A stretch of 64,000 nucleotides of DNA. It comes from an uncultured Dorea sp. GTDB lineage: Bacteria > Bacillota > Clostridia > Lachnospirales > Lachnospiraceae. Numbering within the stretch: position 1 is the first letter of the stretch; every line of letters starts with the position of its first letter. Made by a program: the position numbers and the translations under genes. The notes under the pieces were generated by a model that saw only the letters and a list, made by a program, of their open reading frames with translations, searched no databases and was not told the origin of the DNA. The stretch lies in the NCBI GenBank assembly GCA_947652615.1, contig CANTDX010000005.1, positions 7,333 to 71,332 of the forward strand, read 5' to 3'. Positions 1 to 64,000 of this stretch are shown one piece after another.

Positions 1-64
1 CATAACAGTCCAGACCTACCGTTTCGATAGATGCTCGCTGCACACTGGAATCTGTACCCGTCTG

Positions 65-433
65 TTATTGTGTCTCTGTTAATTTCTGTACCGCCTCTTC
101 CTTCGTTGACACAAAGAAAAAGTCTTTCCCCTGGTTCGATTCATAAATAAAATCCTTCAGCGGCTTGCTGGTATAATGTGAATAATCTCCATACACAGCC
201 ACTTTCACATGATAGTTCATAAACTTCTGGAGAATCTCACCTGCCAATCCTGTACTGAGAATGAAGAAATCCCCGCATATCATATCTTTATTAATGACAA
301 TCCGCTCTGCACCCGTCTCATACTTCACAGTCATCGCCAGATCCAGAGCCGACTGTGTGTCAACAATTACCATCTCATCACTGGAAACGACTGCAATATC
401 AATTCCGTTATCCTTCATATGTTCAATATTCAT
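65..433 (-). CDS. DUF4180 domain-containing protein
   Basis: 122-aa ORF. ATG at 433 is preceded by AGGAGG. The sequence pattern (DTQSALDL..TV, LAGEILQKFMNYHVKVAVYGDYS, SKPLKDFIYESNQG) matches my recollection of the DUF4180 family. Confidence 0.65.
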   Translation of the reverse strand: MNIEHMKDNGIDIAVVSSDEMVIVDTQSALDLAMTVKYETGAERIVINKDMICGDFFILSTGLAGEILQKFMNYHVKVAVYGDYSHYTSKPLKDFIYESNQGKDFFFVSTKEEAVQKLTETQ

Positions 434-556
434 AATGTCCTCCTAACTTAAATCTGCAGTACAAATTCCAGTTGAAGATAGATTCTACAGGATAACACGT
501 AGATTGTCAAGTTTCTGACTCTTTTTCTTCATCTTTTTCTTTCATTCATCGATTCC

Positions 557-856
557 CTACCAATCTATCACATCAAAAAATTCTTCCATATTGCTGCCTT
601 TGCAGTCAAGCATCTCCCATGATAAATCAGTTCGGCTAATTGCAATTTCAAAATTCTTTTTCTTCACAGAATATATATTTTTCACAAACTTATCTTTGCC
701 CCGAAGCCTCTGAATCATAATCTGATAAGAGAACTCACCCCTATTCAGGTACTCATACACTTCTGTATTCTTCTTAAACTGTTCCAAAGTCTGGAATCCA
801 AGAACCGTCCGCAAAAACAGACTTCTGCAAATCAAATCCTTCTGCAGTTTCAACAT
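557..856 (-). CDS. hypothetical protein (low-GC, possibly a gene remnant)
   Basis: 99-aa ORF in an AT-rich stretch. No recognisable motifs and no convincing RBS. Confidence 0.25.
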   Translation of the reverse strand: MLKLQKDLICRSLFLRTVLGFQTLEQFKKNTEVYEYLNRGEFSYQIMIQRLRGKDKFVKNIYSVKKKNFEIAISRTDLSWEMLDCKGSNMEEFFDVIDW

Positions 857-1011
857 AGTTGTCCGAGAAAAATTTTTTTACCTTTCCAGCCGGTGCATTC
901 ATGGAAAATTCACTTTCGTAGTTAAACGAACAAATTAAAAATGCGAATTTCACATTGTATACCCCCGTTAATCTTAATTACTGATTTCAGTATACCAGAA
1001 ACTTCGCATCA

Positions 1012-1593
1012 TTAAAAGACCTTATCGATCAGCCCGAATTCCATCGCTTCCACAGCCGTCAGATAATGATCCCTATCCGTAGCCGCCTCTATCTCCGTCT
1101 CTGTTCTGCCTGTATTCTCTGCCAATATCCGGTTTAATCTCTTTTTGCTGCACTGGATATGATCGGACATAATCTTAATATCCGCTGCCTGCCCCTGGAT
1201 TCCATTCCCATGGATCGCCGGCTGGTGTATCATGATCTCCGCATTCGGCAGCGCCATCCGTTTCCCTTTCGTTCCCCCGGCAAGCAGAAATGCCCCGAAG
1301 CTTGCCGCCATTCCCAGACATATAGTAGAGACGCCGCATTTAATATACTGCATGGTATCATAGATTGCCAGCCCCGCTGTTACGGAACCGCCCGGACTGT
1401 TGATGTAAAAGTGGATATCCTTCTCCGGATCCTGCGCTTCCAGATATAGCATCTGCGCAATGATCAGGCTCGCCGAGTGATCGCTGACCTCCTCACCTAA
1501 GAATATGATCCGGTCTGACAGAAGCCTGGAATAGATGTCGTAGCTTCTCTCCCCTCTGCCAGTCTGTTCAGCCACATAAGGTACATAACTCAT
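1012..1593 (-). CDS. clpP: ATP-dependent Clp protease proteolytic subunit
   Basis: 193 aa with a full-length ClpP pattern: [18 protein letters not shown], catalytic Ser in GMAAS, His in MIHQP, Asp in TDRD. The ATG overlaps the upstream stop as ATGA. Confidence 0.95.
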
Positions 1594-1988
1594 GCCGCCA
1601 TCCTGCCTCCTGTCACTCCAACCAAAACAAATCTCATGCGAATCCTGCGCTGCTTCGGAATAAATACACCGATCCGCCTGTATTCCTGCGGCGTACAGGC
1701 ATATATTCTCCGAAAAGCCTGGGTAAACGCCTGCTGAGAACCATAACCTGCTTCCAACGCGATCTCTACTATGGGCCGGCCGGTTTCTGCCAGCTTCCTT
1801 GCCGACTCATCCAGACGCCTGCCCTGGATATATTTATATACCGTCATGCCTGTATTTGCTTTAAATTCCCTTGCAATGTAATATTTTGAATAACTAAACT
1901 CCTTTGCAATCCTCTCTAACGATAGTTCTTTATCCAGATTATCCTCAATGAACGAGAGTATTTTCTTTGTTAATGTAATATCTCCCAT
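1590..1988 (-). CDS. AraC/MarA-type transcriptional regulator (HTH domain only)
   Basis: Two AraC-type HTH repeats ([22 protein letters not shown] ... [22 protein letters not shown]) with no ligand domain. I chose the start at MGDITL (ATG 1988, AAAGGGG upstream). The ORF track allows an extension to 2084. Confidence 0.8.
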
Positions 1989-2092
1989 ATACTGATGCCC
2001 CTTTTCGTTTTTGTCTATTGTAGCATACAGCATTTGGCACGTCTTAATAAAAATTGCCCTTTTCAAATCCTCTCTTAAAAACATTGTAAATT

Positions 2093-2299
2093 TTAAAAAT
2101 AGAATAACTCCTCGAATTTCTTATCCAGTACAATACACAGGATCAATGCCAGCTTGGCAGTCGGATTAAATACCCCTGTCTCTATCGAGCAGATCGTCTG
2201 GCGGGACACGCCCGCCAGCCTGGCAAGCTCACTCTGAGACAAATTCTTCTCTGTTCTGGCCTGCTTCAAATTATTTCTTAATATGAGTTCCGTATCCAT
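2093..2299 (-). CDS. XRE-family helix-turn-helix transcriptional regulator
   Basis: Cro/C1-type HTH motif (LSQSELARLAGVSRQTICSIETG). Start taken at MDTEL (ATG 2299, GGAGGA upstream). The ORF-track N-terminal extension overlaps the upstream gene. Confidence 0.85.
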   Translation of the reverse strand: MDTELILRNNLKQARTEKNLSQSELARLAGVSRQTICSIETGVFNPTAKLALILCIVLDKKFEELFYF

Positions 2300-2309
2300 A
2301 TGTCCTCCA

Positions 2310-2636
2310 TCAGAAGATTTCCACCAGGTATCCAATGAATAATCCGACCGCCACTCCGAACCATAAGATCCCATAACACAGATCATATTTCCTTCTGAGC
2401 CTGATCCACTTATAGAACCATTGACCGCTCGCTATAAAGCAATAGATCGCATATACGTCATAGTACGGAAGTCCTGCTATCATCTTCACGATCATTGCAG
2501 CAATACAGGCAATAAATCCTGCTATCACTCCCACCTTACAGCCCTTGTTCAAAATATCCTGCTCCATCTCATCCAGTGCGTTGGGCTTCTTATCTTGTAT
2601 TCTGCGCAATACCTCATCTCTATCCATGGATGACAC
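2310..2636 (-). CDS. small membrane protein, XRE-associated (DUF6442-like)
   Basis: 108 aa with a charged N-terminus followed by 3 hydrophobic helices. It sits immediately upstream of the XRE gene, a pairing common in Firmicutes. Confidence 0.6.
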   Translation of the reverse strand: MSSMDRDEVLRRIQDKKPNALDEMEQDILNKGCKVGVIAGFIACIAAMIVKMIAGLPYYDVYAIYCFIASGQWFYKWIRLRRKYDLCYGILWFGVAVGLFIGYLVEIF

Positions 2637-2648
2637 CTCCTATATACA

Positions 2649-2713
2649 GTCAAGTTTTCTTGTCATCTTCATTATATATGTGTCAAGTTTTCTTGTCAAT
2701 ACTTTTCTGTCAA
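2649..2713 (-). promoter_or_regulatory. direct-repeat operator candidate upstream of the membrane-protein/XRE operon
   Basis: GTCAAGTTTTCTTGTCA occurs at 2649-2665 and again exactly at 2682-2698 (33-bp period). A third partial copy TTTTCTGTCAA lies at about 2704-2713. All are 13-77 nt upstream of the start at 2636. Confidence 0.4.
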
Positions 2714-2771
2714 TACACAAAAAGACACCAGCCCTCTCCGACTGATGTCTATCCGTAACAACTATCCTTCT

Positions 2772-3521
2772 TCAATCCATAATGATCCCGCCGTTCACAT
2801 CCAGGATCTCTCCATTAATATAAGCTACCTTATCATTACATAGGAATGCCACCGCCTCCGCGATCTCGCTCAGCTTCCCCAGGCGTCCTGACGGAATCAG
2901 CGGAAGAGCATCCCTCCACCTGTCATTTGCCAGCACCTGAGCGGATTCTACCCATCCTGCCGCAACGGCGTTGGAATTAATATTCGAACCTGACAACTCG
3001 CTCGCGAAGGACTTGGTAAGACTGATCACACCCGCCTTCGCCGCTCCGTATATCGCAACACCTCTTCCTGGATTCTTCCCGTCACAAGAAGAGATATTCA
3101 CGATCCTCCCGTATCCATTTGGCAGCATAGCAGTTTTCACTACTTCTTGCGTTAGGAAGAATAACCCTTTAAGATTCACATCTATGACAAAATCAAACGT
3201 ACTTTCTTCCACTTCGAGGATCGGCGCCGCAGGATACACTCCCGCATTATTCACCAGGATATCGATCCTCCCCATCTTCTCTATGATATGACCGACAGAA
3301 GTATGGATGTCTCCAAGCTCCATAATATCACACTCTACAGCCAGTGCCTTCACACCCATTGCCGTACAGTTCCGGATTACCTCGTCTTCCGCTTTTATCT
3401 TCATATCCAGGATCACCAGATCTGCCCCCTTATCTGCAAGAGTCTCGGCGATACATTTCCCGATTCCTCTCGCCCCGCCTGTCACAACAGCCACTTTTCC
3501 GTTCAACTCTTTTTCTGACAT
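2772..3521 (-). CDS. SDR-family oxidoreductase
   Basis: TGGARGIGK cofactor motif, NNAG, and YGAAKAG (YxxxK) catalytic motif. 249 aa. Confidence 0.9.
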   Translation of the reverse strand: MSEKELNGKVAVVTGGARGIGKCIAETLADKGADLVILDMKIKAEDEVIRNCTAMGVKALAVECDIMELGDIHTSVGHIIEKMGRIDILVNNAGVYPAAPILEVEESTFDFVIDVNLKGLFFLTQEVVKTAMLPNGYGRIVNISSCDGKNPGRGVAIYGAAKAGVISLTKSFASELSGSNINSNAVAAGWVESAQVLANDRWRDALPLIPSGRLGKLSEIAEAVAFLCNDKVAYINGEILDVNGGIIMD

Positions 3522-3522
3522 A

Positions 3523-4752
3523 CTAACTCCTTTCCGCCGCCTTATATATCATATAATCCGTTATGATCACATCAGTTCCATCCTTTGGCGCCAACTCTTC
3601 CATCAATCTTCCCATTCCCATCTTCTTGATCTCAAGCATCATCTCATAAGGGTTTCGGATATCGATCCGTTCGCCCAATGCCTTCAGCACATATTCTAAG
3701 AATAATTCGCCCCTTTCTACAACCTTATCCGCCGTCTCATCTATCCTGTCCCAATCGATCATCTTGGCGTACTCAGGCACATAAGCTTCCAATTCTCTGG
3801 CATATTCCAGGGTTCGCACGATCTCCTCTGCCGTCACATCCGCAGTCAGGCCTCCATCCGCCATTGCAGTGATTGCATGACCAGTCCGATAAAGGAACTG
3901 CCCAGCCATATCACAAAGAAGGCATTCTGATAAATGTGCCGTATTCAGGCCTTTATCCCGATGATTCCGCCCCAGTTTGTTGGTAAATATCATGGAACCT
4001 GTCATAGTTCCTTTATGTATTTTCTTCAGAGCAGACAGGAACACAAGTCTTTTGAACGGCGAATGGAACATATCACCGAAGGAATGAGCAAGCTTCGCGT
4101 GCAGCAGCTCTTCTATAAGATATTTTTCCAGTAGCGCGCATCCGGCAAGAAGGCCCAGATCTCCCGCTGCATTACCGTACCCGTCGTCCAGGTTAGAATG
4201 AATCAGCGTTCCATACTCCCGGCAGTCTGCCATAAGCCTGATCGCCGCTGCCGTACTCTTTGTACGCATTTCCACATCCTGATATTCCGGATAATCCCAA
4301 CCGAAAAACTGTGAAATATTCCCGATTGTTGTGACTCCCGCTTTCAGAGCCGCCCTTACATTCTCATAAGATGCGGGACTTCCGATCATATTGTCCCCCA
4401 GATGCGGCTGCATATGGGCAGAATGTCCCAGCATATTCCAATCCGTCTGTTTCACCATATAGAGTCCCTGTCCGCTGCGGTATTTCTCCCTCTCACCTTC
4501 CGGAAGCGCCATAGCATAATCCAGACTGACTCCAAATCGGTCCAGATGGAGGTTCTTCTCGGCAAGCTTCCGGTCAAGCTCCTCCATCTGTATTTTTAAT
4601 TCCTCAAGAGATGGGCAGCACAGGTGAAAATGATACATGAATCTCCCTTCTTCTGCCATTCTCTCTTTATATTCCATCTCCGAAGCGAATCCATTTCTCT
4701 TCATAAAATTCGTTTTCCCCGGAATTATTCTATCTCTTTCTTGTATTTCCAT
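3523..4752 (-). CDS. conserved hypothetical protein (putative enzyme, function unknown)
   Basis: 409-aa ORF with protein-like composition. It is packed tightly between the NhaC gene (23-nt overlap) and the SDR gene (1-nt gap). I recognise no family motif. Confidence 0.75.
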   Translation of the reverse strand: MEIQERDRIIPGKTNFMKRNGFASEMEYKERMAEEGRFMYHFHLCCPSLEELKIQMEELDRKLAEKNLHLDRFGVSLDYAMALPEGEREKYRSGQGLYMVKQTDWNMLGHSAHMQPHLGDNMIGSPASYENVRAALKAGVTTIGNISQFFGWDYPEYQDVEMRTKSTAAAIRLMADCREYGTLIHSNLDDGYGNAAGDLGLLAGCALLEKYLIEELLHAKLAHSFGDMFHSPFKRLVFLSALKKIHKGTMTGSMIFTNKLGRNHRDKGLNTAHLSECLLCDMAGQFLYRTGHAITAMADGGLTADVTAEEIVRTLEYARELEAYVPEYAKMIDWDRIDETADKVVERGELFLEYVLKALGERIDIRNPYEMMLEIKKMGMGRLMEELAPKDGTDVIITDYMIYKAAERS

Positions 4753-6130
4753 CTATATTTCCTCTCCTTCGCACTCCGATACCTGTGACGGCGCTAAACA
4801 GCATAGCCGCAGGCGTTAATATTCCCAGAAAATAATAAGAAACATACGATCCTACAGATAACCCAAGTGTCTCCGAACAGTAGATTCCGTTCGTTCCCCA
4901 TGGCACCATCGGACAGACAACCGTCCCGCCGTCTTCCAGGGTACGCGACATCACGCTTCTTCGTATCCCAAGCGCATCATACCTTGCCCCCAGAATATTG
5001 GCCGGCAGTATCATCGCCAGATAAGGGTCCGCCGCGAAGAAGCTCAAAAGGAACGTCAGCGCCCAGGTCACGACGATCAATCCGATACTGTTCTCTGTAA
5101 GTCTGCCTGTTTTCTCCAGAACCGCGTTCATGATCCCCGTAGAGCGCATCACACCGGCCAGAGAAAGCGACATCAGCATCAGTGTAACCGTCCCTGTCAT
5201 AGAAGTCAGGCCGCCTCTGGTCAACAGCGTATCCACCGCCTCGATCCCTGTTGTGCCCGCGTATCCGGAATACATATAATGCATTCCGTCTTCCACATTC
5301 TCCCCCTGAACGAAGACCGTGCAGATCAGCCCCAGAGCAGAAGCAATCATCATGGTTGGGATCGCCGGAAATCTCCGTATGATCAGAATCAACAGCACTA
5401 ACAGCGGAAACAGCAGCGCAGGTCCTATATAGAAGCCTTCTTTCAGCCCCGCCGTTATGGTCTGGATCTGGGAGATGTCTGCTTTCTTCCCGCCGTATTT
5501 CACCCCAAGTATCAGGAAGATAACGAGGCTCATCAAATATGCCGGACCTGTCGTATACAGCATAGAACGGGTGTGTTCATATAGATCAGTCTTCGCCACC
5601 GCCGCCGCAAAATTCGTAGAATCACTGAGCGGTGACTGTTTGTCCCCAAAATAAGCGCCGCATAGAATCGCGCCGGCCGTCATCCCTGCCGGTATTCCAA
5701 GTCCCGCACTGATCCCCATAAATGCGACCCCGATCGTTCCGATGGTCGTCCAAGACGAACCTGTGACAAGGGACATCACGCTGCATAAGACCACCACCGA
5801 CACCAGGAAAAACCGGGGTGAAAATACCTGAAACCCATAATATATGATCGCCGGTACCGTTCCGCCTGCCATCCAGGTACCAATGGTCACTCCGATCAGG
5901 CAGATGATCAGTATCGCCTCGATAGATTCTGAGATACTCTCTATCATACCGGCACGCATTTCCTGCCATGTATTACCATTCATCACACCATATAGCATAA
6001 TGATAACAGTGCTGAAGACAAGCGGGATATGAGGGTTCTGCTTAAGCACCAGTACCCCGTATATCAGGACACCGATTGCAAGCAGCAGGCTTACACACGC
6101 CGCAGAAAATATATATTTGTCCTTCCTCAT
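4730..6130 (-). CDS. Na+/H+ antiporter NhaC-family transporter
   Basis: Polytopic membrane protein with NhaC-type blocks (GTVPAIIYYG, TGSSWTTIGT, GDKQSPLSDSTN). Start chosen at ATG 6130, 8 nt after GGAAGGAG. Confidence 0.85.
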   Translation of the reverse strand: MRKDKYIFSAACVSLLLAIGVLIYGVLVLKQNPHIPLVFSTVIIMLYGVMNGNTWQEMRAGMIESISESIEAILIICLIGVTIGTWMAGGTVPAIIYYGFQVFSPRFFLVSVVVLCSVMSLVTGSSWTTIGTIGVAFMGISAGLGIPAGMTAGAILCGAYFGDKQSPLSDSTNFAAAVAKTDLYEHTRSMLYTTGPAYLMSLVIFLILGVKYGGKKADISQIQTITAGLKEGFYIGPALLFPLLVLLILIIRRFPAIPTMMIASALGLICTVFVQGENVEDGMHYMYSGYAGTTGIEAVDTLLTRGGLTSMTGTVTLMLMSLSLAGVMRSTGIMNAVLEKTGRLTENSIGLIVVTWALTFLLSFFAADPYLAMILPANILGARYDALGIRRSVMSRTLEDGGTVVCPMVPWGTNGIYCSETLGLSVGSYVSYYFLGILTPAAMLFSAVTGIGVRRRGNIDGNTRKR

Positions 6131-6150
6131 ACACCGCACTCCTTCCTTGC

Positions 6151-7560
6151 TTACTCCTTGATTACTTTATAATTCCCGATTCCAACCGCTGCAAATAGGA
6201 TGCACAGCAACGGCGCCAAATATCCCATAAAATAATACGGAATATACGATGAGACTTCTATTCCCAGAGTAGCCGATACGTAGAGTCCGCCGGATCCCCA
6301 TGGCACCATCGGCGCAAAGAGGACCGCGTTGCCGACACTTCTGCACAGCACGCTTCTATTTAACTCCAGATCGTCGTAAGCGCCCTCCAGCGCCTTGGAC
6401 GGCAGTGTCATAGCCAGGTACGGATCTGCCGCAAAATAGCTGAATACAAATGTCAGAATATTGGTAAGAGATACCAGCGGCACAATCTTTGTCACCATTT
6501 TTGAAATCTTCTCAAGCAATACGGATATAATGCCCACGCGCTGGAGCACACCTGCCATCCACATGGAGAAGATCATCAGTGCGACCGTACTCATCATATT
6601 ATTCATTCCGCCCCGGGTAATGATACGGTCTACGTCGGCTACACCCGTATTCCCCACATACCCGTTCATCAGATATCCCAATGCATCCGCCAGACTATCC
6701 TTCTGGCAGAACACGTCGACCACCACGCCGCTTACAGCCGCAAGGATCATGGTCGGGATTGCCGGCAGCTTGACTGCAAGCAGGATAAATAACACGATTG
6801 CCGGCAGCAACACGATCGGAGTCATATGGAATCCCTGCTCCAACCCCGCAAGCGTCTCCGCAATCTGTTCCCCGGAACTTGCATTTGCTGAGGCAGAATA
6901 ACGAAGGCCGATGATAATATACACGATAAAGCTGATCAGAAGCGCCGGACAGTTCGTACAGAGCATCCCCTTCACACCGTTGTACAGGCCCGCTCCTGAA
7001 ATAGCCGTCGCAAAATTGCAGCCGTCCGACATAGGAGACTGTGTATCTCCGAAGAACGCTCCGCAGCAGATCGCACCTACAACAACCGGCGCCGGGATCC
7101 CCATCGAGACTCCAATCCCAAGGAACGCGACTCCCACGGTTCCCACCGTCGTCCACGAGCTTCCGGTCAGTGTACTCATAACCGCACAGAGCACCACGGT
7201 AAACGGGAGCAGGAATGCAGGAGTAAATAGCTTCAAGCCTCCCCAGATCACATAAGGCACCGTCCCGCAGGCTACCCACGAACCGACCACCATCCCTATG
7301 GTCATGACGATAATGATAGCCTCAAGGCTGCTGGCTATAGATTCCATCGCCTTGCTCATCATCTCTGCCCACGGTATCCCAAGATACAGACCGTAAATCA
7401 CCATGATAAATGTGCAGACAAGTATCGGAATATGCGGCGACAACTTAAGTACCAGAATTCCTGCCATCAGAACACCTACAGAAAGAACCAGCACAAGAAG
7501 CGACATACCCAGAGCTGCTTTCCGTTCCTCTGGTCTTTCTTTCCTCTTATTTTCACTCAT
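6151..7560 (-). CDS. Na+/H+ antiporter NhaC-family transporter (paralog)
   Basis: Same blocks as its neighbour (GTVPYVIWGG, TGSSWTTVGT, GDTQSPMSDGCN). Start chosen at MSENKRK (ATG 7560, GGAGGG 7 nt upstream), not at the ORF-track start 7638. Confidence 0.85.
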   Translation of the reverse strand: MSENKRKERPEERKAALGMSLLVLVLSVGVLMAGILVLKLSPHIPILVCTFIMVIYGLYLGIPWAEMMSKAMESIASSLEAIIIVMTIGMVVGSWVACGTVPYVIWGGLKLFTPAFLLPFTVVLCAVMSTLTGSSWTTVGTVGVAFLGIGVSMGIPAPVVVGAICCGAFFGDTQSPMSDGCNFATAISGAGLYNGVKGMLCTNCPALLISFIVYIIIGLRYSASANASSGEQIAETLAGLEQGFHMTPIVLLPAIVLFILLAVKLPAIPTMILAAVSGVVVDVFCQKDSLADALGYLMNGYVGNTGVADVDRIITRGGMNNMMSTVALMIFSMWMAGVLQRVGIISVLLEKISKMVTKIVPLVSLTNILTFVFSYFAADPYLAMTLPSKALEGAYDDLELNRSVLCRSVGNAVLFAPMVPWGSGGLYVSATLGIEVSSYIPYYFMGYLAPLLCILFAAVGIGNYKVIKE

Positions 7561-7622
7561 AAATAGACCCTCCATACCTTTTGATAAAACATTGCACCGG
7601 CCGTTAATGTTTTCACGATATA

Positions 7623-7651
7623 ATTTTAATTCATCCATTTACTCTTTGCAA
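7623..7651 (-). promoter_or_regulatory. candidate sigma-A promoter of the NhaC operon
   Basis: On the minus strand: TTGCAA, a 17-nt spacer, then TAAAAT. It lies about 60 nt upstream of the ATG at 7560. Confidence 0.4.
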
Positions 7652-7807
7652 TTCTTTGGCCTGGTATCGTTATACAGGATTCCTCTAACCATTGATCCCC
7701 TGTCACCGACATCAAATATTGAATCCGCCGTGTAACAGTTAAGAGGTCCGCGCATTTGCTTCGCCGACCGGAAGAACATGATTCAGGAATACAGAATCCC
7801 CTAGACG

Positions 7808-7843
7808 AAAAAAAGACTTGCAATAGTTAAAAACTATAACAAG
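7808..7843 (-). terminator. rho-independent terminator of the LysR gene
   Basis: Minus-strand hairpin CTTGTTATAGTT-TTT-AACTATTGCAAG spans the stop codon and is followed by TCTTTTTTT. Confidence 0.55.
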
Positions 7844-8742
7844 CCTCCAATGTCTTCTCTGACGATCTCCATATACCGTTTTCCAATGTCCCCTGGACAT
7901 TCATCTTTATACAGAACGAACCCAACCTTGATCGCTCCTTCTACATTCAAGGGAACCGCCACAATATCCTCCCCTTGAAGTTCTTTATTTACCATCTGTG
8001 TACAGATGGTAAATCCGCCCATCTTCCGAAGCAGATAGAACAGCGTACTTCGGTCGCTGACCTTGATATTCCTTCGATGCTCCAGGATCTTTAATATTTC
8101 TTCGGAAAAATAATTAGAATTGTATTCTCCTTTTCCAAAAGACAGAAATATATAAGGCTTCAAATCTCTGAATTTGATCTCTTTTTTCCGGGCTAACGGA
8201 TGTGTATCCGTCACATAAATATAGGATTTCGATTGAAATAATTCTGCAAACTCAAGTCCCGCCTCTGAAAGCTTCTTAAGGATCATTCTTGCATTAAAAT
8301 GATTCATATAGAGAATCCCGATCTCACTTCTGCGGTTCTGTACATCTTTGATCACTTCCTCCGTCGTGGTCTCCCGGAACGTAAAATCGAATTCGCCCGG
8401 ATCCAACTCCTTAAGCAGCCTCACGAACGCATTGATCGCGAATGTATAATGCTGCGTGGAGATTCCGAACTTCTGCTTGGACGGTTTAGCTCCAAGATAA
8501 TGCTCCTTAAGCTGATTCTCCTGTTCCACGATCTGCAGTGCATAACAGAGGAATTCCTTTCCTTCAGCCGATACCGAGATTCCCTGATTCGTCCGGTTGA
8601 AGATGGATATCCCGATCTCCCTCTCCAACTCCCTGATCGCGCTTGACAGACTTGGCTGGGAGACATACAGCTTCTTCGCCGCCTCATTCATCGAACCCCT
8701 GTTAGCTACTTCAACCGCGTATCTTAACTGCTGCAGGGTCAT
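7834..8742 (-). CDS. LysR-family transcriptional regulator
   Basis: N-terminal LysR HTH (MTLQQLRYAVEVANRGSMNEAAKKLYVSQPSLSSAIRELE) plus a roughly 200-aa substrate-binding domain. GGAGGG RBS. Confidence 0.9.
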   Translation of the reverse strand: MTLQQLRYAVEVANRGSMNEAAKKLYVSQPSLSSAIRELEREIGISIFNRTNQGISVSAEGKEFLCYALQIVEQENQLKEHYLGAKPSKQKFGISTQHYTFAINAFVRLLKELDPGEFDFTFRETTTEEVIKDVQNRRSEIGILYMNHFNARMILKKLSEAGLEFAELFQSKSYIYVTDTHPLARKKEIKFRDLKPYIFLSFGKGEYNSNYFSEEILKILEHRRNIKVSDRSTLFYLLRKMGGFTICTQMVNKELQGEDIVAVPLNVEGAIKVGFVLYKDECPGDIGKRYMEIVREDIGGLL

Positions 8743-8791
8743 TCTCTTTCCCTCCTTCTACAACTCCTTTAAGTCAAAGACCTCGCGGGAA

Positions 8792-9655
8792 TCACCGCTC
8801 CAAACTCAACAGATAATCAATCGCCCCAAGCAGTTCCCCTTTCTTTCCCGGCAGCACCCCCTGGATCGTAAACTGATCAAGAACCGTGGTGTCCTCAAAT
8901 AGGCAGTCCGTAACCGTAAGATTCTCAAGCAGAAGCCGCTCCTCCATCAAAATCTCCGCCGGCGTCATCTCGTCAAAATTCCCCGCCTGTGCCTCTTTAT
9001 AGAGAATTGTGTCCTCCCACAGCTTTAATTTCAGACACCAGATATTGCGCGGATGCACCTGATTCAGCATCCTTGCCGTCTCGATGGCATGAAGGCGCGA
9101 GAAGGTACGTCCGCCAAGCCCCGGGATAATGGTCAGATAATAAGCGATCCCCACCTGGTCAAGCCTTGACAGCGCCTCTATGACCTGCGCCGAGGTAATC
9201 CCCTTATTCCGCGCCTCCAGGATCGAATCACTCCCGCTCTCCACCCCGATGTGAAGCGCCTGTACCCCTTCCTCGGAAAGCTTGGTCAATTCCTGATCCG
9301 TCTTGCGCAGGATATCGTCAACGCGGGAATACATTGCATATTCCCGCACCTTCGGCATATATCTGTGCGTAAGCTCTATGATCTTAAGGATACGCTCTGC
9401 ATCCATGCAGAACGCATTTTCCCCAAGGAAGAAGAGACGTGTATCCTCGGGACGAAGCTCGGCCAGGATCTTAAGGTCGTGCTCAAGCCTCTCCATGGGA
9501 TGGATCTTAAATGTGTCTTTGGCAAAATCACAGAACGTGCATCTGTGCCAGCTGCATCCAAGCGACACCTCTAAGGCCGCCGTCGCCTGCTCATGGGGAG
9601 GCAGATAGATGGTGTCATGTGTATAGATCGACTGATATAATTCTTCACGTGTCAT
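8792..9655 (-). CDS. radical SAM protein (unknown substrate)
   Basis: Cys triad in GCSWHRCTFCDF near the N-terminus, followed by a TIM-barrel-like pattern (FFLGENAF, HIGVESGSD). 287 aa. Confidence 0.75.
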   Translation of the reverse strand: MTREELYQSIYTHDTIYLPPHEQATAALEVSLGCSWHRCTFCDFAKDTFKIHPMERLEHDLKILAELRPEDTRLFFLGENAFCMDAERILKIIELTHRYMPKVREYAMYSRVDDILRKTDQELTKLSEEGVQALHIGVESGSDSILEARNKGITSAQVIEALSRLDQVGIAYYLTIIPGLGGRTFSRLHAIETARMLNQVHPRNIWCLKLKLWEDTILYKEAQAGNFDEMTPAEILMEERLLLENLTVTDCLFEDTTVLDQFTIQGVLPGKKGELLGAIDYLLSLER

Positions 9656-9669
9656 GTTCGCATCCCCCC

Positions 9670-10623
9670 TTAAGACATTCTGTTGTTTCTGATTTTCTCT
9701 GCCGTTGGGAAGATACTCTTCTCACAGATGATCTCAAACATCCTCTTATAATGCTCCTTCTGTGCAGAAGTTATGATCTCAACACCAAACGCTGTCTCCG
9801 GAATATCGTCTACAATCCCCCTGATCTTACTCATATCCACCTTATCGGCAAAGCGAAGCACTGCCGTATTACACTCCTCATTCTGCATACTTTCTATAAA
9901 TGCAAACGGATGCAGATGTCTCCCGCTCTTATCGGTAAAAAACGAAGTTCCTGTTTCCAATGCATCCTGAATAATATCTGCTTCGTTGCACAGCCTGCGC
10001 TCTGCAACTGATGGATTTCGCTTATTAAATAATGCATTCCCGTTATCGTATACCGGTGCCAGCGAGATTGAGCCGTCTCCATTGATAAATATACCCCAAT
10101 TCCCGTTATTACGGTCATTATTTCTTATAAAAGCATCCACCACAAACATATCCCAAAACCGCTCTTTCACATTTGGGGTATCCTTTAAAATATCCGATGT
10201 ATCCATTACGATAAGTACATCTTCTAATACCTCTCCATGATGATCGCTGCTTCCTGTCAGATTCGCATCATTCTCAGTCACGGCGTTCTTAATCTTTCCA
10301 TAATCAATCATGGCCCGGTACGGATCAAAATCCCGGCAGGCAACAACAATCTTTCCATCCCGATATCCCAGTATCGTTTCATGTACCGGAATATCAAGCG
10401 ACTCATAGACCTTTGATCCTATATATTCACTGATCGGACTTGTCGTATAAGCCGGAATATGATGATTAGGTTTATCTTTACCAGGAAAATGTTTTGTATT
10501 TTCCGGGAATTTTACCATCCAGCGGGCGCCGTCGATCAATATGCCATATTTTGAACCTGATAAACCGCCGTATAATCCCCAGCGGTCTTTTTCATATCGG
10601 TTTAAATCCTTAATCTCAATCAT
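9670..10623 (-). CDS. HipA-like serine/threonine kinase domain protein
   Basis: Catalytic-loop-like DAFIRNNDRNNGNWG and a downstream APVYDNGNALF (Mg-binding Asp) resemble the HipA C-terminal kinase fold. 317 aa. Confidence 0.65.
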   Translation of the reverse strand: MIEIKDLNRYEKDRWGLYGGLSGSKYGILIDGARWMVKFPENTKHFPGKDKPNHHIPAYTTSPISEYIGSKVYESLDIPVHETILGYRDGKIVVACRDFDPYRAMIDYGKIKNAVTENDANLTGSSDHHGEVLEDVLIVMDTSDILKDTPNVKERFWDMFVVDAFIRNNDRNNGNWGIFINGDGSISLAPVYDNGNALFNKRNPSVAERRLCNEADIIQDALETGTSFFTDKSGRHLHPFAFIESMQNEECNTAVLRFADKVDMSKIRGIVDDIPETAFGVEIITSAQKEHYKRMFEIICEKSIFPTAEKIRNNRMS

Positions 10624-10640
10624 AGCAAGTCCTCACTTTT

Positions 10641-13091
10641 TTACCTGATATCATAAACACTCCGAAGCCTGATCCCTTCCGCCTCTCCCGCGAGGATCTT
10701 CACACGCTTCTCATCCCCGTTCAGATCAAAATAATTATCCGAAAGGATCAGGTCTTCCTGCCTGTTCAATATCTCCACACCCTTCGCATATGCACCTGCC
10801 GATACAACAATCTCATCACCTTCCACGCAGAAGGACAGTTTCGGCTCTTCATATCTGAAATACTTGGGATACGAGAAGATGACCGTTCCGGCAGACAGTA
10901 TCCTGCCATCCTGCCTCATCTCATAGCTTACATACTCCGAGAAGATATCCACATCCGGCAGCATCACCTTGTCAAGCCACACGCTTGTAAGCGCCGGAAC
11001 CCGTAATTCCTTCGTACCGCCGTCGCGGAGCACCTGCGCCTTCGCATTGCGGAGCGCCCAGGATACTTCTACCATCTGCTCTTCTCTGGTCTCGTTCGCT
11101 ACATTTAACCGGACCGACTTCTCAAATGTAAAATGCTCCCGGTTCATATCGGCCTTCTGCGTCATCATGCTCTCTTCCTGACAGGAGATCATAAGCGGCG
11201 CAAAGAAACGCTTCTCCACATAGTGAAGCGCCTTCCATCTCCCGCAGTAATCAACGGAAGACCAGGAGATCACCGGCCAGCAGTCGTTTAACTGCCACAC
11301 GATCGCACCCATACATCGTCCCCTGTTCCTTCGGAAATGTTCGACTCCATACCGGATCGCATCTGCCTGCAGAAGCTGCGACGCATAAATCAGAGTATCA
11401 AAATCTGTCGGATAGAGATAGGTCTGCTGCAAATAGTTCATAATCTTCCCATTCGCGCCGTTGTTGCGCTGATGCTTCTCCATAATGTAGGAGAAGATAT
11501 TCATATCCTTCGGATCGTCTGTGAAGGTCTCGATAGTCTTCCTGCTTGGGAAGGACTGGAATCCGAATTCAGACGCATAACGGAAGTAATAATTGCGGTA
11601 ATCGGAGAACGGTTTATTCCCATGCCATACATCCCAGTAATGCACATCTCCCCTGTCGGGGCTGTTCGGCTCGTCAAACGCCCCTCCCGACGACGGGCTT
11701 GCCGGCCAGTAGAAGGTCTGGGGATCGTATTGCTCCAACACCTCCGGGATCAACTGCTCATACATGATCACATAATCCCTCACTTCTGTCTTCTTCGATA
11801 CCCATTCTCCCTGATCTACGAACATCTCCATCTCATTGTTGCCGCACCACAATCCCAGTGACGCATGATGGCGGAGACGCTTGATATTGTCGATGAACTC
11901 CTGCCGAATATTCGCCTTGAATTCCGGCGTCAGCTCATATACGGCGCATGCGAACATGAAATCCTGCCAGACAATAAGCCCCAGCTCGTCACAGATGTCA
12001 TAGAACCAGTCTTCCGGATAATAGCCGCCGCCCCATACGCGGACCGCATTGTAATTCGCAGCAACGCACTGGCTAAGGAGCTTCCTCGTAGTCTCCGGCG
12101 TCACCCTTCCAAGCAGATGATCCTCCGGGATATAGTCCGCCCCCATGGCAAATATGGCAACACCGTTCACTTCATGGGCAAAACTCTCTCCCCACTCGTC
12201 CTTCTCAATCCTCATAGTCATAGTGCGAAGCCCGATCCGGCGTTCCCAGGTATCTGCCGGCTCGCCGTCTGCATACAGGGTCACTTTCACCGTATATAAC
12301 GGCTGTTCGCCGTAACCGTTGGGCCACCAAAGCATGGGATTCTCTATATGAATCTCCTTTGGAGAATCGGTATAGTTCCGGATGGTTCCATCCGGAGCTG
12401 TAATCTCAACCTCGTAGTGAACTCCCTTTACAAGCCGCTCATCACAGAATGTCTCCATCTCTGGATCCACTTCCAACCGCAGCGTCACCCTCTCCCTAGA
12501 ATGCTCCTGCCGGATATATACGCTGCCTAGCCTTGCCTTCTTCACTCCAAACAACGATACCGGACGGAAGATCCCCGCATCCGGCAAATGTGCTCCCCAG
12601 TCCCATCCGAACATGCAGTGTGCTTTCCGGATATGGACGAATCCGTCCATGGCGTCCTCCGACCCAAGCGTCCTGCATTTGGCGAATTCTTCCCGGATGT
12701 ACTTGAGAGGAGAATGCAGCACAACCCGCAGCACATTCTCCTTCTCCTTAATACTCTCTGTCACATCATATTCCCAGATCCGGTGCATATTATACGCATT
12801 ACCAAGATGCTCCTGATTCAGGTATATATCTGCGATCGTATCCAATCCGTCAAAATGAAGCAGGACCCTGTCCTGCTCCAATAACTCATCCCCGACATCA
12901 AAGCATACTTCATATTCATAATCATCTTCCATCAGAGGAAGCGCACGGATCTCATTGTCCCTCCAGAACGGATCCTCCATATTGCCGTTACGCAGCAGAT
13001 CCGTATAGACCGTCCCGGGGACAACCGCAGGCTGATCTGGCTCCCCTGTTCTTCGCATCCGCCAATTCTTGTTCAATATTTGCTTTACCAT
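10641..13091 (-). CDS. GH2 beta-mannosidase
   Basis: 816 aa. The N-terminus (LNKNWRMRR...VPGTVYTDLL) is typical of beta-mannosidases. WCGNNEME holds the acid/base Glu and ASEFGFQSFP the nucleophile Glu. Confidence 0.85.
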   Translation of the reverse strand: MVKQILNKNWRMRRTGEPDQPAVVPGTVYTDLLRNGNMEDPFWRDNEIRALPLMEDDYEYEVCFDVGDELLEQDRVLLHFDGLDTIADIYLNQEHLGNAYNMHRIWEYDVTESIKEKENVLRVVLHSPLKYIREEFAKCRTLGSEDAMDGFVHIRKAHCMFGWDWGAHLPDAGIFRPVSLFGVKKARLGSVYIRQEHSRERVTLRLEVDPEMETFCDERLVKGVHYEVEITAPDGTIRNYTDSPKEIHIENPMLWWPNGYGEQPLYTVKVTLYADGEPADTWERRIGLRTMTMRIEKDEWGESFAHEVNGVAIFAMGADYIPEDHLLGRVTPETTRKLLSQCVAANYNAVRVWGGGYYPEDWFYDICDELGLIVWQDFMFACAVYELTPEFKANIRQEFIDNIKRLRHHASLGLWCGNNEMEMFVDQGEWVSKKTEVRDYVIMYEQLIPEVLEQYDPQTFYWPASPSSGGAFDEPNSPDRGDVHYWDVWHGNKPFSDYRNYYFRYASEFGFQSFPSRKTIETFTDDPKDMNIFSYIMEKHQRNNGANGKIMNYLQQTYLYPTDFDTLIYASQLLQADAIRYGVEHFRRNRGRCMGAIVWQLNDCWPVISWSSVDYCGRWKALHYVEKRFFAPLMISCQEESMMTQKADMNREHFTFEKSVRLNVANETREEQMVEVSWALRNAKAQVLRDGGTKELRVPALTSVWLDKVMLPDVDIFSEYVSYEMRQDGRILSAGTVIFSYPKYFRYEEPKLSFCVEGDEIVVSAGAYAKGVEILNRQEDLILSDNYFDLNGDEKRVKILAGEAEGIRLRSVYDIR

Positions 13092-13099
13092 ATCTCCTC

Positions 13100-13780
13100 C
13101 TAATTGGCCTTCGGATACTCATTGCACAGCAGACGGTACGGCTCTTCATCCTCCTCGATCTCCGGGAAGCGTCCGATCGGCTCGTAGAAACGGTTATCAT
13201 GCTCATCATCATTGCACATGGACACCTCTCCCAACAGAACGTCGCCGCTTCCTTCCTCCACATGGAAATCATGATACATATATGGATAGATCGTGATACT
13301 CTCGCCCGGAATCAGCTTAACCTTCGTGCCTGCCGGAACCGTATACTCTCGCCCGTCACAGTTCACCGTCACATCCGTATCTGCAAATTCACCGTCCTTC
13401 GTGGAATTATACACCGTGATCAGCACATTACCGCCGCCTCTGTTGATGATATCTTCCATCTTATTCCAATGGAAATGCATGGGCGCCATCTGCCCTTCCT
13501 TCACGAAGAGAAGCTTCTCCGCATAAGTCTTCGTGTACTTATCCATCTTCAGATTCCCGTTGCGGATCGTGATCAGCGAGAAGCCCACCTCGTCGAATCT
13601 GCCAAGGCCGTAATCCGTGATGTCCCATCCAAGCATATTATCCCGGATCTCATCATATTCCGCTCCCTTATTCTCCCATTCCTTCGCAGACCACTTGCAA
13701 AACGGCGGGATCTCGAAGCCATGAGCCTTAATCATCTCCTCCATACACTTAATCTCTGCATTGATTTTTGAACGTTTCAT
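13100..13780 (-). CDS. D-lyxose/D-mannose family sugar isomerase (cupin)
   Basis: Cupin metal motif MHFHWNKMEDIINRGGG and overall YdaE-like pattern. Start chosen at MKRSKI (ATG 13780, AGGAAGGAG upstream). Confidence 0.8.
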   Translation of the reverse strand: MKRSKINAEIKCMEEMIKAHGFEIPPFCKWSAKEWENKGAEYDEIRDNMLGWDITDYGLGRFDEVGFSLITIRNGNLKMDKYTKTYAEKLLFVKEGQMAPMHFHWNKMEDIINRGGGNVLITVYNSTKDGEFADTDVTVNCDGREYTVPAGTKVKLIPGESITIYPYMYHDFHVEEGSGDVLLGEVSMCNDDEHDNRFYEPIGRFPEIEEDEEPYRLLCNEYPKAN

Positions 13781-13821
13781 CTTATATAATCTCCTTCCTG
13801 TCTTCTTTTCACACATCTTCC

Positions 13822-13955
13822 GTAACAGTTCAGATACCTTCACTGTTACCGGCATCCGGCCATTAAAAATCGCTTCGCGGTGGGCCGTATGTTTTCAGGC
13901 TCTACTCTATGGCACGGTCAGCGCAGTGAATGCGCAGACCTGTCTGAACTGTTAC
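13822..13955. mobile_element. 134-bp MITE-like element, copy A
   Basis: 131/134 nt identical to 18730-18863. 13-bp terminal inverted repeats GTAACAGTTCAGA / TCTGAACTGTTAC. Flanked by 8-mers CATCTTCC / CATATTTC that match at 6 of 8 positions. Confidence 0.7.
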
Positions 13956-15043
13956 CATATTTCGGCCTCTGTCTTTCCCGACACATTGCCGCCGGCTCTC
14001 AACAGATTCTCTGCCTCCTGCTCCACCCCGTCAAGCTCCTTTCCGGTCAGGAATGACAGTACAATCTGCTTCCGCTCCGCGGCAAACGGCTCCATCTGAT
14101 GCAGGCTATTCTCTTCTATATGATACGGTCTCCCATAGACGCTGGAATTAGCCGGTTCTAACCCCACGACATAATCCCCCGGCGCGATAGATTTCCACTG
14201 CATGAAATACGGTAATTCCCTTAAATTATATTCTATTTTCAATCCAATTCCAAGTTCTTTATTGATAATCGCAGCAAATGTATTCCCTTCCTGATCCGCA
14301 GCCATCTCATGGAGGAACACATACTCCGGCTCATTGTCCTTTGGCGGTTCCATCCGGCTGAAATTCCCTGTATGAAGCGCCGCCGTCTCATCCCGCGGGA
14401 GCACCTTCCGCGTTGGGATGATGATCCCGGAATCCTCACACAGAAGCGGGTATCCTGCATTCATATGGTACAGCAGCATCATTGGCTCCCTGCGGAAGCC
14501 TTCATTCGTGATCTCATCCTCGATATAGATCTTGTTCTCTCCATACCGGGTCGTGACCCTTCGGCGCAGCACAAGATTCTCTCCGAACAGCTCTGCCTCC
14601 CGCATGGTTCCCGATATCTCGGCGATGTAATCATCCCCGTCCCAGTATGCCTTCGCTCCCACATGCTCCGCCGGAGTCGTGCGGATCCGCCCATGCATGG
14701 GATAGTCCCTGCCGCCGATCCTGCAGGGCGCGCAGATATTCTCAAGCCCGCAGGTGAACAGCATCCCGCCCATGATACTGCGCTGCGCTTCCGCTCCGTT
14801 GGTATCATAGTGGCTGCGCCCCATCAGCCCCGGCTTCGCCAGGAAACTGACGTTATGGCCCAAGAACGAAACATCTGTAATATCCAGGCACTTATCCGCC
14901 ATCACGCCGAATCTGAGCGGACCATTCTTCACCTCGTAAGCACGCATCCCCCTGGCTCTTCCCTCTTCATAGGTGACCGGGCGTACATACATAAGCTGCT
15001 GCATGCTTCCCACCTTACTCAACAGTGTTTTCTTTTCATTCAC
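13952..15043 (-). CDS. aldose 1-epimerase-family / DUF4432-like protein
   Basis: About 363 aa with a mutarotase-like pattern (GMLFTCGLENI, YPMHGR, LYHMNAGYP, GLEPAN). GTG start at 15043 is 8 nt after AGGGGG. The stop codon TAA lies inside the MITE terminal repeat. Confidence 0.7.
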   Translation of the reverse strand: MNEKKTLLSKVGSMQQLMYVRPVTYEEGRARGMRAYEVKNGPLRFGVMADKCLDITDVSFLGHNVSFLAKPGLMGRSHYDTNGAEAQRSIMGGMLFTCGLENICAPCRIGGRDYPMHGRIRTTPAEHVGAKAYWDGDDYIAEISGTMREAELFGENLVLRRRVTTRYGENKIYIEDEITNEGFRREPMMLLYHMNAGYPLLCEDSGIIIPTRKVLPRDETAALHTGNFSRMEPPKDNEPEYVFLHEMAADQEGNTFAAIINKELGIGLKIEYNLRELPYFMQWKSIAPGDYVVGLEPANSSVYGRPYHIEENSLHQMEPFAAERKQIVLSFLTGKELDGVEQEAENLLRAGGNVSGKTEAEIW

Positions 15044-15074
15044 CAAGCATTCCCCCTCGCTTTTCCCGTCTGAA

Positions 15075-15113
15075 GAAAGGCAGCCCTCTCCCACACAACA
15101 AGGGCTGCCTTTC
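15075..15113 (-). terminator. stem-loop terminator after the ABC binding-protein gene
   Basis: Perfect 13-bp stem GAAAGGCAGCCCT / AGGGCTGCCTTTC with a 13-nt loop, followed by a U-rich tail on the minus strand. Confidence 0.6.
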
Positions 15114-15128
15114 TATCTATTACTCATT

Positions 15129-16622
15129 CTACTTCGATGCCTTCCACTCGTCAATCTGTTTCTGCATCTCCTCGATCACCTTGTCGATACCCGTCGCCTC
15201 TAACTTCTCCTGAAGCTTCGGCAGATATTCCTTGGGGTCTACGCTTCCGGTGTAGAGAGATTTGCCAAATTCATCCATTACATTGCCGAATCCGGCTACT
15301 TCCGTGCTGACCGGTTCCAGATCGAAGTCGAATCCAAAGGACGGAGCCTCAACAGACGAATCATTGAATTCCTTGAAGACCGCCCATTTATCCACCGGCT
15401 CATTCTCCAGTACATAGGTGTTGAATAATCCGCCCTGTACCCAGTAGGATACAGAATAATTCTTCCTTGTCTCCTCGTTCAGCTTGATCTTGTTCTCATA
15501 CACATACGGCTTCCCTTTGGCTTCGGCCGCTTCATCGGCCGGAACCTCAGCCTTATCCCAGTGTTCGCCTTCAATACCGTAGTTCAGCAGATTCCTGAGA
15601 TACTCATCCGTATTGACCAGGTTCAGGAACTCTACCGCCTTCTCCGGATGCTTGGTCTGCGCGTTGATGGCAGTGAGGGCTCCGCGGGCGGAGATATTTG
15701 TCACATAAGTATCCATGATCGGAGTCGCCACAACTTCATATCCCAAGTCTTTTCCCCATACCAGCTCTGCATACGGCTGTCCGTCTCCCTTCGTCACAAA
15801 GCGCTTCACAGACTTGTCGTCGGAGGCCGTAGCCGCGTCTTTATTTATATAGCCTGCAAGATAATATTTCCTCATAGTCTCAAGAGTCGACTTCATCTTC
15901 TCAGTCTCAAATACATTCTTGACCGTCAGCGTATCGTCGCCGTACTCGATACCCACCGGATTCTGGATCAGATCCATATAGATCGGCGCGGAATAGCTGC
16001 TGGTAAGATACATCGGCACTACATCCGGTTCCTTCTCCTTGATAAGCTTAAGCCATGGTTCCAGATCCTCCAGGCTGTGGATCTCGTCTACCGGAATCTC
16101 ATATTTGTCGACATATTCTTTGGTAAATACCCACATCGGCATACTTCCGATCTCTTTCTCGCTCGGAACGCCGTAGGTCTTGCCCTGTACCTTTGCCGCT
16201 TCCCAGAAACGCCCGTCAATATTCTTGTACATCTCTGTATCCTTGATGTAATCATCGATCTGGAGGAATGCACCCTTGTTCGCGTTCTGGAGATAATTAT
16301 TGGCCCAGGAGCAGGTGAAGCACAGATCCCAGTCATCCCCTGTATTGATCACGACCTGCATCTTCTGGTCATAATCGCCCCAGCCGGCCGTATTGATCTT
16401 CAATTTCACACCGATCTTCTCTCCTATATATTCATTCACCTTCTCGATCACCCGATCCTGGTCCTTCTGCGCATCACCGATCTGCCACCAGGTCAATTCC
16501 ACGATCTCGTCCCCGCTTGAATTCGTCTCTGCCGTCTTGCCGCCGCAGCCTGCCAGAAGTCCTGCCGTCATTACCGCCGCAAGCCCTGCTGCCGCGAATC
16601 TCTTTATCATCTTAAACTTCAT
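15129..16622 (-). CDS. ABC transporter extracellular solute-binding lipoprotein (LplA/YesO-like)
   Basis: Lipoprotein signal (AGLLAGCGG). About 497 aa, the size typical of family-1 SBPs found with LplB/LplC permeases. ATG 16622 is 7 nt after AGGAGGG. Confidence 0.9.
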   Translation of the reverse strand: MKFKMIKRFAAAGLAAVMTAGLLAGCGGKTAETNSSGDEIVELTWWQIGDAQKDQDRVIEKVNEYIGEKIGVKLKINTAGWGDYDQKMQVVINTGDDWDLCFTCSWANNYLQNANKGAFLQIDDYIKDTEMYKNIDGRFWEAAKVQGKTYGVPSEKEIGSMPMWVFTKEYVDKYEIPVDEIHSLEDLEPWLKLIKEKEPDVVPMYLTSSYSAPIYMDLIQNPVGIEYGDDTLTVKNVFETEKMKSTLETMRKYYLAGYINKDAATASDDKSVKRFVTKGDGQPYAELVWGKDLGYEVVATPIMDTYVTNISARGALTAINAQTKHPEKAVEFLNLVNTDEYLRNLLNYGIEGEHWDKAEVPADEAAEAKGKPYVYENKIKLNEETRKNYSVSYWVQGGLFNTYVLENEPVDKWAVFKEFNDSSVEAPSFGFDFDLEPVSTEVAGFGNVMDEFGKSLYTGSVDPKEYLPKLQEKLEATGIDKVIEEMQKQIDEWKASK

Positions 16623-16644
16623 CACTATTCCCTCCTGATTCATT

Positions 16645-17622
16645 CTACTCTTTCACTGCTCCTACCGTCAATCCGTTTACAAAATATCTCTGGAAGAACG
16701 GATAAGCGAAAATAATCGGTAACGTAGATATCACTACGATCGCCATCTTAATAGTCTCTTTCGGCATATTTGCCGCCGTCGTGATCCCGTCGACACCCAT
16801 GGCGGCTTTGTTGTTGGCCAGCCAGTCGATGGAGCTCTCAATCTGGATCAGCAGATATTGGAGCGGGATCAGATCCTTGTTATCCATATACATCATGGCA
16901 TTGAACCAGTCGTTCCAGTAACCAAGCGTCAGGAACAGTCCTATAGTCGCAAGCCCCGGCAGCGCCATAGGAATGACGATCTGGAAGAACAGCCTCCACT
17001 CCGACGCTCCGTCGATCTTCGCCGATTCCACGACCGCATCCGGAATACTCGTCTTGAAGAACGTCCGTAACACGATGATGTTAAATGAATTCAGACACAG
17101 GGGCAAGATCAGCGCCCACAGAGAGTCTTTGAGCATCAGTACCTTGGTCACGATCAGGTAATTCGCAATCATACCGCCGCTGAACAGCATGGGGATGGTG
17201 ATCACCGTCGTGAAGAATTTGCGGAACGCATAGGTTTTCCTGGACAATGCGTAGGCATAGGTACCCGTAAGCAATAATCCGATTATCGTTCCCACTATGG
17301 TGATAAAGATCGTCACCCCATAGCTCTTGAGAATATTTTCCCCGGCGCTTACGATATATTCATAGGCATAGAAGCTTAGCTTCTCCGGGATGAACCGGTA
17401 TCCGTTCATCGCCAGCGACGCCTCATCTGTAAATGAGATGATGATGACGAAGATAAACGGTACGACGCAGATCAGCGACAATACTGCCAAGATTATGTTA
17501 AACAGAACATTCGTCGGCGTCTTGATCTGATTATATTTACATTCTTCTGCTTCCAGCTTCTTGATTCTTTTCTGCAGCTTTCTGTTGGAAACTTTTGCTA
17601 CTTTCGTATCTTGTGCTGCCAC
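16645..17622 (-). CDS. carbohydrate ABC transporter permease (LplC/YtcP-like)
   Basis: Six-TM MalG-type permease with an EAA-like loop (ESAKIDGASEWRLFFQIVIP). GTG start 6 nt after GGGAGGG. Confidence 0.9.
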   Translation of the reverse strand: MAAQDTKVAKVSNRKLQKRIKKLEAEECKYNQIKTPTNVLFNIILAVLSLICVVPFIFVIIISFTDEASLAMNGYRFIPEKLSFYAYEYIVSAGENILKSYGVTIFITIVGTIIGLLLTGTYAYALSRKTYAFRKFFTTVITIPMLFSGGMIANYLIVTKVLMLKDSLWALILPLCLNSFNIIVLRTFFKTSIPDAVVESAKIDGASEWRLFFQIVIPMALPGLATIGLFLTLGYWNDWFNAMMYMDNKDLIPLQYLLIQIESSIDWLANNKAAMGVDGITTAANMPKETIKMAIVVISTLPIIFAYPFFQRYFVNGLTVGAVKE

Positions 17623-17637
17623 AGGTTTCCCTCCCTT

Positions 17638-18600
17638 CTAAAACAATGCATTCTCATTATCTACCTTTGATACGATCTTATTGGCGATCATGATCAGCAC
17701 GAATCCGACCGTCGACTGGAACAGCGCCGCAGCCGAGCTCATTCCGATCTCGCCGCTGGTCTTAAGCGCCCGGAAAATATATGTATCAAGTACATTCGTT
17801 ACCGGGTACAGCGGGCCGGAATTCTTCGGCAGCTGGTAGAACAATCCGAAGTCCGCCTTGAAGATTCCGCCGACAGACATGATCAGTAGGATCGTGATGA
17901 CCGGCTTCAGAAGCGGCAGAGTAATGTATTTGATCTGCTGCCACTTGCTGGCCCCGTCAAGCACCGCCGCCTCATAATAGGTCTTGTCGATTCCGCAGAT
18001 CGAAGCAAGATAAACCACCGTATTGTATCCCATTCCCTTCCACTGGCTCATGAAAATGATGATAAAAGGCCAGAACTTCGTCTCCGTATACCAGGAAACC
18101 GGCTCACCGCCGAACTGCTGGATGATCGCGTTGAAATAACCCTTCTCAGGATTCAGGAATGCGAACACGCAATAGCTTACAACTACCCATGACAGGAAAT
18201 ACGGCAAGAACATGGAGCTCTGATAGATCTTCATCATCCCCTTGTTCTTGATCTCATTGAGAAGCAGTGCGAGCACCACCGGCACCGCCACGCCAAGGAT
18301 GATAAATGTCAGATTGTAAAGCACCGTATTTCTTACAATAATCCACGCGTCGCCGCTGCTGAACAGGAATTTGAAATTGTCAAACCACACGGTCTCGCTC
18401 GTGAATAAGTTATAGAAGAACCCGTCTCCGGATAACCGGAATTTCTTGAATGCCACCAGAATACCGAACAACGGCAGGTAAGCAAAAAACAGAAACCAGA
18501 TTGCTCCCGGCATGCTTAAGATCAGCAGCTCTTTATTTGCCTTAAGCCGGCTAAGGAAATTCCCTTTGGGTTTCCCGGCTTTTTTTGTATTAGCCTTCAC
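17638..18600 (-). CDS. carbohydrate ABC transporter permease (LplB/YteP-like)
   Basis: MalF-type permease with an EAA loop (EAAVLDGASKWQQIKYITLP). Start chosen at GTG 18600, 6 nt after AAGGAGGAGG, not the ORF-track ATG at 18651. Confidence 0.9.
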   Translation of the reverse strand: MKANTKKAGKPKGNFLSRLKANKELLILSMPGAIWFLFFAYLPLFGILVAFKKFRLSGDGFFYNLFTSETVWFDNFKFLFSSGDAWIIVRNTVLYNLTFIILGVAVPVVLALLLNEIKNKGMMKIYQSSMFLPYFLSWVVVSYCVFAFLNPEKGYFNAIIQQFGGEPVSWYTETKFWPFIIIFMSQWKGMGYNTVVYLASICGIDKTYYEAAVLDGASKWQQIKYITLPLLKPVITILLIMSVGGIFKADFGLFYQLPKNSGPLYPVTNVLDTYIFRALKTSGEIGMSSAAALFQSTVGFVLIMIANKIVSKVDNENALF

Positions 18601-18729
18601 TCTTAACCTCCTCCTTTTCCCGGACACATTCTCATCGGATTGCAGCTGCATTTCTAACCGTATGATCTGGCGTCCGCACTTTCTGTCAACTTACCGGTCC
18701 GTTAAACTGCAGTGTTTTGTATCTGTATC

Positions 18730-18863
18730 GTAACAGTTCAGATACCTTCACTGTTACAGGCATCCGGCCATTAAAAATCGCTTCGCGATGGGCCGTATGC
18801 TTTCAGGCTCTACTCTATGGCACGGTCAGCGCAGTGAATGCGCAGACCTGTCTGAACTGTTAC
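18730..18863. mobile_element. 134-bp MITE-like element, copy B
   Basis: Same element as 13822-13955 with 3 mismatches. Flanked by a perfect 8-bp direct repeat TCTGTATC (18722-18729 and 18864-18871). Confidence 0.75.
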
Positions 18864-18960
18864 TCTGTATCAACTATATCATTGTGCAGTTTGTATGGAA
18901 AGTTGAAAACTTTCGGGTTCATTGGACAAATTCTAGTAGGATCATTTCTATTTTTACGCA

Positions 18961-18997
18961 CAAAAAAACCGTGAAATAATATGTCCATCATTTCACG
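18961..18997 (-). terminator. rho-independent terminator of the TM/TIR-like cassette
   Basis: Minus-strand hairpin CGTGAAAT-(12 nt)-ATTTCACG followed by G and a run of U (GTTTTTTTG), 12 nt after the stop at 19009. Confidence 0.7.
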
Positions 18998-19008
18998 ATT
19001 TTGTCCAC

Positions 19009-19386
19009 TTACATATTTGCAAATATCATTTCTTCAACTTTTGAATTTTTCATAAATTCATCTCTTGAATTACAATTCAAAATTTGATTAATATCTTTCT
19101 CATTGATTTCTATAATGGGTATGTTCCTTTGCCTCGCAATATATAATTCCTTTCCTACCCAACTAGAAGAATTCACATCAGACGACTTTATTAAACATAA
19201 AATATTAGATTCCTCAAGCACTTTATAAACATACCCCTGATGATCTGGCGAACAATTATCCAAGATATCAAAATACGTTTCAACTGTACTGTAATCTCGA
19301 AATTTATTTTTGATACTAAGAAGAATATCGATATTAATTTCACTATCCCTTAACGTATAACTAAAAAAGATTTTATTATTACGCAC
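19009..19386 (-). CDS. small TIR-like domain protein
   Basis: KIFFSYTLRDSE (beta-A, like IFISYxxxD), ILCLIKSSDVNSSSWVGKELYIA (SxW..E block) and NIPIIEI (beta-D). Start chosen at GTG 19386, 7 nt after GGGGGA and overlapping the upstream stop (GTGCGTAA). The ORF track allows 19410. Confidence 0.55.
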   Translation of the reverse strand: MRNNKIFFSYTLRDSEINIDILLSIKNKFRDYSTVETYFDILDNCSPDHQGYVYKVLEESNILCLIKSSDVNSSSWVGKELYIARQRNIPIIEINEKDINQILNCNSRDEFMKNSKVEEMIFANM

Positions 19387-19876
19387 TAATATTCCCCCAT
19401 ATTTCAACACAAACTTTAATTAACAAAGGAGCAATAATTGAAACAATAATTAATCCCAAATATAGAATCTGTGATCCATTAAAAAATGATCGGAATAACC
19501 GCCTCTTACTTCTATTCTCTGACCGAACCGGCAATCCATTCCGCTTTTTTATCTCATCCATCCTCTTGTTCATATTCTCTCTTAATCTATCCTGATAAAA
19601 ATATAATACTACATCAACAGCATAAAACAAAACCGGTATCAGAATCCCTAATAACTCTAGAGCAATTACAAGATTGGACAATGGACTTTCTTTATAGATA
19701 CCTGCCAACAACGTATATACCGCGATCTGTACCGTGACACATAATTTTTTCGTTTCCAAACTATTATTACTGAAATTCAATGTTGCTTTATGTAGCTGAT
19801 CTATTTGAATCTTATCTAATTCATCTGCTATTACCCTCTGCTCATCACTCAAATTCCTTTTATTTGCTCCCAACAA
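19379..19876 (-). CDS. three-TM membrane protein of unknown function
   Basis: 165 aa: a soluble charged N-terminus (about 45 aa), two adjacent hydrophobic helices, a very basic loop (KRMDEIKKRNGLPVRSENRSKRRLFR) and a third helix. TTG start (19876 or 19873) follows GAGGTGGA. Confidence 0.55.
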   Translation of the reverse strand: MLGANKRNLSDEQRVIADELDKIQIDQLHKATLNFSNNSLETKKLCVTVQIAVYTLLAGIYKESPLSNLVIALELLGILIPVLFYAVDVVLYFYQDRLRENMNKRMDEIKKRNGLPVRSENRSKRRLFRSFFNGSQILYLGLIIVSIIAPLLIKVCVEIWGNISA

Positions 19877-19921
19877 TCCACCTCAATGATATCTTTCTCA
19901 CTTTTTAATAGTTCTCTATAT

Positions 19922-19950
19922 AATATAAGCCAGATAAATTGAAATTTCAA
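19922..19950 (-). promoter_or_regulatory. candidate sigma-A promoter of the TM/TIR-like cassette
   Basis: On the minus strand: TTGAAA, a 17-nt spacer, then TATATT. It lies about 45 nt upstream of the TTG start. Confidence 0.4.
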
Positions 19951-20023
19951 TATTTGTACATCATATTCGCCATTTTATTACAGTTATTTTCTTCATTTTA
20001 TATCATATTTTGCCGAAAAATGT

Positions 20024-21571
20024 CTAATACTTTTTCATCTCCCGCAGCGATGCCGGAGACACCCCGTAACACTGCTTAAACTTCCGGTAAAAATAACTGG
20101 TATCCGGATATCCCACCTGCCTCGCAATGTCATTGATCTTCATATTGGTATTCAGGATCAGCTCTTTCGCAATCCCATTCTTCGTGTTACTGAGATACTG
20201 TGCAAAGGAACATCCCACTTCCTTCTGGAACAGCTGCCCCAGATAAGACGCATTCATATGGTACTTATACGCCAGTGTCTTGAGGTTCATATCTTCTCTG
20301 TAATTCTTCTGAACTTCCGCGATGATCTGGCGCACCACAGGGGTATACTGAGAATTCTCTTCATGCATACATTCGATGATCTCTGTAATCTCTGACACAA
20401 ATGCCGTCTTAATTCCGTAAATATCATCTGCACCAAAAATCGCCTCCATAAGTTCCGAGAGATCATGGAACCTACACGATTCAAGTTTGTATTCTTTTTT
20501 CATATCCTGGAGCAACATTGCGATCTTCACTGCAATTTGATACAATGAACCCGCATCAGCATCTTTTTGTATATTGTTGATAAGCAGGTCTTCTATATAT
20601 CTGATCGCCGATTCCTTCTCTTTCTTCAGAATGAATTTCCTAAGCCGTGCTTCATCCATACTGATCGCTTCTGTTTTCCGGTCATGGATCTGCCTTTGGC
20701 TGATACAGCTTCCGTATCCTTCAATGACCAGATATTTTTGAAGTTTCTTTGCTGATCTGTAAGCCTTCGGAAGCTGTTCGATTCTCTGAATGGATGGTCC
20801 TACGCAGACAAATGTCATTAGATTGTATCTGCTCTCAATCCGATTCTGAAGATCCTGAAAATATTCCTGCACCTGCTCTTCTCCCATATCACCGGCTTCC
20901 AGTACCATTAACAGATTGTCCGGCGGAAGATGTACAAGCTCAAGCCCATTTTCTTGCTTTAAGTCCACGATCACATCTGCAATTTTATTCTCTTTTAAGC
21001 CGTCCATATTCCATCTCATCACTGCTGCATAGAAGTTTGCACCCGCTTTTATGATTCCCAACGCTTCTGCAAACTTTTGGTATTCTTTCTCTTCTGGTTC
21101 CGTTTTCCCTAACTCATCTGCCGCAGGCTTCCCATTTAAGAAATGCATCCACTCGGTCTTCTCATCAATATAACGGATCTTCTCCTTATCCATCTCCTCA
21201 AGCTTCTGTACCGTCTCCCGAAGCTGACGCTCCAGTTCCTCCTCATTGACAGGCTTCAGGATATAATTCTCCACATCCAGCCGGACCGCCTCTCTGGCAT
21301 AGGAGAACTCATCATATCCGGTCAATATGATAAAGCGCACCTGTTCATCCATCTCACGGATCTTCCGTAGAAGTATAAGCCCATCCATCTCCGGCATGCT
21401 GATATCCGTCACCACGATGTGCACCGGCTCCTTCTCCCACAGTTCAAGCGCCTCCATGCCGTCGTGCGCCATATGCACCACGTCAAGACCCAGCGCTTCC
21501 CAATCTATGATATTCCGAATTCCCTGTAAGATCAGTTCTTCATCCTCCACTATCATTACCTTCTTCATCAT
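20024..21571 (-). CDS. response regulator with AraC-type output domain (YesN-like)
   Basis: REC domain (MIVEDEELI, VVTDISMPEMDG, phospho-acceptor Asp) plus a C-terminal AraC HTH (INDIARQVGYPDTSYFYRKFK). Confidence 0.9.
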   Translation of the reverse strand: MMKKVMIVEDEELILQGIRNIIDWEALGLDVVHMAHDGMEALELWEKEPVHIVVTDISMPEMDGLILLRKIREMDEQVRFIILTGYDEFSYAREAVRLDVENYILKPVNEEELERQLRETVQKLEEMDKEKIRYIDEKTEWMHFLNGKPAADELGKTEPEEKEYQKFAEALGIIKAGANFYAAVMRWNMDGLKENKIADVIVDLKQENGLELVHLPPDNLLMVLEAGDMGEEQVQEYFQDLQNRIESRYNLMTFVCVGPSIQRIEQLPKAYRSAKKLQKYLVIEGYGSCISQRQIHDRKTEAISMDEARLRKFILKKEKESAIRYIEDLLINNIQKDADAGSLYQIAVKIAMLLQDMKKEYKLESCRFHDLSELMEAIFGADDIYGIKTAFVSEITEIIECMHEENSQYTPVVRQIIAEVQKNYREDMNLKTLAYKYHMNASYLGQLFQKEVGCSFAQYLSNTKNGIAKELILNTNMKINDIARQVGYPDTSYFYRKFKQCYGVSPASLREMKKY

Positions 21572-23358
21572 ATTCCTTCCTCCTGAACAACCGGAACTAC
21601 TTCGTCTGTTTTGAACCTCAAGATCACCCGGAGGCCTCCCCCGCTTCTCGATTCTATATGAATCCCATATTCTCTGCCATAGACAGCCTTAAGCCTTCGG
21701 TTGACATTGGCAATGCCAATCGACGACTGCTTCTTCATCGTATCATTCTCAAGTTCCTGATTCTTTGATGCTATCTCATCCTCCGCCATTCCTTTTCCGT
21801 TATCTTCCACGATTATCCGAAATACCGTACTTGCTGCACCGCCCTCCGTAAGACAGCGTCCATCCCCGCATCCACACGTCTCTTCCTTCTCGACAACTAT
21901 TTTCACATAATTATCCTGTTCCTTCATCCGTATCCCGTGGATAAAATAATTCTCAATCACAGGCTGCAGCACAAACTTAATGATCGGCGCCTGCAGATAT
22001 TCTTCCGGACATTCCACCATGGCCTTGAACTGATTCGGATAACGGAACTCAAAAAGCTCCATATACTTCTTACTGTAGTGAAGCTCCTGCGCCAGTGTGA
22101 TGATGTCCGCCTCCTTAATCTGCGCGCGGAAGGTAACAGCCAGGCTGTAGAGCATCTTCCCGACCTCCCGGTCCCCGTTGCAGATGGCCTTCATACGGAT
22201 CGCCTCCAGCGTATTATACAAGAAATGCGGATTGATCTGGCTCTGCAGCGCCGCCATCTCGGCATCCTTCTGCTCAATCTCAGCCAGATACCGCTTCTTG
22301 ATATGCTCGTCCAGATTCACACACATTTCATTGAAATATCCGGCGATCACATCCAACTCATCTCCGTTCTTATCCGTTGGGATCCGTACATCCAGATTAC
22401 CGTCCATAACCTTCGTCATTCCCTCCAAGAGACGGTTCAGCCTTCCGGCAAGCTTCTGCAGATGATATTTTACAAATATTTCACCCAATATCATCACCGC
22501 AATCCCGACTGCCAGAAGCATCACGGCAACAGACCGGGGCACCGCCGCAGCCCGGTCCTTCTCAAGATAACCGATCACATGGTACTGCCCCTTCCAAGCC
22601 TCCTCCACATAGGCATTCAGCATACTCTCCAGCGCGCCTTTATGATCGGCCTCCATAATATCGGCGATCTCATGCCCGCCGGAAGACTCATATACCGGCG
22701 ATCCGGCATCATTGTACACGATCAGTTCCGCACGGGAATAATACTGGCGGATCGTCTCGAACCTCTTACTCTTGAATTCCAGGATCATACACCCCTTCAC
22801 CTGCATCGTCGCCGGATTCCGGATCTCCTTCAGATATGCAAAGCTGTCTTCTCCTACCAGATCCACGGCTTCAAGCCGGCGCTTGAATTCATCATCGCCG
22901 GCTCTCCTGTAGCTCTTCCCATCCCTTGTGTATTCTGTTATCTCATCCCGCTCATAGCTGTACAGAGTAATATGATCCAGGCTTGTGTATGCCTGGAGTG
23001 CATCCAGGAAAAATTTCTCGATGCCTTTGTATCCGCTGAGCTTGTTCTCAATATAAGTATCCAGGCGATACTTCTGGTAGACGGCAGGATCGTCCGTCAT
23101 ATAGTGCAGCACATCATTAAGCTCCATACTCGACTTGTACAGATCTTCGTGAATATATTCCGCTGTGTCCGAAGTATCCTCAAGATACATAACCGCCGAC
23201 TCACTCATCATCTCCGTGTAGCTTAAGCTCTGTTCAAGGACACGGTTTCTGGTACTGTTGAAGAAATAAATGACCAGCGCGGATATGACACATAATAAAA
23301 TGAGCGTATAGATATAGAACAGTTTATTATATAATTGCTTTGAACTCTTAACCTCCAT
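21568..23358 (-). CDS. sensor histidine kinase (YesM-like)
   Basis: Two TM segments flank an extracellular domain, then HAMP, an H-box (QINPHFLYNTLE) and HATPase (VEDNGKGM). 4-nt overlap with the response regulator gene. Confidence 0.9.
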   Translation of the reverse strand: MEVKSSKQLYNKLFYIYTLILLCVISALVIYFFNSTRNRVLEQSLSYTEMMSESAVMYLEDTSDTAEYIHEDLYKSSMELNDVLHYMTDDPAVYQKYRLDTYIENKLSGYKGIEKFFLDALQAYTSLDHITLYSYERDEITEYTRDGKSYRRAGDDEFKRRLEAVDLVGEDSFAYLKEIRNPATMQVKGCMILEFKSKRFETIRQYYSRAELIVYNDAGSPVYESSGGHEIADIMEADHKGALESMLNAYVEEAWKGQYHVIGYLEKDRAAAVPRSVAVMLLAVGIAVMILGEIFVKYHLQKLAGRLNRLLEGMTKVMDGNLDVRIPTDKNGDELDVIAGYFNEMCVNLDEHIKKRYLAEIEQKDAEMAALQSQINPHFLYNTLEAIRMKAICNGDREVGKMLYSLAVTFRAQIKEADIITLAQELHYSKKYMELFEFRYPNQFKAMVECPEEYLQAPIIKFVLQPVIENYFIHGIRMKEQDNYVKIVVEKEETCGCGDGRCLTEGGAASTVFRIIVEDNGKGMAEDEIASKNQELENDTMKKQSSIGIANVNRRLKAVYGREYGIHIESRSGGGLRVILRFKTDEVVPVVQEEGI

Positions 23359-23376
23359 TGTCAGCGCCCTTCCACA

Positions 23377-24042
23377 CTATCTTTCCTCAAGCTGCCTCAT
23401 CACACTCTGATTCATGAACATTACCAGGAATCCATACACACTTCCCATGAACAGAACCGTTGTCCCCGCCGATATCTCGAACGCCGCGAGGACAACGCCA
23501 AGCGCCGCGATATTCCCAAGAGCAGCTATAGGCTTCGCCACCAGAAGAGTCACCGCAGTCCGTGCAATCTGCAGATTGCTCATCTCATAGCGGCTGATCA
23601 GCAGATAGAGATTCGGTGTGACAAGGACCGCCGCCGCGAATAATATGATAAACAATACGGCAAGCGGCAGGATCCTTATCTGCACTGAAAAGAATTCTAT
23701 GTTCGTCCAGCATACCAGGATCACCAATAACTGTCCCGCACCAAGCTTTGCCTTCTGCCAGAGGTCCGCACAATACCCTTTCCTATAATCCCTGAGCGCA
23801 CGCCCTTCTGTTCCGTGAATCAGACGGTTCATCGCATACATCACGGCTGACAGCGCCGGCGCCATCGGCAGCAGACACAGGAGGAACAAAGGAAGGCACT
23901 CCCGGATCTGGCCTGCCCCAACGAACAGCAGGAACAGCAGCACCGGAATATTGGAAATGATAAACAACAGATTCACCGTGAAGAAGTAGCAAATCTTCTC
24001 GCAGAATCCCAATACCTTCTCTATGTTAAATAATTCTCCCAT
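23377..24042 (-). CDS. YesL-family (DUF624) membrane protein
   Basis: 221-aa polytopic membrane protein lying directly upstream of the YesM/YesN-like pair, as in the B. subtilis yesLMN arrangement. Confidence 0.7.
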   Translation of the reverse strand: MGELFNIEKVLGFCEKICYFFTVNLLFIISNIPVLLFLLFVGAGQIRECLPLFLLCLLPMAPALSAVMYAMNRLIHGTEGRALRDYRKGYCADLWQKAKLGAGQLLVILVCWTNIEFFSVQIRILPLAVLFIILFAAAVLVTPNLYLLISRYEMSNLQIARTAVTLLVAKPIAALGNIAALGVVLAAFEISAGTTVLFMGSVYGFLVMFMNQSVMRQLEER

Positions 24043-24054
24043 ATCACCGGCTCC

Positions 24055-27000
24055 TTATACTTTCATCAATATCGTCTTGATCTCATATGCATGCAGGCTC
24101 ATGCTGATCTCATCCTGTGTGAATTCCGTAACCGGACGTTCCCTTAAGTCGCATTCCGCCCATTCCTGACAGGCAAATCCCGGCTTCACCGTCACCTCCT
24201 GCCTCGCTCCCGCAAACTCATGGAAACGGATCACAATGTAATTCCCGTCTTCTGATTTCTTCACCGCATCCAGCTCAATCTGCGCATTGCTAAAAGCTAT
24301 AAAACTGTCATAAGGCAGTACGCTTTTGCCCTTAACGGCCTGCATCGGTTCATTCAACGCGAACGCTTCCTGAACCACCATTCCTTCAACAAAGTCCCCC
24401 TTATGAGGAAGCAGCGCATAGGTAAATGTATGGGTTCCCTGATCCTGCAGATGATCCGGATGGGTTCCTGCTCTCAACAGAGAGATCCGCAGCACGTTAT
24501 CCTTGATGTCATGGCCGTACTTGCAGTCGTTCAGGATGCTTACTCCATAGTTCCGCTCCGACAAATCCGCCCAGCGATGGGCTACCGTCTCGAACTTCGC
24601 CTGATCCCAGCTTGTATTCCAGTGGTTCGGACGCCGCACATTGCCGTACTGTACGTCATAGGTTCCATAGGTCGAACGGACATCCACCGGGAATGCCGCC
24701 TTCAGAAGCTGATGCTGGTCATGAAGTTCCACCTCTGTGCCAAAGTCGATCCTCCGGTCATTGCTGTAGAGAATCATATCCTGACTGATCTTAGAGCATG
24801 CATCTGTCCCATGATCCCCGGCCGCCCTCTGATAAGGTGCAAAATTCCATTCCATATGTACCTTCATGCAGACCGGTCCTGTCTCCGTAACCTGAAACGC
24901 TGTAAGATCTGTGATCTCCCGCATCTTCTCCTGATAAAAGATATCTATATCCCATGCCTCAAAATCCAACGGCTTGTCTTCGAATACCTGGAGTACATTG
25001 GCACGCTCTCCCGCCGGCACCACCTCACGCCTGTAAGTCTTATCGTACAGCCTCGTAATCTGTCCATACTGATTCAGAGCTATCTGGTAGAACGGTGTCT
25101 CGATCTGTCTGCCATCCACATGAAATGAGAAATCTGCCTCCGTCACAGGAACAGCCTCCGCTCCTTCTTCAAAGGTGATCAGCTTCATTCCCATCGCCGG
25201 AACAGCCTTCATCTCGACATAAGTCCCGCCCTGTCCCTTCTGGGCCGTCAATTCATTGCCTTCCTGATCTCTGAAGATTCCGTCTCTATTCTCCGGGATC
25301 ACGACTATCTGGTCAGACGTCCACCCGGATGCATTGATCACCGTATATGTATCGTCCTTCTGTTCAAATACATTTTCATAGGCTTCCTGCTCCACTTCAC
25401 GGGCAATCCCTTCGATATAAGCATAATCCTTCCTGGAATCTTCATATACCTCATGGATGGAAGAACCCGGGATAATATCATGGAACTGGTCTGTCAGGAT
25501 GTGCTTCCACCCCCTGGTCAGCGCCTCCTGCTTCGCATCCGCAAGCTTCCCCGTAAGCAGCGCCTCCATCACCGTCAGCCACTCTGCTCTGCGGTAGAGA
25601 AGTTCCATCTTACGGTTCATGCGCTTGTTATACGCCTGGCTTGTGTAAGTGCCGCGGTGGTATTCCAGATACAGCTCCCCGTCCCAGGTATGTACATAGC
25701 TGTCCGTGTGCTCTACCGTATCATGAAGCTTACGGAAATATTCGCCTGCAGCGGACATCTTCACATGGGGCAGTCCCGGAATCTTGTCAAGCCTTCTTCT
25801 GCACTCCAGCATATCACGGTTCACACCGCCGCCCCCGTCCCCATATCCGAAGGAGATCAAAAGATCCTTATTCATCTGCTTATCGCGGTAGGCGTCCCAC
25901 ACCCCCTTGACCGTTCTTGGCAGCAGGCTGCCGTTATAGGTATAGAACCAGGAATCCCGCTCCCTCCACGGCTCTGGCGTCGTGATAAAATGAGTCAGGA
26001 CTTCACTGCCGTCGATCCCTTTCCACTTAAATGTATCGTGCGGCATACGGTTATACTGGTTCCAACTGATCTTCGTGGTCATAAAGGTATTGATTCCCGC
26101 CTTTTTCAGGATCTGAGGCAGCGCCCAAGAATAACCGAACACATCCGGAAGCCAGAGGAATTCTACATCTTTGCCGAACTCATCCTTGATAAACTTACTG
26201 CCGATCAAGATCTGCCTTGTCAGGGATTCTCCGCTCGTCAGGTTGCAGTCGGCCTCCACCCACATAGCGCCGTCCGCCTCCCAGCGTCCCTCCTGTACCC
26301 TCTTCTTGATATTTGCGTAGATATCCGGGAATTCTTCTTTCATGTATTCATATAGCTGCGGCTGTGTCTGCAGGAAGACGTATTCCGGGAACAGCTCCAT
26401 CAGCCGAAATACGGTTGAGAACGAACGGGAACATTTCTCCCTCGTATGCTTCAGCCGCCACAGCCAGGCAACGTCAATATGGGTGTGCCCCACACAGTAG
26501 ACGTTGATAATCGAGTTCTTATCCATAGAATCAATTCTCTCGTTCAGCAGCTCGTCCGCCCGGTACACGGATTCATAGAACTCTTCACTTCCAGGATACG
26601 TCCAGTCGATCAGGCGGCACGCGCCGTCAAGCGCCCCCCGAAGTTCATGCTGCACCGGATCTGAACTATCCAGCTCTTCCAACGCCTGCCATACCATGGA
26701 CGCCATATAGTAGAAGTCGTCCACCTTCTCATCCAGCCACGCAAGATCTGCCCGCGCGATCCGATGCTCCTGATCCTTAGGGATTCCGCCGCCTTCTAAT
26801 CCCGACCATAAGCGGAAGGTCACATCTACTGCCGTTCCGCAGAGGGCTTCTTCGAAGAACAGCTCCTTGTGGTTCACATCCACACCCTGATACATCTGTC
26901 CGTTCACATAGGCCATGGACTCAAACCCGGAGTTATTACCCCCGCCGGTATTGCCGAAGTCGAATACTCCGACCACTCTCCTCCCTCTCCACTTGTCCGG

Positions 27001-27228
27001 GATCGAGATCTCCTTGTGGAGCCAGAGGAAACGGTCGCGGCCCCTCCATGTATCCCCGGTCTCCATGGTATACCACTCTTCCCCGCCAAAATCCGTTGGA
27101 ACCTTCGGGGATACCACCCCTTGCGTCTCTTCCGCCGCCGCAAAGCTCCTAAGTTCGATAATGTCTCTGTATCTGTACTGCTCCAGTTCAGCAATACGTC
27201 TCTCTAATTTCCTGTCTGTCAAAAACAT
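24055..27228 (-). CDS. GH38 alpha-mannosidase
   Basis: About 1057 aa. GH38 metal-site block VGHTHIDVAWLW and a long C-terminal beta-domain. Start chosen at MFLTDRK (ATG 27228, AAGGAGG 6 nt upstream). Confidence 0.9.
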   Translation of the reverse strand: MFLTDRKLERRIAELEQYRYRDIIELRSFAAAEETQGVVSPKVPTDFGGEEWYTMETGDTWRGRDRFLWLHKEISIPDKWRGRRVVGVFDFGNTGGGNNSGFESMAYVNGQMYQGVDVNHKELFFEEALCGTAVDVTFRLWSGLEGGGIPKDQEHRIARADLAWLDEKVDDFYYMASMVWQALEELDSSDPVQHELRGALDGACRLIDWTYPGSEEFYESVYRADELLNERIDSMDKNSIINVYCVGHTHIDVAWLWRLKHTREKCSRSFSTVFRLMELFPEYVFLQTQPQLYEYMKEEFPDIYANIKKRVQEGRWEADGAMWVEADCNLTSGESLTRQILIGSKFIKDEFGKDVEFLWLPDVFGYSWALPQILKKAGINTFMTTKISWNQYNRMPHDTFKWKGIDGSEVLTHFITTPEPWRERDSWFYTYNGSLLPRTVKGVWDAYRDKQMNKDLLISFGYGDGGGGVNRDMLECRRRLDKIPGLPHVKMSAAGEYFRKLHDTVEHTDSYVHTWDGELYLEYHRGTYTSQAYNKRMNRKMELLYRRAEWLTVMEALLTGKLADAKQEALTRGWKHILTDQFHDIIPGSSIHEVYEDSRKDYAYIEGIAREVEQEAYENVFEQKDDTYTVINASGWTSDQIVVIPENRDGIFRDQEGNELTAQKGQGGTYVEMKAVPAMGMKLITFEEGAEAVPVTEADFSFHVDGRQIETPFYQIALNQYGQITRLYDKTYRREVVPAGERANVLQVFEDKPLDFEAWDIDIFYQEKMREITDLTAFQVTETGPVCMKVHMEWNFAPYQRAAGDHGTDACSKISQDMILYSNDRRIDFGTEVELHDQHQLLKAAFPVDVRSTYGTYDVQYGNVRRPNHWNTSWDQAKFETVAHRWADLSERNYGVSILNDCKYGHDIKDNVLRISLLRAGTHPDHLQDQGTHTFTYALLPHKGDFVEGMVVQEAFALNEPMQAVKGKSVLPYDSFIAFSNAQIELDAVKKSEDGNYIVIRFHEFAGARQEVTVKPGFACQEWAECDLRERPVTEFTQDEISMSLHAYEIKTILMKV

Positions 27229-27377
27229 AGCGTCCTCCTTGAAATCCATATTGATTCTTATATTAATTTTATTATGTGAAAGGGAAATTTTCAATTCTGA
27301 GAATTCTAGTTTTAGTGAATTTTTTGTATATCTGTGTTATATTATACAAAGATGGATGAAAGGATCACGCGCGATTT

Positions 27378-28541
27378 ATGGACAAAAAGCTATTCATCAA
27401 GAACCTGGCAGGACTGTGCCATATCCCTATCTCAATATATCAGGACTCAGTGGGGCTTACCGACAGGCTCGACCCACTTTCTCATCCCCTGAACAGCTAC
27501 GAACAAGCTCTGGTGGAACACATTTTACAGAAGCTAAGAACCGCAGCCTTCGCATACGAGACTTACGAATCCGGGCTTCCGGTCTGTATCATGGGCTGCC
27601 GAGGGTCCGACTGCAGTTTCATACTCGGCCCCTTCGCCTATGGGCCTGTACAGACGCCGGACATGGAGAATAAGTTAAGAAAACTGCACTTAAGCCCTTT
27701 TGTCGAATGCTCCTGGAATGACGCCTTAGCCGCCTCCGTATTCCTGATCAACGAATATCTGGATCCTCAATTCACGGCCGCCATGCTGAAAGAAAGCATT
27801 TCCGAGAAGGATCACGACGTACAGCATCTCCTGGTAAATGAAGAGATCCGCCAATGGGAAAGCTTCCAGGAGAACCATACTTATTATGAAGAGAATATCC
27901 TGTATGATTATGTGGAGAAGGGAGACGTGGATTACCTGGTCAATAACCTGGAACTATTAGAACTGCCGCACCCCGTAATCCTCAGCGACTTCTATAAGAA
28001 CGAAGAATATATGGCGGTGCTCTCCATCTCCTTCGCAGCCCGGGCAGCGATTCGCGGCGGAGTGACCTCCAAAGAAGGGCTTCTGGCCAACGACATTTTC
28101 CTGAAGCAGCTAGAAGACTGCCGCAATGTGAATGAGATCAAGGTTCTTGTCCGCAGGGTGCTTCTTCATTTCACACAATTAGTGGAGAAGAAGCGGCGCA
28201 GACAGAGCCGGAACATACATGTGGAGAAATGCAAGAAAGCGATCTATGCCCATCACCTGGAGAATATTGACCTTGACAAACTCGCCGTACAACTGGGGAT
28301 CTCAAAAGAATATATGCTGAAATTATTCAAGAAACAGGAAGGAATCCCTATCACACAATATATCCGGAACGTGAAGATAGAGGCCGCCTGCAACATGCTG
28401 ATCTATTCAGACCGGCAGATCAATGAGATTGCCGAATACCTTGGATTCGGCAGTCTCAGTTATTTCAGCCGGGTCTTCAAAACCGTCACAGGACTGGCCC
28501 CTGTCCAGTATAAGAAAATACATTCCAAGCCTGGGTTCTGA
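27378..28541 (+). CDS. AraC-family transcriptional regulator
   Basis: 387 aa with a C-terminal double HTH (LDKLAVQLGISKEYMLKLFK ... INEIAEYLGFGSLSYFSRVFK). Divergent from the GH38 gene. Confidence 0.85.
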   Translation: MDKKLFIKNLAGLCHIPISIYQDSVGLTDRLDPLSHPLNSYEQALVEHILQKLRTAAFAYETYESGLPVCIMGCRGSDCSFILGPFAYGPVQTPDMENKLRKLHLSPFVECSWNDALAASVFLINEYLDPQFTAAMLKESISEKDHDVQHLLVNEEIRQWESFQENHTYYEENILYDYVEKGDVDYLVNNLELLELPHPVILSDFYKNEEYMAVLSISFAARAAIRGGVTSKEGLLANDIFLKQLEDCRNVNEIKVLVRRVLLHFTQLVEKKRRRQSRNIHVEKCKKAIYAHHLENIDLDKLAVQLGISKEYMLKLFKKQEGIPITQYIRNVKIEAACNMLIYSDRQINEIAEYLGFGSLSYFSRVFKTVTGLAPVQYKKIHSKPGF

Positions 28542-28543
28542 TC

Positions 28544-29494
28544 TTAATTCGCCCGTCTCTTCTTCTGGTAGCAGTCGAAACCAACGGCGAGTACAAGCAC
28601 GATACCTAATACAATATTCTGAACCCAGCTGTTTAAGTTGATCAGTACCATACCATTGTTAAGCGCACTTATGATAAATGTTCCGGCAACAACTCCCGAC
28701 ATCCTGCCGGATCCTCCGGATACGGACACTCCGCCCAGGACTACACAAGTGATAACCTTGAATTCGTATCCAAGTCCCGCGTTACCCATACCGGAATTCA
28801 CACGTGACAGCAGTACAAGCCCAGCAAGCCCAGCAAAGAATCCTGACAATGCGAATACCAGGTATTTGACTCTCCCTGTACGGATACCGGACAGCCTTGC
28901 CGCTTCAATGTTCCCGCCTACCGCATAAAAGTAGCGTCCGAAATACGTCTTATTCAGGATGAATGCACCCAGTGCAAAACAGAGGATCATGATAATTACC
29001 GGCACAGGCACAGGACCGATCTTACCCTGGCCGAAGACCTTGAACGATTCTGTAAATCCGTTGATCGGCTGTCCGTCGCAGATGATCAGCGCAATACCTG
29101 AAAATGCCGTCTGTGTAGCAAAGGTTGCGATCAATGCCGGAATACCTATGGTTGATACCATGAATCCGTTCAGCAGACCGATCAGCGTAGACGCCGCCAG
29201 CGTAATGATGATCGCAAGTCCCATAGGCACACCCATATTAACCATCAGATAAGAACATAACACGTTCACAAAAGTGATGATCGAACCCGTTGCCAGGTCG
29301 ATATCTCCGAGCAGGATCACGAAGGTCATACCTACGGAAGCAATCCCCCACACGGCTACCTGACGGAGCATGATCAACAAATTGGTTCCCGTAATAAATC
29401 TTGGATTCGCAATCGTAAACCCTATACAAAGTACAATGAATACCACCCATATCGCCTGACTCTTGATTAAATTCGTTATTTTATTCTCCTTCAT
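28544..29494 (-). CDS. ribose-type sugar ABC transporter permease (orphaned)
   Basis: 316-aa RbsC/BPD_transp_2 pattern (GDIDLATGSI, GGNIEAARLSGI). Appears intact. Confidence 0.85.
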   Translation of the reverse strand: MKENKITNLIKSQAIWVVFIVLCIGFTIANPRFITGTNLLIMLRQVAVWGIASVGMTFVILLGDIDLATGSIITFVNVLCSYLMVNMGVPMGLAIIITLAASTLIGLLNGFMVSTIGIPALIATFATQTAFSGIALIICDGQPINGFTESFKVFGQGKIGPVPVPVIIMILCFALGAFILNKTYFGRYFYAVGGNIEAARLSGIRTGRVKYLVFALSGFFAGLAGLVLLSRVNSGMGNAGLGYEFKVITCVVLGGVSVSGGSGRMSGVVAGTFIISALNNGMVLINLNSWVQNIVLGIVLVLAVGFDCYQKKRRAN

Positions 29495-29506
29495 CGCTCC
29501 ACCCTC

Positions 29507-30479
29507 CTACTCATTCGACGCCGCGGACGCATACGTCATGATCGTCTCCTGGCTAAATTCTTCTTTGCGTAATTCGCCGGTCATATTACCCTCTGCCAAT
29601 ACGAGGATCCTGTCGGACATTCCCATCAGCTCTTCCATCTCGGATGAGATCATCAGAATTGATTTCCCTTCCTTCTCTACCAGATCGTTCATCAGCTTAT
29701 ATATCTCATACTTCGCCCCTATATCAATACCTCTGGTAGGCTCGTCGAAGATGATCAGCTCTGAATTCGCCGCCATCCATCTTCCAAGGATCACCTTCTG
29801 CTGGTTACCGCCGCTTAAGTTCTTGATAAGCTGATTCAAGTTCGGGGTCTTGATCGCCATATTATTCCGATACTTCTCGGCAATCTCCTGTTCCTTCTTC
29901 TCATCGATCACACTGAACCGCGAATTCCGCTCGTAGATCGGCATGTTGATATTGTTCTTGATGGATACTCCAAGCATCGCGCCGTGCCGTTTCCTGTCCT
30001 CCGGCACCAGTGCGATTCCAAGATCAATGGCCTCTCTTGGGCTCTTGGGATCGATCTCCTTCCCTTTGTAGATCATCTTCAGTGTTGTCAAGAACCCAGT
30101 TCGCCGTGGTGTTCTCCATCGGGTCATCCCAGCACATCACCTTGATGTCTGCTTCCATCGCCTCGCTGCAGATCCCTTCGACAGAATTCGCATCTGCCGG
30201 ATGCACCATGATCAGATCGCATCCTGATATAATGAAGTTCTCGACCTGCCCCACCTGAGTTCCCGCGTTGTTGTCACAGCCGACAATGGTGTACTCCCAT
30301 CCTCTCGCATCCATCTCCTGTTCAAGCTTTCCCATGACACCGGCCCAGTACGCGTTGGATAGATTCTGGATCGTGATGCCTATCTTAATAGTGCCGTCAT
30401 CACGTGTATCCGCACATCCCATCAACATGAGCCCGGTCATAGACACGCACAGAAGCGCTGCCAGAATCCTGTTCTTCAT
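29507..30479 (-). pseudogene. deletion fusion: N-terminal half of a sugar-binding lipoprotein joined out of frame to the C-terminal part of a two-domain ABC ATPase
   Basis: The SBP frame (MKNRILAALLCVSMTGLMLMGCAD...ANWVLDNT) degenerates near 30090. A different frame then continues as the second NBD only (LVPEDRK..., LSGGNQQK, IFDEPTRGID), with no Walker A and no first NBD. Confidence 0.75.
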
Positions 30480-30596
30480 ACCTCTTCCTCCTTTTAATTT
30501 TATATAATATATAGCTACGCTATTAGCTATCTCAGACAGTAAGTTTTTATATTTATATAATATCTGCAAGACTCCCTGAACCTTGCAGATATAAGT

Positions 30597-31373
30597 TTAA
30601 AAACAGGTAAATGCTCCGTCTACGATAATATCTGATCCAGTCGTAAAGCTGCTGGTATCTCCGGCCAAGTATACGACGATAGACTGCAGCTCTTCCGGCC
30701 TTCCAAGCCTTCCCATCGGCGCCATAGCGTTCCACTGCTCAATGAGCGGCTTCAATGCTTCGGAGTTAAGCGTCAAGTCTGTTCCGATATATCCGGGACT
30801 GATGCAGTTCACACGGACGCCCTTCTTCGCCCACTCGATCGCCAGCGACTTCGTCAGCATGCTGACACCTGCCTTGGATGCATTGTATGCACACTGCGGC
30901 TGCGGAACATTCACGATATGGCCTGACATAGAAGCCGTATTGATGATCGAACCATATCCCTGTTTCAGCATCACTCTTCCCGCTGCCGTCGCACAGAGGA
31001 ACACGCCGTTCAGATTAATGTTGATGACCTTATTCCACTGCTCGAATGTCATCTCCTCCGCCGGAACATTCAGACAGATTCCCGCGTTGTTGAAGCACGC
31101 ATCCAGCTTCCCATAGGTGCCGGCAACCTCCGCCACCATAGCTTCCACATCCTCCTGGTTCGTCACGTCACACCGGATCGCAATCGTCTTAGAACCTGTC
31201 GCATCTGCGATCTCCTTCGCCACAGCCTCCGCTCCTTCGAGATTGACGTCCACGATCGCCACATCTGCTCCTGCCTCCGCAAGTGCTGTCGCCACTGACT
31301 TGCCGATTCCGCTTGCTCCTCCTGTCACATAGATTGCCTTGCCGTCCAGTCTCATCTTCTCAATAATTCCCAT
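30597..31373 (-). CDS. SDR-family oxidoreductase (sugar/polyol dehydrogenase-like)
   Basis: TGGASGIGK, NNAG and YNASKAG motifs. 258 aa. Confidence 0.9.
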   Translation of the reverse strand: MGIIEKMRLDGKAIYVTGGASGIGKSVATALAEAGADVAIVDVNLEGAEAVAKEIADATGSKTIAIRCDVTNQEDVEAMVAEVAGTYGKLDACFNNAGICLNVPAEEMTFEQWNKVININLNGVFLCATAAGRVMLKQGYGSIINTASMSGHIVNVPQPQCAYNASKAGVSMLTKSLAIEWAKKGVRVNCISPGYIGTDLTLNSEALKPLIEQWNAMAPMGRLGRPEELQSIVVYLAGDTSSFTTGSDIIVDGAFTCF

Positions 31374-31579
31374 TTTCTCTTCCTCCTTGATCTTATGTAC
31401 TCTACTCCAAGAATATATAATCTATTTTATATATTCATTTTGTAAAATAGATTAACAAAAGTTGTTTATATTATATATCTATCCCTCCTTTGACACAAGA
31501 CGTATTTTCATACAAAAACGATGTGTCTTTTTTATCTATATTGCACAAGCATTTGTTTTTATTACACTTTAATAATATA

Positions 31580-31624
31580 TTTAATTAAGTCTTTATTAAA
31601 TTGTTTATATGATATCACACTTTC
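31580..31624 (-). promoter_or_regulatory. conserved promoter/operator block, copy 1
   Basis: About 45 nt (TTTAATTAAGTCTTTATTAAATTGTTTATATGATATCACAC) that aligns at roughly 85% with 33988-34030, upstream of the ROK gene. Confidence 0.45.
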
Positions 31625-31673
31625 TTCCATATTTCAACATCTTTTAACATCTTTTTTTCATTTTAACCACGAT

Positions 31674-31705
31674 AAAAGGGGGATCCCTTTCCGGTCTCCC
31701 CCTTT
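31674..31705 (-). terminator. rho-independent terminator after the Zn-ADH gene
   Basis: Minus-strand stem AAGGGGGA / TCCCCCTT with a 13-nt loop, followed by TTTAT. Confidence 0.55.
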
Positions 31706-31722
31706 GGCAATTCTCACATTAT

Positions 31723-32772
31723 CTACTTCGCAATCTTCACTACAGCCTTCACGATCTCTGCCTTCTCGTTGACACTCCGGTCCATCGCCGTCTGTATATC
31801 ATCAAAATCAAAAATATGGGTCGCAATTCCCTTAAGATTCACCTTGCCCTGCTCTACCGCCTCGATCGCCATAGGATAAATATGACGGTAGCGGAAGATT
31901 GTCTTGATGGTAAGCTCCTTATCAAGCGCCATGCTTGCCATGATATTCATCATACCGGTCTTGCCGTAGCCTACCAGTACGATCGTAGCGCCCTTGCTCA
32001 CCACCTGGATTGCCTGATTGGTCGTGATCTCCGTACCTGCCGTCTCGATCGCAAGGTCGAAGCCCATACCATCCGTCAATTCCTTCGCCTTCTCCAATAC
32101 ATCCTCTTCTTTGCCGTTGATCACGCCGTCCGCTCCAAGCTCCAGCGCCTTCTCAAGACGCTTCTCCATGATATCTACCACATAGACTCTGGAAACACCG
32201 CATGCCTTAAGCGCCATCATAGACACCAGACCGATACAGCCCGCGCCGAATACGACCGCCGTCTGCCCGGCCTGGGCGCCGCCCTGCTTCGCCGCATGAA
32301 AACCAACTGCCAGAGGCTCGATCAGCGCCCCCTCCAGCGTACTTACATTCTCCGGCAATTTGAAGCAAAGATCCGCCTCATGCGCCACGTATTCCTGGAA
32401 CACTCCGTCTACCGGAGGCGTCGCAAAGAACACGACGTCCGGACAGAGATTGTATTTGCCTTCACGGCAGAACTTACATTTGCCGCAGGTCTTGCCCGGC
32501 TCTAACGCGACACGGTCTCCTACCTTGAGGTGGGTCACAGCCTTTCCCACTTCTACAACGACTCCGCCCGGCTCATGGCCCAGTACGAACGGCGGCTCCA
32601 CTACAAAGTCTCCGATCCTGCCCGTCTCGTAATAATGCATGTCGCTTCCGCAGATCCCCACATACTCAAGCTTCACCAGCACCTCGTTGTCCTGCGGCGC
32701 CGGGATCGGTCTCTCGGTGTATCCCATCTTGCCGATTCCATTCATTACTGCTACTTTCATTGTTCCTTCCAT
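31723..32772 (-). CDS. Zn-dependent sorbitol/L-iditol dehydrogenase-like alcohol dehydrogenase
   Basis: MDR motifs GICGSDMHYY, GHEPGG and a structural-Zn Cys cluster (CGKCKFCREGKYNLC). AAGGAGGA RBS. Confidence 0.9.
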   Translation of the reverse strand: MEGTMKVAVMNGIGKMGYTERPIPAPQDNEVLVKLEYVGICGSDMHYYETGRIGDFVVEPPFVLGHEPGGVVVEVGKAVTHLKVGDRVALEPGKTCGKCKFCREGKYNLCPDVVFFATPPVDGVFQEYVAHEADLCFKLPENVSTLEGALIEPLAVGFHAAKQGGAQAGQTAVVFGAGCIGLVSMMALKACGVSRVYVVDIMEKRLEKALELGADGVINGKEEDVLEKAKELTDGMGFDLAIETAGTEITTNQAIQVVSKGATIVLVGYGKTGMMNIMASMALDKELTIKTIFRYRHIYPMAIEAVEQGKVNLKGIATHIFDFDDIQTAMDRSVNEKAEIVKAVVKIAK

Positions 32773-32786
32773 CTTACTGTTCCTCC

Positions 32787-33959
32787 TTATATTTTAGATA
32801 TATATTTTTCTATCTGATATAACGCCGCGCCGAATGCCGACGCTTCTTCCCTGTAACGGCAGACCCTGACATACGCCCCGCTTCCGCCGAAGATATTCTT
32901 CGCGGCAGCGATAGCGCGAAACTGCTCTATGTATGGTTCCATATAATTTCCCACATATCCTCCAAGCACCACCTCACAGTCAAAGCACATCCGCAGATTG
33001 TCAACTACTATGGCAAGATCGTACATATATTCTTCCCAGATACGCCGGTACTCCCCGGTGCCTGACTCCAGCTTCTGAAAGAACCCCTTCAGATCTCCAT
33101 TCTCAAGCTGCGCCAGGTTCAGCGCGCTGCAGTAAGCGTCCAGGCATCCCTTCTTGCCGCAATAGCATGTCTTCCCTTCCGGGTGGACTACCATATGCCC
33201 GAACTCACCGCTGCGCCAGTTATTCCCCATATACATAGCGCCGCCGTCATAATCGCTCCGGATCCCGTCGTTGCTCTTCATCTCATCCGCGAAGATCACT
33301 GCGCCGCCCACTGAATTGCTCAGCGACAGGTAGACCATATTACTCTCCGGATCCTTAAAATCCACACCCTCTGTGATCGCCGCTGCATTGGCATCATTCA
33401 GCAATTCACATGGATACGGTATATAATCCGCCAGTCTCTCCCTTGAGAGATCCTTAATATTCAATATATGTGACTGCGTGAGAATGTTCTTCTGCCTGTC
33501 CACGATTCCCGGAAGAGAGATTCCGACTCCTTCCATCTTCGTCTCCGGTATCCGGTTCTCCTCCACAAACCTTCTTAATATCTCCGAAAGCTCCCTGAAA
33601 TACACATCCTCACAGGCAAACGGCTTGCGGATCCGTTCATGCTTCAAGACCTTCCTTGCCAGATCCGTATAAGCTATCCCCACATGATTGGCCGTAATAT
33701 CGACTCCGATCGCGCATCTTGCATCCTTCACCGCAGCGATCGCCTTCGCCTTCCGTCCTCCGGTAGACTGCAATTCGCCCACTTCCGCCACGACTCCGGC
33801 ATCCTTAAGCTCCTTCACGATCGTCAGAACCGTCGGCCCGCTGATATCGAGCGCCGCCGAGATGTCCGGCATACTCGTCTCGCTTAAACTATTCACGTAT
33901 CGGAATACCCGGTTCCTGTTCAGCTTCTTCACTTCTAAACTATTCGTACCTCTTCTCAT
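32787..33959 (-). CDS. ROK-family transcriptional regulator
   Basis: N-terminal wHTH (LNRNRVFRYV...ISGPTVLTIVKEL) plus a ROK sugar-kinase-like domain with Zn motif CYCGKKGCLDAYC. Confidence 0.9.
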   Translation of the reverse strand: MRRGTNSLEVKKLNRNRVFRYVNSLSETSMPDISAALDISGPTVLTIVKELKDAGVVAEVGELQSTGGRKAKAIAAVKDARCAIGVDITANHVGIAYTDLARKVLKHERIRKPFACEDVYFRELSEILRRFVEENRIPETKMEGVGISLPGIVDRQKNILTQSHILNIKDLSRERLADYIPYPCELLNDANAAAITEGVDFKDPESNMVYLSLSNSVGGAVIFADEMKSNDGIRSDYDGGAMYMGNNWRSGEFGHMVVHPEGKTCYCGKKGCLDAYCSALNLAQLENGDLKGFFQKLESGTGEYRRIWEEYMYDLAIVVDNLRMCFDCEVVLGGYVGNYMEPYIEQFRAIAAAKNIFGGSGAYVRVCRYREEASAFGAALYQIEKYISKI

Positions 33960-33987
33960 CTCTCCTCCTTTCCACTTATATAATCGG

Positions 33988-34030
33988 TTTAATTAAGTGA
34001 TTTATTAATTGTGTATATCGTATCACATTT
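33988..34030 (-). promoter_or_regulatory. conserved promoter/operator block, copy 2
   Basis: TTTAATTAAGTGATTTATTAATTGTGTATATCGTATCACAT, 30-70 nt upstream of the ROK start, in the divergent region shared with the AAA-ATPase gene. Confidence 0.45.
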
Positions 34031-34128
34031 TTGTGGAAACTTCAATAACTTTTTATCTTGAAATGAAAAGAGCTTTATGTTAAGGTCTCATTATAGGGTA
34101 CAAATCTCAAAAGGAGTTCACAGTTAAC

Positions 34129-35718
34129 ATGTCTAAGGTTTTTAATGTAAACGGCGCCTGCCACCCAGATCTGCATTACATGGTAGACCTGACACCAAGG
34201 CTGACTAAGATCAAAGCAATGACGGACACCGGTAAATTTTTTTCCATCAATAAAGCCCGGCAATATGGCAAGACTACCACACTGCGGGCTTTGGCTGAGT
34301 TTTTACAGGATAGCTATACCGTTCTTGGTCTTGACTTTCAGAATATCGAATCCGATGAATTTGAAGACGGAAGTTCATTTGTCCACGCACTGGCCCGGGA
34401 AATCAATAAAAAAATCCGAAGACTAACAGACATCCCCGAGGAAATCCTTCAAAGATTTACCAAGCTTGCAGACAAAACGATCCCAAAAACTCGCATGGCT
34501 GAGCTATTTGCATGCTTTAGCGACTGGTGCCGTCAATCCGACAAGCCACTCATCCTTATCATCGATGAAGTAGACAGCGCCGCAAACAATCAGGTATTCC
34601 TCGACTTCCTTGCTCAATTGCGCGCCGCATATCTCGACAGGTACGAGACGCCAACTTTCCAATCCGTTATTCTCGCCGGAGTTTATGATATCCGCAGCAT
34701 CAAAAGCAAACTTCGAACCGATAGCGAACATCTGGAAAACAGTCCTTGGAATATTGCTGCAGACTTTCTTGTTGATATGAGCTTCTCAGTGAACGATATT
34801 GCAGGGATGCTGAACAGCTACGAAGATGATCTGCACACCGGAATGGATATAAAACACATTTCCCAGTTGATCTATGATTCCACTTCCGGCTATCCCTATC
34901 TGGTGTCTCGGCTCTGCAGTTTGATGGATGAATGGCTGCCAGGTATAGAGCCCTTCTCCGATCAAAAAAGTACCTGGACAGAGGCCGGATTTTATGAAGC
35001 CGAGAAAATAATCATAAAAGAGGATAATGCGCTCTACCAGTCACTTATCCAAAAATTAAAATATTATCCCGAACTCAGGACAATGCTGTACGACTTATTA
35101 TTCACCGGGAAACCCATTCCTTATGTTGCAACTAACAGTTATATAAAGGACGCGGCAATGTTCGGCTTCATAAAAAATGTAAATGATTCCGCTGTTATCA
35201 CCAATCGCATTTTTGAAACGGTTCTTTATAATTACTTTGTTTCTGAGGAATTTGCCTCGAGTAAGATGTACCGGGCAGGAGTACAGGAGAAAAATCAATT
35301 TATTACCGGCGGACATCTGGATATCCAGCGAATACTTGTAAAATTTGCCGAGACTTTCGACTTTTTATATGGAGATCAGGATGAAACCTTCCTTGAAGAA
35401 GCGGGCAGACGGTATTTTATCCTGTTCCTGAAACCTATTATCAATGGTATCGGAAATTACAGCGTAGAATCCAGGACTAGGAACAATGAACGCATGGATC
35501 TCGTCATCTACTACCAGGGCGAACAATATGTGGTTGAGCTCAAGCTTTGGCGCGGTAACGCTTATCATGAACGAGGCGAAGAACAACTTTCCAGCTATCT
35601 TGAATATTTTCATCTCACGAAAGGGTATATGCTCAGTTTTAATTTCAATAAGAAAAAAGAAATCGGAGTAAAGGAGATCAAGATTGGAAATAAAACATTG
35701 ATCGAAGCCGTAGTTTAA
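34129..35718 (+). CDS. AAA-ATPase-like protein with C-terminal PD-(D/E)xK nuclease-like domain
   Basis: Walker A-like ARQYGKTTTL, Walker B LILIIDEVD, and a C-terminal RMDLVIYYQGEQYVVELKLW (D...ExK). The architecture matches the AAA-ATPase_like + PDDEXK_9 family as I recall it. Confidence 0.75.
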   Translation: MSKVFNVNGACHPDLHYMVDLTPRLTKIKAMTDTGKFFSINKARQYGKTTTLRALAEFLQDSYTVLGLDFQNIESDEFEDGSSFVHALAREINKKIRRLTDIPEEILQRFTKLADKTIPKTRMAELFACFSDWCRQSDKPLILIIDEVDSAANNQVFLDFLAQLRAAYLDRYETPTFQSVILAGVYDIRSIKSKLRTDSEHLENSPWNIAADFLVDMSFSVNDIAGMLNSYEDDLHTGMDIKHISQLIYDSTSGYPYLVSRLCSLMDEWLPGIEPFSDQKSTWTEAGFYEAEKIIIKEDNALYQSLIQKLKYYPELRTMLYDLLFTGKPIPYVATNSYIKDAAMFGFIKNVNDSAVITNRIFETVLYNYFVSEEFASSKMYRAGVQEKNQFITGGHLDIQRILVKFAETFDFLYGDQDETFLEEAGRRYFILFLKPIINGIGNYSVESRTRNNERMDLVIYYQGEQYVVELKLWRGNAYHERGEEQLSSYLEYFHLTKGYMLSFNFNKKKEIGVKEIKIGNKTLIEAVV

Positions 35719-35751
35719 GGGGATGCCTTTTGGCCTCCCCTAATAATTTCC

Positions 35752-36897
35752 TTAAATATTATCCAGGAATTCATCAATATAGAACAGCGCCGCCCCCGCC
35801 GCAGACGCCTCCACCTTATACCGGCACTCTACCAGATAATCCCTGGCCCGGTCTCCGAACGGATTCCTCTCGTCCACACGCCGGCAGATCTCTTCCATAT
35901 ATCTCCCAACATGAGCACCCACATATCCGCCCAGGATCACTCTCCCGTCAAACAACATCCTGACATTGTGGATCGCCGCAGTCAGATGCCCAAGATACTC
36001 GTCCCACAGCCGCTTTGCCGTCACATCTCCTTCTTCCAGTGCAGCAAAGAATGCTTCCACATTGCCGTCCGTATAATCCGTCAGCTTCCCGGCCCGGCAT
36101 ACCGTATCAAAGCAGCCCCTCTTCCCGCAGTAGCAGAGTTCACCGCCCTCCGGCACTGCAGCCATATGCCCGATCTCGCCGCCCTTGTGCGTATTGCCCT
36201 CATAGATCGCATCGTCAATGATGACCGAACCGCCCACACTGTTGCTCAAGCTGATGTAGAATGCATTCTGAAGCTCCTTGTTCGTCCAGGTCTCCCTGTA
36301 CCCCGCCGCATAGGAGTCATGGACCAGTCTGTTGCGGTACGGTATATACGCCGCAATCTCTTCTCTCTTCTTCTTCGCAAAATTCAGCGCCATGCCATAT
36401 GTGATATATTCCCCGTCGTCCGAAATTAGGCACTGTACAGAGATCCCGACCCCCAGCAGCTCTTCATCACGGATTCCCGCATCATTCTTCACGGATTCCG
36501 CCACCTCACCGATCTTGCGCAGATATGCATCGTCCTCAAGATCGAAGGCTATGCGCTGCCGGTCCATGCTGACAATATCACCGGACAGATCCACTGCCAC
36601 CGCGGTAATGTGATTCGCCGTAATATCCACGCCGATCGCCGCCCTCGCATTCTTAACATAAGTAAATGCAGTCGCATTCCGCCCACCGGTATTCTTGATC
36701 TTCCCCGATGTATCGATCAATCCCTGCCTCTTCAGGTAATCAAGATTGGCCGTGATCGTTGGCAGGCTTAACTGCATATCCACAACAATATCCTGCTTGG
36801 ATGCCGATCCATGCTCTCTGATATAATTGTAGATACTCCTTCTATTCTTCGTCTTGATCTCCTTTGCTCCTATCTTATCTGCACTCATCCGTCTCAC
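35752..36897 (-). CDS. ROK-family transcriptional regulator (second copy)
   Basis: wHTH N-terminus (NRRSIYNYIREHGSASKQDI) and ROK Zn motif CYCGKRGCFDTVC. Confidence 0.9.
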   Translation of the reverse strand: MRRMSADKIGAKEIKTKNRRSIYNYIREHGSASKQDIVVDMQLSLPTITANLDYLKRQGLIDTSGKIKNTGGRNATAFTYVKNARAAIGVDITANHITAVAVDLSGDIVSMDRQRIAFDLEDDAYLRKIGEVAESVKNDAGIRDEELLGVGISVQCLISDDGEYITYGMALNFAKKKREEIAAYIPYRNRLVHDSYAAGYRETWTNKELQNAFYISLSNSVGGSVIIDDAIYEGNTHKGGEIGHMAAVPEGGELCYCGKRGCFDTVCRAGKLTDYTDGNVEAFFAALEEGDVTAKRLWDEYLGHLTAAIHNVRMLFDGRVILGGYVGAHVGRYMEEICRRVDERNPFGDRARDYLVECRYKVEASAAGAALFYIDEFLDNI

Positions 36898-36961
36898 CCC
36901 ATCTCACCATATCACGAATTTGCAAAATGTTTTTCATGCTTTTTAACGAATTCACAAAATG

Positions 36962-37585
36962 TTATATTAGTTCCAGCGAAAGAAGTTCCTCAAAGGAATC
37001 TATCGTCACATAATCTCCCTCGACATCGCCGAATCCATATGACACATAGATCATCGGAATTCCTGCCCTGCGGCACGCGTCTGCATCTCCCTGGGTATCT
37101 CCCACATATACCGCTTCCGTAACCTGGTTGCGTTCCATGATAAGCCTGATATTCTCCGCCTTAAGCTTCCCCGTATCATCCGGACACAGATGATCTGCGA
37201 AATACTCTGACAGTCCTGTATTCTTAAGAAAGGCCTCGATATAACCTCCCTGGCAGTTGCTTACGATCAGCAGCGTAAACCTCTTACTCAGCTCGCGAAT
37301 CGTCTCCGGCACACCTTTGTAGATCTCGCAGGCAGCCGTCTCTACTCTGCTGTTCTCATATCGGAACAGATGCACCGATAACTGTTCCTGCTCCTGCCCA
37401 GTCAGCTCCGGGAACAGTGCTGCAACGATCTGGTTCATCGGCTTGCCGAATTCACGCACCAGATCCTCGCTTGTAATGATCCGGTCAAGCTGAGTGTGGT
37501 CTTTCACGGCCTGCGTCCATGCGATCGCTACCTGCTCGGTTGAGTTCCATAGTGTGCCGTCTACATCAAAAATAATTGCTTTCAT
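36962..37585 (-). CDS. HAD-family hydrolase (phosphatase)
   Basis: Motif I IIFDVDGTLW, motif II LIVSN, motif IV VGDTQGD. Confidence 0.85.
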   Translation of the reverse strand: MKAIIFDVDGTLWNSTEQVAIAWTQAVKDHTQLDRIITSEDLVREFGKPMNQIVAALFPELTGQEQEQLSVHLFRYENSRVETAACEIYKGVPETIRELSKRFTLLIVSNCQGGYIEAFLKNTGLSEYFADHLCPDDTGKLKAENIRLIMERNQVTEAVYVGDTQGDADACRRAGIPMIYVSYGFGDVEGDYVTIDSFEELLSLELI

Positions 37586-37702
37586 AGAGGGAATACCGCC
37601 TTTTCATTTGATATCTTTATCAATCTTTTCTATCTATTATAATAGTATCGGATACAATTATCAACCTTTTATAAAAGCATTTTAAAAAAGTATGGGATAA
37701 TC

Positions 37703-37741
37703 AAAAAGGTGTAAAGCCCTAAACAACTAAGACTTTACACC
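37703..37741 (-). terminator. rho-independent terminator closing the BMC operon
   Basis: 9-bp stem GGTGTAAAG / CTTTACACC. On the minus strand it is followed by TTTTT (A-run 37703-37707 on the plus strand). It is also flanked by TTTT on the plus strand, so it may act bidirectionally. Confidence 0.65.
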
Positions 37742-37824
37742 CTTTTGCATACTTATTTTACTTGCATCCCATCCCTCTTGGGTCAATCTGATAATGATAT
37801 TTGTTGCTTCTGACATCCGTATAA

Positions 37825-38808
37825 CTAAGCCTGCAGACAGGTAATCGCCACCACCCCTACAATATCTTCTGCACTGCATCCTCTGGACAGATCATTGACC
37901 GGCCTTCGAAGTCCCTGCGTGATCGGTCCATAGGCCTCTGCCTTCGCAAGTCTCTGCACCAGCTTATATCCGATATTTCCGCTGTTTAAATCCGGGAAAA
38001 CAAGCACATTCGCATTCCCTGCCACATTACTGCCCTTACATTTCATCTGCCCTACGGTCTCATCAACCGCCGCATCCAACTGTATTTCCCCGTCTATTTT
38101 CAGATTCGGATACCTCTCCTTAACCCTTTCAGCAGCGGATATGATTGGTTCAAGCCTCTTATTCTTAGCGCTTCCTTTCGTAGAATAAGACAACATTGCA
38201 ACAATCGGCTCCCGCTCTGTAAGCTGCTCAAAACTTCTGGCTGATGCCGCCGCAATATCCACAAGCTGATCTTCATTTGGGAATTCAACCAACCCGGAAT
38301 CCGCGAACAAAAATACGCCGTCGCTTCCATACTGACAATCCGGTACTACCATAAGAAAATATGCTGATACCGTCCGAATTCCTTCCGCTGTTTTAACAAT
38401 CTGGAGTGCAGGACGAAGGGTATCGCCCGTAGAATGACATGCGCCTGCCACCATTCCATCAACCTTATGATCTCTTACCAACATTGCACCATAATACAGC
38501 GGATCCATAAGCAGCTTTCTTGCCTGTTCCCGCGTCATCCCCTTATGTTTCCGAAGCTCATACAGCTCACCTGCCAAATCCTCGAAACCATCCTCATTCT
38601 TATAATCAAGAATCTCTACTCCTTGCTGCCTTAGCCCTTCTTCCCCCGGAATTCCTCTCACCCCGTCAGAAAGCAGAACAATCCGCGCAATTCCCTCTTC
38701 TGTAATCTTCCCGGCAGCCTGTGCTACTCTCTCATCATAACTTTCCGGAAGTACAATTACACATTTCTTCTGGGCTGCTCTTATCTTTACCTGTTCTATA
38801 AAATCCAT
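37825..38808 (-). CDS. pta: phosphate acetyl/acyl-transferase (PTA_PTB type)
   Basis: 327 aa with a full Pta pattern (IVLPESYDERV, GMVAGA.HSTGDTLRP, NVLVFPDLNSGNIGYK). Confidence 0.9.
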   Translation of the reverse strand: MDFIEQVKIRAAQKKCVIVLPESYDERVAQAAGKITEEGIARIVLLSDGVRGIPGEEGLRQQGVEILDYKNEDGFEDLAGELYELRKHKGMTREQARKLLMDPLYYGAMLVRDHKVDGMVAGACHSTGDTLRPALQIVKTAEGIRTVSAYFLMVVPDCQYGSDGVFLFADSGLVEFPNEDQLVDIAAASARSFEQLTEREPIVAMLSYSTKGSAKNKRLEPIISAAERVKERYPNLKIDGEIQLDAAVDETVGQMKCKGSNVAGNANVLVFPDLNSGNIGYKLVQRLAKAEAYGPITQGLRRPVNDLSRGCSAEDIVGVVAITCLQA

Positions 38809-38869
38809 TCTACCCTCTCCCTAATACAGCTTACAGAACTGCACAAGCTGCCAATCCCTCACCGAAAGA

Positions 38870-39151
38870 TCATTCGGATACATGAATCATATCTACCACT
38901 GCAATCACACATAGATCGATCGGACCCGGATGATCACATCTGGCAGCATATCTTGCTCCTTGGCCTTCCTGTATCACAAGAACAAGATCTCCGATTCCTG
39001 CATCACTGTCGGCACCATCAACCGCGATCATCTCTGGACCACAGAATTCACCATCTGCTCCAACCTGTTTTACGATCAGCAGTTTGTGCCCTTTATAATC
39101 TTCATGTTTCTGTGTGGAAATGACATTTCCTACTACTCTTGCTATCAACAT
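38870..39151 (-). CDS. BMC vertex protein (EutN/CcmL family, BMC-P) 1
   Basis: MLIARVVGNVISTQKHEDYKGHKLLIV is the canonical EutN/CcmL N-terminal pattern. 93 aa. Confidence 0.9.
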   Translation of the reverse strand: MLIARVVGNVISTQKHEDYKGHKLLIVKQVGADGEFCGPEMIAVDGADSDAGIGDLVLVIQEGQGARYAARCDHPGPIDLCVIAVVDMIHVSE

Positions 39152-39153
39152 AA

Positions 39154-39423
39154 CTAATATCCCGTGTACATACTGTCAATAATTGCCGTTATTCCTGCAT
39201 CACAGCAGGCTTCCGGATTTGGCAGACAAAAAGCGCCTTCTTTGCTCTTGGCATAGATTACCTTCTCCCCTACGCCGCTGCCGGCCGCATCTCCCGCCAC
39301 AATCGGAGACCCCTTGGCATTTCCCGCGGAATCAATCGGCTGTATCACCATTAATCGGACTCCGTTAAGCCGTTCATCCTTTCTTGTTGCCACTACCGTT
39401 CCGATAACCTTTGCACTATTCAT
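39154..39423 (-). CDS. BMC vertex protein (EutN/CcmL family, BMC-P) 2
   Basis: AKVIGTVVATRKDERLNGVRLMVIQP pattern. 89 aa. Confidence 0.9.
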   Translation of the reverse strand: MNSAKVIGTVVATRKDERLNGVRLMVIQPIDSAGNAKGSPIVAGDAAGSGVGEKVIYAKSKEGAFCLPNPEACCDAGITAIIDSMYTGY

Positions 39424-39731
39424 TCCGCCTCACCTTCCGAATATTTCTCAAATACTTTCCTGCCGCCTATATCTATATGATCAACCACTGCCATAATCGT
39501 TGCATCCACAGGCATATTGCTTGTCATTTCTGTCTGTCTGGCAGAACTTCCTCCTACTACCAGAACAATCTCCGATTCTCCTGCACCTACCGCATCAACG
39601 GCAACAACCGGTTTCCCTTCATTTTCCAGACTCAGCAGACTAACCGGCTGCACCACAAGCAGCTTCAGTCCTACCAATCTCTGTTCCTTACATGTGCACA
39701 CTGCACTTCCAATGATTTTCGCCGCATACAT
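39420..39731 (-). CDS. BMC vertex protein (EutN/CcmL family, BMC-P) 3
   Basis: AKIIGSAVCTCKEQRLVGLKLLVVQP pattern. 103 aa. 4-nt overlap with the next BMC-P gene. Confidence 0.9.
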   Translation of the reverse strand: MYAAKIIGSAVCTCKEQRLVGLKLLVVQPVSLLSLENEGKPVVAVDAVGAGESEIVLVVGGSSARQTEMTSNMPVDATIMAVVDHIDIGGRKVFEKYSEGEAE

Positions 39732-39838
39732 GAAATGTATCTTCCTCCAATCGCCCTATCATAAAGCTGCCCGCTTCTTTCCATACATATGCCATGAGGC
39801 GCGAATGAATCTTCAAACACGCCCCATAAGCATAATTT

Positions 39839-40693
39839 TTAATAATTATTTGCCACAACAATATCTACTTTTTTGGACGGGCATTTCTTTTTACAGTTGC
39901 CGCATCCTACACACTCATGCCCTGATTCTTTCTTACTGCCGTTGTCACCCGCTACAATAGAGATGCCATTGCTTGTCCCAATACGAGTGGCCCCTGCCTC
40001 TACCATCGCCATTGCTGTCTGATAATCCCGTACACCGCCGGAGGCTTTCACTCCCATATCCGGTCCGACTGTCTGTCTCATCAACCGGATATCTTCAACT
40101 GTCGCTCCTCCTGTCGAAAAACCTGTTGATGTCTTGACGAAATCTGCTCCTGCCATCTTCGCGATCGCACAGACCTTTACCTTCTCCTCATCTGTAAGAA
40201 GACACGTCTCAATTATGACTTTCACAAGCGCCTTACCGCGTGCTGCCGTAACGACATCTTCTATATCTTTCTTTACATATACCCAGTTTCCGGACTTCAC
40301 CTGTCCGACATTGATCACCATATCCACTTCTTCGGCACCCTTTTTGATACTGTCGATCGTCTCGAGAACCTTGGATTCTGTAGTAGTCGCCCCCAGAGGG
40401 AAGCCGATCACACAGCAGGTCTTAACACCTGAACCGGCAAGCTCCTTCGATGCAAGCGGAACATATCCTGGGTTTACACAAACTGAAGCAAACTGATTCT
40501 CTCTGGCTTCTGCACACAACTTCACAATCTGCTGTTCTTTGGCATCTGCCTTCAGTAATGTATGGTCAATATATTTTGCAAGATTTACTGCCGGACTGCT
40601 GCAAGTCTCTGCCGTATGGCTCACATCAGAAGAAACCTTATTATAAATCTCGTCTGTAATCTCCGCAATTAATTTTTCAATATCCATATTCAC
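39839..40693 (-). CDS. deoC: DeoC-family (deoxyribose-phosphate) aldolase with N- and C-terminal extensions
   Basis: Class I aldolase blocks [24 protein letters not shown] and the Schiff-base Lys in FVKTSTGF. It also carries about 35 extra N-terminal residues and a C-terminal tail with [12 protein letters not shown]. Confidence 0.85.
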
Positions 40694-40709
40694 TTACTCC
40701 CTTTATGTT

Positions 40710-41000
40710 TTATTTTTTGACCTGCTCCGGATGCGGAAGAATTCCTTCTACATCTGCGTGAGGACTTGCGATCACATGTACGGACACCAATTCTCCCACT
40801 CTCTTTGCTGCGGAAGCACCCGCTTCTACTGATGCCTTGACAGCACCTACATCTCCCCGCACCATTACAGTCACAAGACCTGAGCCAATCTGCTCCTTAC
40901 CGATCAACCTCACGTTTGCCGCTTTTACCATTGCGTCTGCTGCCTCGATCGATCCTACAAGACCTTTTGTCTCCACCATTCCTAATGCTTCGTTTGCCAT
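40710..41000 (-). CDS. BMC-H shell protein (PduA/EutM-like)
   Basis: [26 protein letters not shown] ... [22 protein letters not shown]. 96 aa. Confidence 0.95.
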
Positions 41001-41021
41001 GATTATTCCTCCTGATATTCT

Positions 41022-41309
41022 TTATTTAACTTTTGGTAAAATTCCTTCCACATCTGTATGTGGGCTTGCAATCACATGTACGGATACTAACTCTCCTACC
41101 CGTTTCACTGCTGCCGCTCCCGCTTCCACAGAAGCCTTGACAGCACCTACATCTCCTCGTACCATTACAGTTACCAGACCTGATCCGATTTTCTCCTTAC
41201 CGATCAGATGCACATTTGCAGCCTTAACCATTGCATCCGCTGCTTCAATCGCGCCTACCAGTCCCCTGGTCTCCACCATTCCCAATGCTTCTTTTTCCAT
41301 AATAGCCAC
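41022..41309 (-). CDS. BMC-H shell protein (PduA/EutM-like), tandem paralog
   Basis: About 90% identical to the neighbouring BMC-H over the core. 95 aa. Confidence 0.95.
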
Positions 41310-41350
41310 CTCTTTTATTAAAATTCTTTATGTTGTTACCTAATACACCT

Positions 41351-41905
41351 TTACATAAGCGCCTGATACATATCCTTATGCAGTGACGGAATCACTTCAA
41401 TATTTAATATCATTCCTTCTTTGCCAAGCTGCAGTTTCGCCGTATCTGCCGCAGTCGTTACGTCACTGATGCTTCCTGTAACAAGGACAAATGCCTTACC
41501 TCCAAGCCCTCTTCCTAGCCTGACTTCGATCAGATCGATCGCAGCGCTTTTAACTGCATAATCCGCTGCGAGAATCGCACTCGCCAGAGAATAAGTCTCT
41601 ATTACTCCCACGGCTTCTCTCTGTTCGGGCGCTGTCGATCTCATGATTGCAGGGATTACCTCCGGGGCAATGCTTGATATAATAATGGAATCCACAACCT
41701 TTTCCCTGCCCGCCGTCTTTCCTGTCGCAATTGCAGTCTCTACACTGGAAGTATCTCCTGCCACCAACAGCACATATTTCCCCGGGCAAACCGGCTGCGC
41801 CATCACAAGCTGCACATCTGCTGATTTTAACATCTCATCTCCAGCGACTACACCGGAAGCAACACTGTTTAATTCTAATGTTCCTATTGCCAGTCCCATA
41901 TTCAC
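41351..41905 (-). CDS. tandem-domain BMC-T shell protein (PduT-like)
   Basis: Two BMC domains in 184 aa. The first carries QPVCPGKY, which resembles the Fe-S-ligating Cys of PduT. Confidence 0.85.
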   Translation of the reverse strand: MNMGLAIGTLELNSVASGVVAGDEMLKSADVQLVMAQPVCPGKYVLLVAGDTSSVETAIATGKTAGREKVVDSIIISSIAPEVIPAIMRSTAPEQREAVGVIETYSLASAILAADYAVKSAAIDLIEVRLGRGLGGKAFVLVTGSISDVTTAADTAKLQLGKEGMILNIEVIPSLHKDMYQALM

Positions 41906-41910
41906 ACCTC

Positions 41911-43236
41911 CTACCCCTTCGTAATCTCAATATAATCTGAAGCCACCGCCGTAACTTTTCCCTTGATGGATGCATGTACAGGCGCCCCCAACGCTCCATC
42001 AGGAACCTGACCGATACATTGGCCTTTCTTGACCTTGTCGCCCTCTTTTACAATCGGCGTACACGGTGCACCAATATGCTGTTTCAGCAATATCCTTACC
42101 ATCTTGGGTGTCTGGATTGACTCAATATATTTGCTCTCTGTATCATACGGAGACAGGCCCATCCTCTGAATGACTCTGCCCGACGGCACCTTAGACTCAT
42201 TGCGGAACAGATTCACATTCTTCGGCTTCTGATTGCTCTTCACCTTCCTCGCCAGAAGTCCCTGCCTTACTGCCGAAATAAAACGGCTAGGTGCAAGTCC
42301 CATATTACATCCTACATAAGTACACAATCCACAATTGCAGCAACCAAGCGCAGCCTGTCCATCAGCCAGTATATCCGCATTATTCAAAGTAAGTGCCTGC
42401 ATGATCTTATGCGGCTGAACCCCCAAACCAAGATTGCTCCTGGGACAGATCAAAGTACAGTAATTGCATTGGCAACAGGCTGATTTGGCTATCTTAAGCT
42501 GATAGTTGAAATCCTCTGTCTTCTTAACGACTAACGGATGTTCCGAAGGAAATACAAGCACTCCGTTCGTAGTCTTTGTAACATATTCCTTCCGAGGATC
42601 TTCAGCCACACGCCCCATCAAAGGACCTCCCAGAACCACCGCATAATCTGAAACCATGACACCTCCTGCCAATTCCAATAGGCTTTCAATCGGCATTCCA
42701 ATCGGCACCTGTACCGTCATAGGTTCTTTTACCGCTCCTGCTACTGTCACCATTCGGCCGGTTACTGCCGTTCCCTGTACTGCCTCAGAGATGTGGAACA
42801 ACGTTTGTGCGTTTAATACAACACATCCAACCTTGATCGGAATCTCGCCTACCGGAACTACCCGCCCAGTCACTTCATATATAATCTGCTGCTCATCACC
42901 CGCCGGGTAATAATTGTCCAATAGATGAAGTGTAATATGTTCCTCCCCTTCTACCGCTCTCCGAAGTTCTTCTACAGCCTTCTTATTCTTATACTTAACG
43001 GCCAGGACCCCTTTTTCAGCACCAGTACATTCAAGAGCCGCCTTCATGCCTTCAACAATTATGTCTGCATTGTGCTCCATCAGATACTTGTCTGACTTGA
43101 TAATCGGCTCACATTCTGCGCAATTGGCTATGACTGTATCTGGAGTGCTCTTCAGCTTCGCATGTGTAGGGAACCCGGCTCCTCCTGCTCCAACCACTCC
43201 TGCCTGTTTTATTTTTTCCAATACCTGCTCTTTCAT
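41911..43236 (-). CDS. PduS/RnfC-like Fe-S flavoprotein
   Basis: GVVGAGGAGFPTHAKL nucleotide-binding block, an SLBB-like region, and two Cys clusters (CCQCNYCTLICP; CCNCGLCTYVGC). Start chosen at MKEQVL (ATG 43236, after GAGGTGG). Confidence 0.85.
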   Translation of the reverse strand: MKEQVLEKIKQAGVVGAGGAGFPTHAKLKSTPDTVIANCAECEPIIKSDKYLMEHNADIIVEGMKAALECTGAEKGVLAVKYKNKKAVEELRRAVEGEEHITLHLLDNYYPAGDEQQIIYEVTGRVVPVGEIPIKVGCVVLNAQTLFHISEAVQGTAVTGRMVTVAGAVKEPMTVQVPIGMPIESLLELAGGVMVSDYAVVLGGPLMGRVAEDPRKEYVTKTTNGVLVFPSEHPLVVKKTEDFNYQLKIAKSACCQCNYCTLICPRSNLGLGVQPHKIMQALTLNNADILADGQAALGCCNCGLCTYVGCNMGLAPSRFISAVRQGLLARKVKSNQKPKNVNLFRNESKVPSGRVIQRMGLSPYDTESKYIESIQTPKMVRILLKQHIGAPCTPIVKEGDKVKKGQCIGQVPDGALGAPVHASIKGKVTAVASDYIEITKG

Positions 43237-43247
43237 AAGCCACCTCG

Positions 43248-44702
43248 CTATATAATTCTGAATGCTCCATGAAGGGTACATCTGCGGGATTTGGTAAAAT
43301 TCTTTGCTGAAGTCAGCCCTTCTCCGGTTGGAGTTGCGATGGTAAGGGTCGTATAACCTTCTCCATCGATTCCAAGTCCAGCATAGGACGGTGCATTTTT
43401 CACAAATATTGTTGTATCAACTGCACGTGCCATCTTCGTCAGATTGTTCACATTCTCCGAGTGCATCATTGCCGTATGATGACAGCCGTTCTCTGCAATT
43501 ACTGCTTTCTCAATTGCCTCATCGACTGTCGCTACCCTTGTGACCGGAACCACCGGCATCAGCATCTCAGTCATGACCAACGGATGCTCAAAAGGTACCT
43601 CAGCAATCACCGCTTTTACCTCTCGGTTCACGATTACACCCGATTCCCGTAGGATATAAGAAGCATCCCGTCCTACATATTTCTTGTTCGGTGCATATTT
43701 ACCATCCTTCGTCTCGACCATAACTGTAGCAACAACCGCTTGAAGCTCCCTGTCGTCTGCGAGATAGGCACCCTCTTTTTGCATCTGTGCAATCAGCTCA
43801 TCCGCTACACAATCTTCAACCAAGATCTCTTTCTCCGCTATACACAGAATACAATTCTCATAATGAATACCGCTGACAATATCCCGCGCTGCCCGTCTGA
43901 TATCCGCTGTTCGGTCCACTACCACAGGCGGATTACCCGGACCTGCCGCGATACACTTCTTTCCCGTCTTCATCGCAACTCTTACAACTGCTTCTCCGCC
44001 TGTTACAACTAAGAGTTTTACGACCGGACTAGACATGATCACTGCACTGGTGTCCATTGTAGGCTTTTCCGGTGCACACAGAAGATTATCTGGTCCTCCC
44101 GCTGCCACGATTGCCTGGTTCATAACCCTGATGGTTTCTATCGATGCTTTCCTGGCTCCCGGATGCGGATTAAACACAACTGCATTTCCTCCTGCAACCA
44201 TCCCAATTCCGTTATTGATCACCGTTGCCGTAGGATTCGTGGACGGTGTGATCGCACCGATTACACCAAAAGGCGCCATCTCCGTCAACATCAATCCGTC
44301 ATCCCCGCTGCATGCCAATGTCTTCAAATCTTCTGTGCCAGGAGTCTTATTGGCTGCCAGAAGATTCTTTGCAACCTTATCCTCTACATGACCGTATCCA
44401 GTCTCCTCATATGCAATCTCAGCAAGCTTTCTTGCATTCGCCCTGGCTGCCCCCCGCATCGCATCTATGAATCTGCCGCGATCCTCCAGCGTATATTCCA
44501 TAAGATTCCTCTGTGCTATGGCTGCCGCCTGGATCGCCGCCCTGACATCTACGAATATCCCATGTCCGCCTGCCGTCATATCCAACGACAGAGTGCGATC
44601 TGTATCATTCCTATTCACATTACCCACGTCACTCACAGGTTCTTTCAAATCCTGTTGAAGGTCCATTATATACTGTGATATCTGCGAGGTTGATATTCCC
44701 AT
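43248..44702 (-). CDS. CoA-acylating aldehyde dehydrogenase (EutE/PduP-like)
   Basis: 484 aa with an ALDH fold pattern and catalytic Cys region ENCILCIAEKE. An N-terminal extension of about 45 aa contains an amphipathic helix (SQISQYIMDLQQDL). Confidence 0.85.
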   Translation of the reverse strand: MGISTSQISQYIMDLQQDLKEPVSDVGNVNRNDTDRTLSLDMTAGGHGIFVDVRAAIQAAAIAQRNLMEYTLEDRGRFIDAMRGAARANARKLAEIAYEETGYGHVEDKVAKNLLAANKTPGTEDLKTLACSGDDGLMLTEMAPFGVIGAITPSTNPTATVINNGIGMVAGGNAVVFNPHPGARKASIETIRVMNQAIVAAGGPDNLLCAPEKPTMDTSAVIMSSPVVKLLVVTGGEAVVRVAMKTGKKCIAAGPGNPPVVVDRTADIRRAARDIVSGIHYENCILCIAEKEILVEDCVADELIAQMQKEGAYLADDRELQAVVATVMVETKDGKYAPNKKYVGRDASYILRESGVIVNREVKAVIAEVPFEHPLVMTEMLMPVVPVTRVATVDEAIEKAVIAENGCHHTAMMHSENVNNLTKMARAVDTTIFVKNAPSYAGLGIDGEGYTTLTIATPTGEGLTSAKNFTKSRRCTLHGAFRII

Positions 44703-44721
44703 CTTTCAAACCCCCTTTTCT

Positions 44722-45429
44722 TTATCTATTTATTATCTGTATATTCAACTCTTTCGCCCGTTCCAACGCTAACGGTGTAACTACCGCGTTCCTGGCTGCA
44801 TGAATCTGCCTGCATCCTCTCGCATAGAACTCTTCCACTCTGCTTTCTGTAATAAAATCTGCCTGCTGCTGTTCCTTCATTGAAACCATTTCCCCAAACT
44901 CGGGCGTCAGACCCGCAAATGAAACTCTCATATCCCAGAGGTCGCAGAGCATATCTTTCACAGATTTGCCAAATCTCCCCTCCGGTAACACTCCGGTCAC
45001 ATAAGGCAGCCGAACGTTCACTTCTTTCCCCACCATCAAAAAATACAAAGCAATTCGGATAAACAGGCTGCTTTCTTCTCCGTCCTTAAGCATTCTCAGA
45101 AAATTTAGCGACGGAGCATATATCTCAAGCTTCTGATACCTTGGCAGAATACTTAATACGTGGCTGATATCTTTCTGATTTTCCTTACAAAATACTCTGA
45201 TCCCTAAAACTGTATTCTCTTGCCCGCTTCTGCCTTCATAGAATAAGTCCAAAGCATCAAGTTCACCATATAATCTATATTCTTCAATCACTTCGTCCAG
45301 TCCGATCGGATATTCAGGTATCAGGAACAACACCCTTCCGTCTTCCTTCTCCCGCTCTTTTCTGCGAATGTAATACATCAATACACGCCTAACCAGGGTA
45401 CTGATCTCATCCCTGCTGATCTTCATCAT
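44722..45429 (-). CDS. BMC-associated protein of unknown function
   Basis: 235 aa. ATGA overlap with the upstream TIM gene. N-terminal amphipathic helix (RDEISTLVRRVLMYY). The C-terminal roughly 45 aa (DFITESRVEEF...AVVTPLALERAKELNIQI) resemble the short N-terminal module of EutT-type adenosyltransferases as I recall it. Confidence 0.6.
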   Translation of the reverse strand: MMKISRDEISTLVRRVLMYYIRRKEREKEDGRVLFLIPEYPIGLDEVIEEYRLYGELDALDLFYEGRSGQENTVLGIRVFCKENQKDISHVLSILPRYQKLEIYAPSLNFLRMLKDGEESSLFIRIALYFLMVGKEVNVRLPYVTGVLPEGRFGKSVKDMLCDLWDMRVSFAGLTPEFGEMVSMKEQQQADFITESRVEEFYARGCRQIHAARNAVVTPLALERAKELNIQIINR

Positions 45430-46253
45430 GATCCATCCACTCTCAACAATCTCAGAATATTCATGAAATTCTCTGCTTTCAGGCTAGCGCCTCCAATCAG
45501 AAAACCGTCTACAAATTGTACTGAAGCAATGTCTTTTACATTCTTCTCATTCACACTGCCGCCATAGAGTATCCTAGATGCCCGCTCACTGATTCCCGTA
45601 TATGATACCAGAAGTTCATGAATAAACCGATGCGTCTCCCCGATCTGATCAAGCCCGGGTATCACACCTGTCCCAATCGCCCATACCGGTTCATAGGCTA
45701 TTATACAGTCTGAAAGCGCGTCTCCGATCTCCTGTCTGACCGCATCCAACTGAACTTTTAGTACCTCGTGATATCTGTTACCCTGCCGTTCCTCCAATGT
45801 CTCTCCGATACAGACCACCGGCCTGATATGATATCTCAGTGCTGCCGCCGTCTTCCTGGCTACGATTTCCGGAGTCTCTCCATAATAATTCCGGCGTTCA
45901 GAATGCCCGGCCAACACATAGGAGCATCCTAAATCTGCAAGCATCGCCGCACTCACTTCCCCGGTATACGCTCCCTTCTCTTCCTTTGCAACATCCTGCG
46001 CCCCATATGTTATCTTATCGTATCGAAGCATTTCCTGAAAAATCGGCAAATACGGGTATGGTGGGAAAATCACTGTCTTCAGATAATCTGGGATCTTCTC
46101 TTCTTTCACCTTTTCGATAAATCTTCTAGTCTCCTTGGCCGACATATTCATCTTCCAGTTTGCCGCAACGATATATTCTTTCTGCTTCCTGCTGCTGAAT
46201 TTCGATTCTATATGCTTCCGTACCAGACTTTCAATTTCTCTCTTTTCCACCAT
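45426..46253 (-). CDS. triose-phosphate isomerase family protein with N-terminal extension
   Basis: TIM catalytic blocks AANWKMN, GHSERR, YEPVWAIGTG and GGASL, preceded by about 25 extra residues (EIESLVRKHIESKF). Confidence 0.85.
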   Translation of the reverse strand: MVEKREIESLVRKHIESKFSSRKQKEYIVAANWKMNMSAKETRRFIEKVKEEKIPDYLKTVIFPPYPYLPIFQEMLRYDKITYGAQDVAKEEKGAYTGEVSAAMLADLGCSYVLAGHSERRNYYGETPEIVARKTAAALRYHIRPVVCIGETLEERQGNRYHEVLKVQLDAVRQEIGDALSDCIIAYEPVWAIGTGVIPGLDQIGETHRFIHELLVSYTGISERASRILYGGSVNEKNVKDIASVQFVDGFLIGGASLKAENFMNILRLLRVDGS

Positions 46254-46275
46254 GTCACTTCCTTTTGCTGCTTCC

Positions 46276-47343
46276 CTATATGAGTTCCGGCAAGAATAAT
46301 ACCTTCGTAAATACCTCTGTGCGGTTAAACATCATATCAAACACTTCCTTACAGTCTTCAAGCCTTACTCTGTGAGTAATCAACGGCTCCACAATGATCT
46401 TACCAAGATTCATATATTCAAGACCGCTCATCCACTCATTGATCGGCAGCGGATTAATGGATGAATTCCAACTCCCATGTATGGTAAGCTCCCCTCTCAA
46501 GATGGCTGCAATTGCCTTATTAGGGAATGCCACATCATCATATGTAATACCGCCGTATACAACTTCTCCGTTCTTCTTACAAGCCTCAACCGCCTGTACA
46601 TGTGTGATCTTGTTCCCCGCAAATTCAATTGCAATATCTACACCCTCACCGCCGGTCAGTTCCTTTACAGCCTTAACTGCATCCACCTTCATGCCGTTAA
46701 TACCGTCCGTTGCCCCAAGCTCTTTTGCAAGCCTAAGTTTCTCATCTGCAACATCCACGGCGATAACCCTGGTACATCCAAGCTCCCTCAACCACTGAAC
46801 ACAGAGATAGCCAATGGCTCCCAGCCCGAATACGGCAGCCGATTTGCCGGCTTCCATCCTGACTTTGCGCACCGCATGGAGTGCTACGGAGATCGGATCT
46901 GTGAGAGCGCCCATCTCATAGCTTACATTCTGCGGCAGCTTAAGGCAGTTCTCAGATTCAACAACAATATATTCCGCCATTGCCCCATCTCTTCTGGAAC
47001 CATAATAATCATAATGGTCACACAGATGAGACTGGCCGACTTTACAAAACTGGCACGTACCGCATGGAATCAGCGGCATCACGGATACCCTGTCACCCGG
47101 CTTCAAATTGCCGCGCACATTCGTGCCGCATTCTACAATCTGTCCGGAAAACTCATGTCCGATCGTGGTAGGAAAGTGATAGGTCCCTTTCACCATAACC
47201 CGCGGAATATCTGAGCCGCACACTCCGCAGCTTTTTACCTTTATCAATACCTGCGTATCTTTCTCGATCTGCGGAATGTCAACTTCCACACAACGGATAT
47301 CCTTTGGCGCAAACAAGCGTACCGCTCTCATTTTTTGTGCCAT
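46276..47343 (-). CDS. Zn-dependent alcohol dehydrogenase (galactitol-1-phosphate 5-dehydrogenase-like)
   Basis: MDR motifs CGVCGSDIPR and GHEFSG, a structural Zn cluster CGTCQFCKVGQSHLC, and Rossmann motif GLGAIG. Confidence 0.85.
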   Translation of the reverse strand: MAQKMRAVRLFAPKDIRCVEVDIPQIEKDTQVLIKVKSCGVCGSDIPRVMVKGTYHFPTTIGHEFSGQIVECGTNVRGNLKPGDRVSVMPLIPCGTCQFCKVGQSHLCDHYDYYGSRRDGAMAEYIVVESENCLKLPQNVSYEMGALTDPISVALHAVRKVRMEAGKSAAVFGLGAIGYLCVQWLRELGCTRVIAVDVADEKLRLAKELGATDGINGMKVDAVKAVKELTGGEGVDIAIEFAGNKITHVQAVEACKKNGEVVYGGITYDDVAFPNKAIAAILRGELTIHGSWNSSINPLPINEWMSGLEYMNLGKIIVEPLITHRVRLEDCKEVFDMMFNRTEVFTKVLFLPELI

Positions 47344-47449
47344 ATTATCGCCTCCTTAATGAACTTTTGATACATATATAGTAAATTATGTTCCTATATA
47401 GATATTAGCATTTCCTACCGCCAATGTCAATCCCGAAATTATATGTATC

Positions 47450-48958
47450 CTATCCATCTTCCCGCATCATTTTTTTCAAACTTTTATATAATCTAAGATA
47501 TTTTTTAAACACTTCTTCATATTGCCGATGTGCATCCATGTCAGGAGATATTGTAGAGTCCTCCACTACCATAACATCTGCTGCCTCTTCAAATGTATCG
47601 TAGTGTCTCCCTCTTGCTGCTGCCACAACACAACAGCCTAATACTCCTGCCTGACTCTCTCTCGTGACAACAATTGGCTTCCCTGTCACATCCGAAATAA
47701 TCTGAAGCCATCCTCTGTCCTTGGTAACTCCGCCGCACGCCACAATCACGTCAATGCTGCAGCCCTGCTCCTCAAAATTCTTTACAATATTATGTGTGCC
47801 AAATGCAACCGACTCCAGGATCGCCCTATATATATGCTTCCATGTATGCTTCATTGTAAGTCCGTAGATAACTCCCTTTGAATAGGAATCTTTATAAGGT
47901 GTACGATTTCCCTGGAAATAATCCAGTACAACCAATCCCTCCGCACCGATATCCGTATCTTTTACGCACTCCATCAACTTTGCATAGACATTATCTTTTG
48001 TCCCCTCGATATGGAAATTTTTACGGAACCAGTTCACTAAGCCCGATGCCGATATCTGTCCTCCCTCCAATAGCCACATATTATCAATAATAGCGCTGTC
48101 ATAAGGCCCCCAGACACCTTTAATATCCGGTTTGTCTTTAACCAGACACAAATGCACAAAGCTCGTTCCCATAGTAACCGCCAGTTTCTTCTCCCTGATC
48201 GCATTCAAACCAAACATTGCCATATGTGCGTCTATACAGCCCTGGACAATTTTCATCTTAGGGCTAATACCGAATTTCTCTGCAAGCTTCTCGGATATAT
48301 ACCCGACCTCCTGCCCTATTTTAATCACATTGGTAATCAGTTTATCTTCATAATCCTCCAAACCGATCTTTTCAAAATATTCTCTGCTGAATCCTCCTTC
48401 CTCAAGGACATAGTTCCACTTACATGTCGTATTACATATGGATGCCGCCAGATTTCCAGATAATTTATAATTAATCCAATCCAACTGTTCTATAATCTTC
48501 CAGCACGAATCATATAGTTCTCTGCGTTCTCTCTTAATCCAAAGGACCTTAGGAATCAGCCATTCCGCCGACACCTCTTCTCCGCAATATTTCAGCCGTT
48601 CATACTTGCCCTGGTTAATCTCCTCAGCTATATCTTTACTGCGGATATCCATCCACATCATAGCATTCCCCATTGGCACTCCATCCCTATCCACCACTAC
48701 AGCCGTGGAAGATGTGGCACAAACCGCACAGGCAGTCATAGCCTCCTTCTGTCCGTCATCCAGATCCCCGCAGCATTCGCCAAATGTTTCCAGAATTCCT
48801 TCCCACCATACATTAGGATCCTGTTCTGCCCATCCCGGTGCAGGATATTCTGTATCCCATTTTTTCTCATGGACGGTAAGAACTCTCCCATTTTCATCCA
48901 CGATTCCTATCCGAACTCCTTGCGTCCCCGTATCAATCCCCGCAAACAATTTCTTCAT
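47450..48958 (-). CDS. FGGY-family carbohydrate kinase (pentulose/ribulokinase-like)
   Basis: N-terminal GIDTGTQGVR phosphate-1 motif. 502 aa with FGGY C-terminal blocks (GGVTKDRGWLQIISDV). AGGAGG RBS. Confidence 0.85.
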   Translation of the reverse strand: MKKLFAGIDTGTQGVRIGIVDENGRVLTVHEKKWDTEYPAPGWAEQDPNVWWEGILETFGECCGDLDDGQKEAMTACAVCATSSTAVVVDRDGVPMGNAMMWMDIRSKDIAEEINQGKYERLKYCGEEVSAEWLIPKVLWIKRERRELYDSCWKIIEQLDWINYKLSGNLAASICNTTCKWNYVLEEGGFSREYFEKIGLEDYEDKLITNVIKIGQEVGYISEKLAEKFGISPKMKIVQGCIDAHMAMFGLNAIREKKLAVTMGTSFVHLCLVKDKPDIKGVWGPYDSAIIDNMWLLEGGQISASGLVNWFRKNFHIEGTKDNVYAKLMECVKDTDIGAEGLVVLDYFQGNRTPYKDSYSKGVIYGLTMKHTWKHIYRAILESVAFGTHNIVKNFEEQGCSIDVIVACGGVTKDRGWLQIISDVTGKPIVVTRESQAGVLGCCVVAAARGRHYDTFEEAADVMVVEDSTISPDMDAHRQYEEVFKKYLRLYKSLKKMMREDG

Positions 48959-48979
48959 ACTTGCCTCCTACTCTAATAC

Positions 48980-49008
48980 AAAAAAGGAGCAGACTGTACT
49001 TCTGCCCC
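48980..49008 (-). terminator. intrinsic terminator / attenuator hairpin directly upstream of the FGGY kinase RBS
   Basis: Minus-strand GGGGCAGA-AGTACAG-TCTGCTCC followed by TTTTTT. It lies 22 nt upstream of the kinase ATG. Confidence 0.6.
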
Positions 49009-49082
49009 TTTCATTCCCGCCGGCAACGAGCCAAGCGGGCATGCTTGCATGCACATTTGGCGGCTGCAGCGGGCGCTTGCCG

Positions 49083-49574
49083 CTAAATTGTAACAAATAT
49101 CTCCTTAGCTGACATATCAACAGAAAACAAATCATTGTGATATACCCGTTCCGGCAACACAATCAGAACATTTACTTCGTTGTTATGCAATGGAAGCGGC
49201 ATATAATGCCATACTCCAGGATTAAGCTGAATAATTACATTCTTCGGAACAATGAATGCTTCCACCTCTTTTTCTGACGGCTCTTGTGAACTTCCCGCCT
49301 TTGCAAGAAAAAGAACCGCATCGTCATCCAATGGCATCATCACCTCCGATGCATAATTATGATACTCCAATGCCTGTAAACGAAATCTTTCATCCTTCTT
49401 AACAGAAAGCGTCGATATACCCAGAACCGGGGCTTGTGTTGCATATCTTACACAGTCCCGATAGAATGTAAATGCATCGGAACCAAAACCAGCCCTGCTC
49501 TTATCCAGCATATCGCCAAAATGCCCGTATTCTGCAAATCCATCTTTTGTAAGATACTTTACTTTTATCTCCAT
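49083..49574 (-). CDS. ureidoglycolate-lyase-like / cupin-fold protein
   Basis: About 163 aa. LTKDGFAEYG near the N-terminus and overall length resemble the ureidoglycolate lyase family. Start chosen at MEIKVKY (ATG 49574, GGGGAGGG upstream). Confidence 0.5.
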   Translation of the reverse strand: MEIKVKYLTKDGFAEYGHFGDMLDKSRAGFGSDAFTFYRDCVRYATQAPVLGISTLSVKKDERFRLQALEYHNYASEVMMPLDDDAVLFLAKAGSSQEPSEKEVEAFIVPKNVIIQLNPGVWHYMPLPLHNNEVNVLIVLPERVYHNDLFSVDMSAKEIFVTI

Positions 49575-49594
49575 GATCATCCCTCCCCAATTCA

Positions 49595-50674
49595 TTAAGG
49601 TCTGATAATAACCTTGAGCGAACCCTCGCCCTTTGAGTTCTGCTCGAAGGCATCCTGCCAGTGATCCAGATCAAAGGAATGCGTCACAACTCCGTCGGTA
49701 TAGATTGTATTATCTGCAATCCATTCGGTTACGACATCAAAACAGTATGGCCCTAAGTGAGATCCCAAAAGATCAAGTTCTTTCCCATCACCAATCACAG
49801 ACCAGTCCACAGATACTTTCTGCCCAAATACGCTGAATTCAATGAATCTGCCTAATTTCCGGATCGAATCTAACCCCTGCTGAACACTGGACGGATGGCC
49901 TGTTGCCTCTACATAGATATCGCACCCATAACCCTTTGTAAGCTTTTTCACCTCTTCTTCGATATTGCATTTAGACGGGTTCAAGATTATATCTGCACCA
50001 AATTTCTTCGCAATCTCCAACCTGCTGTCAATCATATCAACAGCAACCAGAGTCTTTGGATTCCGCAGCCGCGCATAATTAACCATGGCCAGCCCAAGTG
50101 TTCCTACCCCAGAGATTACCACAACATCTGTATTTGTAATCTGCGCTCTGTCAATCGCATGCTTTGCACAGCTATATGGCTCGATCAGAATCGCTTTCTC
50201 CAGTTCCAGATCCTTTGGAATCTGATAAATTCTCGTCTTGGCAGGTAAAACCATGTACTCCGCCATTGCACCATTCACATGCTCACGGAATCCAAATATA
50301 TCCGCTTTATCACACATCCAATATTTTCCCGTCTGACAGAACATGCATTCTCCACAAGGAACAATCTGCTCTCCTGTAACACGGTCCCCTATCTTAACAT
50401 CTCCCTGGTAATGATCACTTAACTCAACAACTTCTCCTATAAACTCATGTCCGGGAATAAACGGGGTTTTTACCCAGGGTTCTGTCGTTCCGTCTCCCCA
50501 ATATCCTTCGGCACCATGCCAATTCTTAATATCACTTGCACAGACTCCACACGCTTCTACCCGGATCAATACTTCTCCATCTTTTAGATCTGGCACCGGA
50601 TACGCTTCTTCAAGCACATATTTTCCTTTTTCATAAACTACCAATGCCTTCATTGATTTCACTTTTTTCGCCAT
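49595..50674 (-). CDS. Zn-dependent alcohol/polyol dehydrogenase
   Basis: CGVCASDIKN, GHEFIGEV, and structural Zn cluster CGECMFCQTGKYWMC. Start chosen at MAKKVKS (ATG 50674, 7 nt after GGAGG). Confidence 0.85.
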   Translation of the reverse strand: MAKKVKSMKALVVYEKGKYVLEEAYPVPDLKDGEVLIRVEACGVCASDIKNWHGAEGYWGDGTTEPWVKTPFIPGHEFIGEVVELSDHYQGDVKIGDRVTGEQIVPCGECMFCQTGKYWMCDKADIFGFREHVNGAMAEYMVLPAKTRIYQIPKDLELEKAILIEPYSCAKHAIDRAQITNTDVVVISGVGTLGLAMVNYARLRNPKTLVAVDMIDSRLEIAKKFGADIILNPSKCNIEEEVKKLTKGYGCDIYVEATGHPSSVQQGLDSIRKLGRFIEFSVFGQKVSVDWSVIGDGKELDLLGSHLGPYCFDVVTEWIADNTIYTDGVVTHSFDLDHWQDAFEQNSKGEGSLKVIIRP

Positions 50675-50700
50675 TTCCATACCTCCATTAACCAACATAA

Positions 50701-51669
50701 TTATATAGTTTCACTCTTTCTTGTCGTAAATTCCTGAAGCAATACAGATAATACAATAATAACACCCTTAATAATATCCTGCGGATATGCCGGAACCGCC
50801 AACAGATTCATAATGTTACTGATAAATGCCAGTACAAAGACACCGACTACCGTTTTCAGCACGGAACCCCGCCCTCCATTCAGGCTGGCACCTCCGATTA
50901 CACATGCCGCTATAGCGTCTAATTCCAACCCTTCTCCTATAATGGGGGTTCCGATTGCGGTTCTGGAGGAAGCAATGATACCTGCAAGTCCTGAACACAC
51001 ACCAGATATTGCATAGACGGATAATTTATACCATTTGGTAGGAATACCCGCCAGCCTTACCGAAGTCTCGTTACTTCCTATCGCAATAACAATTCTTCCA
51101 AACGCTGTATATCTTAAAATGCAGAAAAAAATGATCACTACGACCAGTGCAAGGATCGCGAGCCACGGAAGAACTCCTCCAAGTTTGGCAACTCCAAGCC
51201 TGCCGATCGTATTCGCCGGAGTCTGCACCGGCTGTCCATTAGAAACAACATATGCTACTCCCCGCGCAATTGTCATCATTGCCAATGACGCCACAAACGG
51301 AGCCATATTCGTAAATGCCACGAAAAACCCTGTAACTGCACCGCAGATCAATCCGCATACAAGGGGCAGCAATATTGCACCTATCATCCCCAACTCTTTT
51401 GTCGTCAGTGCATAAGCAACCATTACACTTCCAAGAGCCAGAATAGATCCGACAGACAGATCGATCCCACCCGTTAAAATAACATACAGCATACCCATAC
51501 ACACGATAATGGTTCCTGAATACTGCCTTAACAAGTTGGTAATATTCTGCACCGTAAAAAAGTCCGGAGATATGATCGCACAGATGATCAGCAACAATAA
51601 CAGCATTATGTATGTATTATTATCAATTAAAATTTTTCCGATTTTATTCTTACTACTCTTCATGAACAT
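50701..51669 (-). CDS. ribose-type sugar ABC transporter permease
   Basis: BPD_transp_2 pattern (GGIDLSVGSI, GSNETSVRLAGI). 322 aa. Confidence 0.9.
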   Translation of the reverse strand: MFMKSSKNKIGKILIDNNTYIMLLLLLIICAIISPDFFTVQNITNLLRQYSGTIIVCMGMLYVILTGGIDLSVGSILALGSVMVAYALTTKELGMIGAILLPLVCGLICGAVTGFFVAFTNMAPFVASLAMMTIARGVAYVVSNGQPVQTPANTIGRLGVAKLGGVLPWLAILALVVVIIFFCILRYTAFGRIVIAIGSNETSVRLAGIPTKWYKLSVYAISGVCSGLAGIIASSRTAIGTPIIGEGLELDAIAACVIGGASLNGGRGSVLKTVVGVFVLAFISNIMNLLAVPAYPQDIIKGVIIVLSVLLQEFTTRKSETI

Positions 51670-53161
51670 TAACTCCCATCGAATACCTGATTAATTTCTC
51701 TTCTCCTAGTTCTGACTTATTCAATTCTCCGACAACCTTACCTTGTCTCATAATCAAAGTTCTGTCACACATCCCGATAATTTCTGTCATTTCAGAAGAA
51801 ATCATTACAATTGCGACTCCTTGTTCTGCCAGGTCATTAATATTTTTATAAATCTCTACTTTTGCTCCGACATCAACCCCTCTGGTTGGTTCATCCAGAA
51901 TGATACATTTGCAGTCTGCCACAAGCCATTTGGCAAGAGCAACCTTCTGCTGATTCCCGCCTGATAAACTAGATGTATGGTCTTCCATCGAATTATACTT
52001 CGTAGCCAATTGTTCCAGGACATCTCTTGTAAGTTCTTTATCCTTTTTCTCACTGATCACTCCCAAGAGTCTGATGATCTTCTTCAGAGAAGACAACGTC
52101 GTATTTATTCTGATACTCTGTTCCAGTAGTACGCCTTGCTGCTTTCTGTCTTCCGGTAGCAGTCCAAGCCCCTTTCTTACGGCCTGTTTCGGAGACTTAA
52201 AATTCACTTTCTCTCCCATGAATATGATCTCTCCGGATTCCTTCCGGTCAGCTCCAAAGATCAGACGCATAGTTTCTGTTCTTCCGGCCCCCACCAAGCC
52301 GCTGATTCCAAGTACCTCTCCTGCACGGACAGCAAACGAAACATTCTGTACTTGCTTCCCCCGGTTTAAATTCTTAACCTCCAGTACAGTTTCTCCTATC
52401 TTTGCATCTCTGGGCGGAAAAAGTGTAGACATATCACGTCCCACCATCAGATTCACCAACTGATGCTTATCTATCTCCTCCGTACCTACTTCTTTGACAA
52501 ATGTTCCATCTTTTAATACGGTAATACGGTCACAGATCTGGAAGATCTCTTCTAATCTATGAGAGATATAGATAATACTTACGCCGTCTTTTTTCAGCTT
52601 TTCTATTAGTAGAAACAATTTCTCTATCTCGGAAAATGTCAATACGGCTGTAGGTTCATCTAACACCAATATTCTGGCATTGCGGGTCAGATTCTTGCAG
52701 ATCTCCACCACCTGCTGATAGGCTACCGACAGGCTTTCAACCGTTGCTTTTGCTTTAATTTCTTCAAAGCCTAACTGCTTCAGTATCTCTTCAGCTTTTC
52801 GGTTCAGTTCCTTCCAATTAATAAATTTATTTTTTTCAGAGAGCCTGTCAATAAAAATATTTTCTGCAACAGTAAGATGCGGTGCCAGCATAAATTCCTG
52901 ATAAATCGTTGCTACCCCTAATTCTTTCGCTTCTCTGGGGGATGATATCTTTTCCTCCTTGCCATCTATGAAGATCGTTCCTTCATCCCGCCCAAAAGCA
53001 CCGGACAATATCTTCATAAGAGTAGACTTACCTGCACCATTTTCCCCCACCAGTGCATGAACCTCACCGGGCTTAACCCTCAATGACACATCATTCAAAG
53101 CCAGAACTCCGCCAAACCTTTTGACAATATTCTTCATTTCCACTCTATATTCATTCGCCAT
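51653..53161 (-). CDS. sugar ABC transporter ATP-binding protein (two NBDs)
   Basis: Walker A GENGAGKST, a second NBD with GLVGAGRTE, and signature LSGGNQQK. Start chosen at MANEYRV (ATG 53161, AAGGAG upstream). Confidence 0.9.
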   Translation of the reverse strand: MANEYRVEMKNIVKRFGGVLALNDVSLRVKPGEVHALVGENGAGKSTLMKILSGAFGRDEGTIFIDGKEEKISSPREAKELGVATIYQEFMLAPHLTVAENIFIDRLSEKNKFINWKELNRKAEEILKQLGFEEIKAKATVESLSVAYQQVVEICKNLTRNARILVLDEPTAVLTFSEIEKLFLLIEKLKKDGVSIIYISHRLEEIFQICDRITVLKDGTFVKEVGTEEIDKHQLVNLMVGRDMSTLFPPRDAKIGETVLEVKNLNRGKQVQNVSFAVRAGEVLGISGLVGAGRTETMRLIFGADRKESGEIIFMGEKVNFKSPKQAVRKGLGLLPEDRKQQGVLLEQSIRINTTLSSLKKIIRLLGVISEKKDKELTRDVLEQLATKYNSMEDHTSSLSGGNQQKVALAKWLVADCKCIILDEPTRGVDVGAKVEIYKNINDLAEQGVAIVMISSEMTEIIGMCDRTLIMRQGKVVGELNKSELGEEKLIRYSMGVNVHEE

Positions 53162-53263
53162 GGTTCCAACTCCTTGTATACTTTCATGTTTTTTTAAAGG
53201 GGATGTTTGATATAGAAACATCCCCTTCTAAAACATTTATTTTACTAATTCTGCTGCCAGAAC

Positions 53264-54379
53264 TTAGAATGCATTATCCGGATTATAGTATTCTGCCGCA
53301 TTTTCTACTGTATAACATAATGCCGGTGTACGAGTAACATCTTCATAGTCGTCCGCAGTCTTCCCATTCTCAAGAACATCAACTGCAATCTCTAACGTCA
53401 TCTTTGATACGGTTGCAGGGCTATTGTCTCCTGTTGCCATATAATCCGTACCGTCTGCAATTAATTTTAAAGCTTCTTTCTGACCGTCTGCTGCAGCAGC
53501 CAGTTTAATACCAGACATATTCGCATTCTCAATCGCAGTCATTGCTCCAAGAAGCATATTATCATTCTCGCCAAGAACTAAATTAATATCCTTATTGGCA
53601 ACCAGTAAGTCTTCCATTGCCGGAAGGCCTTCGTCAGCAGTCCAGTTTCCCCAGCCCTGGCCATTAATCGCAAAATCTGCTTCTTCATGATATGCTTTTC
53701 CTTTATCAATCAAAGTCTGCTCCATCTCTCTTGCCTGTTCCCAAGCTTCATCTTCAGAACATCCTGTTCTCTGCTCGATAATCCCGCACATCAAACCAGT
53801 ACGTCTTTCCTGTGAAACCACTGCTCCTTTTACACCTGACAGGAGAACAGATACGATCGGTTCGTCACCAAAAGTTTCTGCTGTATATAATCCAACAGCA
53901 CGTCCATTTCTCTCATTGTCTGAACATACGATAGTAATACATTCAGCCGAAGAATCAGGTGCATTGTCTACAGCAATAACCGGAATTCCTGCTTCCGCCG
54001 CATTAGCTATAGACTGCAGACACGCTTCAGAATCAATCGGATTTATAATGATCAGATCATATCCCTGACTGACAAATGTCTCCATATTCTCCATCTCTTT
54101 ATTGATATCTTCATCAGCATCTAAGCTCGCATATTTCCATCCCAGTGCCTCTACTTCCTCTTTCAGAGCCGCATCCAATGCAACAAAATAAGGATTATTC
54201 AATGTCTTATTCGCATATCCCACTTTGAAAGTTTTGCTCTCTTCTTCCTTCTTGGCATCCCCTGTGCCATTACTGCCTGAATTCCCTGAGGAATCGGACT
54301 TGCCCGAGCATCCTGCAGCTAATACACCCAACATCACAACTACCAATACAGCACTCATCAGCTTTCTCATTTTTTTCAT
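53264..54379 (-). CDS. sugar ABC transporter substrate-binding lipoprotein
   Basis: Lipobox LAAGCSG and a periplasmic-binding-protein type I pattern. Start chosen at MKKMRKL (ATG 54379, AAGGAGGAG upstream). Confidence 0.9.
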   Translation of the reverse strand: MKKMRKLMSAVLVVVMLGVLAAGCSGKSDSSGNSGSNGTGDAKKEEESKTFKVGYANKTLNNPYFVALDAALKEEVEALGWKYASLDADEDINKEMENMETFVSQGYDLIIINPIDSEACLQSIANAAEAGIPVIAVDNAPDSSAECITIVCSDNERNGRAVGLYTAETFGDEPIVSVLLSGVKGAVVSQERRTGLMCGIIEQRTGCSEDEAWEQAREMEQTLIDKGKAYHEEADFAINGQGWGNWTADEGLPAMEDLLVANKDINLVLGENDNMLLGAMTAIENANMSGIKLAAAADGQKEALKLIADGTDYMATGDNSPATVSKMTLEIAVDVLENGKTADDYEDVTRTPALCYTVENAAEYYNPDNAF

Positions 54380-54746
54380 TCTTTGCTCCTCCTTGTTTAA
54401 TTGGCAATGCATGCATTTGTTTCTTCTCATGCTAATTTTTCCATGAGTAACATATGTTCATATATGAATAACTTTTGTAATCAAATCTTATCATATTTAG
54501 TTCCTTTTGTCAACACAAACAAATAATTTACTTTTTTTTTGCTATTTTTATATATTTTACCCATTGCATATTCATCCCCTCATCTTTTATTCAGTTTTAA
54601 ATGCTAACATACAATCACTGCATATGCTACATATATACCCGTGTAAATATCTGGTAAATCAACAGAAGGACACTCTCAAAAAGCACACAAAAAAAGTGCA
54701 AGTTTGTCTAACCTGCACTTCATTCTCAAACCTATTTACCCTGTTC

Positions 54747-55721
54747 TTACTCAAAAATCGCCGGACAAACTTCTTTCATTGCCTCTGCAGTGACTTCGTT
54801 TGTCACAAAAACATTAACAGCCCCTCCTTTTAAAGCCCCCAGGATACTTTCCACCTTGCTTTCACCAATTGCGATTCCAATCCGGGTCTCCATACCTTTA
54901 ATCCTGTCATATGGTACTGCAACCGTCCTGGAATCCAAATGTGCATCACATATCTCACCTTCCGAGTTAATGATATGGGTACATACATCCCCCACTGCCC
55001 CTCGCTGAGACAGTTGTTCCATCTCTTCTGCTTTCAGATAACCTGCTCTGGCTAACGCGCACTGTCCGCCAAATTTTCCCATCGTCACGATTGCAATATT
55101 AACCTGCTCCGCATATTTTAATACTTCCTGCATTGTGTGTTCATTCTCTATCACACTTTTCACTTGCTCGTTATCAACGATCGCAGGAAACGGCAGAATA
55201 TAACTGGCACTATTCAACATAACCACAAATTCTTTCGATATCTCTGCCACATATACATTACGCTTTATGTTGCTGATTCCCCCGCACATCTGCACCGCTA
55301 CAATATTCTTAAGATCTTCCCTCTTTCGCAATGCCTTTGCACATTCATACACCGTCTCTCCCCACGAGAATCCTATGACATCTCCGCTTTTTATAATGGA
55401 ATCTAAATATCTCGCTGCCGCTTCCCCAACCTGCTGCAATGGACTCACATCATCTACCTTGGGCACAACAATTACTTTATTAAGCCCAAAATATTTCCTG
55501 ATCTGCCTCTCTACCCGGCTCTCCGTCATAATCGGATCTCGAATCTCAATTTTGACAATTCCCATCCTCTTTGCCTCATTAAGCAGTTTAGAAATATAAG
55601 GACGGGATAAATTAACTTTCTTTGCAATATCGTTCTGGCTAAAATTATGTTCATAATACAAGCGAGCCACCTGGACAAGCAACTCTGTTTTCTGGATATC
55701 CTTTCTCATATCGGTACTCAT
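54747..55721 (-). CDS. SorC/DeoR(Bsu)-family sugar-binding transcriptional regulator
   Basis: N-terminal HTH (LLVQVARLYYEHNFSQNDIAKKVNLSRPYISKLLNEAKRMGIVKIEI) plus a sugar-phosphate-binding domain. 324 aa. Confidence 0.85.
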   Translation of the reverse strand: MSTDMRKDIQKTELLVQVARLYYEHNFSQNDIAKKVNLSRPYISKLLNEAKRMGIVKIEIRDPIMTESRVERQIRKYFGLNKVIVVPKVDDVSPLQQVGEAAARYLDSIIKSGDVIGFSWGETVYECAKALRKREDLKNIVAVQMCGGISNIKRNVYVAEISKEFVVMLNSASYILPFPAIVDNEQVKSVIENEHTMQEVLKYAEQVNIAIVTMGKFGGQCALARAGYLKAEEMEQLSQRGAVGDVCTHIINSEGEICDAHLDSRTVAVPYDRIKGMETRIGIAIGESKVESILGALKGGAVNVFVTNEVTAEAMKEVCPAIFE

Positions 55722-55889
55722 TTTTAATTATCCTGCCATTCTTCATTTTTTTAATATTGCCTTTCAACCCACATTTTGCACATATATCATCTTATCAGCA
55801 TATTAGATTCTTGTCAATAATTACTAATTTGCCTTATTTATAAAAGAAGTGCCAAAAACAAGGAGTTTCTGACACCTCTATAGTTTATA

Positions 55890-57425
55890 TTAATTATTTG
55901 CAAGATCTTGTATTCGTTTATAGAAATCATGGAGTTCAATTACATATTTTTTATATAGTTCCATATATTTATGGTATTTTCTACCATTTTCCGCATTGGG
56001 TAAATATTCTTTCTGTATACTGATATATTTCTTGGCCGTCTCCTTTAGATCACCAAAGACACCAATCGCATTTCCCGCCAGGATGGATACACCCCACATT
56101 GCAACATCTTCTCTATTCAATACCGCATATTTCTTATTCTGAACATCTGCACTGAGCTGCGTCCACACCGGAGATTTTGCACCGCCGCCGATAATTTTTA
56201 CCAAGTCAATATCATACTCTGGATATAATCTTTCTATGCTTTCTAAGCAAAGAGTAAAATCATAAGTAAAGCTTTCAATCAATGCCTTATAGAAATGTGC
56301 TTTACTGTGGCTCCAGTCATACCCCATCCACATCCCGCGAAGCGCCCCGTCTGACGGCATTGAATTTCCGCCCAGAAGTCCGATCGCCATAAGTCCGTCA
56401 CATCCGGGTCCAATATCCGCCATTTCTTTTTCCATCTGTGCAAACATCTCTTTCGTACTAAGCCCTTCTCGCTTGACAAATGTGTTCATAAACCAGTCCA
56501 GAGTAATTCCGGAACCCGCCACGAAATGTGTCGCATAAAAATCTCCCGGAATTGCTGATGGCAGTACATCTAATCTTCTTTCCTGCATATCCGGCCGATA
56601 CTCCGGCACACACGTACTAACCTCGCCGTATGAAGACGCTTCAAAAATTGTATCTCCATAGTCTACAATTCCTGCTCCAAGACATCCTGCAACCTTATCT
56701 CCGGCTCCGGATACCAGTGGTATACCCGCAGTAAGCCCTACTTCCGCAGCCATTTTGGCATTAAGATGCGCACATATATGATTAGAATTAACAATCTGAG
56801 GCAAATACTTTTGATCCAGTTTAATTGACTCGCAGATTTCATCAGACCATCTGTCATTCTGTACATCTGCAAGTCCTGTCCATTCCGTAAAAGAACGATC
56901 CAGCACGGCATCCTCTACCGATATGTCCCCTAATTTTCCAATCACATATCCACTAATCATCAGATATTTTGCTATCTTCTTACTCTCATCCGGGAATTCA
57001 CTCCGAAACCACTCTAATTTAGGTGCCATCTGTGGAAAATTAGTCCCACCAACCCGCAGAAAAGTATCCTTAAGTTCCTTCATCTGCCGTTCTGCATATG
57101 GCATATATCGACTATCCAAAGAACAGGACCATGTAGTAATGTCATTCCATTCTTTATCCACCCCCATAAATCCCGACATCTGACCGGTAAAAGAAATTGC
57201 CTCAATATTTTTTCTTCTGTCTCCCAGAATATCTCCTGTCTTTTTCATACAAGCTAAAACAGAGGCAAAAAGCTCTTCTCCTTTCTGTATGAAAACTCCC
57301 GGACCTGGTCTGTAATCCTTTACAGGTTCCATCTCAATTGCAATACATTTGCTTTCTGTATCATAAACACCTGTCTTAATAAAGCTTGTTCCCAAATCAA
57401 CTGCCATCAACAATGTTTCGCTCAT
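55890..57425 (-). CDS. FGGY-family carbohydrate kinase (xylulokinase-like)
   Basis: AVDLGTSFIKTGV N-terminal motif and C-terminal IIGGGAKSPVWTQL. 511 aa. Confidence 0.85.
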   Translation of the reverse strand: MSETLLMAVDLGTSFIKTGVYDTESKCIAIEMEPVKDYRPGPGVFIQKGEELFASVLACMKKTGDILGDRRKNIEAISFTGQMSGFMGVDKEWNDITTWSCSLDSRYMPYAERQMKELKDTFLRVGGTNFPQMAPKLEWFRSEFPDESKKIAKYLMISGYVIGKLGDISVEDAVLDRSFTEWTGLADVQNDRWSDEICESIKLDQKYLPQIVNSNHICAHLNAKMAAEVGLTAGIPLVSGAGDKVAGCLGAGIVDYGDTIFEASSYGEVSTCVPEYRPDMQERRLDVLPSAIPGDFYATHFVAGSGITLDWFMNTFVKREGLSTKEMFAQMEKEMADIGPGCDGLMAIGLLGGNSMPSDGALRGMWMGYDWSHSKAHFYKALIESFTYDFTLCLESIERLYPEYDIDLVKIIGGGAKSPVWTQLSADVQNKKYAVLNREDVAMWGVSILAGNAIGVFGDLKETAKKYISIQKEYLPNAENGRKYHKYMELYKKYVIELHDFYKRIQDLANN

Positions 57426-57455
57426 ATTCCTGTCCTTTTCCTTTCTTCTTATCTT

Positions 57456-58442
57456 CTATTGATCCGATCCGTAAGTAATACCCCATTTTCTTCTGGTCAG
57501 CTCGATCAATTCCCCAATGTCCTCTGATTCTTTCCAGGTAAAATAAGGACACTCTTTACTTCCATCTTTCAAACAATCCTGTACCGCCTGAATCTCATAC
57601 TGGAATCCGGTAGACAAATAGTTTTCCTGAATTTCCTCCTTTTTTCCGGTATTTAAAATCAGAGTTGCCGTAGTTGGATGCCAGAACTCTGGTCCAATAA
57701 TAATCCTGCCTTTTTCCCCGACAATCTCTGTATCCGGCGTTGAAATCTGGTTAAATGCACCGCTCAAAAGTGCCGATCTCCCTTCCGGATAAGTCAACAG
57801 CATTTGAAAACTCTCGTCAACCTCACCATTAAATTTCATATTAGAATAAACTTTTTCCGGCCCTTCCGGGAATACCATATATGCCATTGCCAACGAATAA
57901 ATACCCACATCGCGAAGGGCTCCCGCCGCATATTGAACGCCTGCTTTCCATGGCTGCCAGTCTTCCACCTCTGGCTTGATATCAAATGCTGCCCGAACCG
58001 TTAATGGTCTGCCAATTCTGCCTTCTTCTATCCACCTTCTTGCCTGCATCACCGCCGGGAAACACCGTGTCCACATTCCTTCCATTAAAAACAAATCTTT
58101 TTCTTTCGCCTTTGCCAATACCTGTTTCAATTGTGCCTGATTATCTACCATCGGCTTTTCGCTCAAAAGCGGTATCCCTGCCTCTAAGATTGTCATGATA
58201 TATGAATAATGAACAGAATTTGGAATTGCCAGATAAACCACATCCACTGGCTCTGCATCTAACATCTGCTGCAAATCGGTATAAACATTTGTACATCCAT
58301 ACTTCTCCGCAAATTTTTTACCAGATACTACCGTTCTCGAAACCACCGCCCGCAGAACAGCATCTTTTACAATCTGCAAGCCTTTCGCAAATTCATTTGC
58401 AATATACCCTGTTCCTATAATTGCCCATTTTGTCAGTTTCAT
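57456..58442 (-). CDS. Gfo/Idh/MocA-family oxidoreductase
   Basis: Rossmann N-terminus WAIIGTGYIANEF and the EKP motif (LSEKPM). Start chosen at MKLTKW (ATG 58442, GGGAG upstream). Confidence 0.85.
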   Translation of the reverse strand: MKLTKWAIIGTGYIANEFAKGLQIVKDAVLRAVVSRTVVSGKKFAEKYGCTNVYTDLQQMLDAEPVDVVYLAIPNSVHYSYIMTILEAGIPLLSEKPMVDNQAQLKQVLAKAKEKDLFLMEGMWTRCFPAVMQARRWIEEGRIGRPLTVRAAFDIKPEVEDWQPWKAGVQYAAGALRDVGIYSLAMAYMVFPEGPEKVYSNMKFNGEVDESFQMLLTYPEGRSALLSGAFNQISTPDTEIVGEKGRIIIGPEFWHPTTATLILNTGKKEEIQENYLSTGFQYEIQAVQDCLKDGSKECPYFTWKESEDIGELIELTRRKWGITYGSDQ

Positions 58443-58545
58443 ACTCTTACTCCCTGTCCCATTAAAAAGGCGCTGCAAAATAACCTCGTTACCCTGCAGC
58501 ACCCTTCCATCATTTACAAAATTCTATATTTAATTATGCAGGATT

Positions 58546-59652
58546 CTAATATGTATTTCCGTCATACTGGTCAAGATTATCTTCTGTAATATTATCACCG
58601 CTTACATAGTAATGACTTGCAACCTGATCCTCTTTTCCATCCCAGATCAATTCTGCACATTCAACTGCTTTATTCGCAATCGTCTTGGGGAACTGTACCG
58701 GCGAGCAAAGGATCTGGCCTTCCTTGATCATATCAATATCATTCTGCGCTCCGTCAATATCGACAACTGCAATTTTGCCTTCTAAACCGGCTGCCTTGAT
58801 TGCCGCTGCCGCACCCTGTGCGGTGGGAGAATTGATGGCGAATACTCCCTTGACGTCCGGATAAGTCTGAAGGAAGGATTCCATAATGCTCTGTGCATCT
58901 TCTACAACACCAAACGCATCCTGATCTGCCACAATTTTGACATCCGGATAAGATGTTTCGATAACTTCCTCAAGTCCTTCTACACGTTCACGTACCGCCT
59001 GAAGTGTTGACCAATTGATAACGACAATCTCTCCTTCCCCATCAATTGCTTCGCATAGAGTTTCTGCCGCCATCTTTCCCATAGCCACATTATCAGATTC
59101 TACGATAGACGCGATCAAATCCTTGTCCTCTACGTTAGAATCAATTGCTATTACAGGAATCCCAGCTCTTTCCGCTTCCTGCAAAGCAGGTTTGATACCA
59201 TCTTTGTCAAGTGCATCTACAAAAATAATATCCACACCTCTGGCCACCATTGCAATAATATCCTCTACCTGAGTATTAATGTCATTTGCCGGGTCTGGTG
59301 CAAGTACTTCTGCTTCTACCCCTCCCTTTTTCAATGTTTCCTTCACGCCTTCGATCTCCGCAAGGAAAAAGGCATTCGCATGTGTCTGCACAGATACACC
59401 AATCGTTTTTCCTTCGCTAAGCTTTGTCGCTGCGTACGGAAGCCCATCTTCTGCCTCAAGAGGATCAACATATACCACCTCTTCCCCTGCTTCCTCCGCC
59501 TCTTCTGTTCCTCCTTCTTCTTCTGTTGCCTTTTCAGTCGTTCCGGCAGAATCCTCACTGCCCGAGTCAGATGAGCCTGATCCCGAACAACCCATCACCA
59601 TCGCAGCAACCAATGCAGTTGCCAGAAGTACACTTACTACCTTTTTTCTCAT
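58546..59652 (-). CDS. sugar ABC transporter substrate-binding lipoprotein
   Basis: Lipobox VMGCSGS, then an acidic Glu/Ser-rich linker, then a PBP type I domain. 368 aa. Confidence 0.9.
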   Translation of the reverse strand: MRKKVVSVLLATALVAAMVMGCSGSGSSDSGSEDSAGTTEKATEEEGGTEEAEEAGEEVVYVDPLEAEDGLPYAATKLSEGKTIGVSVQTHANAFFLAEIEGVKETLKKGGVEAEVLAPDPANDINTQVEDIIAMVARGVDIIFVDALDKDGIKPALQEAERAGIPVIAIDSNVEDKDLIASIVESDNVAMGKMAAETLCEAIDGEGEIVVINWSTLQAVRERVEGLEEVIETSYPDVKIVADQDAFGVVEDAQSIMESFLQTYPDVKGVFAINSPTAQGAAAAIKAAGLEGKIAVVDIDGAQNDIDMIKEGQILCSPVQFPKTIANKAVECAELIWDGKEDQVASHYYVSGDNITEDNLDQYDGNTY

Positions 59653-59708
59653 TTTCTTTTCCTCCTTTTGCTATCTATCATAATTTCATTTCGAAATTAC
59701 AATCTCTT

Positions 59709-60686
59709 TTATTTCTTCTTTACCTGAATATCGATAAATACTGCTCCTAAAACCACTGCTCCCTGACATACATATTGCCAATAGAATGGAACATTCATAA
59801 AATTCAAGCCACTGGTTAACAGATCCATGATCAAAGCTCCTATAAAAGTAGCTCCTATCCTTCCAACACCTCCAGTCATACTGGTTCCGCCTACAACCGC
59901 TGCTGCAATTGCGGTAAGTTCAGAACCTTGTCCCAGAGTAGGCTGTCCACTGTAAAGTTTGGAACATGAAATAACTCCATAAATACCATAAAGAAAACCT
60001 GCAAAGGTATAAACAATCCAAATTACCTTCCGGCTATTAATCCCAGAAAACTTTGCCGCCTCAGCATTTCCGCCAATAGCATAAATGGAACGTCCAAATT
60101 TAGTTTTGTTCAAAAGTACATATGTAATCGCTAAAATCACCGCTGCATAAATAATCGGATAAGGAATTGTATCAAACAGGTAACCATTTCCAATCTCACC
60201 AAAATCTCCTGAAATACGGATCGGTGTACCTGCTGAACATGTATAGGCAATTCCACGGCCTATATTCATGATTCCCAATGTTACAATAAATGGCGGAATC
60301 TTTGTATTTGCAACAATTCCTCCGTTAACTGCACCAAATACAGTCGCAATCAGAACCCCTATCAAAAGTGCCGCTGCCGGATGGAGCCCATTTGCGATCA
60401 AAAGTGCACAATATGTGCTCGCACAAGCCATCAATGCACCCACCGACAGATCAATACCGCCGGTAATAATAACCAATGTAACACCAAACGCGGCAATACT
60501 GTCTAAACTGGTTAACCGCAATATATTAATCAGGTTGGCCCTACCCCAAAATTTAAACTCTGTTAAGACCCCAAATACCAGAAAAATCCCCAGCGCACCT
60601 GCCAAAATACCTTTATTCAGATACAAATATTTCATGATCGGATTTGTCGGAACCTCTCTGGAAATCTTATTTTTTTTCGTTGACAT
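59709..60686 (-). CDS. ribose-type sugar ABC transporter permease
   Basis: GGIDLSVGAL and GGNAEAAKFSGI blocks. Start chosen at MSTKKNK (ATG 60686, GGGAGGTG upstream). Confidence 0.9.
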   Translation of the reverse strand: MSTKKNKISREVPTNPIMKYLYLNKGILAGALGIFLVFGVLTEFKFWGRANLINILRLTSLDSIAAFGVTLVIITGGIDLSVGALMACASTYCALLIANGLHPAAALLIGVLIATVFGAVNGGIVANTKIPPFIVTLGIMNIGRGIAYTCSAGTPIRISGDFGEIGNGYLFDTIPYPIIYAAVILAITYVLLNKTKFGRSIYAIGGNAEAAKFSGINSRKVIWIVYTFAGFLYGIYGVISCSKLYSGQPTLGQGSELTAIAAAVVGGTSMTGGVGRIGATFIGALIMDLLTSGLNFMNVPFYWQYVCQGAVVLGAVFIDIQVKKK

Positions 60687-62187
60687 TTTCAGCACCTCCC
60701 GTAGCATACTTCAAAACTAATTCCTCTGACAATTCGCTCTTGTCCAACTCTCCGGTTTTCTTACCTTCATGCATCGTAATAACCCGCGTAGAGAGATTCA
60801 GGATTTCAGGCAATTCTGAAGAGATAAATATGATTCCCACTCCTTCTTCTGCTAACTGCGTAATCAGTTTATATATTTCAAACTTCGCACCCACATCAAT
60901 TCCCCGTGTAGGCTCATCCAAAATCAATATCTTCGGTTTGGTTGCCAGACATTTCGCCAAGACAACTTTCTGTTGGTTGCCTCCAGAGAGCTGACCGGTA
61001 ACATGCGCTTCGGAAGTTGCTTTCGTGCGAAGCTTACTCATATACTCTTCTACTATTGCTTTTTCCTGTCTTTTATCCGTCTTGATTCCATGAATCAATC
61101 TGTCAAGAATTGTCAAAACCGTATTGAATCGTATATCCTGAATCAATACAAGCCCTTGTTCCTTCCTGTTTTCCGGAGCCAGAATAATACCTGCGTCAAT
61201 CGCTTCTTTGGGTTTGGTTATCTTCAATTCTTGCCCTTCCATATAGATCCGGAAAGAAGCTCCTCTATCTATACCAAACAGATAACGCATGATCTCTGTT
61301 CTGCCGCTTCCCACAAGCCCATAAAATCCCAGGATCTCCCCCTGATGCAATGTGAATGAAACATCCTTCAGAAACTTCCCATCATCAAGGCGTTCTACTT
61401 TCAGAAGTTCCTTCCCTTTTGTCAAATTCACCTCAGGATATACATCCTTCATTTCACGTCCAACCATCAAGCGGATAACATCATCATAAGACACCTCACC
61501 AATATCCCTCGTTGTAATATACTGGCCATCCCGAAATACGGTAATTCGGTCTGATATCTGAAATACTTCATCCATACGGTGGGAAATGTAAATAATTGCT
61601 ACTCCTTGATTCCGGAGTTTTTTTACAAATTCTAAAAGCTGAACCGTCTCGCGTTCTGTCAGGGACGCCGTTGGCTCGTCCATAATCAATATCTTACTAT
61701 CTACAGACAGCGCTCTTGCAATTTCAACCATCTGCTGCTGCGCTACTGTCAGGCTTGCCGGATAAGCACGCACACTTATAACATCCTGTACTCCCAACCT
61801 TTCCAACACCTTATAAGCATCTTCCTCCAACTTCTTGTCATCCACAAATCCAGTCTTTTTAGAAGGCATTCTGCCAAGATAAATATTCTCGGCCACTGTC
61901 ATATACGGAACTAAACTCAACTCCTGATGTATAACGGAAATACCTAACTCTTTCGCATCGCTTACCTTTTCTATCTTTACTTCTTTCCCGCTAATAAAAA
62001 TCTGACCTTCTGTCGGATCATAAATGCCAGCCAGGATTTTGATCATAGTTGATTTTCCGGCCCCATTTTCTCCAAGGAGTGAATGGATCTCTCCTTTTCT
62101 TAAGTTAAATTGGATTTTGTCCAAAGCTTTTACACCGGAAAAATGTTTAGAAATATCCTTCATTTCCAAAATAGTTTCCATATTCAT
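60667..62187 (-). CDS. sugar ABC transporter ATP-binding protein (two NBDs)
   Basis: Walker A GENGAGKST, second NBD GLVGSGRTE, signature LSGGNQQK. 506 aa. Confidence 0.9.
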   Translation of the reverse strand: MNMETILEMKDISKHFSGVKALDKIQFNLRKGEIHSLLGENGAGKSTMIKILAGIYDPTEGQIFISGKEVKIEKVSDAKELGISVIHQELSLVPYMTVAENIYLGRMPSKKTGFVDDKKLEEDAYKVLERLGVQDVISVRAYPASLTVAQQQMVEIARALSVDSKILIMDEPTASLTERETVQLLEFVKKLRNQGVAIIYISHRMDEVFQISDRITVFRDGQYITTRDIGEVSYDDVIRLMVGREMKDVYPEVNLTKGKELLKVERLDDGKFLKDVSFTLHQGEILGFYGLVGSGRTEIMRYLFGIDRGASFRIYMEGQELKITKPKEAIDAGIILAPENRKEQGLVLIQDIRFNTVLTILDRLIHGIKTDKRQEKAIVEEYMSKLRTKATSEAHVTGQLSGGNQQKVVLAKCLATKPKILILDEPTRGIDVGAKFEIYKLITQLAEEGVGIIFISSELPEILNLSTRVITMHEGKKTGELDKSELSEELVLKYATGGAENVNEKK

Positions 62188-62215
62188 ACCTCAAACATTT
62201 GTTTTTCTCTGTCAT

Positions 62216-63262
62216 CTATAACACAGGCTTTACTACAACTTTCATTACATTCTCATCACGTATAGCAATAAAACCTTTTTCAATGTCACTCAACGCATAT
62301 ACTCTCGAAACATATTTCTCCAAATCCAATTTCTTCTGCTGAATGTAAGCCAAGATCTGCTTCATTAATCGGGGAGTAGTCGCATGTACTCCATGAACCG
62401 ATAATTCATTATAATGGATCATATTACTGTCCAGAAAACCCTTACTTTCTCCCGCAATTCCTCCAAACAAACTGATTCTTCCCATCTTGGCCGCTATCAT
62501 CTGAGCTTCTGTATGTACACTTGGAACAGACAGTGCAGTAATTATAACGTCTGCCCCTCTTCCTTCCGTCAGCTTCATGACTTCCTCTACCGTATTTTGT
62601 TCTGACGGGTTAATCATAATAATGTCAGGAATCATCTTCTGTGCAATTTCTGCCCTTGACTTCGCAATCTCTACCATTATAATTTTTTTAGCACCTGCAA
62701 GCCTTGCAAGCTCAGCGTGAACGCAGCCTATATATCCGCTTCCGTAGATCACTACCGTATCTTTTTCAGTTATTCTCAGATATGTCTGTGCGTTCAGCGC
62801 ACAAGCTGCCGGTTCCGAGAGAACCGCTGCCATATCAGAGATACCATCCGATATCTTAATGACATTCCCCATCTTAACAGCCTGACCGGGGATCTCCATA
62901 TATTCCGAAAATGCGCCTTCATATTGATAACCAATCGTAGTCAGAGAGTTGCACATATTCGTGTTACCCTGCTTACAGGTCCAGCATTCTCCGCATCCGA
63001 TAGCCGGTGCCACCGTCACCCTGTCGCCTTCTTTAATCTCCCCTTTTACATTCTCCCCCACATGCACAACTGTACCCACAACTTCATGACCTAATGTCTT
63101 AGGCACATCGATCTTATCGCTTCCTTTCATGAAGGTCCTGAAGTCTGTTCCGCAGATAGAAGCACATATTACTTTGATGATCATATTATCGCCACTTGCC
63201 TTCGGTTCCTTTTTTTGTACCACACACATCTTTTTTTCCTTATTCAACTCAAACGCTATCAT
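62216..63262 (-). CDS. Zn-dependent alcohol/polyol dehydrogenase
   Basis: ASICGTDFRT, GHEVVGTV, structural Zn cluster CGECWTCKQGNTNMC, Rossmann motif GSGYIG. Confidence 0.85.
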   Translation of the reverse strand: MIAFELNKEKKMCVVQKKEPKASGDNMIIKVICASICGTDFRTFMKGSDKIDVPKTLGHEVVGTVVHVGENVKGEIKEGDRVTVAPAIGCGECWTCKQGNTNMCNSLTTIGYQYEGAFSEYMEIPGQAVKMGNVIKISDGISDMAAVLSEPAACALNAQTYLRITEKDTVVIYGSGYIGCVHAELARLAGAKKIIMVEIAKSRAEIAQKMIPDIIMINPSEQNTVEEVMKLTEGRGADVIITALSVPSVHTEAQMIAAKMGRISLFGGIAGESKGFLDSNMIHYNELSVHGVHATTPRLMKQILAYIQQKKLDLEKYVSRVYALSDIEKGFIAIRDENVMKVVVKPVL

Positions 63263-63305
63263 ATCATCCTCCCACTTTCTGTTTATATCAGTTCATAATT
63301 ATTTT

Positions 63306-63342
63306 AGGAACATATTCTACTATATTAGTATAATATGTTCCT
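63306..63342 (-). promoter_or_regulatory. 10-bp perfect inverted repeat (operator candidate) upstream of the Zn-ADH/ABC operon
   Basis: AGGAACATAT-(17 nt)-ATATGTTCCT, 44-80 nt upstream of the ATG at 63262. The half-site recurs at 47386-47399 and 54452-54465. Confidence 0.45.
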
Positions 63343-63392
63343 ATATTATCATCTTTATTTCCTTCTGTCAATATAATTGCACAAAAAATACA

Positions 63393-63428
63393 GAAAAAGT
63401 GGTGCAAATTCTAACAATCTGCACCACT
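63393..63428 (-). terminator. rho-independent terminator after the partial edge gene
   Basis: 9-bp stem AGTGGTGCA / TGCACCACT. On the minus strand it is followed by TTTTTCTGTATTTTTT. Confidence 0.65.
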
Positions 63429-63467
63429 TTCACCATATTCTATCAATATTATTTTGCTTTGCAATTC

Positions 63468-64000
63468 CTAAACTACTGATGGTAACGCGTCCACTTCCAT
63501 TCTATCTGCAAACGAATTGAATAAAATAACAAAATGTTCCACAAATTCTTCTATCTTATTCTGATACTCACTGCACCAAAAAGAAAATAAAATATTCTCA
63601 TCCCCTAATGTCGATACTGTTTGTATAAACCACTGTTTAAAATCTGCAGTTGTATACTGATCAGCCTCTAACGGCCAATTATTGAAGCATATATCATAAT
63701 TAAATCCTACAACATTTGAGTGAGAGGATTGGAATCGTAAAAAAATCGAATGATCTTTCAAAAGTTCAAATATATCTTTTTCTATCATTAACGGCAAGAA
63801 CAGGAAGTTCCCGGCTTCTTCTATAGCTCGGGCTTTTGCTCTATATTCTGATTTGTTTGGCACATCACCATCAAGAACAATTATATTATTACAAAATTCC
63901 GGAACCTTTTTTTCAACCAACTGCACATAATTTGTCCAACCCAAATTTATGTCAATAAATGTCATAAACAAATCCAAATTAAGAGATAATGCATTTGATA
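63468..64000 (-). CDS. C-terminal part of a larger protein (open to the window edge); possible Toprim/OLD-family nuclease-like domain
   Basis: The reading frame has no stop between 63977 and 64000, so the gene continues outside the window. Low GC. NIIVLDGDVPNK (DxD) followed by FLFLPLMIEKDIFELL resembles the Toprim DxD/Glu region of OLD-type ATPase-nucleases. This assignment is weak. Confidence 0.35.
   Translation of the reverse strand, partial: SNALSLNLDLFMTFIDINLGWTNYVQLVEKKVPEFCNNIIVLDGDVPNKSEYRAKARAIEEAGNFLFLPLMIEKDIFELLKDHSIFLRFQSSHSNVVGFNYDICFNNWPLEADQYTTADFKQWFIQTVSTLGDENILFSFWCSEYQNKIEEFVEHFVILFNSFADRMEVDALPSVV

Follow-up and report, generated by a model that had tools for sequence, protein, structure and literature searches.

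The stretch of DNA analysed here (the window; 64 000 nucleotides from an uncultured Dorea sp.) carries a horizontally acquired two-gene module, in which a three-helix membrane protein is encoded together with a minimal TIR-domain protein. Judged from its sequence relationships, the module is almost certainly an anti-phage system, and on balance it is probably a horizontally acquired signalling system of the Thoeris kind, with type V Thoeris and the PADLOC candidate PDC-M50 as its closest counterparts. A predicted TIR-based immune module is thereby placed in Dorea, a genus of Lachnospiraceae that is common in the human gut.

Composition and layout of the cassette

The following features make up the cassette.

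About 18865–20020, no strand: low-GC block with the whole cassette inside it (composition profile, fine GC scan, flanking ORFs)
18958–19002, minus strand: intrinsic terminator, a hairpin with 16 bp arms followed by U7 (inverted repeat I4 and RNA folding)
19009–19386, minus strand: gene for a minimal TIR-domain protein (ThsB-like), 125 residues from a GTG start (ORF, Pfam, AF2, Foldseek)
19379–19876, minus strand: gene for a three-helix membrane protein, 165 residues, predicted effector (ThsF-like, divergent PDC-M50A; ORF, AF2, homology)
19922–19950, minus strand: putative sigma-70-type promoter, TTGAAA-17-TATATT (10 of 12 consensus positions matched; function predicted)

The block is ~1.15 kb in length with a GC content of ~30% (0.305 for positions 18961–19950, compared with 0.462 for the whole window), and it is placed between the gene for a YesN-like response regulator (stop at position 20024) and the region upstream of an ABC sugar permease operon. 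The GC3 values of the two cassette genes are 0.25–0.32, compared with 0.54–0.68 for the flanking genes. An AT-rich two-gene block had been described in the first-pass annotation and is confirmed here: two overlapping genes on the minus strand lie within it, together with a promoter of consensus type and a hairpin that forms a strong terminator.

The cassette is solitary in the window, with a two-component system and a sugar transporter as its flanks and no defence island. Neither an integrase nor any other mobile gene was found among the flanking ORFs, and a search for flanking direct repeats (target-site duplications) gave none that was convincing. An inverted-repeat element of 134 bp lies next to the cassette. 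The same arrangement is present in a MAG of an uncultured Dorea sp., in which the surrounding region of ~6.7 kb shares 97.3% DNA identity with the window and both ORFs are intact. This near-identical MAG was the only return from a scan of genome contigs with one narrow peptide pattern taken from the TIR alignment. Both ORFs of the window are also intact and retain every residue that is invariant in their families.

The cassette had been credited with its own promoter and terminator, and the terminator is the firmer part of that claim. The hairpin at positions 18965–19002, taken with U7, folds with an energy of −19.5 kcal/mol (z = −5.2), and none of 200 shuffled sequences folds as well; its absence from a simple terminator scan is explained by the GC and loop rules of that scan. 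The promoter match also stands but has limited weight. Within the region, TTGAAA-17-TATATT shares the highest consensus score (10 of 12) with four other matches, 15 promoter consensus matches were found in this AT-rich region where 7.4 would be expected, and since such matches are common in AT-rich DNA the match alone is weak evidence. A perfect palindrome of 14 bp, ATTGAAATTTCAAT, overlaps the −35 hexamer (inverted-repeat region I1). The membrane-protein gene starts with TTG, with a second TTG one codon on and the Shine–Dalgarno sequence GAGGTGG just upstream. The proposed translational coupling of the two genes can be read directly in the DNA: at positions 19386–19379, GTGCGTAA, the GTG start of the TIR gene and the TAA stop of the membrane-protein gene overlap by 8 nt. 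An identical 8 nt overlap is found in two homologous loci (L001 and L005).

The two proteins and their relatives

The AF2 model of the TIR protein (pLDDT 93.3, pTM 0.88) has the order βA-αA-βB-αB-βC-αC-βD and is minimal, with no additional sensor domain. When this model was compared with the PDB using Foldseek, the top 43 matches were all TIR domains (probability 1.00, TM-score 0.5–0.64) and included RPP1, RPS4, SPARTA TIR-APAZ, SARM1, a Bacillus cereus TIR and ThsB. The hallmark TIR motifs noted in the first-pass annotation are real and are conserved across the 42 members of the family, in which Phe7, Phe8, Ser9, Tyr10, Thr11, Asp40, Gln50, Ser74, Trp76 and Glu80 are invariant. The family profile matches plant TIR NADases among the PDB sequences at an E value of 1e-5, with SkWvkkEl (S-x-W-x3-E, which contains the invariant Glu80) aligned on SSWCLDEL of the plant TIRs. 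The Glu of the S-x-W motif is established as the catalytic residue in plant TIRs.

Individual Pfam models respond less clearly to the protein of the window. ThsB_TIR gives 20.2 bits (E = 8e-4) and narrowly misses its cutoff of 21.2, and TIR_2 gives 16.1 bits and does not reach its cutoff of 28. Several relatives carry precomputed matches to PF13676 or PF08937, and the PADLOC ThsB models are matched by 40 of the 42 family members (best E value 4.8e-14). On the model and the alignments, the 125-residue protein is a TIR fold with a catalytic-type Glu, for which enzyme activity is predicted.

The AF2 model of the 165-residue membrane protein (pLDDT 86) is all-helical, with helices at residues 11–60, 66–112 and 134–164. 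The N-terminal helix is cytoplasmic and continues into TM1; TM2 follows, and a cytoplasmic loop of basic character links it to TM3. The earlier description of three transmembrane helices and a basic loop is supported by the helices of the model and by the loop at residues 94–134 (13 Lys/Arg compared with five Asp/Glu); the hydropathy signal of TM1 is the weak point, being only moderate on the Kyte–Doolittle scale. The family of this protein comprises 250 clusters at 50% identity and has strongly conserved motifs of its own (QLHxATLNFS..ETKK, YYQDRLR and FNGSQ).

General libraries returned little for the membrane protein. Nothing meaningful was found in Pfam, NCBIfam or PHROGs (YlaC at E = 0.069 and fragments of transporters), and a Foldseek search of the model against the PDB and BFVD gave generic helical hairpins only, with E values above 0.2. 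The family profile matched nothing in the PDB sequences below E = 0.4, and a tblastn search of plasmids with the protein of the window gave no match.

The relationship that could be established is to PDC-M50, which belongs to a set of 145 untested 'phage defence candidates' proposed on the basis of guilt by embedding (Payne et al., bioRxiv 10.1101/2024.01.29.577857). PDC-M50 has the same layout as the pair in the window: PDC-M50A is a three-TM protein of ~135 residues and PDC-M50B is a ThsB-like TIR protein. In the literature search, no paper was found that names PDC-M50. The PDC-M50A models are matched by 92 of the 132 members of the membrane-protein family (best E value 6.3e-11), and the window protein itself gives a weak match (E = 3.8e-4, 18.7 bits, model positions 18–130 of 134, PADLOC cutoffs not being applied). 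Core PDC-M50A proteins adjoin TIR genes on plasmids, and one of these TIRs is PDC-M50B at an E value of 6e-68. When the membrane-protein family (A4) was aligned with the core PDC-M50A family (A5) using hhalign, the probability was 97.2% (E = 3.6e-11 over 120 columns); the two families share conserved Ser, Lys, Phe, Asp and Arg positions, and hmmsearch gives cross-matches in both directions. By this homology, the membrane-protein family is assigned as a divergent branch of candidate PDC-M50A. The TIR component differs: PDC-M50B is matched by three of the 42 TIR-family members (best E value 1.2e-3) and not by the TIR of the window, and the ThsB models are matched instead. Given the weak PDC-M50A match and the lack of a PDC-M50B match, a standard PADLOC run may miss the locus.

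The two genes are kept together elsewhere. In all 19 distinct loci examined that carry a gene of the membrane-protein family, an ORF of the TIR family lies directly downstream on the same strand, so that the order is always membrane protein and then TIR, and these pairs occur in mobile elements, in defence islands and on one phage contig. L001 and L011 are mobilizable elements with SymE, ParE or HNH genes, and serine recombinases are found near L005. The neighbours in L007 are GmrSD, HEPN and ABC-3C-like genes, and in L010 the pair is nested within a type II Thoeris locus. A scan of viral contigs gave a single locus (L030), which adjoins terminase-like genes. The family is also present in the gut Clostridia Intestinimonas, Pseudoflavonifractor and Aminipila, and the clade is centred on Clostridia. 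Natural fusions of the two components exist in either order: P0190 consists of the membrane protein, an extra TM4 and a TIR of the same family as that in the window (E = 2e-28), and P0182 consists of a ThsB_TIR followed by the membrane protein. The extra TM4 of P0190 is consistent with an N-in/C-out topology in which the TIR is cytoplasmic.

An HTH gene upstream of the pair in L001–L004 and Macro genes near L010 and L012 were considered as a possible third component. None of these neighbours is conserved from locus to locus or present in the window, and a third component was rejected on these grounds.

Proposed mechanism and alternatives

In the mechanism that we favour, the two genes would share a transcript made from their own promoter and be coupled in translation, as suggested by homology, and the ThsB-like TIR protein would serve as both the cytoplasmic sensor and the signal generator. 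Upon phage infection, the site around Glu80 would convert NAD+ to a signal derived from ADP-ribose, with a cADPR isomer as the default expectation. The ThsF-like protein (N-in/C-out, with three helices) is expected to form a homo-oligomer in the membrane. The signal may then bind to a conserved polar/basic cluster at the cytoplasmic face of this protein, predicted to be formed by the N-terminal helix (QLHxATLxFS..ETKK), the segment after TM2 (D..YYQxxLR) and the segment before TM3 (FNxSQ). Binding would open or disrupt the membrane, and infection would be aborted. Activation by phage, the nature of the signal, oligomerization and membrane disruption are steps that we infer by homology. Points that weigh against this scheme are the lack of a separate sensor domain through which the TIR could detect phage, the solitary site of the cassette in the window, the absence of a DUF2270 match and the negative E. 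coli result for a relative from the same TIR cluster (both described below).

The main competing explanation is a membrane-tethered NADase, in which the membrane protein would be a sensor or anchor that binds the TIR directly and the TIR would deplete NAD+, with no diffusible signal; the stimulus might be, for example, perturbation of the membrane by phage DNA entry or by a holin. TIR domains act as NAD+-depleting effectors in other defence systems, for example in TIR-pAgo, CBASS and Pycsar contexts. The single-chain fusions in both orders speak for such a tethered enzyme, as do the 8 nt overlap conserved in several loci, which implies tightly coupled co-expression, the minimal TIR without a sensor domain and the Foldseek matches to the effector NADases SPARTA TIR-APAZ and SARM1. 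Indeed, the fusions and the tight coupling would fit a direct protein–protein mechanism just as well, and Yirmiya et al. (bioRxiv 10.64898/2025.12.03.692087) warn that the TIR may act as an effector, by depleting NAD+, where a configuration is unverified. Set against this, the effector family partners at least three unrelated TIR clades, which would be unexpected for a specific protein partnership and fits small-molecule recognition better than one specific protein partner. In addition, the conserved basic/polar cytoplasmic cluster of the membrane protein resembles a ligand pocket, and the validated type V system acts through 3′cADPR supplied externally. On this evidence, we regard a tethered NADase as fairly unlikely.

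The remaining alternatives involve no phage response or no function at all. In a toxin–antitoxin or addiction module, a toxic membrane protein would be curbed by the TIR, or the reverse, and the module would stabilize mobile elements without responding to phage. The pair does form a small, translationally coupled two-gene operon, and copies are found on mobilizable elements and plasmids beside the toxin–antitoxin genes SymE, RelB/ParE and MazE. An invariant catalytic-type Glu within a full TIR active-site motif suggests an enzyme rather than a simple antitoxin, however, and the chromosomal and phage-borne copies in defence islands and the cataloguing of the homologous families as defence candidates or systems also argue against this explanation, which we consider improbable; no specific support emerged for the toxin–immunity pair that had been raised earlier. 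Least probable of all is that the cassette is the decaying remnant of a mobile element with no current function in the Dorea genome. Its strongly atypical composition and its solitary site, with no integrase or mobile genes nearby, are what such a remnant would show, but the ORFs are intact with all of the family-invariant residues, a plausible promoter, Shine–Dalgarno sequences and a terminator are all present, and the cassette has been kept intact in the second Dorea genome. A Thoeris-like signalling system remains the preferred interpretation.

Some practical consequences follow. With the libraries tested here the branch lies at or below the limits of detection (20.2 compared with 21.2 bits for ThsB_TIR, no DUF2270 match and a weak PDC-M50A match), and such systems may consequently be under-counted in surveys of defence in the gut microbiome. 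At 125 and 165 residues, the pair is among the smallest TIR-plus-effector pairs known; this small size would be convenient for structural study of how a TIR product gates a membrane effector, and the natural fusions provide a ready-made constraint on the topology.

Comparison with Thoeris and related systems

Types I and II Thoeris had been set aside in the first-pass annotation, and both judgements hold. Neither protein, nor the cassette as a whole, contains a SIR2–SLOG ThsA domain, and the 165-residue protein gives no Macro match, its all-helical AF2 model having no space for a Macro fold. In type II Thoeris (ThsB and a TM–Macro protein, with His-ADPR as the signal), as in the predicted system, the signal is made by a TIR and acts through an effector that disrupts the membrane, and in Intestinimonas the pair sits inside a type II locus. 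The two differ in that the membrane protein of the window is without a Macro domain and has no detectable similarity to ThsA_Macro.

A more general likeness is to type VII Thoeris (SLATT, cADPR) and to the TM effectors of CBASS and Pycsar, which are small helical membrane proteins thought to oligomerize on a nucleotide signal. The CBASS 4TM effector model gives a weak partial match to the membrane protein (E = 1.5e-3), and SLATT is not among the Pfam matches of this protein or of its 132 relatives. Identification as SLATT or CBASS 4TM was rejected for lack of matches, and the pair differs from CBASS and Pycsar in the absence of a cyclase gene.

The closest characterized counterpart is type V Thoeris, which comprises a TIR and a three-TM 'DUF2270'/ThsF effector and signals through 3′cADPR (Yirmiya et al., December 2025, bioRxiv 10.64898/2025.12.03.692087). 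In B. thuringiensis, defence by the type V system proceeds through 3′cADPR, which is also active when added from outside the cell, and the effector of this system was modelled as a ring with basic pockets between protomers (bioRxiv 10.64898/2025.12.03.692087). In BLASTP searches, the TIR of the window is 44% identical (E = 2e-25) to IMG 2706002662 and 36% identical (E = 5e-18) to ThsB of Vibrio cholerae ZWU0020, both of which are filed as 'DUF2270 - Type V' in cluster 2615943391 (Table S1; bioRxiv 10.64898/2025.12.03.692087). ZWU0020 is the sole tested representative of this cluster and gave no defence in Escherichia coli (bioRxiv 10.64898/2025.12.03.692087). This was the only paper found on DUF2270/ThsF effectors; a domain-centric paper (NAR, 2026) was set aside as not relevant to the TM + TIR architecture.

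The likeness to type V extends over several features. Both systems are two-gene operons of a TIR and a three-TM protein of ~140–170 residues, and the basic cytoplasmic region of the membrane protein recalls the pockets of ThsF. The membrane-protein family is homologous (hhalign, 97%) to three-TM proteins that adjoin TIRs 45–50% identical to B. thuringiensis ThsB, the tie to ThsF of B. thuringiensis DAR 81934 being indirect and running via plasmid homologues. At the level of domain models the connection is faint: hmmscan of the membrane protein with Pfam DUF2270 (PF10028) gave no match at E values up to 10, the model is matched weakly by only four of the 132 family members (best E value 1.5e-4), and the plasmid PDC-M50A proteins likewise give no match to PF10028. 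A tblastn search of plasmids with the V. cholerae type V TIR also gave no match.

The pair differs from type V Thoeris in its longer membrane-protein N-terminus with strongly conserved motifs of its own, in the minimal 125-residue form of the TIR, compared with 251 residues for B. thuringiensis ThsB, and in a gene order that in this clade is always TM and then TIR. Hints of a departure from a simple copy of type V come from the recurrent fusions and from the negative result for the tested relative in E. coli. It is conceivable, if unlikely, that the clade does not simply repeat the 3′cADPR-based scheme and uses another TIR signal, or a TM–TIR complex in the membrane with no diffusible messenger. 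The earlier suggestion of an undescribed system does not survive the comparison, since the pair matches the PDC-M50A-type membrane-protein family and TIRs that are filed as type V Thoeris. No new principle is involved, as the architecture and likely logic were already known from the published type V Thoeris and from the PDC-M50 entry of PADLOC, and the pair in the window is best described as a divergent member of this known kind.

Organization and surroundings of the cassette

The features discussed here are as follows.

Features of the cassette and its surroundings (window positions)
19379-19876, minus strand: membrane (TM) protein gene, an open reading frame of 165 residues with a TTG start
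19009-19386, minus strand: TIR gene, an open reading frame of 125 residues counted from GTG
~18865 to 20020: low-GC block, 30.5% GC versus 46.2% in the window
19950-19922, minus strand: putative promoter TTGAAA-17-TATATT, consensus match 10/12
18965-19002, minus strand: terminator hairpin followed by U7 (fold -19.5 kcal/mol, z = -5.2)
13822-13955 and 18730-18863: 134-bp repeat element, two intergenic copies with ~96% identity to each other

The first-pass annotation had described a low-GC cassette of two overlapping genes with a promoter match and a terminator. This arrangement is confirmed by the reading frames, the GC content and the hairpin fold, and by its recurrence in a second Dorea genome: the MAG of an uncultured Dorea sp. 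aligns collinearly to the window (97.3% identity) and has the cassette too. GC3 is 0.25-0.32 in the cassette and 0.54-0.68 in the neighbouring genes. The TM gene has a second TTG one codon past its TTG start and GAGGTGG immediately upstream; its stop and the TIR start both lie inside the octamer GTGCGTAA (19386-19379), an 8-nt overlap also present in the homologous loci L001 and L005. The promoter match shares the top consensus score (10/12) with four other matches in the region and is weak evidence, because such matches are common in AT-rich DNA.

The cassette is flanked by genes for a histidine kinase, a YesN-like regulator and ABC sugar permeases. The cassette lies directly downstream of the AraC-type (YesN-like) regulator gene, a position that can be compared with P0065 (221 residues, a relative of the TIR type found at locus L012), in which a family TIR and a C-terminal AraC-type HTH (PF12833, PF00165) share a single reading frame; this fusion may be real or may stem from a deletion or an assembly error. 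The second copy of the 134-bp element adjoins the downstream edge of the cassette. The element has terminal inverted repeats that are perfect over 13 nt (GTAACAGTTCAGA ... TCTGAACTGTTAC), gave no match in Rfam, and resembles a repeat of the MITE or REP kind, or else a structured element of unknown type.

The two encoded proteins

As a single sequence, the 125-residue protein falls narrowly below the cutoff of Pfam ThsB_TIR (20.2 versus 21.2 bits). An alignment of its 42-sequence family shows FFSYT, D40, Q50, S74, W76 and E80 to be invariant, and the family profile matches plant TIR NADases in the PDB (E 1e-5), with its SkWvkkEl aligned to the plant SSWCLDEL, the motif that bears the catalytic Glu in plant TIRs. 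PADLOC ThsB models are matched by 40 of the 42 members. The AlphaFold2 model has a pLDDT of 93.3, and its best 43 Foldseek matches are TIR domains throughout, including RPP1, RPS4, SPARTA TIR-APAZ, SARM1, a B. cereus TIR and ThsB. By family profile and predicted structure the protein is a TIR, which bears out the initial reading.

The AlphaFold2 model of the 165-residue protein (pLDDT 86) consists of three helices: residues 11-60, a soluble N-terminus continuing into TM1; 66-112, TM2 with a cytoplasmic extension; and 134-164, TM3. The loop at 94-134 is basic (13 K/R versus 5 D/E). The conserved residues (Q27, L28, S36, K43, F84, D88, Y92, Y94, Q95, R99, N133, S135 and Y139) form groups that immediately precede TM1, follow TM2 and precede TM3, and by the positive-inside rule these clusters face the cytoplasm. 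No similar structure was found among solved (PDB) or viral predicted (BFVD) structures. An exhaustive profile search recovered proteins that fall into 250 clusters at 50% identity; almost all are stand-alone and ~145-200 residues long.

Gene pairing and proposed mechanism

The partners were found together in 19/19 distinct loci, retrieved via either protein; in each of them the TM gene precedes the TIR gene on the same strand and either overlaps it or ends within a few bases of it. DNA similarity between cassettes is limited to the coding region; the pair therefore moves as a unit.

Contexts of homologous pairs
L001: mobilisable element with Mob_Pre and SymE
L005: serine recombinases nearby
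L007: GmrSD, HEPN and ABC-3C-like genes in a defence island of Aminipila
L010: within a type II Thoeris locus of Intestinimonas
L011: MobA element with HNH and RelB/ParE
L030, 443-5593 (IMGVR_UViG_3300045988_160775): viral contig, pair flanked by terminase-like genes and an HNH-like 256-residue gene

The last context suggests a defence pair carried by a phage or prophage. At L010 (6727-10673, Intestinimonas massiliensis LR131147.1) the pair sits between a 277-residue TIR gene and the type II Thoeris pair (ThsB-like, 202 residues; ThsA_Macro, 300 residues), so that two TIR systems are interleaved. The Lachnoclostridium-type cassettes L001-L004 have a 70-residue HTH_3/HTH_26 gene immediately upstream (for example, L001 3875-4087); the window and most other loci lack this gene, which may be an optional regulator. 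The window, with no adjacent regulator gene, has a 14-bp perfect palindrome, ATTGAAATTTCAAT (~19939-19952, minus strand), which overlaps the promoter's -35 hexamer and could be an operator site.

We consider the cassette to be probably a Thoeris-type abortive-infection system. On infection, the TIR would turn NAD+ into an ADPR-derived signal; the three-helix protein, as an oligomer, would bind this signal through its conserved cytoplasmic cluster and then breach the membrane. The main rival, a membrane-tethered TIR NADase complex acting without a messenger, gains support from the tight coupling of the genes, the lack of a sensor domain and the existence of two natural fusions. One of these, P0190, joins the TM domain, an extra fourth TM helix and a TIR of the window's family (E 2e-28); a three-helix unit of N-in/C-out topology requires such an extra helix to bring the fused TIR back to the cytoplasm. 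P0182 has the reverse order, ThsB_TIR and then the TM domain. We regard this rival as rather unlikely and favour a small-molecule link because the effector superfamily pairs with several unrelated TIR clades. Because the catalytic motif and expression signals are intact and the second Dorea genome retains the cassette, a toxin-antitoxin module is improbable and a non-functional remnant very improbable.

Comparison with PDC-M50 and type V Thoeris

PADLOC models of PDC-M50A, the three-TM protein of a candidate system, are matched by 92 of 132 TM-family members (best 6e-11), and the window protein covers nearly the whole model (E 3.8e-4). The PDC systems are 145 untested candidates obtained via 'guilt-by-embedding' (Payne et al., bioRxiv 10.1101/2024.01.29.577857). 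Core PDC-M50A proteins (1e-27 to 1e-48) from plasmids of C. botulinum, Terribacillus, Vibrio chagasii, Providencia, Klebsiella and Ligilactobacillus each adjoin a TIR gene, that of Ligilactobacillus being PDC-M50B (6e-68). The window's TM family aligns with this plasmid family in hhalign (97.2% probability, E 3.6e-11, 120 columns), and the two have their conserved S, K, F, D and R residues in common. Such pairs are widespread on conjugative plasmids of Klebsiella and E. coli (140 matching plasmid records, including H15-H30); in one (L024 3270-5049, Klebsiella plasmid pWP3-W18-ESBL-02_2) an IS3 insertion truncates the TM gene.

Type V Thoeris combines a TIR with the three-TM 'DUF2270' effector ThsF, predicted by AF3 to form a heptameric ring with basic pockets between protomers; it was validated in B. 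subtilis, with 3'cADPR as the signal (Yirmiya et al., bioRxiv 10.64898/2025.12.03.692087). Table S1 of that study files TIR cluster 2615943391 as 'DUF2270 - Type V', the effector labels being taken from cluster representatives with some noise, according to its authors. With one member of this cluster the window TIR shares 44% identity, and with V. cholerae ZWU0020 ThsB 36%; the V. cholerae system did not protect E. coli (bioRxiv 10.64898/2025.12.03.692087). Neither the window TM protein nor the plasmid PDC-M50A proteins match PF10028 (DUF2270) in hmmscan, and only 4 of the 132 TM-family relatives do so, weakly; the link drawn here to B. thuringiensis ThsF is indirect, by way of the plasmid homologues.

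The first-pass annotation was right to see a defence module made of a TIR and a membrane protein, and right to set it apart from Thoeris types I and II, but its claim of an undescribed system fails on the PDC-M50A matches, the hhalign alignment and the Table S1 TIR identities. Judged by sequence, the cassette is a divergent putative member of the PDC-M50 / type V Thoeris kind. What novelty remains lies in two things: a clade that the libraries used here detect marginally or not at all, and its signal and mode of activation.

Follow-up and report, generated by a model that had tools for sequence, protein, structure and literature searches.

SPU4-type microcompartments

A BMC-P triplet is a hallmark of the sugar phosphate utilisation (SPU) bacterial microcompartments (BMCs). 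The SPU4 subtype, which is known from gut Dorea, Clostridium and Anaerotruncus, has been defined in Clostridiales by an aldehyde dehydrogenase (AldDH), a pfam01791 aldolase, a phosphotransacetylase (PTAC), a triosephosphate isomerase (TIM) and a eut_hyp protein that is akin to pfam02441 and bears an encapsulation peptide (EP). [quoted passage not shown] The eut_hyp-type protein is present in nearly all SPU4 loci, EPs have been published for the SPU4 AldDH, and an N-terminal encapsulation helix is a published feature of SPU DERAs. For the metabolosome NADH dehydrogenase (MNdh), BMC-T adjacency was reported in 97% of loci, and the CPGK motif definition and the electron-export mechanism have been published. 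The first-pass annotation of the DNA analysed here stated that no SPU compartment had been characterised biochemically, which is outdated: an SPU6 DERA has been purified and is active on 2-deoxyribose-5-phosphate (dR5P) in vitro (Dwyer, Sutter, Kerfeld 2024; PMC11585597). Archaeal SPU-like shells have also been reconstituted (2025 preprint).

Gene content of the locus

The window is the whole 64-kb stretch of DNA that was analysed. All 14 minus-strand ORFs of the first-pass annotation were found at their coordinates, and their family assignments were confirmed with Pfam and NCBIfam; every gene described below is on the minus strand. Taken as a whole, the gene content is best explained as a SPU4-type catabolic BMC (metabolosome) of an uncultured mouse-gut Lachnospiraceae, a likely assignment to an already catalogued type. 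The agreement with the published SPU4 description is almost line by line. DERA, acylating AldDH, TIM, the eut_hyp/flavoprotein-like protein with its encapsulation peptide and PTAC are common to both, and so are the two similar BMC-H, the BMC-P triplet and the PduS/PduT pair. Gene content and family scores bear out the earlier reading of a SPU-type locus with a DeoC-family aldolase as signature enzyme, and its "SPU-like" label gives way to the catalogued subtype. Assignment to the Eut, Pdu, GRM or PVM types, which that reading had named as its competitors, was rejected; their signature enzymes are all absent in Pfam and NCBIfam scans. The absence of RpiB and acetate kinase held within the window: tblastn found no RpiB, PduL or GlpK homologue in the 64 kb, and a Pfam scan of 50 ORFs of the window showed no acetate kinase. 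As a type, the locus is ordinary, but its DERA has a ferredoxin-like tail that seems to be undescribed, and two conserved dehydrogenase partners.

DERA (39839–40693) matches PF01791 and scores 295 bits against the TIGR00126 deoC equivalog (cut-off 117). Its D124, K187 and K216 align with the catalytic D102, K167 and K201 of E. coli DERA, its core is modelled confidently by AF2 (mean pLDDT 82), and it shares 60–70% identity with the housekeeping enzymes from Bacillus and Streptococcus. By the equivalog model, the catalytic Asp/Lys/Lys, the terminal Tyr and this identity, the aldolase is a canonical DERA, and therefore the trapped aldehyde would be acetaldehyde and the triose glyceraldehyde-3-phosphate. 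In a relative with an 84% identical DERA core (74% of the query aligned), the neighbours are nucleoside transporter, hydrolase and phosphorylase genes, and in Christensenella a PGM/PMM-family mutase gene follows DERA.

Four proteins carry N-terminal amphipathic extensions of the lumen-targeting kind, as judged from their sequences. In DERA, the presumed encapsulation peptide is an amphipathic helix at residues 3–22 (40628–40687) with a conserved 18-residue stretch, and AF2 places a helix at residues 5–22; gene callers start DERA at an ATG two codons in, giving 282 aa. The CoA-acylating AldDH (43248–44702; NF011927 631 bits, cut-off 403) is aligned from residue 35, leaving an extension of about 35 aa. 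TIM (45426–46253; TIGR00419 168 bits, cut-off 131) matches PF00121 from residue 28, which leaves about 27 aa, and has the canonical NWKMN, GHSERR and YEPVWAIGTG motifs. The fourth is the 235-aa protein (44722–45429) with an N-terminal encapsulation helix, which the earlier reading had called unknown. It is the SPU4 eut_hyp/flavoprotein-like protein: its C-terminus matches TIGR02536 (E = 3.7e-5), a Pfam search gave no match, and its AF2 model (pLDDT 73) resembles the flavoproteins UbiX, EpiD and DmrB (E about 1e-4). Proteins of this type are also found in the related loci L001, L004, L007, L008 and L096–L107. The Pta-type phosphotransacetylase (37825–38808; PF01515; NF007233 378 bits, cut-off 310) showed no terminal extension for encapsulation on inspection, a point against the model as regards the site of CoA recycling, and Pta is also the last gene in L001, L007, L008, L093 and L094.

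The shell is encoded by three BMC-P pentamer genes (38870–39151, 39154–39423 and 39420–39731; PF03319 in each), two BMC-H hexamer genes (40710–41000 and 41022–41309; PF00936), whose near-identical products are 90% identical to each other, and a PduT-like tandem BMC-T of the BMC-T^SE kind (41351–41905). The latter has two PF00936 domains and a pore cysteine in VCPGKY, the CPGK motif. Its gene adjoins that of the PduS homologue, the MNdh (41911–43281; Complex1_51K, SLBB, Fer4_17 and RnfC_N). The likely PduS start is 43236: gene callers begin it at MKEQ (441 aa, as called in L090), which removes a 34-bp overlap with AldDH.

Ferredoxin-like tail of DERA

The C-terminal tail of DERA (39842–39913) contains one ferredoxin-type CxxCGxCxxxCP repeat, with the terminal Tyr 11–12 residues on. 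Across 18 sequences, C261, C264, G265, C267, C271, P272 and Y284 never vary. Of 120 homologue clusters, 89 have the tail, with fixed spacing, and the terminal Y is found in all 89; in E. coli DERA, the terminal tyrosine swings into the active site. For all 10 tails tested, the Pfam matches were Fer4 families only. Among loci with readable flanks, the tail was found only together with the PduS/PduT pair. PduS is present in 12 of 14 shell-linked loci with a tailed DERA, the exceptions being one satellite locus and one contig of 4 kb, and in 2 of 12 shell-linked tail-less loci (Fisher p = 0.001, ignoring phylogeny). Some PduS-containing SPU loci have no tail (L089, L113 and L114). Placed immediately ahead of the terminal Tyr, this lone Cys4 repeat of ferredoxin type probably binds an Fe-S cluster. 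On the other side, the AF2 pLDDT of the tail is below 50 and the PF00037 score of the window's own tail is sub-threshold (18.5 versus 21.1); the tail could instead bind zinc or form disulfides. With clusters bound, the two tails in a dimer of DERA could together make up a 2x[4Fe-4S] unit, and the tail would either take part in the electron relay of the lumen or tie the activity of DERA to the cluster or redox state. In a parallel case, the DERA of Hodarchaeales forms a fusion with a flavoprotein domain (2025 preprint).

Dehydrogenase partners and putative cytosolic genes

ZnADH1 (46276–47343) is of the polyol(-phosphate) dehydrogenase type and GatD-like; its best match is galactitol-1-P 5-dehydrogenase (268 bits, below cut-off). 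Among blind-sampled homologues at 61–69% identity, 4 of 5 are beside deoC. Orthologues of ZnADH1 and ZnADH3 adjoin DERA in five distinct gene orders with a shell and in two shell-less operons; in L004, L010, L102, L112 and L115, the ZnADH3 orthologue comes after ZnADH1, beside DERA. In L001, FGGY2 (77%) and ZnADH3 (67%) are directly upstream of ZnADH1-TIM. By gene neighbourhood, ZnADH1, next to TIM, and ZnADH3, which is 15 kb upstream in the window, are conserved DERA partners in both Clostridia and Atribacteria, whether a shell is encoded or not. They usually occur together with an FGGY kinase and a DeoR-like regulator. The earlier idea that the kinase and the dehydrogenase belong to the pathway is thus strengthened for the Zn-ADH.

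FGGY1 (47450–48958) is ribulokinase/pentulokinase-like by Pfam and NCBIfam, and in L001 and L003 the BMC core is immediately preceded by a 79% orthologue. In the window, FGGY1 is preceded by a cupin (ureidoglycolate-lyase/DUF4867-like), ZnADH2 and a ribose-type ABC importer of permease, ATPase and SBP (49083–54430), an order that is the same in L090 and L093. The SorC-family regulator (54747–55721) is closest to Bacillus DeoR (NF053881 297 bits, cut-off 420; LsrR 161 bits), and SorC-family regulators occur with DERA in L004, L006, L010, L102, L112 and L113. Further upstream are the xylulokinase-like FGGY2, a GFO/IDH/MocA oxidoreductase, a second ribose-type ABC importer and ZnADH3 (55890–63262). 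The window is a sugar/polyol gene island with five Zn-ADHs, and FGGY1, ZnADH2, the cupin and the importers may therefore be neighbours by chance.

Proposed pathway

From established family chemistry, dR5P would enter the shell and be split by DERA into acetaldehyde and glyceraldehyde-3-P. AldDH would trap acetaldehyde as acetyl-CoA with formation of NADH, and Pta would convert acetyl-CoA to acetyl-phosphate, yielding ATP through an acetate kinase encoded elsewhere; the AldDH and Pta genes support the route from aldehyde through acyl-CoA to acyl-phosphate proposed earlier. TIM would draw glyceraldehyde-3-P to DHAP, aiding the thermodynamically unfavourable aldol cleavage. Because none of the alcohol dehydrogenases bears an encapsulation peptide, NAD+ is expected to be regenerated by MNdh, which would hand electrons on, via its own two Fe-S clusters and then the BMC-T pore cluster, to a cytosolic acceptor.

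The DeoR-like regulator, ABC importers, FGGY kinases, ZnADH1 and ZnADH3 would form the cytosolic part, which is the weakest step of the explanation. With a canonical DERA, the ordinary polyol or ketose substrate first proposed is unlikely, because a kinase and a dehydrogenase cannot make a 2-deoxy-aldose-phosphate from it. These genes most likely convert an imported 2-deoxy-pentose or 2-deoxy-pentitol to dR5P. Sugar ABC importers adjoin in the window, L112, L113, L114 and L102, and the same slot is occupied by non-orthologous FGGY kinases, of which the GlpK-like ones have in common NTYGT(A/S)(L/M)AL where the canonical motif is NTYGTG(G/C)F; these observations agree with such an upstream role. 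However, ZnADH1 falls in a polyol-dehydrogenase branch that normally yields 2-ketoses, not aldehydes, and biochemistry offers no known route by which Zn-ADHs would lead from a sugar or polyol to dR5P. In one operon of three genes, DERA-ZnADH1-ZnADH3, neither a kinase nor a transporter is close by, one ZnADH1 homologue is with xylA/xylB without DERA, and the related locus L007 keeps the order of the core but has neither kinase nor Zn-ADH in its vicinity, all of which weigh against the explanation. The Zn-ADHs and kinases may act upstream, phosphorylating and then oxidising a 2-deoxy polyol, or else downstream, on the three-carbon product.

Transcription signals and locus extent

Downstream of Pta, an intrinsic terminator (about 37702–37747, minus strand) has a hairpin and U-run (-29.7 kcal/mol, z = -7.9). 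This part of the proposed single operon closed by a terminator stands; its single-operon status is put in doubt by a minus-strand terminator-like hairpin directly upstream of FGGY1 (48982–49012) and a promoter-like site upstream of ZnADH1 (47402–47430, minus strand; TTGACA-17-TAATAT, extended TG, 10/12, a consensus match only). The latter site is between FGGY1 and ZnADH1. Another promoter-like site (54485–54513) is upstream of the cupin-ZnADH2-importer block, and some strains lack the GC-rich insertion of 66 bp that separates the cupin gene from FGGY1 here (49015–49082, minus strand). Because conserved partners are encoded upstream of 48958, the boundaries first drawn are probably too narrow, and the functional locus probably extends to about 63.3 kb. 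Mouse-gut metatranscriptome contigs cover DERA, BMC-H, BMC-T, ZnADH1, FGGY1, ZnADH2 and the SBP, and one contig (47167–47740) spans the FGGY1/ZnADH1 junction.

Identification of an SPU4-type microcompartment locus

The core locus (37825-48958, minus strand) contains 14 ORFs, which were found exactly at the positions listed in the first-pass annotation and whose assignments were each upheld by Pfam and NCBIfam. Two single-domain BMC-H genes (PF00936), one tandem-domain BMC-T gene (41351-41905) and three BMC-P genes of the EutN/CcmL pentamer type (PF03319, mutual identity 34-36%) lie inside 3 kb according to Pfam. The aldolase (39839-40693) belongs to the DeoC family and scored 295 bits against the TIGR00126 deoC equivalog (cut-off 117). 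The PduS-type protein (41911-43281) has Complex1_51K, SLBB, Fer4_17 and RnfC_N domains, and its gene is separated by 6 bp from the BMC-T gene, whose translation contains VCPGKY. The other enzymes are a CoA-acylating aldehyde dehydrogenase (AldDH, PF00171; NF011927, 631 bits), a TIM (TIGR00419 above cut-off), a phosphotransacetylase (Pta, PF01515, above two NCBIfam cut-offs), the zinc-dependent dehydrogenase ZnADH1 (46276-47343), whose closest model is galactitol-1-P 5-dehydrogenase, and the kinase FGGY1 (47450-48958), whose closest models are ribulokinase and pentulokinase, the scores of the last two being below the cut-offs. The terminator proposed after Pta was confirmed as a 21-bp-stem hairpin with a U-run (-29.7 kcal/mol, z = -7.9), and the next gene after Pta encodes a HAD phosphatase. 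The reported absence of RpiB and acetate kinase also held, with 0 tblastn matches in the window for the RpiB of the related locus L007 and no acetate kinase among the 50 window ORFs scanned against Pfam. No PduL or GlpK homologue was found in the window by tblastn.

SPU (sugar-phosphate-utilisation) loci were first defined in 2014, and seven subtypes were distinguished in 2021 (Sutter et al. 2021). The SPU4 subtype is described as containing AldDH, pfam01791/pfam02502, a PTAC and a pfam00121 TIM, together with, "in almost all loci", a eut_hyp (TIGR02536) protein, which is a relative of the pfam02441 flavoproteins and bears an encapsulation peptide (EP) of 30-40 residues at its N-terminus; a PduS-associated BMC-T^s occurs in 14/33 loci, and the hosts are mostly Bacillales and Clostridiales (Sutter et al. 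2021, Supplementary Data 2). SPU4 has been reported for gut Dorea, Clostridium and Anaerotruncus. The window locus fits this description and by its gene content is SPU4, a new example of a catalogued type. Like SPU4 (Sutter et al. 2021; curated in Dwyer et al. 2024), it has an AldDH and a pfam01791 DERA with N-terminal EPs, a TIM, a eut_hyp/flavoprotein-like protein with an EP, a PTAC, a BMC-P triplet, two similar BMC-H and a PduS-associated BMC-T^s without BMC-T^dp, and it comes from gut Clostridiales. The TIM has an N-terminal extension before the PF00121 match, which starts at residue 28, and SPU4 TIMs often carry an N-terminal EP.

The locus differs from the SPU4 text in lacking RpiB (pfam02502). 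RpiB is present in 18/29 curated SPU4 loci and missing from 11/29, and is also missing from SPU5; in the relatives L007 and L008 it sits between the BMC-P genes. In contrast to the BMC-specific pfam06130 PduL with an EP described for SPU4, the PTAC of the window is a PF01515 Pta without extension. Pta is the last gene in L001, L007, L008, L093 and L094 as well, and the relatives L004 and L010 carry PduL. Two further differences, a ferredoxin-type (Fer4) tail on the DERA and the Zn-ADH/FGGY partners, are mentioned in none of the searchable SPU4 descriptions.

The 235-aa protein (44722-45429), called unknown in the first-pass annotation, can be identified as the eut_hyp protein from a weak TIGR02536 match, a fold search and the SPU4 text. 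Its C-terminus matched TIGR02536 with E = 3.7e-5 and only 23 bits, far under the cut-off. The AlphaFold2 model (pLDDT 73) has an N-terminal helix at residues 6-29, and its best PDB matches in Foldseek were the FMN proteins DmrB, UbiX and EpiD (E about 1e-4). A word-based homologue search found 13 proteins only, and no Pfam match was obtained for the single sequence or across the 13 members. A C-terminal motif of about 41 residues (ITE..V..Y..G....VVTPLALERAKELNI; window 44734-44856) also forms the C-terminal extension of a Christensenella PduL (L010:939-1799) with 41% identity, suggesting by sequence likeness a small module common to cargo proteins.

The microcompartment class and the core chemistry proposed in the first-pass annotation therefore stand, with two amendments: its account of the state of knowledge is outdated, and a non-deoxy substrate is unlikely. 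It had named placement among Eut, Pdu, GRM or PVM types as the outcome that would speak against it, and no signature enzyme of those types (EutBC, PduCDE, a glycyl-radical enzyme or a class II aldolase) was found among the ORFs of 35.7-63.3 kb. It had also stated that no SPU compartment was characterised biochemically; an SPU6 DERA has been purified, cleaves dR5P (2-deoxyribose-5-phosphate) and is joined in a complex by an RpiB-like protein that is inactive (Dwyer, Sutter and Kerfeld 2024), and archaeal SPU-like shells have been reconstituted (PMC12747264). Microcompartments of the SPU type rank with the most widespread, and a native substrate, inducer or phenotype has been reported for none of them.

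Predicted catalytic identity of the aldolase

By its sequence, the window aldolase is a canonical DERA. Its core aligns end to end with E. coli DERA; D124, K187 and K216 correspond to E. coli D102, K167 and K201, and the GG and GTS phosphate-site motifs are kept. Housekeeping DERAs of Bacillus, Streptococcus and Paenibacillus share 60-70% identity with it among the matches listed, and no LacD- or FbaB-type model matches it. The aldehyde product would therefore be acetaldehyde and the triose G3P. Cleavage of ketose-1-P or tetrulose-type phosphates, as suggested earlier, is unlikely for an enzyme that passes the deoC equivalog, keeps the catalytic residues and terminal Tyr, and is housekeeping-like. 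The window DERA is predicted to act on dR5P, on which its SPU6 homologue is active (Dwyer et al. 2024).

The N-terminal extension consists of 37 residues before the profile start, with an AlphaFold2 helix at residues 5-22, and is missing in the homologue P0051 and in housekeeping DERAs. Sequences 70-93% identical to the window DERA were found in members of the Lachnospiraceae (Extibacter muris, Dorea, Mediterraneibacter and Eubacterium). The DERA of L009, a Dorea-like contig, is 84% identical in the core (74% of the query aligned) and lacks both extensions; its neighbours (8474-10741) are a Bmp-type nucleoside transporter, a nucleoside hydrolase, a purine nucleoside phosphorylase and a 68-aa Pta fragment. 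A SorC regulator 77% identical to that of the window lies 4 kb from this DERA region, and L009 has the appearance of an SPU locus that has decayed or recombined.

A second DERA paralogue was observed in L004:9131-9877, L008:10001-10753, L012/L013, L019 and L099-L103. It has an encapsulation-type N-terminus and keeps the catalytic Lys and Asp, and has neither the Cys4 tail nor the terminal Tyr; its identity is 32-39% in the PduL-type loci and 71% in L008. The window has the tail-bearing copy only.

A ferredoxin-type tail on the DERA and the electron-export pair

The pattern C-x2-C-G-x-C-x3(-5)-C-P was found after the barrel in 13/15 and then in 18/18 aligned homologues, all of which end in Tyr. 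Among the best 120 homologue clusters, 89 have the motif and all of these (89/89) have the terminal Tyr, with the distance from CP to the terminus always being 11 or 12 residues. When ten diverse tails were scanned alone, 4Fe-4S Pfam families were the only matches, and the threshold of the single-repeat model PF00037 was passed by 4/10; the window tail scored 18.5 against PF00037 (threshold 21.1). The tail resembles half of a clostridial 2x[4Fe-4S] ferredoxin. No second Cys4 motif was found in the same DERA chain, and a full ferredoxin unit would need two chains or another partner. The AlphaFold2 pLDDT of the tail is below 50, as expected because the cofactor is missing from the model. We infer from the residue pattern that the tail would bind an Fe-S cluster. 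In E. coli DERA the terminal Tyr lies on a disordered tail and enters the active site in the closed state, and the Cys4 repeat is placed within precisely the tail region that bears this Tyr.

The tail co-occurs with PduS. Among 26 non-redundant shell-linked DERA loci, PduS was seen in 12 of those with the tail and not seen in 2 (a satellite locus and a 4-kb contig), and was seen in 2 of those without the tail and not seen in 10 (Fisher p = 0.001, uncorrected for phylogeny); the Atribacteraceae locus L114 was scored as "PduS not seen" though its contig opens with the C-terminal end of a PduS gene. In a contig scan with the DERA alignment, the matches listed were mostly housekeeping DERAs and included no Lachnospiraceae; among them were tail-bearing loci in Christensenellales, Oscillospiraceae and Treponema as well as tail-less BMC controls. 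The Cys4 tail is missing in the Chloroflexi BMC-linked DERAs L080 and L081. The tail is unmentioned in the SPU paper and the MNdh paper, and together with the Zn-ADH/Zn-ADH/FGGY module it is a feature of this branch that was not found described in searchable papers.

MNdh, the PduS homologue, and BMC-T^SE, a PduT-like BMC-T with a pore Cys, were characterised in 2024 as a conduit that oxidises NADH and carries electrons across the shell, with FMN, three 4Fe-4S clusters, NADH oxidation and electron export as its defining features (Sutter et al. 2024, PNAS). From its domains and pore motif, the window PduS/BMC-T pair is an MNdh/BMC-T^SE module: a four-domain PduS homologue is encoded beside a PduT-like BMC-T with the CP(G/S)K pore motif (CPGK in the window), in a locus without a B12-dependent enzyme. 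What sets the window apart from the characterised module is the additional Fer4 repeat on its signature enzyme, together with a flavoprotein-like protein among the cargo. Should the tail bind a cluster, this DERA would be the first BMC signature aldolase wired into the shell redox conduit, in parallel to the flavoprotein-DERA fusion of Asgard archaea.

Comparison with other known systems

The Hodarchaeales microcompartments (2025 preprint, PMC12747264) share the SPU-type core of DERA, AldDH, MNdh and a T^s with CPGK, and also have a redox-cofactor domain on the DERA, which in the window is a prediction. There it is an N-terminal flavoprotein domain, whereas the window DERA has a 24-residue C-terminal ferredoxin-type repeat and the flavoprotein-like gene is separate. 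The Chloroflexi SPU6 DERA (Dwyer, Sutter and Kerfeld 2024) is likewise BMC-associated, with an N-terminal helical extension and the conserved D/K/K; unlike the window, it has a 70-residue extension, a complex with an RpiB-like partner and no PduS in the locus. The window locus resembles EUT1 of Salmonella and E. coli in combining an acetaldehyde-trapping AldDH with a Pta-type (PF01515) PTAC, and SPU AldDHs except those of SPU6 share the major AldDH tree branch of EUT1 (BMC catalogue, Sutter et al. 2021). The B12-dependent signature enzyme EutBC and the NAD+-recycling Fe-ADH EutG belong to EUT1; neither is in the window locus. Like the Bacillus subtilis dra-nupC-pdp and enterobacterial deoK operons, the window combines a DERA with a SorC-family DeoR-like regulator and adjoining sugar uptake genes. 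Those operons are not known to have a shell or a Zn-ADH pair, and their kinase, where there is one, is the ribokinase-family DeoK; in contrast, the window has a shell, FGGY kinases and a Zn-ADH pair.

Zn-dehydrogenases and FGGY kinases as probable partners of the DERA

Neighbourhoods of DERA homologues, the eut_hyp protein and ZnADH1 homologues were compared. In L001 (Lachnospiraceae) the order is FGGY1-FGGY2-ZnADH3-ZnADH1-TIM-core, with 79%, 77%, 67% and 88% identity of the first four to the window proteins. In other shell-linked loci the dehydrogenases recur in different arrangements: DERA-BMC-H-ZnADH1(42%)-VOC-ZnADH3(45%) in the metagenomic L004, SorC-GlpK-DERA-ZnADH1-ZnADH3-shell in the metagenomic L102, ZnADH1 (69%) between the DERA and BMC-P genes in L113 (Defluviitaleaceae), and RpiB-DERA-PduL-ZnADH1(61%) in the SPU locus L114 (Atribacteraceae). 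L010 (Christensenella) reads SorC-ZnADH1-ZnADH3-DERA-PGM/PMM mutase. Two shell-less operons contain them as well, namely ABC-DERA-ZnADH1(61%)-ZnADH3(50%)-GlpK-like-SDR-AraA-like-SorC-VOC in L112 (Ruminiclostridium) and DERA-ZnADH1(63%)-ZnADH3(51%) in L115 (Clostridiales). When ZnADH1 homologues were picked blind to context, 4/5 adjoined deoC, and the fifth (L116) lay with a ZnADH3-like gene, a SorC regulator and xylA/xylB-like genes. An apparent shell-less ZnADH1-DERA pair in L043 (Propionispora) was not counted, its Zn-ADH lying in a tagatose/galactitol PTS cluster and probably being GatD. Since ZnADH1 and ZnADH3 (62216-63262) stand beside DERA across gene orders, they are taken on this genomic evidence as genuine, previously unremarked DERA partners, and the functional locus probably continues as far as about 63.3 kb in the window.

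The kinase slot is occupied by non-orthologous FGGY enzymes. In Lachnospiraceae these are the ribulokinase-like FGGY1 and the xylulokinase-like FGGY2 (within 55890-63262), and elsewhere a protein that passes the TIGR01311 glycerol-kinase equivalog (673-681 bits, cut-off 590) with GlpK as its best PDB matches. In 8/8 fetched DERA-linked GlpK-like copies, from five or six distinct loci (L004:734-2233, L006:8312-9811, L098, L101-L103 and L112:10157-11663), the canonical NTYGTG(G/C)F of GlpK is replaced by NTYGT(A/S)(L/M)AL. The replaced Phe is presumably E. coli GlpK Phe270, which we take to pack against glycerol, so the substrate pocket may be enlarged. Judging by this motif, glycerol may not be the substrate of the GlpK-like kinases beside DERA, even though they score above the equivalog cut-off.

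Regulation, locus limits and expression

The regulator (54747-55721) scored best against Bacillus DeoR (297 bits, cut-off 420; LsrR 161 bits), and SorC-family regulators occur together with DERA in most of the compared loci. An lsr-like (AI-2) system was considered for the combination of a SorC regulator, a ribose-type ABC importer, an FGGY kinase and a PF01791 protein, and was ruled out: the kinase reached 154 bits against the LsrK cut-off of 528, the regulator matches DeoR better than LsrR, and the aldolase belongs to the deoC type and not to the LsrF type.

For FGGY1, ZnADH2 (within 49083-54430), the cupin gene and the importers, proximity may be all that ties them to the locus. FGGY1 is preceded by a terminator-like hairpin and by a 66-bp insertion that varies between strains, and ZnADH1 by a promoter-like site; in L094 the upstream cassette differs and ZnADH1 is 98% identical. 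The insertion (49015-49082), GC-rich and hairpin-forming, occupies the gap between the cupin gene and FGGY1. It is missing in some strains, with contigs skipping exactly 66 bp and L090 lacking it. In metagenomes it is covered 4-10x as deeply as the flanks and shows a wide variety of loose ends, in the manner of a small repeat scattered over other genomes, and no second copy was found in the window or in the fetched loci.

In two mouse-gut/faecal metatranscriptome libraries, short contigs were found on DERA, BMC-H, BMC-T, ZnADH1, FGGY1, ZnADH2, SBP and FGGY2, and one contig crosses the FGGY1-ZnADH1 junction. These results suggest that the locus is transcribed in vivo, the evidence being at contig level with possible DNA carry-over. 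Only the metatranscriptome libraries were used as expression evidence, and the sequencing runs X24-X28, marked "RNA?", were left out. Over 36500-56400 their coverage is flat and their contigs are about 100 kb long, so that they behave like DNA libraries.

Proposed pathway and alternatives

From the family memberships, extensions and motifs of the core proteins, the substrate, flux direction and encapsulation would follow standard metabolosome logic with DERA as the signature enzyme. dR5P would be cleaved to acetaldehyde and G3P, acetaldehyde would be converted to acetyl-CoA and then acetyl-phosphate, and an encapsulated TIM would turn G3P into DHAP. NADH would be re-oxidised by MNdh, with the electrons exiting via BMC-T^SE. 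For the Zn-ADH/FGGY module, an upstream role in converting an imported 2-deoxy-pentose or 2-deoxy-pentitol to dR5P is weakly favoured, since importers are adjacent, non-orthologous kinases replace one another, the pocket of GlpK is altered and the regulator is DeoR-like. The sequence of phosphorylation and oxidation proposed in the first-pass annotation is thus retained on the same weak preference, limited to a 2-deoxy substrate.

The chief alternative is that the dehydrogenases and kinase work downstream on three-carbon or aldehyde products, which is rather unlikely. A GatD-like ZnADH1 might reduce TIM-made DHAP to glycerol-3-phosphate while ZnADH3 reduces escaped acetaldehyde or glyceraldehyde, so that the reducing equivalents of acetaldehyde oxidation are consumed and dR5P fermentation becomes redox-neutral; or DERA might cleave unphosphorylated deoxyribose, with glyceraldehyde passing through glycerol, glycerol-3-P and DHAP to G3P. 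The regiochemistry of the ZnADH1 family suits glycerol-3-P to DHAP, the DERA-adjacent kinase of the non-Lachnospiraceae clade scores as a glycerol kinase, the locus encodes a TIM, the Zn-ADHs of L004 and L112 have a VOC/glyoxalase-like gene as a recurrent neighbour, the HAD phosphatase gene follows Pta, and the three-gene operon DERA-ZnADH1-ZnADH3 requires no transporter. However, Lachnospiraceae loci have the ribulokinase-like and xylulokinase-like kinases instead of GlpK, the GlpK-like kinases elsewhere share the altered motif at a substrate-contact position, the GlpK direction from glycerol to glycerol-3-P is opposite to a reductive sink, and the intact DERA phosphate-site motifs and the encapsulation extension of the TIM argue for phosphorylated trioses within the shell. 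Very unlikely is a condensing NADH sink, in which acetyl-phosphate would be reduced through acetyl-CoA to acetaldehyde by AldDH and joined to G3P by DERA to give dR5P. The equilibrium of DERA favours condensation; glycerol kinase, polyol-P dehydrogenase and TIM could make G3P from glycerol, and the Atribacteraceae SPU locus holds a ZnADH1 orthologue. Nobu et al. 2016 put forward such a model for Atribacteria, as described in PMC6281690. Against it, dR5P would have no evident fate, MNdh/BMC-T^SE is characterised as NADH-oxidising and electron-exporting, the Pta/AldDH pair is the standard oxidative metabolosome core, and the gut setting, the DeoR-like repressor, the importers and the nucleoside genes around closely related DERAs fit catabolism.

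The reading of the first-pass annotation in its general form, with a non-deoxy polyol or ketose phosphorylated, oxidised and cleaved by a non-DERA DeoC-family aldolase to triose phosphate and an aldehyde other than acetaldehyde, is barely credible. Polyol-type kinases, dehydrogenases and importers are present, PF01791 also includes LacD-, FbaB- and LsrF-type enzymes, and the best PDB match of the SBP is 4RY9, whose ligand we take to be a hexitol. On the other side are the deoC score far above its cut-off, the similarity to housekeeping DERAs (among the matches listed), the alignment of the whole core with E. coli DERA, the retained D/K/K and terminal Tyr, and the lack of a match to LacD-/FbaB-type models. 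A doubtful but sizeable chance is left for a compartment pathway confined to 37.8-47.3 kb (ZnADH1 to Pta), with FGGY1, the cupin, ZnADH2, both ABC importers, GFO and FGGY2 as unrelated carbohydrate-island neighbours. Such a limit agrees with the terminator-like hairpin and variable insertion that precede FGGY1, with the promoter-like site ahead of ZnADH1 and with the different upstream cassette of L094, as well as with the further polyol clusters in the window and with L007, which has none of these upstream genes. The wider locus is supported instead by L001 and L003, where FGGY1, FGGY2 and ZnADH3 stand directly before ZnADH1-TIM with no importers between, by the FGGY kinase and SorC-family regulator that occur with DERA in many gene orders, and by the metatranscriptome contig across the FGGY1-ZnADH1 junction.

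The favoured upstream role can be joined with the tail in one reading, which as a whole is distinctly unlikely: the DERA of PduS-containing SPU4 loci would itself be a redox protein, and the feed would be imported free 2-deoxy-pentose or 2-deoxy-pentitol, not nucleotide-derived dR5P. The two half-ferredoxin tails of a DERA dimer would assemble Fe-S clusters, which would either relay electrons from lumenal NADH oxidation (MNdh and the flavoprotein-like cargo) to the BMC-T pore, or gate catalysis via holding and releasing the catalytic terminal tyrosine. The substrate would then be cleaved by DERA only in an assembled, reduced compartment, and the feed would be handled by the undescribed module of an FGGY kinase and two Zn-dehydrogenases, found shell-less too.

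Host and genomic surroundings

Near-identical copies of the locus were found in mouse-gut metagenomes and in two mouse-gut MAGs. Among the gut Lachnospiraceae relatives are named or fully sequenced ones, Extibacter muris (DERA 74% identical) and the Lachnospiraceae genome AP025573.1 with a 4.16-Mb contig, which could therefore offer a tractable model. Three handles are available: the DeoR-like regulator and importers, which should point to the inducer; the conserved DERA/Zn-ADH/Zn-ADH/FGGY module, present in shell-less operons too; and the ferredoxin-type tail of the aldolase, co-occurring with the electron-export pair.

The rest of the window contains N-glycan/mannoside utilisation genes and further sugar and polyol clusters. 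The mannoside/N-glycan block (10641-27294) includes a GH2 beta-mannosidase-like gene (10641-13091), a GH38 alpha-mannosidase gene (24055-27294), a DUF4432 protein, a CUT1 ABC importer and an AraC-type two-component pair. Another sugar and polyol cluster, downstream at 28544-33959, encodes a ribose-type permease, an SDR, a fourth polyol-type Zn-ADH (31723-32772) and a ROK protein, and the window has five Zn-ADHs and two FGGY kinases in total. An AAA_35 ATPase gene with a weak C-terminal PD-(D/E)XK nuclease match lies on the plus strand at 34129-35718 in almost wholly minus-strand surroundings; the local GC skew is near zero, and the gene occupies the same place in L090.
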